A stretch of 32,000 nt of DNA, taken from positions 1,710,001 through 1,742,000 of the forward strand of contig NZ_CP027570.1 of assembly GCF_003010495.1 (NCBI RefSeq), written 5' to 3'. The notes below the pieces were generated by a model. It saw only the letters and a program-made list of their open reading frames with translations. It searched no databases and was not told the origin of the DNA. Origin of the DNA: Megasphaera elsdenii DSM 20460. GTDB taxonomy: Bacteria; Bacillota; Negativicutes; Veillonellales; Megasphaeraceae. This document shows, one piece after another, positions 1 to 32,000 of this stretch (its first letter is position 1; every line of letters begins with the position of its first letter). The position numbers were made by a program, and so were the translations under genes.

Positions 1-11
1 CGGATGACCTC

Positions 12-34
12 ATTATAAGCTACAATAGGATAAT
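12..34. promoter_or_regulatory. Inverted repeat ATTAT-N13-ATAAT upstream of the LysR-type regulator gene; possible LTTR autoregulatory box
   Basis: ATTAT (12-16) and ATAAT (30-34) are reverse complements, with a TACAAT hexamer (21-26) between them. LTTRs commonly bind dyads in their own promoters. The window edge truncates the context. Confidence 0.25.
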
Positions 35-54
35 GACACAAACGGTGATTTAGC

Positions 55-972
55 ATGTATGTCATGACGAAATGGGTGAATGAGTATATGGATAGTGTGA
101 AATGCCAGGCTTTGCTCTTGGCGATTCAATATGGCAGTTTGACAGCGGCTGGCAAGGAACTGGGCTATACGCAGTCGGGGATGACCCGCATGATCCGCTC
201 GCTGGAGAAGGAAATCGGCTTCCCGCTGCTCGTGCGCAATAAGCAGGGCGTCCGGCCGTCGGCCAATGGCCTGCAGATGGTGCCGGTTTTTCAGGAAGTC
301 GTCCGGGCTTCGCAAAAGGCCGCCGACTTGGGGGCGGCCATCCAGGGGGTCCTGGCCGGCGTCCTCAATATTGGCAGTTATTATAGTGTCGCTGCGGCGT
401 GGCTGCCGGCGATTTTGCGCCATTTCCAGACCCAGTATCCTAAGGTGGAGATTCATTTGTTGGAAGGGACGAATCAGGAGCTGGCCCAGTGGATTAATGA
501 AAAGGCCGTCGACTGCTGTCTGGCCGCCAAGCCCGGAGGGGATGTGGCCTATGATTGGATTCCTTTGAAAGACGATGAGCTCGTCGTCTGGCTGCCGCCG
601 GATCATCCTTGGACGGCAGAAAAGGAGATTCCCGTAGAATGGTTGAACGGCGCGCCTTTCGTCATCCCTCTGCCAGATCACGATACGGATATCGACCGTT
701 TCCTGGCAGCTAAGCAGGTGCAGCCCGATATCCGTTTCACGACGACCGATCCGTACACGGCGTACTGCATGGTCGAAGAAGGCCTGGGAATCAGCATCAA
801 TAACCGCTTGACGACGGAGAAGTGGACTGGCCGCGTCGAACTCCGGCCTTTGGCCCCGGCTCAGTCGATTTCGCTGGGCCTGGCCGTCCCGGATATTCAG
901 GAAATGTCACCGGCGGCGAGCAAGTTCGTTGCCCAGGTCTGGCAGATTGTCAACGGCAAGACGGAAAAATAG
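55..972 (+). CDS. LysR-family transcriptional regulator
   Basis: The N-terminus has an LTTR winged-HTH (QALLLAIQYGSLTAAGKELGYTQSGMTRMIRSLEKEIGFPLLVR) followed by a roughly 200 aa substrate-binding-type effector domain. The ATG at 88 (MDSVKCQALL...) is the more typical LTTR start. Confidence 0.85.
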   Translation: MYVMTKWVNEYMDSVKCQALLLAIQYGSLTAAGKELGYTQSGMTRMIRSLEKEIGFPLLVRNKQGVRPSANGLQMVPVFQEVVRASQKAADLGAAIQGVLAGVLNIGSYYSVAAAWLPAILRHFQTQYPKVEIHLLEGTNQELAQWINEKAVDCCLAAKPGGDVAYDWIPLKDDELVVWLPPDHPWTAEKEIPVEWLNGAPFVIPLPDHDTDIDRFLAAKQVQPDIRFTTTDPYTAYCMVEEGLGISINNRLTTEKWTGRVELRPLAPAQSISLGLAVPDIQEMSPAASKFVAQVWQIVNGKTEK

Positions 973-1001
973 GAGTTTCCTCTCTATAGCAGAAAAAAAG
1001 C

Positions 1002-1030
1002 TTGACAAGGTATGCCTAAATCTGTAAAAT
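1002..1030 (+). promoter_or_regulatory. Sigma-70-type promoter of rplM-rpsI (TTGACA-17 nt-TAAAAT)
   Basis: TTGACA lies at 1002-1007 and TAAAAT at 1025-1030, giving an exact 17-nt spacer about 100 nt upstream of rplM. Confidence 0.65.
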
Positions 1031-1035
1031 AAATA

Positions 1036-1126
1036 GGTAAGCTTTTCACTTGGACTCCACTTAGCCCCGGAGAAAGAGCACCAAAAGCTTGGTCAGTTAG
1101 TTAAATTCAGGGAGGAATTACACAGC
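1036..1126 (+). promoter_or_regulatory. Structured 5' leader of rplM-rpsI (possible L13 ribosomal-protein autoregulatory leader)
   Basis: AAGCTTTT (1038-1045) can pair with AAAAGCTT (1083-1090), enclosing an inner CTCC...GGAG helix. The structure sits between the promoter and the RBS GGGAGG. An L13 leader RNA is known in Firmicutes, but I cannot align this region to its model. Confidence 0.3.
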
Positions 1127-1567
1127 ATGAAAACTACATTTATGGCTAATGCAGGCAACATCGAACGTAAATGGTTTGTTGTTGATGCTGAAGGCCAGAC
1201 ATTAGGCCGTCTTGCTGCCGAAGTAGCTAAAATTCTTCGGGGAAAACATAAACCTACTTTTACCCCGCATGTTGATACAGGCGATTATGTAATCGTAGTA
1301 AACGCAGCAAAGGTTAAATTAACAGGTAAGAAATTAATCCAGAAAACCTATTTCCATCATTCCGGTTATCCCGGTGGAGCTAAATTCACTCAGGCCGGTC
1401 ATATGCTCGAAGCACGTCCGGAACGCGTTGTTGAAATGGCAGTTCGCGGCATGCTCCCGAAAAATAAATTGGGTGAACAGATGTATCGTAAACTGAACGT
1501 TTATGCAGGTGCCGAACATCCGCATCAGGCTCAGAAACCTGAAGTTTTGAAGTTAAACATTCGCTAA
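1127..1567 (+). CDS. rplM: 50S ribosomal protein L13
   Basis: The sequence ([48 protein letters not shown]...) is an unmistakable L13. The RBS GGGAGG is 8-9 nt upstream. Confidence 0.97.
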
Positions 1568-1589
1568 TTAATACCGGGAGGAAGATTTC

Positions 1590-1982
1590 ATGGCAGTAGC
1601 ACAGTACTACGGCACTGGCCGTAGAAAGACATCCGTTGCTAGAGTTCGTCTGGTTCCGGGTCAGGGTAACATCACAGTCAACAAAAAAGAATTGAATGAA
1701 TATTTCGGTCGTAAGACACTGGAATTGGTTATTAGACAGCCGCTCGTACTTACTGGCGTAAACGAACAGTATGACGTCATTGCTGACGTTAAAGGCGGTG
1801 GCCCGTCCGGCCAGGCCGGCGCAATCCGTCACGGCATCAGCCGTGCCCTTTTGGAAGTCGACGGCGATTTCCGTCAGGCTCTCAAAAAAGCTGGTTTCCT
1901 CACACGCGACCCGCGTGAAAAAGAACGCCGTAAATACGGTCTCAAGAAAGCTCGTAAGGCTTCCCAGTTCTCGAAACGTTAA
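1590..1982 (+). CDS. rpsI: 30S ribosomal protein S9
   Basis: [16 protein letters not shown]...[19 protein letters not shown] and the C-terminal [17 protein letters not shown] are canonical S9. The gene lies directly after rplM, as in most bacteria. Confidence 0.97.
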
Positions 1983-2020
1983 TCTTTTTTCAAGAGATTT
2001 TCGAAAAACCTATGCAAACA

Positions 2021-2071
2021 GAAGAGGTTGCCGCATGAAGGATATTCCCTTTATGCGCAGCCTCTTTTTTC
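2021..2071 (+). terminator. Intrinsic terminator after rpsI
   Basis: AGAGGTTGCCGCATGAAGG pairs with CCTTTATGCGCAGCCTCT (a few mismatches) and is followed by TTTTTT. Confidence 0.7.
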
Positions 2072-2093
2072 AGTTCGAATTTGAAACTTCGGC

Positions 2094-2120
2094 AAACGAA
2101 CCACGCCAAACGAACCACGA
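2094..2120 (+). repeat. Direct repeat AAACGAACCACG x2 (CGAACCA-type heptad family)
   Basis: aaacgaaccacg-cc-aaacgaaccacg lies immediately 5' of a second terminator. Confidence 0.8.
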
Positions 2121-2156
2121 AAAGGGCTGTCGCATGAAGCGGCAGTCCTTTTTTAC
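2119..2156 (+). terminator. Second intrinsic terminator (GCATGAAG-loop type)
   Basis: GGGCTGTCGC (2124-2133) pairs with GCGGCAGTCC (2139-2148), 10 bp including 2 G-U pairs. The loop is ATGAA, followed by a run of six T. Confidence 0.75.
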
Positions 2157-2231
2157 TACTAGCCCCGACGCCGTAAAGATGATAAAATGGATAGGAAACT
2201 AAACTGTTTGTGCTGTGAAGGGGGAATCTTC

Positions 2232-3329
2232 ATGTTTACGTATTATATGCCGACGAAGGTATTTTTTGGAAAGGCCTGCGTGGCCCAGTCTGGCGATGTG
2301 CTGGCTGACTTGGGACGGAAAGCGCTGTTGGTCACAGGCCGTCATTCGGCCAAGGTCAATGGTTCTCAGGCGGCTGTCGTGGAAAAGCTGGATGAATTGG
2401 GGATTTCCTGGTTCCTTTTTGATGAGGTCGAAAATAATCCGTCTGTGGCGACGATTCGCAAGGCCGCTGCCTTTGCTTCGGAAAAGGGTGTCGATTTCGT
2501 CATCGGTATTGGCGGCGGTTCGCCTATGGATGCGGCTAAGGCCATCGCCTTGGTCTGCACGAATGAGCTGGATGATGAACAGCTGTTCACTGGGCCTTAT
2601 GGCAAGCCTTTGCCCATTGTTGCCGTACCGACGACGGCTGGCACGGGCAGTGAAGTGACCAAGGTCAGTGTCTTGACGAATCCCAAGGCCGGGACCAAGC
2701 AGTCTATCAACACGCCTCTCATTTTCCCGACGTATGCCTTTGTGGATCCGGCTTTTACGGAAAGCGTCCCTGAAACGGTTACGGTTGATACGGCCATTGA
2801 TGCCTTGTCCCACGCTGTCGAAGGCTATATGTCCACGGCATCGACGCCCATGAGCGATGTCTGGGCGGAAGAGGCTATGCGTTTCCTCGGCGTCCACTTG
2901 ACGGACCTCACAGGCGATGTTTCGCCTGTCGTCCGGGAAGACCTGCTCTATGGGTCGACCCTGGCCGGCATCACGATTGCCCAGACGGGAACGACTATGG
3001 TCCACAGTATGGGCTATATGCTGACGTATTATAAAGGAATCAGCCACGGCCGGGCCAATGGCCTGCTCCTGCCGGCATACATGAAGCTCATGGAAGAAAC
3101 GATGGCCGATAAGGCTGAAAAGGTCTGGGCTATCCTGGGCCTGGCGGGTCTCGACGATTTTACGGCCCTCATGAAGGATCTCATGGGCGATACGGTCGAC
3201 TTGAGTGACGAAGAAATCAAGAAATTCGTTACCATGACTTTGCCCACTGGCGGCGTCCAGCGCACGCCGTATCCGGTCACGGCGGAATTGCTCACTCATA
3301 TTTACCAGCAATTGATAGGGAACCGTTAA
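2232..3329 (+). CDS. Iron-containing (group III) alcohol dehydrogenase
   Basis: The Fe-ADH motif GIGGGSPMDAAKAIA, the PTTAGTGSE motif and metal-binding His residues (DALSHAVE, HSMGY) are present. The start is taken at MFTYYMPTKVFFG, with RBS GAAGGGGG upstream. The track ORF start at 2187 is an upstream extension. Confidence 0.85.
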   Translation: MFTYYMPTKVFFGKACVAQSGDVLADLGRKALLVTGRHSAKVNGSQAAVVEKLDELGISWFLFDEVENNPSVATIRKAAAFASEKGVDFVIGIGGGSPMDAAKAIALVCTNELDDEQLFTGPYGKPLPIVAVPTTAGTGSEVTKVSVLTNPKAGTKQSINTPLIFPTYAFVDPAFTESVPETVTVDTAIDALSHAVEGYMSTASTPMSDVWAEEAMRFLGVHLTDLTGDVSPVVREDLLYGSTLAGITIAQTGTTMVHSMGYMLTYYKGISHGRANGLLLPAYMKLMEETMADKAEKVWAILGLAGLDDFTALMKDLMGDTVDLSDEEIKKFVTMTLPTGGVQRTPYPVTAELLTHIYQQLIGNR

Positions 3330-3335
3330 CGTTGC

Positions 3336-3428
3336 GAGTTTGAAGTTGAAAGTTTGATGTTTGATGTGGAGGAGGTTAAATTTCAATCCATTGCCTCAAA
3401 CGTCAAACATCAAACCTCAAACATAAAA
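3336..3428. repeat. Long imperfect inverted repeat built from TTTGA[AT]G heptads
   Basis: The left arm is gagtttgaagttgaaagtttgatgtttgatgtggagg. The right arm is cctcaaacgtcaaacatcaaacctcaaacataaaag. About 20 bp of the arms can pair around a roughly 25-nt loop. No T-run follows on either strand. Confidence 0.8.
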
Positions 3429-3477
3429 GAGAAGGGGAACGCCATGATGGTATATTGCATTCATGTGACAGTCCCTA

Positions 3478-3498
3478 CGAACCACGAACCACTATTAT
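3478..3498 (+). repeat. CGAACCA-type heptad repeats (CGAACCA CGAACCA CTATTAT)
   Basis: The repeats lie about 20 nt upstream of the U32 gene start. Confidence 0.7.
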
Positions 3499-3516
3499 TA
3501 TCACAGGAGGAATTTC

Positions 3517-5709
3517 ATGGCAGAATTATTAGCCCCGGCAGGCTCTTTAGAAAATGTACTCACCGCCATTGACGCCGGTGCCGATGCTGTTTATTTTGGC
3601 GGGAAAGGCTTCAATGCCCGCAAATTTGCTCATAATCTCGACGATGCCGAAATCGGCCAGGCTGTCCGGACGGCTCATTTATTTGGCGTCAAAGTCTATG
3701 TCACCGTCAACATCCTTATGGCTGACACGGAATTAGAGGCTTTGTCTGCGTATTTGCAACGCCTCGACTCGTTCGGCGTCGATGGCATCATCGTCCAGGA
3801 CCTGGCCGTAGCGGCCCTGGCCCGGAAAGTCGCTCCCAACCTGCCACTTCACGGCAGTACGCAGATGACGGTAGCCGATTTGGACGGCGTCCGTTTCTTG
3901 GAAGCCAATGGATTCACACAGGCTGTCTTGTCGCGTGAGTTGTCGGCTCAGGAAATCCGCTTCATCTGTTCGCAATCGTCTATTCCCATTGAAGTTTTCA
4001 TCCACGGTGCGTCGTGCATGGCTTATTCTGGCCAGTGCCTGATGAGCAGTTTCCTCGGTGGCCGCAGCGGCAACCGAGGCGCCTGTGCCCAGCCCTGCCG
4101 CCAGCTGTATACCCTGCTCTGTGATGGCGAACCTGTCATGAAACACGAAGCATATGTCCTCAGCTTAAAAGATTTGAAGTCCCTCGATTATATTGATGAA
4201 TTGCTCGATGCCGGTGTTACGTCTTTTAAAATCGAAGGCCGCATGAAGGGCGACACCTATGTGCGGACTGTCGTTTCAGCGTACCGAAAGGTCATCGATG
4301 CCCATTACCAGAGTCCGCAGCAGCGAAAGGCAGCTCATCGGGAAGCGGCAGCCCTTTTGGAAAGCGCTTTTAATCGCAGTTATCAAGCCGATTTCCTCGG
4401 AAATTGCGTCAGCCGCCATACACTGGCTGAGCGGAATCCATCGGGCCGGCAGACGGCCGACGACGTAGTCGGCGGCTTGACTCGAAAGCTTTCCATCTAC
4501 GGCCACGTCGATGTGGCAGAAGATGGGAATTTGCGATTGACTTTGTGGGATGAAAATGGCCATACTGCATCGACTGTGGCCGATTTCCAGCCTGAACCGG
4601 CCCGTCAACGGCCAGCGACGGCCGATTATGTCCAGGGACAGGTCGGCCGCTTGGGCGACACGCCTTTTGTCCTGGCCAGTGTGACCGTCTGGGATGAAAC
4701 GAAGATGATTCCGGCCAGCGTCCTCAACGGCCTTCGCCGTCAGGCTGTACAGGCTTTGATCGACAGTATTCTGGCGGATTACCCGCGGCCCGCAGCTGGT
4801 ACGGCTCCGGATTGGCAGTCTTCGACTTTGCCGGATGAACCTGTTCAGGCCATGGAGCTCATCGTCCGCTGTGACAGTGTCGACGGCGTCGCCGCGGCGG
4901 TAGCTCATGGCGCTGATATCATCCTCTTCGGCGGCGAATCGTATCATCACCATCCCTTTGGCACCAAGGCTTGGCAGGCCGCTGTCCAGGCAGCGCATGA
5001 ACAAGGGGCTGCCCTGTGGGCGGCTACGCCGCGCATCGTCCGCGAAGAACACCGGGCAGCTGTCCAGAATGAACTGGAACGGGCTATTGCCGCTGGCATC
5101 GATGGTATCTATGTTGGGGCCATGGCCGTCTTTACGATGTTGGAAGACTTGAACGTCACCCTGCCGGTCCGGGCGGACTGGTCCCTCAATATTTTCAACA
5201 GCCAGGCGGCCCAGGTCTATACGGCTTTGGGCTGTACTGCCGTGACGGCGTCTGTCGAAGCGACGCTGCGCCAGATGAAGGACATGGTCCGCCAGAGCGG
5301 CTGTCCCATCGAAGCCGTCGTCCAGGGGCGGGCAGAAATGATGGTCACCGAATCGTGCGTCATTTCTTCCTTTGCTGGCAAGGGCCAGAAGAAAGGATGC
5401 CCTGGAGTCTGTGCCCGCGGTGCCTATGCCTTACGGGACCGGCGGGATGAAACGTTCCCTGTCGTTACTGACCAGTATTGCCGTAACCATATCCTCAACA
5501 GCCGTGACCTGGATATGGCGCCGTATTATAAAGACCTTCGCCGCGCTGGCATCGCCGCCATCCGCATCGAAGGCCGCGGCCGCAATCCCCAGTGGATCGG
5601 CCAGCAAGTCAGCCGTTACCGCCGCCTCTGCGATGGGACGGAAACGATGCTCTTAGGGAAGGAAGACCAGACGGTGACGCGGGGCCATTTCTTCCACGGA
5701 ATTTTATAA
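3517..5709 (+). CDS. Peptidase U32 family protein, double-domain long form
   Basis: The N-terminus MAELLAPAGSLENVLTAIDAGADAVYFGG and the U32 signature EVFIHGASCMAYSGQCLMS are present. The C-terminal half contains a second U32-like module (ELIVRCDS...IEAVVQGRAEMMVTESC). The RBS AGGAGG is upstream. Confidence 0.85.
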   Translation: MAELLAPAGSLENVLTAIDAGADAVYFGGKGFNARKFAHNLDDAEIGQAVRTAHLFGVKVYVTVNILMADTELEALSAYLQRLDSFGVDGIIVQDLAVAALARKVAPNLPLHGSTQMTVADLDGVRFLEANGFTQAVLSRELSAQEIRFICSQSSIPIEVFIHGASCMAYSGQCLMSSFLGGRSGNRGACAQPCRQLYTLLCDGEPVMKHEAYVLSLKDLKSLDYIDELLDAGVTSFKIEGRMKGDTYVRTVVSAYRKVIDAHYQSPQQRKAAHREAAALLESAFNRSYQADFLGNCVSRHTLAERNPSGRQTADDVVGGLTRKLSIYGHVDVAEDGNLRLTLWDENGHTASTVADFQPEPARQRPATADYVQGQVGRLGDTPFVLASVTVWDETKMIPASVLNGLRRQAVQALIDSILADYPRPAAGTAPDWQSSTLPDEPVQAMELIVRCDSVDGVAAAVAHGADIILFGGESYHHHPFGTKAWQAAVQAAHEQGAALWAATPRIVREEHRAAVQNELERAIAAGIDGIYVGAMAVFTMLEDLNVTLPVRADWSLNIFNSQAAQVYTALGCTAVTASVEATLRQMKDMVRQSGCPIEAVVQGRAEMMVTESCVISSFAGKGQKKGCPGVCARGAYALRDRRDETFPVVTDQYCRNHILNSRDLDMAPYYKDLRRAGIAAIRIEGRGRNPQWIGQQVSRYRRLCDGTETMLLGKEDQTVTRGHFFHGIL

Positions 5710-5729
5710 TAATAGGAGTAATGCTATTT

Positions 5730-8093
5730 ATGAATAAAAGAAGTATGCGGATTTTGGGATTCTATCAGGTCCAGAACATGCTGGTCCGCCTGGCACCGTC
5801 CCGTTTGTCCAAGGAAATCGCCCGCCGCCTGAGACCGGTGAACGACAGCGAAGTCATTGAACGGAATCTGACTGATACAGAAGAAGCCGTCCGCTGTATG
5901 CAGACGGAAACGAGTACGCCCTTCGGCGGCATCGTCGATATCCGGCCGTCTCTGGAAAAGGCTAAGCGCGAAGTGACCCTTGATTCGCATGAATGTATCG
6001 ATATCTGGAATAATCTTCAGCATTATGGGGAAATCCGGTCTTTCTTTGCCGACCGCGGCGCCGAATATCCTCAGCTGGCCGAACAGGCAGACGTTATCGG
6101 CGATTTTTCCCAGTTGTCCCATTCTTTCGCGACGGTCTTCGACAACAATCGCCAAATACGGGACAATGCGTCGCCGGAATTGATGCGCCTGCGCAGCCGC
6201 ATCGTCGAACTGGAACGGCAGACCAAGCGCTACGTCAATAATGTCTTGCAGAATAAGGAATACCAGAAGTATTTCCAAGATGCCCTGGTCACCGTGCGCA
6301 ATAACCGTTATGTCATTCCTATCAAGCAGGAATACCGCCATGCTTTTCCGGGTATCGTCCATGATACGTCGGCCAGTGGCTCGACGCTCTATGTCGAACC
6401 GTTGGCCATCGTCAATGCCAACAACGACTTGCAAGCTGCACGCATTGGCGAAACGAAGGAAATCGAACGCATTTTCCGCCGTCTGACAGCGAAAGTACAG
6501 CAGCAGTACAACGATTTGTATGACAGCACGAAATGTGTAGGCCAGCTGGAATTTGCCTTTGCCAAGGCCCAGTTAGCCTTGAAGATGAAAGCCTGCCGTC
6601 CGGCTGTTTCTAAGACGCGGGAAATCAAGCTCATCCAGGCCCGCCATCCTCTTATCGACGCCAAACACGTCGTGCCGAATACCATTGTCATCGGCGGCGA
6701 TTATCGCATCCTCCTCATTACGGGCTCCAACACCGGTGGTAAAACCGTTTCCATGAAGACCTTGGGCCTTTTGGTCCTCATGCATCAAGCCGGCCTGTTC
6801 ATCCCCGTCGGCGAATCGTCGGAACTGCCCGTCTTCCGCGACGTATTTTCCGATATCGGCGACGAACAGGATATTTCCCAGAACTTGAGTACTTTTTCCA
6901 GCCATATGAAGCAGCTCATCTACATCCTCAAGCACTGCGGCCCGGACGACCTCATCCTGGCGGACGAACTCGGTTCCGGCACGGATCCAGCCGAAGGCAG
7001 TGCCATCGCCATTGCCATCCTCGATGCCTTTTATCAGAAAGGGTCGTATGTCATGGTCACCACTCATTACAACGACCTCAAGAACTATGCCTATAATACG
7101 CCGGGCATCGAAAACGGCCACGTCGAATTCGATATGGAAACACTGAAACCGACGTATAAATTGCGCATCGGTTCGGCCGGCAGTTCTCATGCTTTCAGCA
7201 TCAGCGAACGCCTGGGTATGCCCAAGGACATCCTGGAAAAAGCAAAAGACCTGCGCAGCAAGGCGCAGGACATGGATATGGAAAAAGTCCTGACCCAGCT
7301 CAATGCACAGGCCAAAAAGATGGATGAAGAACAGGCTGAACTAGAATACCGCCTGCGTGAAGCGCGGAAACTGGAAGACGATCTGCGCAAAGAAAAGGAT
7401 AAGGTCACGTCCAAGCGGCAGGATATCATCGATGCCAGCCGCCGCGATGCCGTCGACCTCAAGCGCAACCTCCGCGTCGAAGCGGAAAAGATTATCCGTG
7501 AACTGAAGGCCCAGTCCAAAGAGGGGACGGACCGGGAAAAGGCCAAGGCTATCGACAAGGCCCGCCGGGCGATCCAGCAGATTTCCCTGCCCGAAGCCGA
7601 AAAGCCTCAGCGCGACCCCATCGACCTGTCGAAGCTGAAAGTCGGCCAGCAGGTCTTCGTCAATAACCTGGACAGTGTCGGCACGGTCGAAGACATCGGC
7701 AGCAAACAGCTCACCGTCTCCGTCCGGGGCATGACGGTCCGCGTCAAGTTCAAAGATGTCAGCGCGCCGTACTTGGACGAATTGAAGAAAGAAAAACAGG
7801 CCGAAAAGAAAGCGGCTGCCGCTTCGTCATACCGGCCTATCCGCACGTCCAGCGTGGCGACGGAGTTGAACATCATCGGCAAGACGTTCAGCGAAGCCCT
7901 GCCGGAAGTCGAACGCTTCCTGGACCAGGCCCTGGCTGCCGGTTTCAGCCCGGTCAAAATCATCCACGGCAAGGGCAGCGGTGCCCTGCGCCGTCAGATC
8001 CACGCCTTCCTCGACGACCAGCCATTCGTCAAGAAATACCAGCTCGACGACGTAGACGGCGGCGGTGCCGGCGTCACCCTGGTCTATTTCTAA
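5730..8093 (+). CDS. mutS2: Endonuclease MutS2 (MutS domain plus C-terminal Smr)
   Basis: The Walker A is ITGSNTGGKTV and the MutS ATPase motifs are STFSSHM and DELGSGTDP. A long coiled-coil region follows, then a C-terminal Smr domain (ELNIIGKTFSEAL...KIIHGKGSGALR). The start is taken at MNKRSM, with GGAG 11 nt upstream. The track start at 5592 overlaps the U32 gene. Confidence 0.92.
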   Translation: MNKRSMRILGFYQVQNMLVRLAPSRLSKEIARRLRPVNDSEVIERNLTDTEEAVRCMQTETSTPFGGIVDIRPSLEKAKREVTLDSHECIDIWNNLQHYGEIRSFFADRGAEYPQLAEQADVIGDFSQLSHSFATVFDNNRQIRDNASPELMRLRSRIVELERQTKRYVNNVLQNKEYQKYFQDALVTVRNNRYVIPIKQEYRHAFPGIVHDTSASGSTLYVEPLAIVNANNDLQAARIGETKEIERIFRRLTAKVQQQYNDLYDSTKCVGQLEFAFAKAQLALKMKACRPAVSKTREIKLIQARHPLIDAKHVVPNTIVIGGDYRILLITGSNTGGKTVSMKTLGLLVLMHQAGLFIPVGESSELPVFRDVFSDIGDEQDISQNLSTFSSHMKQLIYILKHCGPDDLILADELGSGTDPAEGSAIAIAILDAFYQKGSYVMVTTHYNDLKNYAYNTPGIENGHVEFDMETLKPTYKLRIGSAGSSHAFSISERLGMPKDILEKAKDLRSKAQDMDMEKVLTQLNAQAKKMDEEQAELEYRLREARKLEDDLRKEKDKVTSKRQDIIDASRRDAVDLKRNLRVEAEKIIRELKAQSKEGTDREKAKAIDKARRAIQQISLPEAEKPQRDPIDLSKLKVGQQVFVNNLDSVGTVEDIGSKQLTVSVRGMTVRVKFKDVSAPYLDELKKEKQAEKKAAAASSYRPIRTSSVATELNIIGKTFSEALPEVERFLDQALAAGFSPVKIIHGKGSGALRRQIHAFLDDQPFVKKYQLDDVDGGGAGVTLVYF

Positions 8094-8103
8094 GGGAAGG
8101 GGG

Positions 8104-8150
8104 CGCATGAGGTTTCTGTCATCATGCGAGGGTCTTTTCTCTTTTATGTT
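8104..8150 (+). terminator. Probable intrinsic terminator after mutS2
   Basis: CGCATGA (8104-8110) pairs with TCATGCG (8122-8128) and is followed by T-rich cttttctctttt. The stem is short and the loop long. Confidence 0.4.
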
Positions 8151-8180
8151 TGAGGCATGGTTTTTAATTTAAAGCCATCC

Positions 8181-8199
8181 GCTAACCACTAGCCACTTA
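8181..8199 (+). repeat. CCACTA-type heptad repeats (GCTAACC ACTAGCC ACTTA)
   Basis: The repeats abut the next terminator. Confidence 0.7.
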
Positions 8200-8231
8200 A
8201 AAGAGCTTGTCGTATGCGACAAGCTCTTTTT
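8197..8231 (+). terminator. Strong intrinsic terminator
   Basis: AGAGCTTGTCG (8202-8212) pairs with CGACAAGCTCT (8217-8227), a perfect 11 bp stem. The loop is TATG. An A-run lies 5' and TTTTT lies 3'. Confidence 0.85.
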
Positions 8232-8235
8232 GCTA

Positions 8236-8334
8236 TGTAATAAAAAAAGTTACACTAATTTCCGAAGAAGGGTTGACGAGATAGCTGTAATGTGATATAT
8301 TACAACTATCCTAATTGTAAATAAATTAATTACA
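8236..8334. promoter_or_regulatory. Three copies of the 19-bp palindrome TGTAA-N9-TTACA (putative operators)
   Basis: The copies lie at 8236-8254, 8286-8304 and 8316-8334, with centres 50 and 30 bp apart. The middle copy overlaps the -10 element and the third covers the early transcribed region. Confidence 0.6.
8273..8301 (+). promoter_or_regulatory. Promoter of the NAD(P)H-reductase/SirTM/macro operon (TTGACG-17-TATATT with extended -10 TG)
   Basis: TTGACG lies at 8273-8278, TG at 8293-8294 and TATATT at 8296-8301. Confidence 0.65.
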
Positions 8335-8396
8335 ACAAGGAACATTCCATTTCAACATATATTTGCATTGCGCTGTGCGCAGAAAGGTAGTCTATT

Positions 8397-9035
8397 ATGA
8401 ATAAGAAAATTGCTGTTGTTGCTGCTGGTGGTCGTGTTTCTCGTAAGGTTATTTCTGAAGCGGTCCGCCGCGGTTTCGATGTGACGGCTTTTGGCCGCAA
8501 GGCAGAAAATATGACTGATGCCCAGCATTATGTACAGAAAGATATCCTCGATTTGACGGCGGCTGATTTGGCTGGTTTCGATGCTGTCGTCGACGGCTTT
8601 GGGGCCTGGACGCCGGAAACCCTGCCTGGTTATATGACGACGACGGAACATCTCTGCCAGATCCTCAGCGGCAGCCCAGTCCGCCTGCTCATCGTCGGCG
8701 GGGCTGGCTCACTCTTTACTAATAAAGAACACACGACTGTCCTGGCCGAAGCACCGGATTTCCCTGATGAATTCAAGCCTTTGGCAGCAGCTGCCGCTGA
8801 GGTTTTAAAGGCTATGCGCCAGCACGACGATGTCAAATGGACTTATGTCAGCCCGGCTGCGGACTTCCAGGCCGATGGCGAACGGACGGGGAAATACATC
8901 CTGGGCGGCGAAGAATTGACTTTGAACAGCCGTAACGAATCGATTATTTCCTATGCCGACTATGCCATCGCCATGGTCGACGAAATCGAAAAGGGCCATC
9001 ACATCAATCAGCGCATCAGCGTCGTCCGGGCCTAA
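8397..9035 (+). CDS. NAD(P)H-binding Rossmann protein (atypical SDR, NmrA/YwnB-like putative flavin reductase)
   Basis: The N-terminal dinucleotide fold is KIAVVAAGGRVSRKVISEAVRRGFDVTAFGR. At 212 aa, the size and overall pattern fit NAD(P)-binding-domain proteins. Confidence 0.7.
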   Translation: MNKKIAVVAAGGRVSRKVISEAVRRGFDVTAFGRKAENMTDAQHYVQKDILDLTAADLAGFDAVVDGFGAWTPETLPGYMTTTEHLCQILSGSPVRLLIVGGAGSLFTNKEHTTVLAEAPDFPDEFKPLAAAAAEVLKAMRQHDDVKWTYVSPAADFQADGERTGKYILGGEELTLNSRNESIISYADYAIAMVDEIEKGHHINQRISVVRA

Positions 9036-9067
9036 GTTTTTCATCGCTATTGAAGGAGGTGCCGGGA

Positions 9068-9970
9068 ATGGAAAAGATTCAGCAGTTACAACGGGCTTTG
9101 CATGATTCAGCGGCCGTCGTCATCGGTGCCGGTTCGGGCCTTTCGACGGCAGCGGGCCTGACCTATTCCGGTGAACGGTTCCGCCGGTATTTCTCGGATT
9201 TCATCAGGAAATACGGCATCCGCGACATGTATTCCGGCGGCTTTTTCCACTTTTCCGATGTTCGCGAATACTGGGCCTGGTGGAGCCGGGCCATTTACAT
9301 CAACCGCTACGTCCCGGCACCGACCGATGTCTATCGCCGTTTGTATGACCTGGTGCGGGACAAGGATTATTTCGTCTTGACGACCAATGTGGACCATCAG
9401 TTCCAGAAAGCCCGTTTCGATAAAAAGCGCTTGTTCTATACGCAAGGGGATTACGGCCTGTTCCAGGAGAAATATCCCGTGACGGCCAGGACCTATGATA
9501 ATGAGGCGGTCATCGTCGCCATGATGGAGGCCCAGGGCTTCGTCTATGACTCACATCACTGCTTCGTGCCGCCGGAAAAGGGGACCGTCTCCATGCAGGT
9601 CCCGGCGGCGCTCTGGCCGCGCAGCCCCGAAGATGGCCAGGACCTGGTGCCCAACCTGCGCTGTGACGACACGTTCGTCGAAGATGCAGGCTGGAAGGCG
9701 GCGGCCCGCCGGTATCAGCAGTTTTTGCAGGACCATCGGCAGGGACGTGTGCTCTACCTGGAATTAGGCGTCGGCATGAATACGCCGGGAATCATCAAGA
9801 TTCCTTTTTGGCAGTACACCCAGGCTAATCCGCAGGCCATCTACGCCTGCGTCAATGCCAGTGATGCCCGCAGTCCGGAATGGATCCGCCGGCAGGCCAT
9901 CGGCATCGAAGGGGATATCGCCGATGTACTCACTGCCTTAGAAAGGGGGGAGAGTCATGAACCGTCATGA
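9068..9970 (+). CDS. Class-M sirtuin (SirTM-type, predicted protein ADP-ribosyltransferase)
   Basis: The sirtuin NAD pocket is VVIGAGSGLSTAAGL and TTNVDHQF replaces the usual TQNID. Gln replaces the catalytic His (LFYTQGDYG). There is no Zn-ribbon CxxC pair. The gene is translationally coupled to a macrodomain gene. The start is taken at MEKIQQ, with GGAGG upstream. Confidence 0.75.
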   Translation: MEKIQQLQRALHDSAAVVIGAGSGLSTAAGLTYSGERFRRYFSDFIRKYGIRDMYSGGFFHFSDVREYWAWWSRAIYINRYVPAPTDVYRRLYDLVRDKDYFVLTTNVDHQFQKARFDKKRLFYTQGDYGLFQEKYPVTARTYDNEAVIVAMMEAQGFVYDSHHCFVPPEKGTVSMQVPAALWPRSPEDGQDLVPNLRCDDTFVEDAGWKAAARRYQQFLQDHRQGRVLYLELGVGMNTPGIIKIPFWQYTQANPQAIYACVNASDARSPEWIRRQAIGIEGDIADVLTALERGESHEPS

Positions 9971-10748
9971 ACAACTTGCTTTTTTGATTCACCAGCTTCA
10001 GCAGGAAATGCCGGAATACGCCGCTTATGACATTCCCGATGACGATGGTCAGGCGTTCCAGCTCTACCGGGCCTTGTGCAACGTCCGCCAGCCGGGGAAA
10101 CATGTGCCGTCGCCGCAGTTCCTAGCTGCCGAAGCGGCTGTCCTCCAGGGACTGACGCGGGAAAAAGGGATTACCGATGGCCGCTATCTGCCGGCCATTC
10201 CTAGCCATGAGCATCTGCATCTCTGGCAAGGAGATATTACGACGCTGGCTGTCGATGCCATCGTCAATGCCGCTAATGACCAGCTCCTGGGCTGTTTTCG
10301 ACCGCTCCACTCGTGTATCGACAATATGATCCATACTATGGCCGGCGTGGCTTTGCGGGAACGATGTTTTACTATCATGCAGGCCCAGGGCCATGCTGAG
10401 GCGACGGGCCAGGCGAAAATCACGCCGGCTTACAACCTGCCCTGCCGCTACGTCCTGCATACCGTCGGACCTATCGTCCGGGGGGCTTTGACGCCACAGA
10501 CCCAAGGCCAGCTGGCTTCGTGCTATCGGAGCTGCCTCGACTTGGCCGCCGCCAAAGGCTGCCAGTCCCTGGCCTTCTGCTGCATCTCGACAGGCGTCTT
10601 CGGCTTCCCTAAAAAAGAAGCGGCCCACATTGCCGTAACCAACGTATCGCAGTGGCTGCGGCAACATGAGCCGATAGAAGTCGTCTTCAACGTTTTTACC
10701 GAGGAAGATTATAGGATATATAATCGTTATTTACATAAAGGAGTATGA
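9957..10748 (+). CDS. Macrodomain protein, SirTM-associated Zn-type (ADP-ribose hydrolase)
   Basis: The macro core is LWQGDITTLAVDAIVNAANDQLLG...VLHTVGP. The Cys/His insertion GCFRPLHSCIDNMIH is characteristic of Zn-dependent macrodomains in SirTM operons. The gene overlaps the SirTM gene by 14 nt and has a strong RBS (GGGGGGAGAG). Confidence 0.8.
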   Translation: MNRHEQLAFLIHQLQQEMPEYAAYDIPDDDGQAFQLYRALCNVRQPGKHVPSPQFLAAEAAVLQGLTREKGITDGRYLPAIPSHEHLHLWQGDITTLAVDAIVNAANDQLLGCFRPLHSCIDNMIHTMAGVALRERCFTIMQAQGHAEATGQAKITPAYNLPCRYVLHTVGPIVRGALTPQTQGQLASCYRSCLDLAAAKGCQSLAFCCISTGVFGFPKKEAAHIAVTNVSQWLRQHEPIEVVFNVFTEEDYRIYNRYLHKGV

Positions 10749-10753
10749 TTATT

Positions 10754-10963
10754 ATGAAAAAGATTATTTTAGCTGTCCTCTTTGGAGCATTCAGTGTAAG
10801 CGGAATGGCTGCTTTTGCAACTGCCCCTGTTCACCAAGGTTATTCGGAAAATGGTGATTATCAAGCTGTTGTAAATCAGCAAATAAACACGACTGAGCTG
10901 AGAGGCCCAGTATCACATACCTATTCAGAAAATGGCGATTACCAAGCAGCTCCGGCCAGATAG
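10754..10963 (+). CDS. Small exported protein with duplicated YSENGDYQA motif
   Basis: It has a Sec signal (MKKIILAVLFGAFSVSGMAAFA, then TAP). The mature part is about 47 aa, has no Lys, and contains two copies of YSENGDYQA. The RBS AAAGGAG is 10 nt upstream of ATG 10754. I recognise no homolog. Confidence 0.5.
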   Translation: MKKIILAVLFGAFSVSGMAAFATAPVHQGYSENGDYQAVVNQQINTTELRGPVSHTYSENGDYQAAPAR

Positions 10964-11161
10964 AACCCTGCGGGCCGCCTTACCAGGCGGCCGATGCCAA
11001 CCTCTTCCGAAGAACCTCTCAGACCGCCGTTGGCGGCCAGCTCCCCTATGAAGGGGAGCCTTTGGGCGCTCCTGCGCCTGATTTCCAGAGTCTATTGCGG
11101 CAAAGCCGCTTCTGAGTCCGAGCAAACAGGTCCCTACGGTGCGGCCATAAGGCCGCAAAAA

Positions 11162-11194
11162 CGAACCACGAACCACTAGCCACGAGCCACGAAC
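11162..11194 (+). repeat. Heptad tandem array CGAACCA CGAACCA CTAGCCA CGAGCCA CGAAC
   Basis: The array abuts the stop codon (11196-11198) of the minus-strand porin gene. Confidence 0.85.
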
Positions 11195-11195
11195 A

Positions 11196-12542
11196 TTAAA
11201 ACAGCATCTGGAAGTGGATGCGGGTCATTTCGTGGGGATCCTGGCTGCCGGTCTTGGCCTGGCTGGCGAAGGACTGCATGACGCTGAATTTCAGGTTCTT
11301 GGCGACGATGTAGTCGACGCCGATACCCCAGCTGCGCTGGTTATCCATGTCGCTGGAGAAACGCCACGTGAAGGGGTTGCCGCCGAGGAAGGAGCCGTCG
11401 TCGAGGTCGAGGTATTCCAGCCACGTATCCCAGCTGCCGGGAGCGGCGAAGGACGCATTGCCGTACTGGAGTTTGCCCATCCAGGCGTCGCCGTAATCCT
11501 GGCCGTCGACGTTCTTGACACCTGCGTTGAAGCCGATGTGTTCGTAGTTGGCCAGGGCGCTCCACTTGCCGTAGTTGCCGCGGGCGAAGTAGCCGGCAAT
11601 GTATTTGGCGAAATAGTCTTCTCCCGAGCTGTGGTTGGACTGGTGGAGGCGGTTGTAGTAAATGCCGGCTTCGGAACGGGCTGCTTTGCCGCCGCCGAAG
11701 AAGACGTCGATTTCGCCGTAGCCCGTCTTCAAGCCGTCGGTACTGAAGTGGTCCGAATGGGCGTCGGAAATAGGTTTCACCGTATCGACGCCGGGCTTCT
11801 TGCCGTCCTTGAATTTGCCGTAGCCCGTGGTGATGGCCAGGTTATCGTTGTGATAGCGCAGTTCGGCGCCGTCCAGGGCATCGAAGTACTGCAGACCATA
11901 GGCGTCGCGGCCGATGCGGTAGACGTCATTGCGGCCGACGCTGAGTTCCCAGTTCTTGCTGCCGAAGTTGTAATCCACTTTGGCTAAATCCATATAGGGG
12001 TTGTTGCCTTCGTCAGAAGCGGCTTTGTTGCTGGCGAAGGGGCGAAAGCCCGTGCTGACACCGGCTGTGACCTTGGTGCGGTCATTGACCTGGCCTTGGG
12101 CACGGATGCGGAAGCGCGTATCCCAGGAATTGTCGTTCTTCTTGTTGCCGTTCTGGTAACGGTAACGGACGAAGGCATCGCCGAAAACGCGGGTGTTGCC
12201 GACGCGGTTTTCCAGGTTGGTCACGCGGACGCCGAGGTTGTTCAGTTCGTCGGCATATTCGTCAGCCAGCTTGTTGATCAGGGCCCGCTGTTCGACAGAG
12301 GCTTTGTCCATATGGGCCATGGCCTTGGCGACCATTTCAGCGGCTTCGTAGCGGGTGATGTTGCGATGGCCCTGGAAATACTGACCGTCGACGCCCTGGA
12401 TGATACCGGCGTCGGCCAGTTCGACGACGGACTTGTAAGCCCAGCTGTCAGACGGGACATCGACAAAGGGATTCGCGGCTAAGGCCGACAGGGAAGTGAC
12501 AGCTAAGGCGGCTGTCAGGGTACAGACTACTTGTTTCTTCAC
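11196..12542 (-). CDS. OmpM-like outer-membrane porin with N-terminal SLH domain
   Basis: It has a signal peptide, then an SLH domain (FVDVPSDSWAYKSVVELADAGIIQGVDGQYFQGHRNITRYEAAEMVAKA). A coiled-coil linker follows, then an aromatic/Gly-rich beta-barrel region ending in a terminal Phe (IHFQMLF). The start codon is GTG. The architecture is typical of Negativicutes. Confidence 0.85.
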   Translation of the reverse strand: MKKQVVCTLTAALAVTSLSALAANPFVDVPSDSWAYKSVVELADAGIIQGVDGQYFQGHRNITRYEAAEMVAKAMAHMDKASVEQRALINKLADEYADELNNLGVRVTNLENRVGNTRVFGDAFVRYRYQNGNKKNDNSWDTRFRIRAQGQVNDRTKVTAGVSTGFRPFASNKAASDEGNNPYMDLAKVDYNFGSKNWELSVGRNDVYRIGRDAYGLQYFDALDGAELRYHNDNLAITTGYGKFKDGKKPGVDTVKPISDAHSDHFSTDGLKTGYGEIDVFFGGGKAARSEAGIYYNRLHQSNHSSGEDYFAKYIAGYFARGNYGKWSALANYEHIGFNAGVKNVDGQDYGDAWMGKLQYGNASFAAPGSWDTWLEYLDLDDGSFLGGNPFTWRFSSDMDNQRSWGIGVDYIVAKNLKFSVMQSFASQAKTGSQDPHEMTRIHFQMLF

Positions 12543-12617
12543 GAATCAAAGACCTTCTTTCTTCTCGTTCTTTTTGCGTATGCAGAAAAACGCATAAAAT
12601 TATACATTGCATTTAGT

Positions 12618-12647
12618 ATACTACGGCACGTTATGATTGTGTGTCAA
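12618..12647 (-). promoter_or_regulatory. Candidate promoter of the porin gene (TTGACA-18-TAGTAT on the minus strand)
   Basis: tgtcaa lies at 12642-12647 and atacta at 12618-12623 in plus-strand coordinates. An alternative TATAAT lies nearby. Confidence 0.4.
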
Positions 12648-12671
12648 ATGAGAAGAAAGTTTACTTTTTAT

Positions 12672-13394
12672 TTATAATTTTACGTGGCTGAAGACTTCAC
12701 CAATCGGGTCGTGGAGCACCAGGTCGGCTGCGCTGTCCATGTCCGTACTGGATTTGTTGATCAAGACCAGTTTATGGCCGCGGTAGTAACGGACCAGACC
12801 GGCTGCTGGGTAGACGACGAGGCTCGTGCCGCCGATGATGAGCATATCGGCGTGGCTGATGTAGTACAGGGACTGTTCGATGACGTCGTTGTCCAGGCCT
12901 TCTTCATAGAGGACGACGTCAGGCTTGATGATGCCGCCGCAGGCGTCGCACTTGGGGATGCCTGTGGAATTCTTCATGTATTCGGCGTCGAAGAACTTGT
13001 TGCAGTGCATGCAGAAGTTACGATGGACGCTGCCGTGTAGTTCCAAGACGTTTTGGCTGCCCGCTTTCTGGTGCAGGCCGTCGATGTTCTGGGTGACGAT
13101 GGCTTTTAGTTTGCCCGCTTTTTCCAGTTCGGCCAGTTTGATATGGGCCATGTTGGGCTGGGCGTCGAGGGCCAGCATCTTGTCGCGGTAGAAGCGGTAA
13201 AATTCTTCCGTGTTGTCCATGAAGAAGGAATGGCTGAGGATCGTTTCGGGCGGGTATTTATAGTGCTGGTTGTACAGGCCGTCGGTGCTGCGGAAATCGG
13301 GGATGCCGCTTTCCGTCGAGACGCCGGCGCCGCCGAAGAAGACGATGTTATCGGAATTTTTGACCATGTCGACGAATTTTTCAATATCTGTCAT
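12672..13394 (-). CDS. cobB: NAD-dependent protein deacylase, canonical Sir2/CobB
   Basis: GGAGVSTESGIPDFRS, TQNIDGLH, the catalytic His in LELHGS and the Zn ribbon CMHC...CDAC are all present. The start is taken at MTDIEKF, with AAGGAG 8 nt upstream. Confidence 0.9.
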   Translation of the reverse strand: MTDIEKFVDMVKNSDNIVFFGGAGVSTESGIPDFRSTDGLYNQHYKYPPETILSHSFFMDNTEEFYRFYRDKMLALDAQPNMAHIKLAELEKAGKLKAIVTQNIDGLHQKAGSQNVLELHGSVHRNFCMHCNKFFDAEYMKNSTGIPKCDACGGIIKPDVVLYEEGLDNDVIEQSLYYISHADMLIIGGTSLVVYPAAGLVRYYRGHKLVLINKSSTDMDSAADLVLHDPIGEVFSHVKL

Positions 13395-13408
13395 CGTAAG
13401 GGCTCCTT

Positions 13409-13900
13409 TCACACATGATACGTATCTTTTAATAATTGCAGACCCGATGGGGTACGGAATACCTTGTCGCGGAAGGTGGCAATGGCTTCCGGTTTCAGCT
13501 GGTCTTCATAGGCGTTGACCAAAAAATCGGCTTCCAGGAGTATCTGGTAGTCCAGGCCGTCGATGCCGTCGTAGGTGTGGTGGTGGGCGATGAGGAAGCA
13601 GACCCGGTCGATGAGCTTTTCGTCAGCACCGAGTTCTTCCAGGATGGCCCTGGCCGGGGCGGGACCTTCGATTTCCTGGTATTTGCCCGACGAGGAACCG
13701 TATTTTTCTTCGGCTGCGTGGATGCCGATGTCGTGGAGGACGGCGGCTGTCCGCAGGATGTCCTGCTGGTCTGCCGGCAGTCCTTCCAGGCGGCCGATGG
13801 TGTCGGCGTAGGCGTAGACCTTGAGGAAATGGTGGATGCGCCGGGCGTCGCCGTGGTCGAAGGCGATGGCTTTTTGTATTACTTGTTCAATAGATGTCAT
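13409..13900 (-). CDS. HD-domain phosphohydrolase-family protein
   Basis: HHFLKV...AAVLHDIG...IAHHHTY matches the H..HD..H metal-binding pattern. The stop lies 14 nt upstream of the cobB start, so the two are probably one operon. Confidence 0.7.
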   Translation of the reverse strand: MTSIEQVIQKAIAFDHGDARRIHHFLKVYAYADTIGRLEGLPADQQDILRTAAVLHDIGIHAAEEKYGSSSGKYQEIEGPAPARAILEELGADEKLIDRVCFLIAHHHTYDGIDGLDYQILLEADFLVNAYEDQLKPEAIATFRDKVFRTPSGLQLLKDTYHV

Positions 13901-13980
13901 GGGAATCCCTGCCTTTCCTTTTCATTATACTACAGGGTCGGGAGGATAGGAACGGGGTAGGACCATTCCTCCATAACCTA

Positions 13981-14010
13981 TTGACAAATTATCATAGAAT
14001 CCTTTATCAT
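13981..14010 (+). promoter_or_regulatory. Candidate promoter of the AGCS transporter gene (TTGACA-18-TATCAT)
   Basis: TTGACA lies at 13981-13986 and TATCAT at 14005-14010. Confidence 0.45.
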
Positions 14011-14071
14011 TTTTAAAGAACTTCTTTATTTATTTTATACTTTTTTTGTTTTATAGTAAGGATGTGATTCT

Positions 14072-15478
14072 ATGATTATGGCTGTCCTGAACTATCTCGA
14101 TGATGTCCTTTATTATCCTATTTTAATGGTCATCCTCATCGCAGCCGGCCTTATTTTTTCCTGGAAGACGCGCTGTGTCCAGCTGCGCCTGTTCCCGGAG
14201 AGTATCCGTGTCGTCATGGAAAAACCGACAGAAGCCGGGAAAGTATCGTCTTTCCAGGCCCTTATGGTTTCGACGGCGTCCCGTGTCGGTACGGGCAATA
14301 TCATCGGCGTATCGACGGCAATCTGCCTGGGTGGTCCCGGCGCTGTCTTCTGGATGTGGCTCCTAGCCATCATCGGCGGGGCGACGGCCTTTATTGAAAG
14401 TACGTTGGCTCAGATTTACAAGCGCCGCAATCCCTTAGGCCACAGTTACGGCGGTCCGGCCTATTACATTGAAACGGCCATGCATCAGCGCTGGCTCGGC
14501 GTCCTCTTTGCCTTTGCCCTGATCGTGACTTATGCCGGCGGCTTTAACCTGCTCTGCTCGTTCAACATGCAGTCGACGTTCCTCGTCTACAGTTTCTACG
14601 ACCCGACGACGACGCCGTGGATCATCGGCGCTGTCTTTGCCGCTCTCGTCGCATACTGCCTCATCGGCGGCGGCCAGCGTATCATTAAGGTCACATCGGT
14701 CCTGGTTCCGGTCATGGGCGGCGTCTATATCCTGGCAGCCCTCATCGTCATCCTTTTCCACATCACCAGCCTGCCGCAGGTCTTCGCCATGATTTTTGCC
14801 GATGCCTTCGATTTCCAGTCCATCCTCGGCGGCATCTCCGGCTCCTGCATGATCTATGGTATCAAGCGCGGCCTCTATTCCAATGAAGCCGGTATCGGTT
14901 CGGCCCCGAATGCGGCAGCCGCAGCCGATGTCAGCCATCCGGTTAAACAGGGCCTGGTCCAGATGCTGTCGGTCTTCATCGACACCCTCCTGGTCTGCAG
15001 TGCCACGGCTTTCATGGGCCTTTTCTCGGGCGTGCCCATCACCAAGGAAGTAGCCGGTGCGGCTTATGTCCAGAATGCAGCGACAGCCGTCTTCGGCGGC
15101 TTCGGTCCGCTCCTGATTACGATTTGTATGCTCCTCTTCGGCTTCTCTACGCTCATCGGCAACCTGTTCTACGTCGATAACTGCATCCGCTTTATCCACA
15201 AGGGGGCTCCGTCCCACGGTTTCGTCAATACCTTCCGTATTGTCTGCGTCCTCGTCGTCTTCGTCGGCGCCGGCATGTCCATGGCCGCTGTCTGGGATAT
15301 TGCCGATATCCTCATGGCTGTCATGTGCTTCATCAACATCCCGGCCTGCTTCATCCTGGGCAATACGGCTGTCAAAGCTATGCGCGACTACCAGCAGCAG
15401 AAGAAGGAAGGCAAGAACCCTGTCTTCAAGGCGGCTTCCATCGGTATCGATGAAAGTACGGTCCAATATTGGAAGTAA
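14072..15478 (+). CDS. Alanine/glycine:cation symporter (AGCS family)
   Basis: The AGCS signature region is FQALMVSTASRVGTGNIIGVSTAICLGGPGAVFWMWLLAIIGGATAFIESTLAQIYK. There are about 11 hydrophobic segments. Confidence 0.88.
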   Translation: MIMAVLNYLDDVLYYPILMVILIAAGLIFSWKTRCVQLRLFPESIRVVMEKPTEAGKVSSFQALMVSTASRVGTGNIIGVSTAICLGGPGAVFWMWLLAIIGGATAFIESTLAQIYKRRNPLGHSYGGPAYYIETAMHQRWLGVLFAFALIVTYAGGFNLLCSFNMQSTFLVYSFYDPTTTPWIIGAVFAALVAYCLIGGGQRIIKVTSVLVPVMGGVYILAALIVILFHITSLPQVFAMIFADAFDFQSILGGISGSCMIYGIKRGLYSNEAGIGSAPNAAAAADVSHPVKQGLVQMLSVFIDTLLVCSATAFMGLFSGVPITKEVAGAAYVQNAATAVFGGFGPLLITICMLLFGFSTLIGNLFYVDNCIRFIHKGAPSHGFVNTFRIVCVLVVFVGAGMSMAAVWDIADILMAVMCFINIPACFILGNTAVKAMRDYQQQKKEGKNPVFKAASIGIDESTVQYWK

Positions 15479-15483
15479 TCCTC

Positions 15484-15512
15484 TTGACAAATGGGGGAGA
15501 AGCCTTTACAAT
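15484..15512 (+). promoter_or_regulatory. ileS promoter (TTGACA-17-TACAAT)
   Basis: TTGACA lies at 15484-15489 and TACAAT at 15507-15512. Confidence 0.7.
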
Positions 15513-15544
15513 ACGTCTATGTACAAGTAATTGTCATAAAAAAT

Positions 15545-15776
15545 GAAAAGCGATGAACAAGACGGCCAGTGTCGCCTACGCCTTTTCAGCGAACCGGGGA
15601 TAGTGAGAGCCCGGCAAAGGCCGTATGCTGGCGGATCACTTGGGAGCTGCAGCTGCGAACCAGCTGCCGGGTCGCGTCGTTATTGCGCGTCAAAGTGGCT
15701 GCTCCGGCAGTCAATAGGGTGGTACCACGGTGATTACGTCTTCGTCCCTTTTGGGACGGAGACGTTATTTTTTTTC
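15545..15776 (+). promoter_or_regulatory. T-box riboswitch, Ile specifier (AUC)
   Basis: The stem I base is AGCGATGAACAAGA and the distal motif is AGTGAGAG. The specifier ATC lies at 15635-15637 and is followed by A. The T-box sequence AATAGGGTGGTACCACGG lies at 15713-15730. The terminator stem is ACGTCTTCGTCCC/GGGACGGAGACGT (15736-15765) with a T-run. Confidence 0.9.
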
Positions 15777-15799
15777 ACAGATTCAGAGGAGGAAACATA

Positions 15800-18595
15800 A
15801 TGGATTACGGTAAGACTTTACATCTGCCTCAGACCGATTTCCCCATGCGCGGCAACTTGCCGAAACGGGAACCGGACTTTTTGAAATTCTGGCAGGACAA
15901 CAAGATTTATGAAAAACGCTTGAAGAAACGGGACGGTGCGCCCAAGTTTATTCTTCACGACGGTCCTCCGTATGCCAATGGCAAAATCCACATCGGCCAT
16001 GCATTGAATAAAGTATTAAAAGATATTATCCTCAAATATAAGACCCAGCAGGGCTGCTACACGAAATACGTTCCCGGCTGGGATACGCACGGCCTTCCTA
16101 TCGAACATGCCGTCATCAAAGATACGGGCTTGAACCGCCACGAAATGGCACCGCTCGACTTGCGCGCCAAATGCCGTGACTACGCCTTGGCCCGCGTAGA
16201 AGAACAGAAGAAAGACTTTATCCGCCTCGGCGTCCTCGGTGATTGGGACCATCCGTACCTGACCTTGCGCAAACCCGTCGAAGTCGCTCAGATCGGTGTC
16301 TTTGGCGAAATGGCCAAGAAAGGCTATATCTACAAAGGCCTGAAGACTGTTTACTGGTGCCCGCACTGCGAAACGGCCCTGGCTGAAGCTGAAATCGAAT
16401 ACAAGGATGATAAGTCCTTCTCCATTTACGTTAAATTCAAGTCCGTCGACCTCAATTGCCATATGCCGAAAGGCGCTGACCCGGACAAAGTCTTCGCCCT
16501 CATTTGGACGACGACGCCTTGGACCATTCCTTGCAACGTTGCCATCAGTGCCAACGAAAACTTTGAATACGTCTGGGTCCGCATCGGCGATGAATACCTG
16601 CTCATGGCCAAAGATTTGGTCGAACCGACCATGAAAGCTGGCAAAGTCGAAGACTACGAAGTCCTGCCGGACGTCATGACAGGCAAGCAGCTCGAAGGCT
16701 TGGTCTTCAAGCATCCCTTCTACGACCGCAAGGTTCCCATCATCCTCGGCGACCACGTCACGCTCGAAGCTGGTACCGGCCTCGTCCATACCGCTCCGGA
16801 CCATGGCCAGGACGACTTTGATGTCTGCAAGAAATATGCTGCTTGGGGCCTCAAACCGTTGGGTACTGTCGACGGCACAGGCCGTTATACCGACAAGGTT
16901 CCTGGTTTTGAAGGTCAGTTTGTCTTCGATACGAACGTACCGGTCATCAAAAAATTAGCTGAACTGGGCGCCCTTTTTGCCAAGAGCACTTTCCGCCATC
17001 AGTATCCGCACTGCTGGCGCTGCAAGGAACCGATCATCTACCGCGCTACGGAACAGTGGTTTGCTTCGGTTGACGGTTTCCGCCAGAAAGCACTCGACGC
17101 AATCGATACAGTCAAATGGATTCCGTCCTGGGGCCACGACCGCATTTACAACATGATTCACGACCGCGGTGACTGGTGCATTTCCCGTCAGCGTGTCTGG
17201 GGCGTGCCTATTCCTATCTTCTACTGCGAAGACTGCGGGGAACACATCATCAACGACGAAACCATCGCTCACTTGCAGAAGATGTTTGCCGAAGAAGGGT
17301 CCGATACGTGGTGGATGCACGACGTCAAGGAACTCATGCCGGAAGGCTATAAATGCCCGCACTGCGGCGGTACACACTTCCGCAAGGAAACGGATATCAT
17401 GGACGTCTGGTTCGACAGCGGCTGCACCCATCAGGGCGTACTGAAAAACGATCCGGACCTCGATTATCCCTGCGAAATGTACCTGGAAGGCTCGGACCAG
17501 CATCGCGGCTGGTTCAACAGCTCCCTGCTCACGTCGGTCGCTGTCAACGGCTATGCACCGTATAAATCGGTTTTGACCCACGGCTTCACCGTCGACGGCG
17601 AAGGCCGCAAGATGAGTAAATCTGTCGGCAACACCGTCGCTCCCCAGGAAGTCATCGAAAAATATGGTGCTGATGTCCTCCGCCTGTGGGTATCGTCGGC
17701 TGATTATCAGGGTGATATCCGCTTGTCGCCGAAGATCTTGAAACAGCTCTCCGACGTCTACCGCAAGATCCGCAACACCTTCCGTTACCTCCTGGGCAAC
17801 CTGGCTGACTTCGATCCGGCTAAGGATATGATTGCCTACCAGGACATGACGGACCTCGATAAATGGGCTCTCCTGCGCCTGGAACAGGTCTTCGAAGAAG
17901 TTACCGACGCTTATGAAAATTACCAGTTCCACGTCATGTACCACGCTATCCACAACTTCTGCACCGTCGATTTGAGTGCCATGTACCTGGATGTCATCAA
18001 AGACCGCCTGTACACGGAAAAGGCTGATTCCCAGATCCGCCGCAGCGCCCAGTCGGCTATGTACGTCATCCTCGATACGCTGGTCAAGATCGTCGCACCG
18101 GTCCTGTCCTTCACGGCAGAAGAAGTATGGCAGAACATGCCGGCTGTCGAAGGCAAGGAAGAAAGTGTCCTCCTCACGGATTGGCCGAAAGCTCATAAAG
18201 AATACCTCGACGCCGACCTCGATGCCCGCTGGGCTCAGTTCTTGTCGTACCGCCGCGATTTGACGCGTGTCCTCGAAGGCGCTCGTAAAGAACACAAGAT
18301 CGGCCATGCTCTCGACGCTGCCGTCACTATCTATGCCGATGGCGAAGATTACGATTTCCTCAGCCAGTGGCAGGATCAGCTGGCTACGCTGCTCATCGTC
18401 AGCGAAGCCAAACTGGTCAAAGGCGAAGCTCCGGCTGATGCCGTTGCCGGTGAAGACCATGCTGATATGAAAGTCGTCGTCGTCCCGTCGACAGCTGAAA
18501 AATGCGAACGCTGCTGGATCCACAGCGATACCGTCGGCTCTGACCCAAATCACCCGACCCTCTGCGCCCGCTGCGCCGCCGTATTAAGTGAATAA
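15800..18595 (+). CDS. ileS: Isoleucine--tRNA ligase
   Basis: The HIGH region is PYANGKIHIGHALN and the KMSKS motif is GRKMSKSVGN. A CP1 editing insertion and a C-terminal Zn finger (CERCW...CARC) are present. The protein is 931 aa. Confidence 0.97.
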   Translation: MDYGKTLHLPQTDFPMRGNLPKREPDFLKFWQDNKIYEKRLKKRDGAPKFILHDGPPYANGKIHIGHALNKVLKDIILKYKTQQGCYTKYVPGWDTHGLPIEHAVIKDTGLNRHEMAPLDLRAKCRDYALARVEEQKKDFIRLGVLGDWDHPYLTLRKPVEVAQIGVFGEMAKKGYIYKGLKTVYWCPHCETALAEAEIEYKDDKSFSIYVKFKSVDLNCHMPKGADPDKVFALIWTTTPWTIPCNVAISANENFEYVWVRIGDEYLLMAKDLVEPTMKAGKVEDYEVLPDVMTGKQLEGLVFKHPFYDRKVPIILGDHVTLEAGTGLVHTAPDHGQDDFDVCKKYAAWGLKPLGTVDGTGRYTDKVPGFEGQFVFDTNVPVIKKLAELGALFAKSTFRHQYPHCWRCKEPIIYRATEQWFASVDGFRQKALDAIDTVKWIPSWGHDRIYNMIHDRGDWCISRQRVWGVPIPIFYCEDCGEHIINDETIAHLQKMFAEEGSDTWWMHDVKELMPEGYKCPHCGGTHFRKETDIMDVWFDSGCTHQGVLKNDPDLDYPCEMYLEGSDQHRGWFNSSLLTSVAVNGYAPYKSVLTHGFTVDGEGRKMSKSVGNTVAPQEVIEKYGADVLRLWVSSADYQGDIRLSPKILKQLSDVYRKIRNTFRYLLGNLADFDPAKDMIAYQDMTDLDKWALLRLEQVFEEVTDAYENYQFHVMYHAIHNFCTVDLSAMYLDVIKDRLYTEKADSQIRRSAQSAMYVILDTLVKIVAPVLSFTAEEVWQNMPAVEGKEESVLLTDWPKAHKEYLDADLDARWAQFLSYRRDLTRVLEGARKEHKIGHALDAAVTIYADGEDYDFLSQWQDQLATLLIVSEAKLVKGEAPADAVAGEDHADMKVVVVPSTAEKCERCWIHSDTVGSDPNHPTLCARCAAVLSE

Positions 18596-18605
18596 AAGTT
18601 GAATG

Positions 18606-18641
18606 AAAAAGGCGCTGTCCCATGAAGACAGCGCCTTTTTT
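18606..18641 (+). terminator. ileS intrinsic terminator
   Basis: AAAAA is followed by GGCGCTGTC (18611-18619), loop CCATGAA, GACAGCGCC (18627-18635) and TTTTTT. Confidence 0.9.
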
Positions 18642-18643
18642 AG

Positions 18644-20541
18644 GTGCGCCCGGCATGGGCGCACTCTAATGGGTGAAAGTCCCTAAGCCGCCCGGTAGCG
18701 GGAAGGCTATAGCCAGAACCAAGGGTGTCCATCGTGAGATGGAATCTGAAGGAAGGTCGAGGCAAATCTCTGGTCTGACGAACAGAAATCACATAAGGCT
18801 AGTCATGGGGATAAGGCCGCCTAACAGGTTGAAGTCCCATAGCTACACGGAACCATGAATAGTAGATGTGGCAGACACATGGAGAGAAAGAGTGCGTTCT
18901 TACCCGGGGAGGCCTCATGGACATGATGGTGCCATATAGATTGGACATCATGGTTGAAATAAGATTTATCATGAGGAGTCAGCCGAGGCCATAGTACCTT
19001 ATGGGCTATAGACCATGAGGAAAGGGCCGAATCCTAGGAGATGTTAGTTAATGAAAGTAACCAATCATGGAATGAAAGACAGAAAACTTCATCAAGAAGG
19101 CTGTCCACAAAAAGAGGTTGCGGAACAATCGGGATATGTGGAAGCGTCTGCCCATGCGAGGATTGCTGAACACAACGACATCATTGCAAGCTTGCCAGCG
19201 GACAGTCTGTTGAAGCAGATTTTATCACGAGACAACTTAAATGGTGCCTATAAGAAGGTAAAGTCTAATCGAGGAACCGGCGGGGTCGACAGGATGAGTG
19301 TAGATGAACTTCTACCCTACCTGCGGGAACATCGCCTGGACCTCCTTCAGCAAATACGGAATGGGAAATATAAGCCCCAGCCAGTCCGTCGGGTTGAAAT
19401 ACCCAAAGAGGAAAAAGGGAAATTCCGGAAATTAGGAATCCCTACGGTCGTAGACCGCATGATACAACAGGCGATTACGCAGGTTCTTGTGCCTATCTAC
19501 GAGCCACAGTTTTCAGATAGCAGTTTCGGGTTCCGTCCCAAACGGGGCGCCCACGATGCGTTGAAACAATGCCAGGCCTATGCAGATGAGGGCTATGTCT
19601 ACGTCGTAGACATGGACTTGGAGAAATTTTTCGACAATGTCTGCCAAAGCAAATTGATAGAAGTTCTGTCAAGGAGCGTAAAAGACGGCCGGGTCATCTC
19701 GCTGATACACCAATATCTCCATGCTGGTGTTATCCGGCATGGGATGTTCGAACGAAGTGAACAGGGGGTTCCCCAAGGAGGGCCATTGAGTCCGCTCTTG
19801 AGTAACATCATGCTGAATGAGCTGGATAAGGAGCTGGAACGGCGCGGACATAAATTTGTCCGCTATGCAGATGACTGCATGATACTCTGCAAAAGCAGAA
19901 GAAGTGCCGAAAGGACCTTGGAAAGCATCACTCGATATATTGAGAAGAAATTATTTCTCAAGGTGAATCGAAATAAGACGCACGTAGCCCACATCCGCTA
20001 TGTTAAATATCTGGGATATGGCTTCTACCGAAAGAATGGAAAATGCCGACTCCGGGTGCATCCGAAATCCATTACTAAGATGAAAGACCGTTTGCGGTTT
20101 ATATTGAAACGAAGCAATGGAAAAGGAAACGAAGTGAGAGCCCTTCTATTGAAACGATTCATAAAGGGATGGGTGAATTACTTTAAACTAGCGAATATGA
20201 AGGAACTGCTAATTCAAATTGACAGATGGATTCGACGCAAAATACGAACCATATACTGGAAACAATGGAAGAAGGTACGGACGAAACACCGGATGATAAG
20301 CCAATACGGCGCGCCCAAGTGGGTAGTGTTGGAAATGGCTAACTGCCGAAAAGGTCCGTGGCGAGCAGCGGCAATGCTGAACTCAGTTCTTACGAATAAA
20401 GAAATAGCCCGCCTTGGCTACATAACCATGACGAGCTATTACAAGCAAGTATGCGAAAACTAGGAAACCGCCGTGTACCGAACGGTACGCACGGTGGTGT
20501 GAGAGGTCGGGATTTCTACTCAGAAATCCCTCCTACTCGAT
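18644..20541 (+). mobile_element. Group II intron (bacterial class-C-like), full length with intron-encoded protein
   Basis: The 5' end is GTGCG at 18644. The ORF lies in domain IV. Domain V is CCGCCGTGTACCGAACGGTACGCACGGTGG (20468-20497), with a CGC triad and a 2-nt bulge. Domain VI has a 9-bp helix GGGATTTCT/AGAAATCCC and a bulged A at 20535. The 3' end is AT at about 20540-20541 (uncertain by a few nt). Insertion 8 nt past a terminator stem is the class C hallmark. Confidence 0.85.
19051..20463 (+). CDS. Group II intron reverse transcriptase/maturase (no endonuclease domain)
   Basis: RT blocks are present (GVDRMSVDEL, RRVEIPKEEKGKFRKLGIPTVVDRMIQQA, FGFRPKRGAHDAL, GVPQGGPLSPLLSNIML, YADD in VRYADDCMILC). 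A maturase X region follows (GWVNYFKLA). The protein ends without an HNH/En domain. Confidence 0.93.
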   Translation: MKVTNHGMKDRKLHQEGCPQKEVAEQSGYVEASAHARIAEHNDIIASLPADSLLKQILSRDNLNGAYKKVKSNRGTGGVDRMSVDELLPYLREHRLDLLQQIRNGKYKPQPVRRVEIPKEEKGKFRKLGIPTVVDRMIQQAITQVLVPIYEPQFSDSSFGFRPKRGAHDALKQCQAYADEGYVYVVDMDLEKFFDNVCQSKLIEVLSRSVKDGRVISLIHQYLHAGVIRHGMFERSEQGVPQGGPLSPLLSNIMLNELDKELERRGHKFVRYADDCMILCKSRRSAERTLESITRYIEKKLFLKVNRNKTHVAHIRYVKYLGYGFYRKNGKCRLRVHPKSITKMKDRLRFILKRSNGKGNEVRALLLKRFIKGWVNYFKLANMKELLIQIDRWIRRKIRTIYWKQWKKVRTKHRMISQYGAPKWVVLEMANCRKGPWRAAAMLNSVLTNKEIARLGYITMTSYYKQVCEN

Positions 20542-20542
20542 T

Positions 20543-20555
20543 GGCTCGTGGCTAG
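20543..20555 (-). repeat. Heptads in reverse orientation (GGCTCGT GGCTAG)
   Basis: This is the reverse complement of the CTAGCCA CGAGCC units seen at 11176-11189. It lies immediately 3' of the intron. Confidence 0.6.
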
Positions 20556-20634
20556 CCCATTATTAGAATTGGCGTATCTCGTTTTCGTGAATATTTTCAG
20601 GACGGGCGCCTCACGTGGTCGGCCCTATAGGGCA

Positions 20635-20648
20635 CGAACCACTATCAT
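20635..20648 (+). repeat. Heptads CGAACCA CTATCAT
   Basis: They are preceded by the small hairpin GCCC-TATA-GGGC (20622-20633). Confidence 0.5.
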
Positions 20649-20837
20649 ACTCACCTATTCCTAAAAGTTATTGGTAAAAGTTTCACAAATGTAGTATCCT
20701 GTACATGTGATTCGGGTTGGACGGAATCTTTTGGATCCGTACCGTATAAAATCCGGGTCATCAATCTATCATAATTTTATAGCATATCGCTTGGATCGAA
20801 AGACCGGGACGAATTCTTGTAAACGTAGGCTTTTTAC

Positions 20838-20868
20838 GCGCATTCCCGGGTGGAGTGCGCTTTTTTTT
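20838..20868 (+). terminator. Intrinsic terminator or attenuator immediately upstream of the panG-like/panB RBS
   Basis: GCGCATTCC (20838-20846) pairs with GGAGTGCGC (20852-20860), 9 bp with 1 mismatch. The loop is CGGGT, followed by eight T (20861-20868). The RBS GAGGGAG follows directly. Confidence 0.7.
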
Positions 20869-20880
20869 GAGGGAGTTATC

Positions 20881-21777
20881 ATGCGTTTAGGTATTATCGG
20901 CGCCGGCAGAGTCGGCGCTTCTTTTGTTTTAGCTTTTCCTTCTGCTGTGGAAGGCATCCTTTGTTCTACAGCAGAACATACACAGGAGCAGGCTGCCCGG
21001 CTCCATGCCACGGCCTATACTGATGGCGCTGACCTCATCCGGCACTGCGATGTCCTGCTGCTGACAGTGCGCGACGATGTCCTGGCTCCCGTGAGCCGTG
21101 AGCTGGCGGCTTCTTTGAAAGGGGAGCGCCAGTTGTCTGACCGCTGCGTATTCCATTGCAGCGGTGCTATGGATTTATCACCCCTCGAAGCGCTGGCTTC
21201 TTTGGGAATCCATACAGGGAGCATCCATCCGCTGCAAAGTTTTGCCGAACCGTCAGCGGAACGGCTGAAGGGGATTTACATGGCTGTCGACGGGGACGAA
21301 CAGGCCCGGGGGGGTGCAGAAAACATCGTCCGTACCTTGGGAAGTACGCCTTTTTTCGTGCCGCCTGAAGAACGGATGCTCTACCATGCAGCAGCCTGTT
21401 TCTGTTCCAATTACGTCGTGACGGCCCTGGCCCTGGCTCAGCAGCTCATGCGACGCTGGACAGAGAGTGACGGCGATGCGGCAAAGGCACTCATGCCGCT
21501 CGTCGATGGGACTTTGCAGAATGTCCGGGAACGAAAGGTCTGGCGGACGGCCTTGACGGGACCTGTGTCCCGCGGTGATGCCGGTACTGTCGTCAAGCAT
21601 TTGGCGGTCATGCCGGCTGAACTGATACATCCGTACTGCGCTTTTGGCCGTGCCGCCGCCGACTTAGCCTTAAAGAACGAAACGATTACAGCACAACAGC
21701 ACGACGAGCTGACAAGAATCCTTGCGATGGCAGAAGGAGTCCATCATGAACAAAAAAGTAACCAATCTGACCATTAA
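20881..21777 (+). CDS. Rossmann plus DUF2520-type protein (COG5495), putative PanG-type ketopantoate reductase
   Basis: MRLGIIGAGRVGASF is the dinucleotide fold. The family-typical motifs IHPLQSF, LYHAAACFCSNY and LTGPVSRGD are present. The gene overlaps panB by 32 nt. The track start at 20707 is an upstream extension through the leader. Confidence 0.65.
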   Translation: MRLGIIGAGRVGASFVLAFPSAVEGILCSTAEHTQEQAARLHATAYTDGADLIRHCDVLLLTVRDDVLAPVSRELAASLKGERQLSDRCVFHCSGAMDLSPLEALASLGIHTGSIHPLQSFAEPSAERLKGIYMAVDGDEQARGGAENIVRTLGSTPFFVPPEERMLYHAAACFCSNYVVTALALAQQLMRRWTESDGDAAKALMPLVDGTLQNVRERKVWRTALTGPVSRGDAGTVVKHLAVMPAELIHPYCAFGRAAADLALKNETITAQQHDELTRILAMAEGVHHEQKSNQSDH

Positions 21778-22585
21778 GAAAATGAAACAAGAAGGCACGC
21801 CGATTTCCATGATTACCGCTTATGACTACATCATGGCTCAGAATGTCGATGAAGCCGGTATCGATATGATCCTCGTCGGCGATTCCCTGGGCAATGTCGT
21901 CATGGGCCATACATCGACGCTGCCGGTCACCATGGAAGATATGATCCATCACACGGCGGCTGTCGTCCGTGGTGTCAAACGGGCCCTGGTCGTCGGTGAC
22001 ATGCCTTTCATGAGTTATCAGGAAAGCACCCAGCAGGCCCTGCATAACGCCGGCCGCCTCATGAAAGAAACGGGCTGCGATGCCGTCAAGCTCGAAGGCG
22101 GCGCCAGTGTCTGCGAAGCTGTCAAAGCCATGACGACAGCCGGCATCCCCGTCGTCGGCCACATCGGCCTGACACCGCAGTCCGTCCATCAGCTCGGCGG
22201 CTTCCGCGTCCAGGGGAAGAACAGCGAAACGGCAAAGCAACTGATTGCCGATGCGTTGAAACTGGAGGCAGCCGGTGCCTTTGCTATCACCTTGGAATGT
22301 GTCCCGACGGATATCGCTACGGAAATCACCAAAGCCCTCCACACGGCAGCTACCATCGGCATCGGCGCCGGTAACGGTACGGATGGCCAGGTCCTGGTAT
22401 GCACGGACCTCTTGGGCATGAGCAGCGGCTTCCGTCCGAAATTCGTCAAGACCTATGCCGACCTCCATCAGACCATCGTCGATGCCGTAGGCCAGTACAT
22501 CCACGACGTCAAAGACCGCAGCTTCCCTGACGAAGCCCACGGCTTCGCCGTAGACCCGGAAGTCGTCAAAGCCATGAAAGAATAG
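21746..22585 (+). CDS. panB: 3-methyl-2-oxobutanoate hydroxymethyltransferase
   Basis: PISMITAYDY, ILVGDSLGNVVMGH, VKLEGG and GHIGLTPQS are present. The RBS GAAGGAG lies upstream of ATG 21746. Confidence 0.93.
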   Translation: MNKKVTNLTIKKMKQEGTPISMITAYDYIMAQNVDEAGIDMILVGDSLGNVVMGHTSTLPVTMEDMIHHTAAVVRGVKRALVVGDMPFMSYQESTQQALHNAGRLMKETGCDAVKLEGGASVCEAVKAMTTAGIPVVGHIGLTPQSVHQLGGFRVQGKNSETAKQLIADALKLEAAGAFAITLECVPTDIATEITKALHTAATIGIGAGNGTDGQVLVCTDLLGMSSGFRPKFVKTYADLHQTIVDAVGQYIHDVKDRSFPDEAHGFAVDPEVVKAMKE

Positions 22586-22664
22586 GAAAGTATGCTATTC
22601 ATTCATATAATGAAAACGACCTTTGCTATACAGTTATAAAACATAGCTAAATGGTATATTCCGT

Positions 22665-22693
22665 TTGACTTGCGTATATAATCATTGTACAAT
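22665..22693 (+). promoter_or_regulatory. Candidate promoter upstream of transketolase genes (TTGACT-17-TACAAT)
   Basis: TTGACT lies at 22665-22670 and TACAAT at 22688-22693. Confidence 0.55.
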
Positions 22694-22748
22694 AAACTCA
22701 AGAAATGGAAACGAACAAAAGAGGTCGTATGTCCGAACGCACGCGTAT

Positions 22749-22783
22749 CGCCGCCAGACATAGGGGGTACGCGGCGTTTTTTT
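22749..22783 (+). terminator. Terminator-like hairpin in the transketolase leader (or a distal panB terminator)
   Basis: CGCCGC (22749-22754) pairs with GCGGCG (22771-22776) across a 16-nt loop, followed by seven T. It lies 30 nt before the tkt start codon. Confidence 0.5.
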
Positions 22784-22814
22784 CTTGACGGCCTGACATA
22801 GGAGGCTATGCTTC

Positions 22815-23636
22815 ATGAAGCATGATCTACATGACGTGTGTACGCAGATACGGCGGGATACGGTGCGGTCTATTTACCGTGCCGGCTCTGGCCATCCCGG
22901 CAGCTCGCTGTCGGCTGTCGAAATTATGGCAACACTTTATTTTACCGATGTCTTTACGTGTTTTCCCGACAGGCCCCATGCGCCGGAACGGGATCGTTTT
23001 GTCTTATCGAAAGGCCATGCTGCGCCGGCTTATTACAGTATTTTAGCGCATAAAGGCTATTTTTCCCTGGCATTGCTCGATACGCTGCGGACTGTCGGCA
23101 GCGCGCTCCAGGGGCATCCCAACCTGGAAAAACTGCCTTGTCTCGACTGCGCTGTCGGCTCTCTGGGGCAGGGCCTGTCCATTGCCAACGGTATCGCCCT
23201 GGCCTTGAAGATACGCCACGAAATGCCGCAGGTCTTCTGTCTCATCGGCGATGGGGAACAGCAGGAAGGCCAGATTTGGGAAGCCGCGGCCTTTGCGTCC
23301 CAGCACCATTTGGACAATGTTTGTCTGATTGTGGACTGCAACGGCTTACAGCTCGTCGATTCCCTGGTATCGATTAAAAATATGGAACCCATGGACGCCA
23401 AGTGGGAAAGCTTTGGCTGGCATGTCCTCCGCGTCGACGGTCACGATACGGATGCCTTGTATGAGGCCTACAGTGCGGCGAAAACTTATGAAGGCAAGCC
23501 GACGGTCATCCTGGCCCATACCGTGAAGGGCAAAGGCGTATCGTATATGGAAAATCAGGCTCAATGGCATGGTGCGGCACCGGATGAAGCCCAGTACCGC
23601 CTGGCTATGGATGAATTGACAACGGAGGTGCCGTAA
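22815..23636 (+). CDS. Transketolase, N-terminal (TPP-binding) subunit
   Basis: SGHPGSSLSAVEIMATLYF, LSKGHAAPAYY and GDGEQQEGQIWEAAAFA are present. The 273 aa size is typical of split transketolase. Confidence 0.92.
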   Translation: MKHDLHDVCTQIRRDTVRSIYRAGSGHPGSSLSAVEIMATLYFTDVFTCFPDRPHAPERDRFVLSKGHAAPAYYSILAHKGYFSLALLDTLRTVGSALQGHPNLEKLPCLDCAVGSLGQGLSIANGIALALKIRHEMPQVFCLIGDGEQQEGQIWEAAAFASQHHLDNVCLIVDCNGLQLVDSLVSIKNMEPMDAKWESFGWHVLRVDGHDTDALYEAYSAAKTYEGKPTVILAHTVKGKGVSYMENQAQWHGAAPDEAQYRLAMDELTTEVP

Positions 23637-24571
23637 TGGAACGAGTACCGATGCGCGACGGCTATGGGAAGGCCCTGTTGGAATTATGTCGTCTTCATGA
23701 CGATGTCCTGGTCCTCGATGCGGACGTCGCTAAATCGACGCGGACCGAATGGATCCGCCATGAATATCCTGAAAAATATATCAATGTTGGTATTTCGGAA
23801 CAAGACCTGGTCGGCACAGCGGCCGGTTTGTCTCTGACCGGTTTCGTACCTTTTGTTTCGACGTATGGCGTCTTTTTGACAGGCCGAGCCTGGGGGCAGA
23901 TCCGCAATACCGTCTGCTATAATAACCTCAACGTCAAACTCGGCGGGGCCCATGCCGGCATTTCCGTCGGCCCTGACGGGGCTACGCATCAAGCTTTGGA
24001 AGATATCGCCCTCATGCGGGTCATCCCGCATATGATGGTCATTACGCCGTGTGACTGGTGGGAAACGTATAAGGCTACCCTGGCTGTCTACGACATCAAG
24101 GGACCGTCCTATGTCCGCTTCGGCCGCAATCCGGCGCCCGTCGTTACCGATAAGGATACGCCTTTTGACCTCTACAAGGCAGCCATTTTCCGGGATGGCC
24201 GCGACGTGACGCTCTTCGCCAACGGCCTCATGGTCCATGAAGCCTTGACGGCGGCTGACGAACTGGATCGCCAAGGCATTTCGGCCCGCGTCGTCAATAT
24301 CCATACGGTGAAACCGCTGGATCTGGATACGGTCTGTACCTGTGCGGCCGAAACGGGGGCCGTCGTCGTCTGTGAAGAACACCAGATCATGGGCGGCCTG
24401 GGCGGCGCTATCTGCGAAGCCCTGGCTCAGCACTGCTGCGTCCCCGTAGAACTCGTCGGCATCCAGGACCGCTTCGGTGAATCAGGAAAACCGGACGATC
24501 TCCTGAAAGCCTATAATTTGTCGTCCAGTGACGTCATCCAGGCTGTCCACAAAGTGTTGAAGAGGAAGTGA
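23636..24571 (+). CDS. Transketolase, C-terminal (pyrimidine-binding) subunit
   Basis: VGISEQDLVGTAAGLS...GPDGATHQALEDIALMR is present. The start overlaps the upstream stop (TAATG). Confidence 0.92.
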   Translation: MERVPMRDGYGKALLELCRLHDDVLVLDADVAKSTRTEWIRHEYPEKYINVGISEQDLVGTAAGLSLTGFVPFVSTYGVFLTGRAWGQIRNTVCYNNLNVKLGGAHAGISVGPDGATHQALEDIALMRVIPHMMVITPCDWWETYKATLAVYDIKGPSYVRFGRNPAPVVTDKDTPFDLYKAAIFRDGRDVTLFANGLMVHEALTAADELDRQGISARVVNIHTVKPLDLDTVCTCAAETGAVVVCEEHQIMGGLGGAICEALAQHCCVPVELVGIQDRFGESGKPDDLLKAYNLSSSDVIQAVHKVLKRK

Positions 24572-24629
24572 AGTGGTTCGTGGCTCGTGATTCGCTAGCC
24601 ACTAGCCACTAACTGCTAACCACTAAAAA
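24572..24629. repeat. Head-to-head heptad array: 3 reverse units (GTGGTTC GTGGCTC GTGATTC) then 5 forward units (CTAGCCA CTAGCCA CTAACTG CTAACCA CTAAAAA)
   Basis: The array starts directly after the tkt stop codon. AGTGGTT (24572-24578) is the exact reverse complement of AACCACT (24618-24624). Confidence 0.85.
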
Positions 24630-24660
24630 AAGGCGCTGTCTTCATGCGACAGCGCCTTTT
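24625..24660 (+). terminator. Intrinsic terminator, near-identical inverted copy of the ileS terminator
   Basis: AAAAAAA is followed by GGCGCTGTC (24632-24640), loop TTCATGC, GACAGCGCC (24648-24656) and TTTT. Confidence 0.9.
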
Positions 24661-24712
24661 ATCATGCCAAGTCCGTATAGGATTTTTCAATGTATGCAAA
24701 ATCGGTAATTCG

Positions 24713-24742
24713 TTGTTCCTTTATCGTTAACTGATGTATAAT
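24713..24742 (+). promoter_or_regulatory. Candidate pncB promoter (TTGTTC-18-TATAAT)
   Basis: TTGTTC lies at 24713-24718 and TATAAT at 24737-24742. Confidence 0.5.
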
Positions 24743-24773
24743 AGGAATAACTACTTTTTGGAGGCGAGTTATC

Positions 24774-26225
24774 TTGTATACGAAAGCATTATTGACAGAC
24801 CTGTACCAGTTGACGATGATGCAGGGCTTATTTTTTGAAGGCAAGCACGAACAACAATGCGTGTTTGACCGTTACTACCGGACCAATCCCTTCCAAGGGG
24901 GGTATACGGTCGTCGCCGGGCTGGAACATCTCATCGATTATGTACACAATATACATTTCAGTGAGGACGACCTGGCCTATTTGAAGAGTACGGGCTTCTT
25001 CCAGGACGAATTTCTCGAATACTTGAAGGACCTGCGCTTTACAGGTGACATTTATGCTATGCCTGAAGGAACAGTCGCTTTTCCGCAGGAAGTGCTCCTG
25101 CGCGTCCAGACGAAGAAAGACGAAGCGTTATTGTTAGAAACATGCATGTCCATGATCATGAACCATGAAAGCCTTATTGCCACCAAGGCTCGCCGCGTCC
25201 GGACGGTGGCTGGCAAGGATAATCTCATGGAATTTGGTCTGCGCCGGGCTCAGGGGAAATCGGCCGGCGTCTACGGTGCCCGGTCGGCTATGATCGGCGG
25301 ATTTAACGGGACCAGCAACGTCCTGGCTGGGGCTAAGTTCGGCATGCCCGTTTTAGGGACGATGGCCCACAGCTGGATCATGAGCTTCTCGTCAGAACTG
25401 GAAGCTTTCCGCGCTTATGCCCGCCAGTATCCGAACAACCTCATTCTCCTGGCCGACACGTATAATACCCTGAAACAGGGGGTGCCAGATGCCATCACGA
25501 TTTTCAAGGAAATGAAAGCGGCCGGCACCCTGCCTAAGGCTTATGGCATCCGCCTGGACAGCGGCGACCTGGCTTATTTGTCGAAAGAAGCCCATAAGAT
25601 GTTTGCCGAAGCCGGCTTCCCCGATGCCATCATTGCTGCCTCCAATGACCTCGATGAAAACCTCATTTCCGAATTGAAAGCCCAGGGCTGTGTCATCAAT
25701 TCCTGGGGCGTCGGCACGAATTTGATTACCGCTAAGGACAGCCCCTCCCTGGGAGGCGTCTTTAAACTCGTCGGCCAGTATGACGACGGGAAGTTCGTAC
25801 CTAAAATCAAGATGAGCGATAATGTGGAAAAGATTTCCAATCCGGGCCTGAAGAACGTCCTGCGTATTTACGATAAAGAGACGGGCAAGATGAAGGCCGA
25901 CATCATTATCCTCGAAGGCGAAAGCATCGACGAATCGAAGGACCTCCTCCTTCAGAGCGACAAAGCCCCGTGGCGTTCGCGGACCATTCCCGGCGGGACC
26001 TACCGCGTCCAGAAGATGCTCATCCCGATTTTCCAGAAAGGTGAACTGGTCTATCAGAAACCGGACCTCAAGGAAATCATGGCCTATGCCGACCAGCAGA
26101 TCCAGACTTTATGGCCGGAATACCTGCGCCTGGTCAACCCGGAAGAAATGTGGGTCCAGCGCAGTACGAAGCTGTCGGCTTTGCGCGATAAAGTATTGAA
26201 AGAAGAATCAGCCCATTTCTTTTAG
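24774..26225 (+). CDS. pncB: Nicotinate phosphoribosyltransferase
   Basis: LLTDLYQLTMMQG...MEFGLRRAQG...GTMAHSWIMSF...GIRLDSGDL is present. The start codon is TTG, with GGAGG 10 nt upstream. Confidence 0.92.
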   Translation: MYTKALLTDLYQLTMMQGLFFEGKHEQQCVFDRYYRTNPFQGGYTVVAGLEHLIDYVHNIHFSEDDLAYLKSTGFFQDEFLEYLKDLRFTGDIYAMPEGTVAFPQEVLLRVQTKKDEALLLETCMSMIMNHESLIATKARRVRTVAGKDNLMEFGLRRAQGKSAGVYGARSAMIGGFNGTSNVLAGAKFGMPVLGTMAHSWIMSFSSELEAFRAYARQYPNNLILLADTYNTLKQGVPDAITIFKEMKAAGTLPKAYGIRLDSGDLAYLSKEAHKMFAEAGFPDAIIAASNDLDENLISELKAQGCVINSWGVGTNLITAKDSPSLGGVFKLVGQYDDGKFVPKIKMSDNVEKISNPGLKNVLRIYDKETGKMKADIIILEGESIDESKDLLLQSDKAPWRSRTIPGGTYRVQKMLIPIFQKGELVYQKPDLKEIMAYADQQIQTLWPEYLRLVNPEEMWVQRSTKLSALRDKVLKEESAHFF

Positions 26226-26236
26226 GAGATGATTGC

Positions 26237-27049
26237 ATGAAAGGTGCCATCATTGGCGATATCGCCGGTTCTGTTTATGAATTTGATAAAACAGCAGATT
26301 CCTTAGATTTCCCTTTATTTACCAGGGCCAGCCGCTTTACCGACGATACGGTGACGACTGTAGCCGTAGCGGCGGCTTTGATGGAGGGGAAGGCTTCTCA
26401 CTGTGGCTATGTCGGGCCGCTGCGGAGACAGCTCCGCTACTGGTGCCGGAAATATCCCAATGCCGGTTTCGGCGGCATGTTCCGCCGCTGGTTCCTGGCC
26501 GACGAAGCGCCGGCTTATGGAAGTTATGGCAATGGGGCAGCAATGCGCGTCAGCCCGGCCGGTTGGGTAGCCGCTTCCCTTGATGAAGCGCAGGAACTGG
26601 CTGAACTGACGGCCGTCGTCAGCCATGACCATCCGCAGGCCATCAAGGGGGCCGTCGCCGTCGCCTCGGCCATTTTCCTGGCCCGGCAGGGGAAGGGGAA
26701 AGCGGAGATTGCCGCGTATCTCCGAAAGTATTTCTATGATTTGTCCCAAACCCTGGCTCAGATCCGTCCGTCTTATGGCTTTACCTGTACGACGGACGAC
26801 AGTGTGCCTGAAGCTATCGAATGTTTCCTGGAAGGGATGGATTATGAAGATACGATTCGCAAGGCCATCTGGCTCAATGGCGATACGGATACGCAGGCAG
26901 CCATTGCCGGCAGTATCGCCGAAGCCTATTATGGCGTGCCTCAGGCGTTATGGCAGCAGGCGCTGCCTTATGTCGATGACGAAGAAATGAAGGGCGTCAT
27001 CCGGCAATTCTATCAAGATTATATTGGTTCGAGGGGGAACTCTTTTTGA
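26237..27049 (+). CDS. ADP-ribosylglycohydrolase (ARH/DraG) family protein
   Basis: GAIIGDIAGSVYEF, FTDDTVTTVAV, GNGAAMRVSP and the metal-site motif GDTDTQAAIAGSIAEAYYG are present. Confidence 0.85.
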   Translation: MKGAIIGDIAGSVYEFDKTADSLDFPLFTRASRFTDDTVTTVAVAAALMEGKASHCGYVGPLRRQLRYWCRKYPNAGFGGMFRRWFLADEAPAYGSYGNGAAMRVSPAGWVAASLDEAQELAELTAVVSHDHPQAIKGAVAVASAIFLARQGKGKAEIAAYLRKYFYDLSQTLAQIRPSYGFTCTTDDSVPEAIECFLEGMDYEDTIRKAIWLNGDTDTQAAIAGSIAEAYYGVPQALWQQALPYVDDEEMKGVIRQFYQDYIGSRGNSF

Positions 27050-27879
27050 TTTCAACAGAGACAGGCAAGAAATATGAAAAACTCCAGCAGATTTTAAAGG
27101 ATATGGGCAGCGTCGTCATCGGTTTTTCCGGCGGCGTCGACAGCACGTTCCTGACCTATGCAGCGCACCAGGCCCTGGGAGACCGCGTCCTGGCCGTGAC
27201 GGCTGTTTCGGCAACCCTGCCGGGCAGTGAAGCGGCTGACGCCAAAGCCATGGCTAAGGTCATCGGCGTCGAGCACCGTCTGGTCCATTCGACGGAATTC
27301 GAAGATACGGAATTCATCAAGAATCCGCCAGACCGCTGCTATATCTGCAAAAAGATACGCTTTACCTCACTGGTGGAGCTGGCCAAGGCCGAAGGCTATC
27401 AGTGGGTTGTCGATGGGGGGAATGTCGACGACCTCGGCGATTATCGTCCCGGCATGAAGGCATTGCAAGAATTGTCTGACTTCGTCCGCAGCCCGATGAT
27501 CGAAGCGGGGTTAGCCAAAGCGGATATCCGGGCCTTATCGAAGGAATTCGGCCTCCAGACCTGGAATAAACAGAGTGCGGCCTGCCTGGCCAGCCGTATT
27601 CCCTACGGTGTGGAACTGACGCCGCACCGCCTGGCCCAGATCGATGCAGCCGAAGCGGCGGTAGCTCCTTATATCCAGGGGTCTCTGCGCGTCCGGTATC
27701 ACGGGGATGTAGCCCGCATCGAAGTGGCTGTCGATGAAATCCCGTCGATCCTGGCTCATCGCCAGGAAATCGTCCGGGCCATCAAAGATACGGGCTTTAC
27801 CTACGTCACCCTCGATTTGGGCGGCTATGAAATGGGGAGCTTGAACGACGTGATCAATACGGATGAGGAAGTAAAATAA
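27046..27879 (+). CDS. larE: LarE-type ATP-dependent sulfur transferase (PP-loop ATP pyrophosphatase)
   Basis: The PP-loop is GFSGGVDST. DYRPGMKA, TWNKQSAACLASRIPYG (the Cys aligns with the LarE sulfur-donor Cys), VRYHGDVARIE and YVTLDLGGY are present. An extra CYIC pair suggests the Fe-S-cluster LarE subclass. The TTG start overlaps the ARH stop (TTGA). Confidence 0.8.
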   Translation: MISTETGKKYEKLQQILKDMGSVVIGFSGGVDSTFLTYAAHQALGDRVLAVTAVSATLPGSEAADAKAMAKVIGVEHRLVHSTEFEDTEFIKNPPDRCYICKKIRFTSLVELAKAEGYQWVVDGGNVDDLGDYRPGMKALQELSDFVRSPMIEAGLAKADIRALSKEFGLQTWNKQSAACLASRIPYGVELTPHRLAQIDAAEAAVAPYIQGSLRVRYHGDVARIEVAVDEIPSILAHRQEIVRAIKDTGFTYVTLDLGGYEMGSLNDVINTDEEVK

Positions 27880-27880
27880 T

Positions 27881-28513
27881 ATGGCTATTTCTAAGAAAGT
27901 AAAAGATGAAATGTTACAGCGTTTTCAGGACCAGTACGGTATCATGAAGCCGGCCCTGCATTATAACTCGCCCTTTGAACTGATGATTGCCGTCATCTTG
28001 TCGGCCCAGTGTACGGATGAGCGGGTCAATATCGTGACGGCTGGCATGTTCCCGGAATATAATACGCCGGAAAAGATGCTGACTTTAGGGTTGGAAGGCC
28101 TGGAAGAAAAGATACGGACTTGCGGCCTCTATCACAGCAAGGCCAAGAATATCCTGGCTAATTGTGCCATCCTCTGTGAGAAATACCACGGCGAAGTGCC
28201 CCAGACCTTCGATGAACTGGTGAAGCTGCCTGGCGTCGGCCGCAAGACGGCCAATGTCCTGGTCAGTATCTTGTTCGATACGCCGGCCATTGCCGTCGAT
28301 ACCCACGTGTTCCGCGTATCCAACCGCCTGCAGCTGGCGGAAGGCAAGACGCCGCTGGAAGTCGAAAAGGGACTGCAGAAGGCTATTCCCAAGGAATGGT
28401 GGAGCCGGGCCCATCATTGGCTCATTTGGCATGGCCGCCGGGTCTGCAAAGCCCGTAAGCCCTTGTGTGACAACTGCTTTTTAGCCGATCTTTGTCCGAG
28501 TTGTCAGAAATAA
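27881..28513 (+). CDS. nth: Endonuclease III
   Basis: FELMIAVILSAQCTDERVN, the HhH-GPD motif LVKLPGVGRKTANVL, the catalytic D in AVDTHV and the 4Fe-4S loop CKARKPLCDNCFLADLC are present. Confidence 0.93.
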   Translation: MAISKKVKDEMLQRFQDQYGIMKPALHYNSPFELMIAVILSAQCTDERVNIVTAGMFPEYNTPEKMLTLGLEGLEEKIRTCGLYHSKAKNILANCAILCEKYHGEVPQTFDELVKLPGVGRKTANVLVSILFDTPAIAVDTHVFRVSNRLQLAEGKTPLEVEKGLQKAIPKEWWSRAHHWLIWHGRRVCKARKPLCDNCFLADLCPSCQK

Positions 28514-28523
28514 AATAAAATCA

Positions 28524-28552
28524 TTGACAAGTAATTAAAAATTTAATAAAAT
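28524..28552 (+). promoter_or_regulatory. Promoter of the SAM-riboswitch/brnQ unit (TTGACA-17-TAAAAT)
   Basis: TTGACA lies at 28524-28529 and TAAAAT at 28547-28552. Confidence 0.7.
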
Positions 28553-28579
28553 ATTACCAATACAGACAAAATTTCATAA

Positions 28580-28680
28580 GTAATATCAAGAGCAGCTGAG
28601 GGACGGGCCCGATGACGCTGCGGCAACCTGCCAGCGGTAAGGTGCCAATTCCTACAGGCTATTCCTGAAAGATATCGTTA
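28580..28680 (+). promoter_or_regulatory. SAM-I (S-box) riboswitch aptamer
   Basis: ATATCAAGAGCAGCTGAGGGACGGGCCCGATGACGCTGCGGCAACC...GGTGCCAATTCCTACAGG...AAAGATAT matches the conserved S-box core (ATCAAGAG, GAGGGAC.GGCCCGATGA, GGCAACC, GGTGC.AATTCC) and closes P1. Confidence 0.9.
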
Positions 28681-28685
28681 TGACT

Positions 28686-28720
28686 GAGGCGCAGCTTGGA
28701 GGCAGCGCCTCTTTTCTTTT
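28686..28720 (+). terminator. Expression-platform terminator of the SAM-I riboswitch
   Basis: GAGGCGC (28686-28692) pairs with GCGCCTC (28705-28711) and is followed by TTTTCTTTT. Confidence 0.75.
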
Positions 28721-28767
28721 GGCGTATTACGTACTTATTTTCACATTTATTCTTAGGGGGTATCTTC

Positions 28768-30090
28768 ATGAACAACAATTCTTCTGGCGGCAAGGCCATC
28801 CGGGGACTGGATGTGCTCATCCTGGGGTTTGCCTTCTTCGCTACCTATTTCGGTGCAGGCAACTTGATTTTCCCGCCTCAGCTCGGCTTGAACAGCGGCA
28901 GTGATTTCCTGTCCGGCTTGGCTGGTTTGACGCTGTCCGGTATTTTCCTGCCGATTTTTACACTCATCATCATAGGCCTCAACGGCGACGTCCATGCCAT
29001 TACCGGACGGGTAGGGAAGAATACGTATAATATCCTTTTGGCAGCACTCATGCTGGTCTGTACCTTCGTATCCATTCCCCGTACCTGCGCGACGGCCATC
29101 CAGCTCGGTATTCAGGGCAACCTGCCGTCGGCACCGTTCGTCCCGCTGGTCATCGTTTATTTCGTCATCAGCTTCTTCTTCGTCGCTGACCAGAATAACG
29201 TCATGGACCGCATGGGCAAATACCTGACGCCCCTCCTGGCCCTGATCCTGGTCATCGTCGCCTTTGCCGGTATCTTCAATCCCTTGGGGACGCCCGTCGA
29301 TCCGGCTGTGGATCATCCCTTCGTCAACGCCTTCCTTGGCGGCTATAACACGGGCGACGTCCTGGTCAGCTTTATCATGGCTGCTGTCTTCATCAGTTCC
29401 ATTTACGGCAAAGGCTATACGACTGTCGGCCAGCGCAATAAAGTCCTCATCTACTGCGGCATCGTTTCCTTCATCCTGCTGCTCATCATCTACGGCAGCC
29501 TGCTCTACATGGGTGCCTGCGTCAGCGGCGATTATGCCCAGACCATCGGCCGTGCGGAACTCCTGGTCGCCATTATCCAGCGCGTCGGCACGTGGGTCAT
29601 GGTTCCCATGGGCATAGCCGTCGTCCTGGCCTGCCTGACGACGGCCATCGGTCAGGTTGCGGCTGTAGCTGAGTTCACCAGCACGGCTACGGGCAAACGC
29701 GTCAGCTACAAACAAGTGGCTGTCGTCTGCTGCATCTTGTCGGCCCTGACGGCCCTCCTCGGCGTCGACGGTATCGTCACCTACATCGGCTGGATCTTCG
29801 GTGTCTGCTACCCGCCGTGCCTGGCCCTCCTGATCCTGGGCATCATCGGTCGCTTCATGCCCAATAACGGCGCCTACAAGGGCTCGGTATACCTGGTCAC
29901 GCTCTTTGCTCTCCTGGAATCCCTGCCGGGCCTGAGCAGCCTGGGCTTTGCTAAGGCCATCGTTACGGCTACGCCCCTGTCGACCTACGGTTTCGGCTGG
30001 ATCGTGCCCTTCATCATCGGACTCATCGGCGGTTCCCTCATCGGCCACTTCGTCTCCAGCAAAGAACCGGTAGAAGCCGAAGCGAAATAA
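28768..30090 (+). CDS. brnQ: Branched-chain amino acid transport system II carrier (LIVCS/BrnQ family)
   Basis: The hallmark is FFATYFGAGNLIFPPQLG, with about 12 TM segments. The start is taken at MNNNSSGG, with RBS AGGGGG upstream. The track start at 28696 lies inside the riboswitch terminator. Confidence 0.88.
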   Translation: MNNNSSGGKAIRGLDVLILGFAFFATYFGAGNLIFPPQLGLNSGSDFLSGLAGLTLSGIFLPIFTLIIIGLNGDVHAITGRVGKNTYNILLAALMLVCTFVSIPRTCATAIQLGIQGNLPSAPFVPLVIVYFVISFFFVADQNNVMDRMGKYLTPLLALILVIVAFAGIFNPLGTPVDPAVDHPFVNAFLGGYNTGDVLVSFIMAAVFISSIYGKGYTTVGQRNKVLIYCGIVSFILLLIIYGSLLYMGACVSGDYAQTIGRAELLVAIIQRVGTWVMVPMGIAVVLACLTTAIGQVAAVAEFTSTATGKRVSYKQVAVVCCILSALTALLGVDGIVTYIGWIFGVCYPPCLALLILGIIGRFMPNNGAYKGSVYLVTLFALLESLPGLSSLGFAKAIVTATPLSTYGFGWIVPFIIGLIGGSLIGHFVSSKEPVEAEAK

Positions 30091-30118
30091 CACTAACCAC
30101 TAACCACTATCCACTAAA
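30091..30118 (+). repeat. Heptad tandem array CACTAAC CACTAAC CACTATC CACTAAA
   Basis: The array starts at the first base after the brnQ stop codon and runs into the terminator A-tract. Confidence 0.9.
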
Positions 30119-30149
30119 AATAGACTGCCTTTTGGGCAGTCTATTTTTC
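30116..30149 (+). terminator. Intrinsic terminator after brnQ
   Basis: TAGACTGCC (30121-30129) pairs with GGCAGTCTA (30135-30143) and is followed by TTTTT. Confidence 0.88.
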
Positions 30150-30153
30150 TGAC

Positions 30154-30182
30154 TTGCATAATCGAGGACTTCTCTCTATAAT
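30154..30182 (+). promoter_or_regulatory. Promoter of the aldehyde dehydrogenase gene (TTGCAT-17-TATAAT)
   Basis: TTGCAT lies at 30154-30159 and TATAAT at 30177-30182. Confidence 0.65.
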
Positions 30183-30216
30183 TAAAGAATAATCTCGAGT
30201 AAAAGGGGGTAGTTTC

Positions 30217-31629
30217 ATGGATTTGAAGAAATTATACATCAATGGTCAGTGGGTGGCACCTTTATCCGGCCAATATATCGAGGTCGAGAATCCGGCGGAT
30301 AAGAGCGTCTTTGCTACGGTCGCTGCGGCCGGTGCCGATGATGTTGCTGCGGCTGCCAAGGCCGCGGCCATGGCTTTCTCGGCCTGGTCGGCTATGCCGC
30401 TGGAAGACCGCATCACGTATATGAAAAATTTGCTGGTCCAGATGATTAAACTGGAACCGCAGCTCGTCGACGCTGTCGTCAAGGAATTAGGGGCACCGGT
30501 GGCCTTTGCCCGGACTAACCATATCGGCTACCAGTTCGTGCGGACCCAGTCGTATATCGACTTGGCACCAGAATTGCCACTGGTCGAACATTTATCTCAA
30601 TCCGTCGTCTATCGTCGGCCTTTAGGCGTTATCGGCTGCATCACCCCTTGGAATTATCCTTTAGGCCAGATTATCCAGAAAGTCGTCCCAGCTCTGCTCG
30701 TCGGAGCGACGGTCGTCCTCAAGCCGAGCCAGCACACGCCGGTGACGGCGTACTATCTGGCCGAAGCCTTTGACCGGGCCGGTTTCCCAAAAGGTGTCTT
30801 CAACCTCGTCGCCGGCCGGGGCAGCCAGGTCGGCAATGCCATCTGTGATGACCCGAATATCGCCATGGTTTCTTTTACCGGCTCGACGGCAGCTGGCATC
30901 AAGGTCTCCCAACGCGCCTTGGGCTCTATGAAGCGCATCAGCATGGAATTGGGTGGCAAGTCGCCTTTCATCCTCTTGAAAGGGGCGGACTATGAAAAAG
31001 CCATCCGCCAGTGCTTCAATTCTATTTTCCTCAATAGCGGCCAGACCTGTACAGCCTTGTCACGTCTAATCATCCCTCGGGAAGAAAAGGGCAAGATTGA
31101 ACAGCTCATGCTGAAGATACTGCCGGAATACACGGTCGGCGACCCGTCCCTGGAAACGACGAAAATCGGCCCTGTCGTTTCGTATGACCAGTGGCAGACC
31201 GTCGATACATACATCGCCAAAGGCATGGAAGAAGGGGCAACCCTCTTGGCCGGCAGCCGTCCGGAAGCTCCGGAAAAAGGCTACTATGTCAAGCCTGTCA
31301 TCTTTACGGATGTGACCAACGATATGACCATTGCCCGTGAAGAGATTTTCGGGCCTGTCCTCTGCGTCATTACCTATGATACGGTTGAGGAAGCCCTGGC
31401 CATTGCCAACGATACGCCGTATGGCCTCAATGCGGCCGTCTGGGGCCCGGATAAAGCCGAAGCTTCCAAAGTGGCAGCGGCTATCCTGTCGGGCAATGTC
31501 TACGTCAACGACAGCCCGCGTGACGTCACAGCGCCTTTCGGCGGTTTCAAGGACAGCGGAATCGGCCGTGAAGGCGGCAAGGATGGGATGCTGGAATTTA
31601 CAGAACCTCAGGCCATTTTTAATGCATAA
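30217..31629 (+). CDS. NAD(P)-dependent aldehyde dehydrogenase family protein
   Basis: The catalytic Glu is in MELGGKSP and the catalytic Cys in LNSGQTCTA. The NAD-binding motif is FTGSTAAG and the C-terminal motif is EEIFGPV...PFGGFKDSGIGRE. Confidence 0.9.
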   Translation: MDLKKLYINGQWVAPLSGQYIEVENPADKSVFATVAAAGADDVAAAAKAAAMAFSAWSAMPLEDRITYMKNLLVQMIKLEPQLVDAVVKELGAPVAFARTNHIGYQFVRTQSYIDLAPELPLVEHLSQSVVYRRPLGVIGCITPWNYPLGQIIQKVVPALLVGATVVLKPSQHTPVTAYYLAEAFDRAGFPKGVFNLVAGRGSQVGNAICDDPNIAMVSFTGSTAAGIKVSQRALGSMKRISMELGGKSPFILLKGADYEKAIRQCFNSIFLNSGQTCTALSRLIIPREEKGKIEQLMLKILPEYTVGDPSLETTKIGPVVSYDQWQTVDTYIAKGMEEGATLLAGSRPEAPEKGYYVKPVIFTDVTNDMTIAREEIFGPVLCVITYDTVEEALAIANDTPYGLNAAVWGPDKAEASKVAAAILSGNVYVNDSPRDVTAPFGGFKDSGIGREGGKDGMLEFTEPQAIFNA

Positions 31630-31655
31630 TCAGTTACAGGAGGAGTTTTAGCGTT

Positions 31656-32000
31656 ATGAATTTTGATGAAGAAGCCATGAAAATCCGCCGCGGCAAACAC
31701 GGCATTATTGAAACAATCCCCCGGGAAGTCCTCAAGACCCACGACGACCTGAGTATCCTTTATACGCCGGGCGTTGCCCAGCCGTGCCGGGAAATCACGA
31801 AAGATCCGGACCTGTCTTTTGACCTGACCTGCCGCGGCAACATGATTGCTGTCGTATCCGATGGGACCCGTGTCCTCGGCCTGGGCGACATCGGGCCGGA
31901 AGCGGCCATGCCGGTCATGGAAGGGAAATCGGTCCTGTTCAAGGTCTTTGGCGGTGTCAATGCTGTCCCTATCTGCCTGGATACGAAGGACCCGAAGAAA
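31656..32000 (+). CDS. NAD(P)-dependent malic enzyme, 5' partial (runs off the window)
   Basis: This ORF is not in the supplied track because it is still open at the window edge. My translation is [19 protein letters not shown]...[16 protein letters not shown]...[43 protein letters not shown], typical of the short bacterial malic enzyme. The RBS AGGAGGAG lies upstream. Confidence 0.85.

Follow-up and report, generated by a model that had tools for sequence, protein, structure and literature searches.

In the 32-kb stretch of Megasphaera elsdenii DSM 20460 DNA analysed here (the window), a class-M sirtuin (SirTM) and a zinc-dependent macrodomain (Zn-Macro) are encoded behind a YwnB-type reductase gene and three operators of the type bound by Rrf2 repressors (Table 1). 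We interpret this locus as an electrophile- or quinone-inducible operon that would combine the reductase with a reversible ADP-ribosylation of a target other than GcvH-L, and assign to this reading a probability of about 0.7. The lone SirTM/Zn-Macro pair, which the earlier note on this DNA had taken for a new arrangement, is itself already described. Independent SirTM/macro operons, with Veillonellaceae among their hosts, were reported by Rack et al. 2015 (PMC4518038), and Ariza et al. 2024 (PMC11490716) referred to the lone pair as a “minimal operon”, stated its targets as unknown and solved a Zn-Macro structure from such an operon (MorMacro). The main addition is the regulatory context: a SirTM pair together with a ywnB-type reductase and three Rrf2-type operators was not found in the literature searched. 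The comparisons below refer to the 79 closest SirTM loci from other genomes, which were analysed by phmmer searches with all ORFs and by clustering.

Table 1. Features of the locus, with positions counted from the first letter of the window.
Feature	Position	Strand	Basis or remark
Intrinsic terminator of upstream mutS2	8199–8230	+	Inverted repeat: 14-bp perfect stem, then T-run
Operator 1, TGTAATAAAAAAAGTTACA (TGTAA-N9-TTACA)	8236–8254	.	Upstream of −35; kept in Megasphaera L095 and L096
Sigma-70-type promoter	8273–8301	+	TTGACG, 17-nt spacer, TATATT, extended −10 TG
Operator 2, TGTAATGTGATATATTACA	8286–8304	.	Overlaps −10 box
Operator 3, TGTAAATAAATTAATTACA	8316–8334	.	5′ untranslated region
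YwnB-type reductase gene	8397–9035	+	Pfam PF13460, E 1.8e-11
Class-M sirtuin (SirTM), predicted NAD+-dependent protein mono-ADP-ribosyltransferase, zinc-less small-domain variant	9068–9970	+	Sequence and structure matches
Zinc-dependent macrodomain (Zn-Macro), predicted protein-ADP-ribose hydrolase	9957–10748	+	Profile and PDB matches; overlaps sirTM by 14 nt
Small ORF, 69 aa, signal peptide, two YSENGDYQA repeats	10754–10963	+	ORF list

The encoded proteins

The ORF 9068–9970, for which an alternative TTG start exists at 9050, is confirmed as a class-M sirtuin that is nearer to SpySirTM than to deacylating sirtuins in both sequence and fold. Pfam SIR2 gives no match, and the phmmer hits in the PDB at E ≤ 1 are restricted to the Streptococcus pyogenes SirTM crystal structure 5A3A (E 5.8e-55) and Mfs1. 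A Foldseek search with the AlphaFold model (pLDDT 88) likewise returned 5A3A as top match with a TM score of 0.85, compared to ca. 0.55 for canonical sirtuins. The signature motifs defined for SirTMs (PMC4518038) are well recognizable. The pyrophosphate motif GVGx[NT]TP is present as GVGMNTP, TTNVD and NLR supply the residues that correspond to Asn118 and Arg192, and in the HG motif Gln takes the place of His (QG). Alignment of YTQGDY to HIQGEY of 5A3A places this Gln onto the catalytic Gln137, and an aligned catalytic His is absent. The equivalents of Asn118, Gln137 and Arg192 are kept in 80/80 family members. The SirTM assignment made in the earlier note on the basis of the Gln in the catalytic His position is consequently correct. 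Its view of the missing zinc cysteines as a described feature of SirTMs is not, since SpySirTM and the fungal Foc1Mfs1 contain a structural zinc in the small domain, which is not listed as class-defining. The four zinc-binding cysteines of SpySirTM correspond to E, V, S and D in the window protein, whose small domain also carries an insertion of ca. 18 aa, and no more than 23 of 80 relatives have all four; judged from these sequences, the loss marks a SirTM subclade.

The ORF 9957–10748 is confirmed as a zinc-dependent macrodomain. With the NCBIfam equivalog NF003163 (protein-ADP-ribose hydrolase) it reaches 342.7 bits, the cut-off being 272, and among Zn-Macro structures it is matched to 8RSI (E 1e-67) and 5KIV (E 1e-65). 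The best of them, MorMacro (8RSI), originates from a lone pair and aligns over the full length (residues 1–259), which includes the N-terminal three-helix extension of Zn-Macros. The Cx(4)HxC zinc loop that defines these proteins and stands in place of the Gly-rich catalytic loop (PMC11490716) is found as CFRPLHSC, in alignment with the corresponding loops of MorMacro and SauMacro. The NAAN motif (VNAAND) and the Asp/His dyad (CIDNMIH) are present as well. Both the zinc type and the overlap with the sirtuin gene had been noted before from the sequence and are upheld.

For the upstream reductase, the PDB returns S. pneumoniae YwnB (4R01) as best match (E 2e-68), and by sequence the protein is an ortholog of this NAD(P)H quinone reductase (PMC9218516), which is repressed by SifR. 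YwnB orthologs (E 1e-57 to 1e-99) are found upstream of SirTM on the same strand in 11 of the 79 related loci; this low share (ca. 14%) qualifies YwnB as an accessory rather than an obligate partner. Redox enzymes in a wider sense, counted as nitroreductase, FMN reductase, flavodoxin, aldo-keto reductase, short-chain dehydrogenase, PNPOx-like protein or OYE, lie within 6 kb of SirTM in 37/79 loci.

The most plausible start of the small ORF is 10754, with GGAG 10 nt upstream. Its product, described in the earlier note as Sec-exported and free of lysine, carries a signal peptide, and its mature part lacks lysine. No family match was obtained with Pfam or NCBIfam profiles, and no homolog was detected in the 79 other SirTM loci or in the Megasphaera loci L095 and L096. 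Its GC content is 43% and its GC3 31%, compared to a GC3 of 57–79% in the neighbour genes, and it is identical in 10 M. elsdenii contigs. The small ORF, which is thus atypical in composition, is restricted to M. elsdenii and was probably acquired recently, without belonging to the conserved module. The new four-gene context postulated previously is thus reduced to three genes that show conservation.

Operon layout and operators

All four ORFs are real (10745 being the alternative start of the last one), and from ywnB over sirTM and the macrodomain gene to the small ORF they are joined by a 32-nt gap, the 14-nt overlap (9957–9970) and a 5-nt gap. The mutS2 terminator sets this group apart from mutS2, and the following promoter, which matches at 10/12 positions, is kept in the Megasphaera alignment. 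We conclude that ywnB, sirTM, the macrodomain gene and possibly the small ORF probably form one operon with its own promoter, the probability quoted above referring to the explanation as a whole. A mobile insertion, suggested by the flanking direct repeat AACCACTAGCCAC at 8184 and 11171, was rejected because this sequence is present in five or more intergenic regions of the window and hence belongs to a genome-wide intergenic repeat instead of delimiting the unit. An Rfam scan of 7900–11400 gave nothing meaningful.

The three perfect TGTAA-N9-TTACA palindromes are located within 100 bp, compared to 0.00 expected, and no others are present in the 32 kb. This sequence is the operator of SifR, HypR and SaiR; SifR binds to it, represses ywnB directly and is freed by quinone adduction of one cysteine (PMC9218516). 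Rex-type operators with a 4-nt spacer are ruled out by the spacing between TGTAA and TTACA, which is constant at 9 nt. The position of operator 2 over the −10 box is that expected of a repressor, and the identical 19-mer is found upstream of Rrf2 or Macro genes in four related loci (L016, L020, L028 and L071). The operators are conserved in two other Megasphaera species (L095, L096), also where an SgcJ/SnoaL-like gene takes the place of ywnB.

The association extends beyond the genus. The 79 SirTM loci of other genomes contain 46 operator sites versus 1.6 expected, 37 of which are situated no more than 3.5 kb upstream of SirTM. A cis-encoded Rrf2 gene is present in 25/79 loci, and the operator was found in 22 of these 25 but only in 5 of the 54 loci without such a gene (Fisher p = 7e-12). 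The best PDB matches of the cis-encoded Rrf2 proteins are 1YLF and YwnA (1XD7), and 24/26 of them contain the CPV cysteine motif. In many lineages, SirTM operons are preceded by the same operator, whose occurrence follows that of a YwnA-type Rrf2 gene in cis. An Rrf2 gene was found neither in the window nor within 10 kb of either end, for which reason the repressor of the M. elsdenii operon is assumed. Since HypR, which senses hypochlorite, and SaiR share this operator, an oxidant instead of a quinone might be the signal.

Proposed function and competing explanations

Consistent with the sequence, structural and regulatory data we propose the following scenario: In unstressed cells, a YwnA/SifR-type Rrf2 repressor most likely occupies the three operators, which bracket and overlap the promoter. 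This repressor would act in trans as a monothiol sensor, its gene being located elsewhere in the genome. Quinones or other thiol-reactive electrophiles or oxidants might modify the sensor cysteine, whereupon the repressor would leave the DNA and the operon would be transcribed. YwnB is then expected to reduce quinones with NAD(P)H, SirTM to mono-ADP-ribosylate an acidic residue of a protein distinct from GcvH-L at the expense of NAD+, and the Zn-Macro to take off the ADP-ribose mark, which would render the modification reversible. A redox-linked role of the pair had been one of two ideas in the earlier note and is supported by the regulatory evidence.

So far, no SirTM substrate other than GcvH-L is known (PMC4518038, PMC11490716), and the pair might accordingly act in trans on GcvH-L or on a canonical GcvH encoded elsewhere, as a split version of the Staphylococcus/Streptococcus system. 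We consider this quite improbable, as single-sequence phmmer searches with the E. coli proteins, albeit of limited sensitivity, revealed no GcvH or LplA homolog in the window or the 79 loci, and the families GCV_H and BPL_LplA_LipB are absent from the Pfam gene lists of the window and of its flanks, 10 kb on either side (20 kb in total). The previously noted absence of GcvH-L and LplA2 from the unit therefore applies to a larger region. Moreover, lone-pair Zn-Macros did not demodify GcvH-L, the AlphaFold 3 complexes between them were of low confidence (PMC11490716), and the best structural match of the window macrodomain is the lone-pair protein MorMacro. Nothing usable on lipoate or glycine-cleavage genes of M. 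elsdenii was obtained from a search of the literature.

The second idea of the earlier note, a toxin/antidote function, would correspond to a toxin–antitoxin or phage-defence module like DarT/DarG with SirTM as toxin and the macrodomain as antidote. The overlap of writer and eraser genes, the leading position of the eraser gene in most loci, as in many toxin–antitoxin pairs, and the vicinity of some loci to recombinases or Schlafen/AlbA-type genes would fit, but we judge this reading very improbable. PADLOC matches none of the four proteins, the chromosomal position between mutS2 and an SLH porin gene is the same in three Megasphaera species, and promoter and stress-type operators are shared with a detoxifying reductase. 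In addition, a Zn-Macro is missing from the examined flanks of about 14–18 of the 79 SirTM genes, which is hard to reconcile with a lethal toxin, and characterised SirTMs are highly substrate-specific (PMC4518038).

Hardly to be credited, finally, is a housekeeping of NAD metabolites, in which the macrodomain would mainly clear O-acetyl-ADP-ribose or free ADP-ribose released by the canonical sirtuin CobB (12672–13412, 1.7 kb from the pair) and the Gln-type sirtuin would be weak or regulatory: O-acetyl-ADP-ribose deacetylase models do score the macrodomain and NAD salvage genes are also located in the window, but those models stay under their cut-offs whereas the protein-ADP-ribose hydrolase equivalog passes, the invariant catalytic Asn, Gln and Arg of SirTM argue for selection on activity, and CobB adjoins the pair only in Megasphaera and one other locus (L017).

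Ariza et al. 2024 (PMC11490716) named substrate and trigger of the lone pairs as open questions. As far as M. elsdenii is concerned, the locus represents a normal case of the described class. The inducible operon proposed here gains interest from the abundance of lone SirTM/Zn-Macro pairs, which are found very frequently among bacteria of gut and rumen, with matches in at least 595 species-level genomes. The tie between operator, sensor family and quinone reductase suggests quinones, catechols or thiol-reactive oxidants as inducing condition, and with a likely condition at hand target discovery becomes practical. A target candidate universal across the SirTM loci was not found. In a far-reaching generalisation, which we regard as rather unlikely, lone pairs would form the output arm of YwnA/SifR-type Rrf2 quinone/electrophile regulons in gut anaerobes, with the co-encoded YwnB-type reductase or Rrf2 repressor as substrate; in this case, NAD+-dependent ADP-ribosylation would act as a gate on the detoxification of quinones or on the transcriptional control of this process.

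Comparison with known systems

The locus is most closely related to the minimal SirTM/Zn-Macro operons, such as those of Methanobrevibacter oralis, Enterococcus faecalis and Treponema pedis, which also contain a QG sirtuin beside a Cx4HxC macrodomain, lack GcvH-L and LplA2 and have an unknown target. In contrast to them, the window SirTM is devoid of all four zinc cysteines and carries the small-domain insertion, its gene precedes that of the macrodomain instead of following it as in most loci, and the pair is predicted to be co-transcribed with a ywnB-type reductase gene behind three Rrf2-type operators. The extended operons of Staphylococcus aureus and Streptococcus pyogenes, composed of GcvH-L, Macro, SirTM and LplA2 plus OYE and LLM oxidoreductases, share the writer and eraser families, the association with NAD(P)H- or flavin-dependent oxidoreductases and a proposed role in oxidative stress. 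However, the window operon contains neither a lipoyl carrier nor a lipoate ligase, its oxidoreductase is of the YwnB and not of the OYE or LLM type, and the substrate is presumably a different one. The third relative is the SifR/YwnA regulon of Rrf2 monothiol quinone sensors, known from S. pneumoniae and as ywnAB from Bacillus subtilis. The described regulons include no ADP-ribosylation genes; the window operon, in turn, has no Rrf2 gene in cis and is not linked to catechol dioxygenase or iron-uptake genes. Nevertheless, both are characterised by the 19-bp TGTAA-N9-TTACA element over the promoter and by the ywnB quinone reductase, which is a direct target gene in SifR/YwnA, and related SirTM loci hold a CPV-motif Rrf2 gene beside ywnB, just as in ywnAB.

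Identity of the SirTM/Zn-Macro pair and its reductase

The four ORFs of the locus lie where the earlier note had placed them, with a 32-nt gap, the claimed 14-nt overlap of sirTM and macro, and a 5-nt gap at the successive junctions (table). In the profile HMM classification which had been proposed for both members of the pair, the sirTM product found no Pfam SIR2 match and the macro product exceeded the NCBIfam equivalog cut-off for a protein-ADP-ribose hydrolase. The former is, by sequence and model, a class-M sirtuin (SirTM). In the search of PDB structures it was matched to S. pyogenes SirTM (5A3A, E 5.8e-55) and, less strongly, to Mfs1, a fungal fusion of a macrodomain with a SirTM; no canonical sirtuin was retrieved even at E≤1. 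Gln126 is aligned to the catalytic Gln137 of SpySirTM, and the equivalents of Asn118 and Arg192 are kept together with the GVGx[NT]TP motif. The AlphaFold2 model (pLDDT 88, pTM 0.85) has 5A3A as top Foldseek match (TM 0.85; canonical sirtuins ca. 0.55). Match, alignment and fold support the earlier assignment as a SirTM with a catalytic-site glutamine. The missing zinc cysteines, in contrast, had been mistaken for a class-M hallmark; SpySirTM and Foc1Mfs1 coordinate a structural zinc (PMC4518038, PMC11490716), and cysteine loss is therefore no such hallmark. When the window protein was aligned with 79 relatives and SpySirTM, 23/80 SirTMs proved to keep all four zinc cysteines; most have only one left and the window protein none, and a small-domain insertion of about 18 residues is present in 61/80.

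The macro product is, on its sequence features, a zinc-dependent macrodomain (Zn-Macro), as previously recognized. The Zn-Macro structures retrieved as matches are 8RSI, 5KIV, 8RSL and 8RSM (E 1e-60 to 1e-67), and the features by which this type is defined (Cx4HxC zinc loop, NAAN motif, N-terminal extension; PMC11490716) are all present. The first gene encodes a NAD_binding_10 Rossmann protein (Pfam) with YwnB (4R01, E 2e-68), an NAD(P)H quinone reductase (PMC9218516), as best PDB match. Numerous metagenome contigs of human-gut and rumen origin carry the genes of the locus as well.

Features of the SirTM locus and of other parts of the window
Feature	Position	Strand	Remark
AACCAC[TG]A[GA]CCAC repeat	3480, 8184, 11164-11190, 24580-24609, 30095-30114
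Strong terminator	8199-8230		end of mutS2
Operator	8236-8254		perfect TGTAA-N9-TTACA palindrome
Promoter	8273-8301		follows mutS2 terminator
Operator	8286-8304		perfect palindrome, over -10 box
Operator	8316-8334		perfect palindrome
Rossmann reductase (ywnB)	8397-9035	+	ORF list
SirTM	9068-9970	+	ORF list
Zn-Macro	9957-10748	+	ORF list
Small exported ORF	10745/10754-10963	+	ORF list
CobB-type sirtuin and HD-domain protein	12672-13900	-
Group II intron reverse transcriptase	19051-20463
Nicotinate phosphoribosyltransferase	24774-26225		apparent NAD salvage operon
ADP-ribosylglycohydrolase, ARH/DraG family	26237-27049		apparent NAD salvage operon
NAD synthase-like gene	27046-27879		apparent NAD salvage operon

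Neighbourhoods and operators among relatives

The SirTM family is very large, with at least 8000 candidates in a protein search and at least 595 relatives in a scan of species-representative genomes, 79 loci of which were compared by calling all ORFs, searching them with the window proteins and clustering the neighbours. A Zn-Macro adjoins SirTM in about 62 of the 79 loci, usually upstream; the window, with SirTM before Macro, belongs to a minority. No Zn-Macro was found within a flank of several kb for 14–18 SirTM genes (contig ends limit some cases), including those of loci L013, L021, L025, L041, L048 and L085, with three of the 14–18 in ywnB-Rrf2-SirTM units, and the linkage of writer and eraser is therefore not absolute in the clade. 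Neither the window nor any of the 79 loci holds a detectable GcvH or LplA homolog, in line with the absence of GcvH-L/LplA2 reported earlier. A lipoyl carrier is therefore an unlikely in-trans target of the pair, also because GcvH-L is not demodified by Zn-Macros from lone pairs, i.e. those without GcvH-L and LplA2 (Ariza et al. 2024, PMC11490716).

The neighbourhood comparison, likewise suggested before, revealed recurrent regulators and redox enzymes. An Rrf2 gene is near SirTM in 25/79 loci (same strand for 25 of 26 ORFs) and a divergent HxlR gene in 11/79. Orthologs of the window reductase occur in 11/79 loci (phmmer, E 1e-57 to 1e-99), in ten of them ≤6 kb from SirTM, always upstream and on the same strand, and accompanied by Rrf2 in 8 of these 10. 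Nitroreductase, FMN reductase, flavodoxin, aldo-keto reductase, short-chain dehydrogenase, PNPOx-like and OYE genes are each found in 4–5 loci.

The three window operators compare with none expected in shuffled sequence; beyond 8236-8334 the window has no further TGTAA-N9-TTACA site. Their arrangement with the promoter is conserved in two other Megasphaera species, and in ywnB-ortholog promoters of unrelated lineages the same palindrome overlaps the -35 or -10 element. Across the 79 loci 46 sites were counted versus 1.6 expected, 37 of them ≤3.5 kb upstream of SirTM. The operator is present in 22/25 loci with a cis-encoded Rrf2 versus 5/54 without (Fisher p = 7e-12), and in 0/11 HxlR loci. The cis Rrf2 proteins, 24/26 of which have a CPV cysteine motif, match best 1YLF and B. 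subtilis YwnA (1XD7) in the PDB. Rrf2 genes are absent from the window and from 10 kb of sequence on either side of it.

Two further recurrent contexts were observed. One (loci L021, L040, L063, L070 and L091), devoid of the operator, starts with a divergent HxlR regulator followed by a radical SAM/SPASM protein of the ACGX system (TIGR04340, 590 bits), nitroreductase, DUF1848, Macro and SirTM. In the other (L020, L073, L059, L064 and L079), Macro-SirTM is immediately preceded by an FMN reductase or PNPOx-like gene plus an ECF transporter S-component; L020 and L073 also have Rrf2, L059 and L064 a divergent HxlR.

The locus in Megasphaera and its surroundings

In Megasphaera sp. WILCCON 0056, ywnB-sirTM-macro occupies the corresponding position behind mutS2, and the small exported ORF is missing; in a third species ywnB is replaced by a SgcJ/SnoaL-like gene, downstream of which lie sirTM, macro and two unknown genes. 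The small ORF has a homolog in none of the 79 loci, a GC3 of 31% versus 57–79% in neighbouring genes, and is identical across ten M. elsdenii contigs; it is a species-specific addition. The four-gene context postulated before thus holds for the upstream ywnB and not for the small ORF. In two other Megasphaera species, a tiny hydrophobic ORF (MVNFGQVIGCIVFAAVVCIIYGLY...) is encoded on the minus strand, divergently from the operator region (L095, 6300-6460; L096, 7250-7330). L095 also has an apparent SgcJ/SnoaL-like remnant with an operator of its own; M. elsdenii has neither.

At 1.7 kb from the pair lies a canonical CobB-type sirtuin (NCBIfam equivalog, 348 bits) with catalytic His and four zinc cysteines, together with an HD-domain protein, an adjacency conserved in WILCCON 0056. 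A housekeeping clearance of CobB products is not favoured because the SirTM catalytic residues are invariant and the macrodomain fits a protein-hydrolase equivalog. The apparent NAD salvage operon (24774-27879), 14 kb away, includes with its ARH/DraG gene a second ADP-ribose eraser of a type unrelated to Zn-Macro; Pfam gene lists place nadA, nadB and nadC a few kb past the window end. The heptad-like intergenic repeat at gene ends has 9 matches in the window versus 0.4 expected, and related 'gtttgtagt' arrays occupy a 1.3-kb intergenic gap in L095. At the position of the DSM 20460 group II intron reverse transcriptase, most M. elsdenii metagenome contigs have a sodium:dicarboxylate symporter gene after ileS.

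Proposed function and relation to known systems

The locus is most likely an electrophile- or quinone-responsive operon; a toxin-antitoxin or defence module finds no support in PADLOC, synteny or regulatory context. Beyond the observed protein identities, operator anatomy and cross-genome statistics, we infer its trans-acting repressor, signal, enzyme activities and target as follows: a YwnA/SifR-type Rrf2 protein encoded elsewhere in M. elsdenii would keep the operon off and be released upon stress, YwnB would then detoxify quinones, and SirTM might write and Zn-Macro erase mono-ADP-ribose on a target other than GcvH-L.

Bacterial SirTM/macro pairs in independent or extended operons were described by Rack et al. 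(2015), who named Veillonellaceae as hosts (PMC4518038). Ariza et al. (2024) termed the lone arrangement a "minimal operon", explicitly called its targets unknown and determined the structure of MorMacro from such an operon (PMC11490716), the best PDB match of the window Zn-Macro. The pair is thus a real, correctly recognized member of a known category; its arrangement is confirmed and its claimed novelty was overstated. SifR, the S. pneumoniae YwnA homolog, binds exactly the 19-bp TGTAA-N9-TTACA operator, shared with HypR and SaiR, directly represses ywnB and leaves the DNA upon quinone modification of its single conserved cysteine (Zhang et al. 2022, PMC9218516). That study mentions neither sirtuins nor ADP-ribosylation, and the only paper naming SirTM and Rrf2 together that a full-text search found does not link the two. 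The new part is the tie of the pair to a YwnB reductase and a SifR/YwnA-type operator, in the window and in many lineages, which suggests the inducing signal and opens a practical route to the SirTM substrate.

Follow-up and report, generated by a model that had tools for sequence, protein, structure and literature searches.

The TAA stop codon of brnQ in Megasphaera elsdenii, a gut and rumen bacterium, is followed from the very next base by a short tandem array of seven-nucleotide units that extends into the A-tract of an intrinsic terminator, which raises the question of what such arrays are and how they came to lie there. We addressed it in a 32,000-nt stretch of the M. elsdenii DSM 20460 genome (the window; 10.4% non-coding), for which a first-pass annotation had listed eight sites with degenerate heptads at gene 3' ends, and in related genomes. 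The brnQ stop codon occupies positions 30088-30090 of the window and is followed by:

30091-30118, forward strand: brnQ 3' array of four units (CACTAAC, CACTAAC, CACTATC, CACTAAA), C-rich in the mRNA sense and predicted to be unpaired
30116-30149, unstranded: intrinsic terminator of brnQ, bidirectional (terminator-like on both strands) and built of an A-tract, a GC stem of 10 bp and a T-tract (-19.8 kcal/mol, z -7.7)

Heptad arrays in the window

All eight listed sites contain the heptads described, and both orientations occur, as had been reported. The other arrays and the elements belonging to them are:

2094-2120, forward strand: rpsI array of 14-nt period (CAAACGA/ACCACGC, two copies), between two tandem terminators after rpsI
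3340-3428, forward strand: second heptad family, inverted GTTTGAN x4 and TCAAACN x4 around the core GGTTAAATTTCAATCCAT, forming a long hairpin
3478-3498, forward strand: array 21 nt upstream of the U32 peptidase start codon, within the 5' untranslated region
8145-8233, forward strand: cassette copy after mutS2, with GTTTGAG, core GGCATGGTTTTTAATTTAAAGCCATCC, heptads at 8181-8199 and a terminator at 8199-8233
11162-11194, forward strand: SLH array (4.5 units), 1 nt away from the stop codon of SLH, a gene on the minus strand
20543-20555, reverse strand: array GGCTCGTGGCTAG in reverse orientation, now parted by an intron from the ileS terminator that it follows
20635-20648, forward strand: short array CGAACCACTATCAT preceding the pan leader, where the sister species has nine units
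24572-24594, forward strand: tktC G-rich array (reverse orientation), directly 3' of the stop codon, 1.5 to 3.5 units among strains
24595-24629, forward strand: tktC C-rich array entering the terminator A-tract, invariant in eight M. elsdenii strains
24628-24661, unstranded: tktC terminator, hairpin GGCGCTGTC-N7-GACAGCGCC, near-identical to the ileS terminator and inverted

The unit can be written CCAC-K-A-R, and its main forms, CCACGAA, CCACGAG, CCACTAA and CCACTAG, are near-equal in number and together make up 97 of the 168 units of the clade (clade counts rest on ~150 kb of non-redundant sequence). Position 4 is C in 99% of the units and position 6 is A in 93%, while position 5 is G or T in a ratio of ~50:50 (A or C in <4%) and position 7 is A or G; judged from the sequences, this variation departs from the prediction of simple drift and could have its source in recognition by a protein. 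TRF and lag analysis gave a period of 7 (or 14) nt at every array site, with the units arranged head to tail and without spacers; at 2094-2120 the simple 7-nt period first described had to be replaced by one of 14 nt, formed by two alternating heptads. CRISPR was rightly dismissed at the outset, as its repeats of ~23-50 nt alternate with unique spacers about as long.

Tandemly adjacent CCAC[GT]A[AGT] units were found seven times in the window and not once across 200 dinucleotide shuffles, and the seven arrays of the family compare with 0.27 per mononucleotide-shuffled window. Among the lags 4 to 12, runs of self-similarity occur in the window at lag 7 alone, and all five runs are intergenic. 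Indeed, all nine arrays of the window lie in non-coding DNA (P ~1e-9), and a gene-end intrinsic terminator lies ≤8 nt from the array end in five of the nine (P ~4e-6), which bears out the earlier picture of a degenerate, non-coding heptad family that often abuts terminators. None of the four leader terminators of the window (T-box, pan, SAM and tkt leader) has an array. The clade arrays (n=26) give the same picture: just three are intragenic, all of them chance-level matches of two units, and an array is present at about half of the gene-end terminators and at none of ~6 leader terminators.

The exact placement, proposed to be between stop codon and terminator at gene 3' ends, proved less uniform. 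It holds for brnQ and tktC, where arrays do begin right after the stop codon. The rpsI array, however, sits between two terminators and enters the second (2119-2156), the array at 3478-3498 belongs to a 5' untranslated region, and that at 20635-20648 lies upstream of a leader. The SLH array is preceded by a hairpin (GCGGCCATAAGGCCGC + A5) that is not a terminator, and the array at 20543-20555 followed the ileS terminator (18604-18643) before the group II intron that now separates the two inserted between them. The suggested enrichment close to stop codons (up to 100 nt downstream), tested against the rest of the intergenic DNA, was not significant in the window (6 of 9 arrays vs 42% expected, P=0.13). 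Likewise, 24 arrays show no significant bias in sense relative to transcription (16 vs 8, P=0.15), the sense strand being G-rich in 8 of them. Folding predicted the C-rich arrays to be unpaired, and paired the G-rich array of tktC with the adjoining C-rich one. Rfam at gathering thresholds matched nothing at the arrays, finding only a group II intron, a SAM riboswitch and the pan motif, and we found nothing in the published literature on repeats in Megasphaera.

Variation among strains and species

Nine strains with 99-100% identical BrnQ carry seven alleles of the brnQ array, which is 23, 30 or 37 nt long and has 3, 4 or 5 units. The U32 5' array has 1, 2 or 5 units by strain within near-identical flanks and includes two distinct 2-unit alleles, one with CTAGCCA; the SLH array, flanked by REP-like palindromes, is present, absent or rearranged by strain, and the rpsI array shows one SNP among nine strains. 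Length differences at five loci are all 0 mod 7, and positions are kept among strains. The possibility, raised at the outset, that the arrays are strain-specific slippage products without conserved position or sequence is therefore borne out for their length only, since position and unit family are kept within the species. Eight contigs with identical aldehyde dehydrogenase showed no array variation because they are too closely related; variation emerged with broader sampling.

Across species, arrays are found at orthologous positions despite sequence turnover. The sister species retains a single unit at brnQ, together with unrelated filler or REP-like inserts, and both the terminator and the downstream promoter region are kept; the distance from stop codon to hairpin is ~25-40 nt in every allele and in the sister species, with differing sequence. 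In the sister species a mosaic of hairpins takes the place of the C-rich tktC array, and the pan leader is preceded by five G-rich units that come after a tRNA terminator. The mutS2 array has an ortholog of six units in another Megasphaera species (L076), the SLH array has an orthologous one with a different unit mix in L033, and an array similar to that of rpsI precedes a terminator at about position 3330 of L134.

M. elsdenii carries 2.3-2.5 arrays per 10 kb, the sister species 0.6-1.5. No arrays were found in 355 kb of a group with 73-84% BrnQ identity or at M. hexanoica-like and other loci, and there is none in >550 kb of more distant Megasphaera species; these array-free species carry the same genes and similar terminators. 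The abundance in M. elsdenii, the lower numbers in the sister species and the absence from other Megasphaera point to a recent burst.

In a scan of 185,579 species genomes for CCACKAD we found >120 stretches in many phyla. To control for composition, permuted units were searched in viral contigs, where they gave 43, 89 and 27 stretches compared with 87 for the real unit. A deep conservation of the unit was therefore rejected, its presence across phyla reflecting a general abundance of heptads rather than a conserved element. In heptad-rich genomes from many phyla there are 231 perfect period-7 arrays (85 different units), but ≤16 for any other period. For 127 arrays of other phyla, stable hairpins were no commoner alongside the array than at control positions, so the association with terminators is a Megasphaera feature. 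Long arrays are frequent at contig ends in the scanned collections and may thus break assemblies.

A composite repeat with a predicted terminator at its end

Some arrays are part of a larger unit. In its fullest form this cassette measures ~110-150 nt. Its left arm, rich in G and T (TAGTTTGTAGTACGGAGTTTGTAG), is followed by a core rich in A and T (TTTAAATTT-N-AAGCCATCC) and then by variable heptads, ACTAAAAA, a GC hairpin and a T-tract. Left arm, core and terminator align across six copies from unrelated loci in three species, which covers a subset of the arrays only. The arm and core stretches flanking arrays are 25-60 nt long and have the same phylogenetic distribution as the arrays, neither motif being found in >550 kb of other Megasphaera species. 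The terminator hairpins have predicted energies of -18 to -21 kcal/mol and T-tracts, and near-identical ones recur at ileS, tktC and position 2611 of L078. The cassette arms are imperfect inverted heptads (5/7 complementary), and the second-family hairpin at 3340-3428 reaches -31.2 kcal/mol (z -4.3). The core is missing from the brnQ, SLH and U32 5' arrays and from the C-rich half of the tktC array, and from their sequences we infer that such core-less arrays are cassette remnants. No terminal inverted repeats, defined ends or target-site duplications were seen in the cassette copies, no mobilising enzyme was identified, and no clean empty-versus-filled site was found for the whole cassette.

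Several arrays adjoin REP-like palindromes with GTAG...CTAC ends, e.g. GTAGGGGGCGCCCCACGTGGGCGCCCCTAC. The first array unit is often CTACGAA, which continues the REP-like tail, and arrays frequently open at a CCCCTAC tail.

The suggestion that the arrays are passengers of a small mobile terminator cassette thus gains support, as several of them are the internal module of a dispersed repeat that ends in a predicted terminator, and near-identical terminator hairpins recur at unrelated loci. We give an even chance to the reading that they are heptanucleotide microsatellites of a lineage-specific interspersed intergenic repeat in M. elsdenii and its sister species, altered by slippage. The cassette, ending in a predicted bidirectional intrinsic terminator, would have been dispersed by mobility or recombination, and complete copies and fragments would build up where insertion is tolerated, chiefly in the slot from stop codon to terminator. 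There the array would win or lose units via slipped-strand mispairing, and a C-rich array in the mRNA would form an unstructured, G-poor spacer between stop codon and terminator hairpin, probably with no sequence-specific function.

The same length steps of 7 nt would also be expected if pure microsatellites had arisen in situ, by independent slippage at each locus and without any dispersed element, like the long simple-sequence repeats of Mrazek 2007, the shared unit reflecting a lineage-specific mutational or polymerase bias. The dominance of period 7 in heptad-rich genomes of many phyla, the commonness of the control units in viral contigs and the many Megasphaera arrays that lack cassette modules fit this scenario as well, and polymerase slippage has been proposed for an excess of heptads in two reports (PMC4679880, citing Mrazek 2007; PMC4692102). 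However, a single unit family is dominant at some two dozen clade loci, the arm and core flanks recur at unrelated loci with the distribution of the arrays, and near-identical terminators go with the arrays. We therefore regard an origin purely in situ as unlikely.

Possible functions of the heptads

The two binary positions of the unit, keto (G/T) and purine (A/G), beside a near-invariant CCAC and A, are what one might expect if the arrays were recognised by an oligomeric protein that binds nucleic acids. At the RNA level such a protein would read (G/U)A(G/A) triplets, spaced by 4 nt of CCAC and placed shortly before a terminator, by analogy with the control of termination by HutP or TRAP; at the DNA level it would read 7-bp units in direct or inverted order, as ribbon-helix-helix repressors do (omega of pSM19035). 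That the arrays adjoin terminators but never leader terminators, and keep orthologous positions while their sequence turns over, would be consistent with this. Yet close relatives differ between 1 and 5 units at brnQ before an unchanged terminator, some arrays lie in 5' untranslated regions or just upstream of promoters, and none occurs in other Megasphaera species despite the same genes and similar terminators; in addition, a G-rich sense is so common (16 vs 8) that the transcript would in many cases carry the complement of an RNA site. Recognition arrays thus seem rather improbable to us. A related proposal, which we rate as quite improbable, is that the common ancestor of M. elsdenii and its sister species acquired either a putative multimeric binder of DNA or RNA that reads CCAC-(G/T)-A-(A/G) every 7 nt and tunes termination or readthrough at many gene ends, or an enzyme that writes or spreads the heptads, a candidate being a single-strand transposase, REP-associated or of the IS200 type, that acts on ends like CTAC. 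It would account for the binary unit positions, for a burst that was sudden and confined to the lineage, and for the many arrays that start at a REP-like CCCCTAC tail.

Selection might also act on the tract as such, i.e. on a C-rich, G-poor and unstructured RNA. As a putative spacer it would hold a ribosome that has reached the stop codon away from the terminator hairpin and avoid competing structures, and as a loading tract it would be a candidate short entry site for Rho or an RNase. The predicted lack of pairing in C-rich arrays and the steady stop-to-hairpin distance at brnQ agree with such a role. However, one third of the arrays are G-rich in the sense strand, some lie 3' of a terminator or in 5' regions, and with 14-35 nt they are shorter than typical Rho loading sites, all of which makes selection for a spacer or loading tract very unlikely.

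Another idea of the first-pass annotation, that the arrays hold stop codons in all frames and catch readthrough or frameshifted ribosomes, starts from the arithmetic of the unit: as 7 mod 3 = 1, three TAA or TAG units place a stop codon in every frame. CCACTAA and CCACTAG indeed contain stop codons, CTAG does so on both strands, and at brnQ the array follows on directly from the stop codon. But 53 of the 168 units are CCACGAA or CCACGAG, without a stop on either strand; the arrays at 2094 and 3478 contain none and that at 11162 only one, and further arrays lie in 5' regions and after terminators. Even the brnQ array leaves one frame open, because one of its units has TAT. We therefore consider this function extremely unlikely.

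Significance of the arrays

Seven-base repeats were first reported in cyanobacteria in 1990, and we know of no explanation since then for their accumulation in bacteria. The Megasphaera arrays leave this puzzle unsolved but offer a convenient test system, with a recent burst, a culturable organism and natural alleles of one to five units before an otherwise identical terminator. Comparing the gene content of repeat-positive and repeat-negative species could reveal the polymerase, repair, transposase or binding function responsible. The arrays also mark operon boundaries and, M. elsdenii being a ruminant probiotic, are usable as length-variable markers for strain typing.

Comparison with known systems

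HutP sites consist of NAG-N4 three times, and the omega heptad is WATCACW, located at promoters or centromere sites of the genes regulated by the cognate protein. The likeness of the arrays to HutP and TRAP sites is formal only, i.e. (G/U)AR triplets 4 nt apart upstream of a terminator, and so is that to omega operators, with 7-bp units direct and inverted; unlike all of these, the arrays sit 3' of genes and not in leaders or promoters, occur on both strands and have an unconstrained copy number. Attenuation of the HutP/TRAP type relies on a ring-forming RNA-binding protein and on regularly spaced triplets in a 5' leader, which overlap a terminator or antiterminator and occur on the transcribed strand alone. 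It was rejected, as the arrays sit at 3' ends, at none of the ~6 leader terminators, and in 8 of 24 cases in the opposite sense. The omega consensus fits only occasional units (AATCACT, AATCACG), and most arrays are not at promoters. In contingency loci, simple sequence repeats sit within the coding frame or in the promoter spacer (-35 to -10), so that changes in unit number switch the gene on or off; this class was rejected as well, since the arrays follow stop codons, belong to a 5' untranslated region or precede a -35 box.

REP elements are imperfect palindromes, GC-rich and 20-40 nt long, in which a GTAG/CTAC tetranucleotide is conserved. The arrays, being direct repeats without a palindrome, are not REPs, although neighbours such as GTAGGGGGCGCCCCACGTGGGCGCCCCTAC do fit. 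With REP/BIME mosaics and REPINs (PMC3337134) they share the slots after stop codons, the mosaics of short motifs and the indel boundaries.

Similar in architecture are small modular repeats. Pneumococcal BOX is modular (boxA, boxB, boxC) with a variable boxB, and SPRITE is terminator-like and enriched at CDS 3' ends (PMC3049150). The Megasphaera cassette resembles BOX as a small modular non-coding repeat whose internal tandem module varies among strains, SPRITE as a dispersed repeat predicted to fold into a stem with a U-tract at CDS 3' ends, and both in its enrichment downstream of CDSs and its confinement to a species and its closest relatives. It differs from BOX in that the variable module is a 7-nt microsatellite and not a 45-nt boxB, and from both in its bidirectional terminator of ordinary size and in that no terminal inverted repeats of the insertion-sequence type were found. 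The BrickBuilt MITE of Porphyromonas gingivalis, with its internal 23-nt minisatellite (PMC4596501), likewise has a leader, a spacer-free tandem array and a tail, and is always intergenic, multi-copy and species-restricted. Its unit, however, is 23 rather than 7 nt long, it has defined inverted-repeat ends, of which none were seen in the Megasphaera cassette, and it has promoter activity where the cassette has a terminator.

The arrays also match intergenic heptanucleotide repeats, so the first impression that no element of this form had been described does not stand: they are known as cyanobacterial STRR, Xanthomonas GGGAATC and Nostoc GGGGAYT repeats (PMC4692102), as TAACTGA repeats in Beggiatoaceae (PMC4679880) and as heptanucleotide elements in Geobacter (PMC2700814). 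Known heptameric repeats occur near stop codons, on both strands and in inverted pairs, with position kept and length variable (PMC4692102). Similarly, the Megasphaera arrays consist of tandem 7-nt units (2-20 copies) that are nearly all intergenic, with one unit family per lineage; they lie mostly tens of nucleotides from a stop codon, on both strands and in inverted pairs, keep their position among relatives while length and sequence vary, and share the sporadic phylogenetic distribution. The G-quadruplex idea from Xanthomonas transfers poorly, as the G-rich strand in Megasphaera has GG runs only. In contrast to the known repeats, the Megasphaera arrays abut bidirectional intrinsic terminators and lie partly within a composite repeat. 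Taken together, intergenic heptanucleotide repeats are already documented elsewhere, and what is new here is the CCAC-K-A-R unit and its host among the Negativicutes.

Heptad arrays in the window

The repeats reported in the first-pass annotation are present at all eight sites that it listed. At the brnQ 3' end (30091-30118) the stop codon TAA is followed by the units CACTAAC, CACTAAC, CACTATC and CACTAAA and then by AATAGACTGCCTTTTGGGCAGTCTATTTTT; these four units span the entire gap between the stop codon and a terminator made up of A-tract, hairpin and T-tract (-19.8 kcal/mol, z -7.7), and the array itself is unpaired in the fold prediction. Within the window we found 7 tandemly adjacent CCAC[GT]A[AGT] units (0 in 200 dinucleotide shuffles) and 7 family arrays, i.e. 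arrays of the CCAC-K-A-R unit family (0.27 per shuffled window); the repeats are not produced by chance. Self-similar runs occur at lag 7 only (lags 4-12 tested), and every run is intergenic. Non-coding DNA makes up 10.4% of the window, yet it holds all nine arrays (P about 1e-9; the tktC pair taken as two). Five of the nine end ≤8 nt from one of six gene-end terminators (P about 4e-6), and none of the four regulatory leader terminators (T-box, pan motif, SAM riboswitch, transketolase leader) carries an array. The original observation is confirmed and sharpened; the suggested enrichment within 100 nt 3' of stop codons relative to other intergenic DNA is not significant (6/9 vs. 42% expected, P=0.13).

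Features of the window (genes by Pfam; genes not in the supplied tables were called by a simple codon-score predictor)
LysR regulator, rplM-rpsI, Fe-alcohol dehydrogenase, U32 peptidase, mutS2
Three small genes, then SLH-domain protein (minus strand), Sir2 protein, HD protein
Alanine symporter, ileS, then a group II intron
DUF2520-panB, split transketolase, NAD salvage genes
nth, BrnQ-family transporter, aldehyde dehydrogenase
2022-2156: two tandem intrinsic terminators 3' of rpsI, a 14-nt-period array between them
3340-3428: second heptad family, GTTTGAN and its complement TCAAACN, as inverted arrays around a TTAAATTTCAATCCAT core in the alcohol dehydrogenase-U32 peptidase gap
15544-15752: T-box leader before ileS (84.3 bits, E 4e-19, just below the Rfam gathering score)
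18644 to about 20536: group II intron (Rfam D1-D4 matches; RT/maturase ORF 19051-20463)
22700-22790: leader with a strong terminator (-24 kcal/mol), ahead of the split transketolase genes
28580-28678: SAM riboswitch preceding the BrnQ-family transporter (28768-30090)

The earlier picture of 7-nt arrays at gene 3' ends needs amendment at several sites. The rpsI array (2094-2120) is repetitive, but its period is 14 nt and it lies between the two tandem terminators; a 55-aa ORF called over 2022-2156 in public assemblies is probably spurious. In L133, an M. elsdenii-like metagenome contig, a prophage with integrase, repressor pair, RecT and YqaJ (10394-20393) is integrated directly 3' of rpsI and replaces terminators and array. 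The repeats at 3478 and 20635 are located not at gene 3' ends but in the U32 peptidase 5' untranslated region and upstream of the pan leader, respectively; upstream of this leader, the sister species lacks an intron and carries a tRNA gene. The 11162 array does abut the SLH stop codon on the other strand, but the preceding hairpin plus A5 is not a terminator. The 20543 array is indeed 3' of the ileS terminator, but not in direct contact with it: the group II intron sits immediately 3' of the T-tract and parts the terminator from this reverse-orientation array.

The window corresponds to about 2.38-2.41 Mb of HE576794.1 (M. elsdenii DSM 20460 chromosome), reversed, and its exact aldehyde dehydrogenase and S9 proteins are also encoded in many M. 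elsdenii-like assemblies. Genes for NAD(P)H-binding, hypothetical and Macro-domain proteins, together with a repeat cassette 3' of mutS2, occupy 8094-11160 in DSM 20460 and some strains; six other strains (L129, L131, L132, L136-L138) are without them, and mutS2 and the SLH gene are directly convergent there. The T-box leader terminator (15732-15769) has no heptads. The transketolase leader, which is kept in the sister species and matches no Rfam family at E<=0.1, may be a regulatory RNA. The M. hexanoica orthologue of the BrnQ-family transporter is flanked by two Cys/Met-metabolism PLP enzymes; because of these neighbours and the upstream SAM riboswitch, the transporter may carry methionine instead of branched-chain amino acids.

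Unit composition and orientation

We derived the unit spectrum from 168 phased units of non-redundant arrays of the M. elsdenii clade (M. elsdenii and its sister species). The commonest units are CCACGAA (30), CCACTAG (23), CCACGAG (23) and CCACTAA (21). C occupies position 4 in 99% of the units, and A occupies position 6 in 93%; position 5 is split about 50:50 between G and T (A or C <4%), and position 7 is A or G. Two binary positions next to near-invariant ones are the main unexplained point, and it is because of this spectrum that recognition of the unit by a protein stays alive as an explanation. The idea of frame-independent stop-codon arrays, in contrast, is excluded, since about half of the units carry no stop codon.

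Read in the sense of the upstream gene, arrays are either C-rich or G-rich, and a loose rule relates orientation to place: C-rich arrays run into the terminator A-tract (CCACTAAAAA-hairpin) or sit in 5' regions, and G-rich arrays begin 0-17 nt 3' of the stop codon (tktC, malic enzyme and SLH, each in at least two species) or directly 3' of a terminator T-tract. The sense-strand bias (16 C-rich vs. 8 G-rich) is not significant (P=0.15). At tktC, a G-rich and a C-rich array are predicted to pair as a hairpin upstream of the terminator.

Variation between strains and species

Array length changes in steps of 7 nt: at five loci all length differences are multiples of 7. The U32 5' array has 1, 2 or 5 units among M. 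elsdenii strains with almost identical flanks, including two distinct 2-unit alleles, one with CTAGCCA. Nine strains with 99-100% identical BrnQ share out seven brnQ alleles of 23, 30 or 37 nt with variously ordered TAA, TAG and TAT units, all of them spanning the distance from stop codon to A-tract. The tktC G-rich array varies from 1.5 to 3.5 units, the malic-enzyme array has 3 or 4, and the sister-species tktC array 2.5 to 4.5. Among eight very close contigs no array variation was found.

The sister species, whose BrnQ is 93-96% identical, has one CCACTAA in the brnQ slot beside the conserved terminator, preceded by unrelated filler or by one or two REP-like palindromes (GTAGGGGGCGCC..CACGTGG..GCGCCCCTAC). 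For the arrays that follow mutS2, SLH and malic enzyme, and for those ahead of the pan leader, the position is shared by two or three species, with differing number and mix of units; among strains the SLH array is present, absent or rearranged within a mosaic built of GC hairpins that have been duplicated. Against a function of the arrays at the RNA level, or one sensitive to dosage, stand three findings: copy number runs from 1 to 5 among close relatives, a third of all arrays are G-rich on the sense strand, and some lie in 5' regions.

A larger cassette

Several arrays have common flanks. Copies after mutS2 (8145-8233) and at other loci (L076 with two, L139 and L033 with one apiece, L001 with a decayed one) align to a cassette in which TAGTTTGTAGTACGGAGTTTGTAG and a short hairpin precede TTTAAATTT-N-AAGCCATCC; the heptads come next, and behind them ACTAAAAA, a GC hairpin (in many cases G-GCTGTC...GACAGC-C) and TTTT. 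Of these parts, left arm (GATAGTTTGTGGTATGGAGTCTGTAG), final unit and terminator are kept in the brnQ slot of the sister species. The 3340-3428 element is a variant with perfectly inverted GTTTGAN/TCAAACN arms and the same kind of core; its hairpin has -31 kcal/mol, and its arrays are nearly invariant in nine strains. Core and arm motifs are present only alongside heptads and are absent from >550 kb of other Megasphaera species. Near-identical terminator copies in either orientation are found at ileS, at tktC and in L078. Across the clade, surveyed over about 150 kb of non-redundant sequence representing part of the genome, about half of the gene-end terminators and 0 of about six leader terminators have an array.

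REP-like GC palindromes that have GTAG...CTAC ends and CACGTG at the centre (window 20604-20625; L139 3560-3700; sister-species brnQ 3' slot, L399-L410) are insertion-polymorphic between strains and often adjoin heptad arrays; CTACGAA, continuing a CCCCTAC tail, is the first unit of several arrays. About 155 nt of the sister-species panB-tktN spacer, a mosaic of heptads, two REP-like palindromes and a terminator, are missing from M. elsdenii.

Lineage restriction

Array density per 10 kb is 2.3-2.5 at M. elsdenii loci and 0.6-1.5 in the sister species. No period-7 arrays were found in 355 kb from species with 73-84% BrnQ identity, nor at M. hexanoica-like and other loci; the 62-68% identity group has two period-7 runs and zero family arrays in 160 kb. 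In the loci surveyed, period-7 arrays are restricted to one clade. About 50 kb of DSM 20460 carry 9-11 arrays; by rough extrapolation, a genome would contain a few hundred.

The pattern CACKADCCACKADCCACKADCCAC matched >120 stretches from Acidobacteriota, Chloroflexota, Planctomycetota, cyanobacteria, Bacteroidota and others. We rejected these matches as a conserved element: in viral contigs, permutations of the unit with unchanged composition matched 43, 89 and 27 stretches, and the real unit matched 87. Loci matching outside the genus contain 85 different heptad units. Loci L009-L128, heptad-bearing and drawn from many phyla (867 kb in all), contain 231 perfect arrays of at least 3 copies with period 7, and no other period between 4 and 12 exceeds 16; the general feature across phyla is the 7-nt period. 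Arrays in other phyla show no enrichment of adjacent hairpins. Many matches among L009-L128 fall at contig ends, which suggests that long heptad arrays break assemblies.

Interpretation and relation to known repeats

The best-supported explanation is a lineage-specific small interspersed repeat with a bidirectional terminator at its end, which would have been mobile and spread into tolerated intergenic slots. Its internal heptad module and the remnants thereof would change length by slipped-strand mispairing, and in transcripts the C-rich array would act as an unstructured spacer ahead of the terminator, probably with no specific function of its own.

Intergenic heptanucleotide repeats are a described class without established function (PMC4692102, PMC4679880). 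MacGregor (2015) reported TAACTGA repeats of Beggiatoaceae and, in summarising Mrazek (2007), ranks heptanucleotides first in abundance among long simple-sequence repeats and relays the idea of polymerase slippage (PMC4679880). The GGGAATC and GGGGAYT repeats of Rehm (2015) are 89-93% intergenic, mostly <50 nt from a stop codon, occur on both strands with frequent inverted pairs, and are found between corresponding genes of related species, where their length and sequence vary (PMC4692102); families with four or five heptanucleotides in tandem are known from Geobacter metallireducens (PMC2700814). Modular counterparts are the pneumococcal BOX, a composite interspersed repeat with a variable tandem module, and SPRITE, a terminator-like interspersed repeat enriched at CDS 3' ends (PMC3049150), as well as a Porphyromonas MITE containing an internal minisatellite (PMC4596501). 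Our literature search found no report of Megasphaera repeats. Their main interest is as a recent and tractable example with which to approach the long-standing question why bacteria form seven-base repeats. Rather than a new class, the Megasphaera repeat is a previously undescribed example of both heptanucleotide intergenic repeats and modular interspersed repeats with a terminator.
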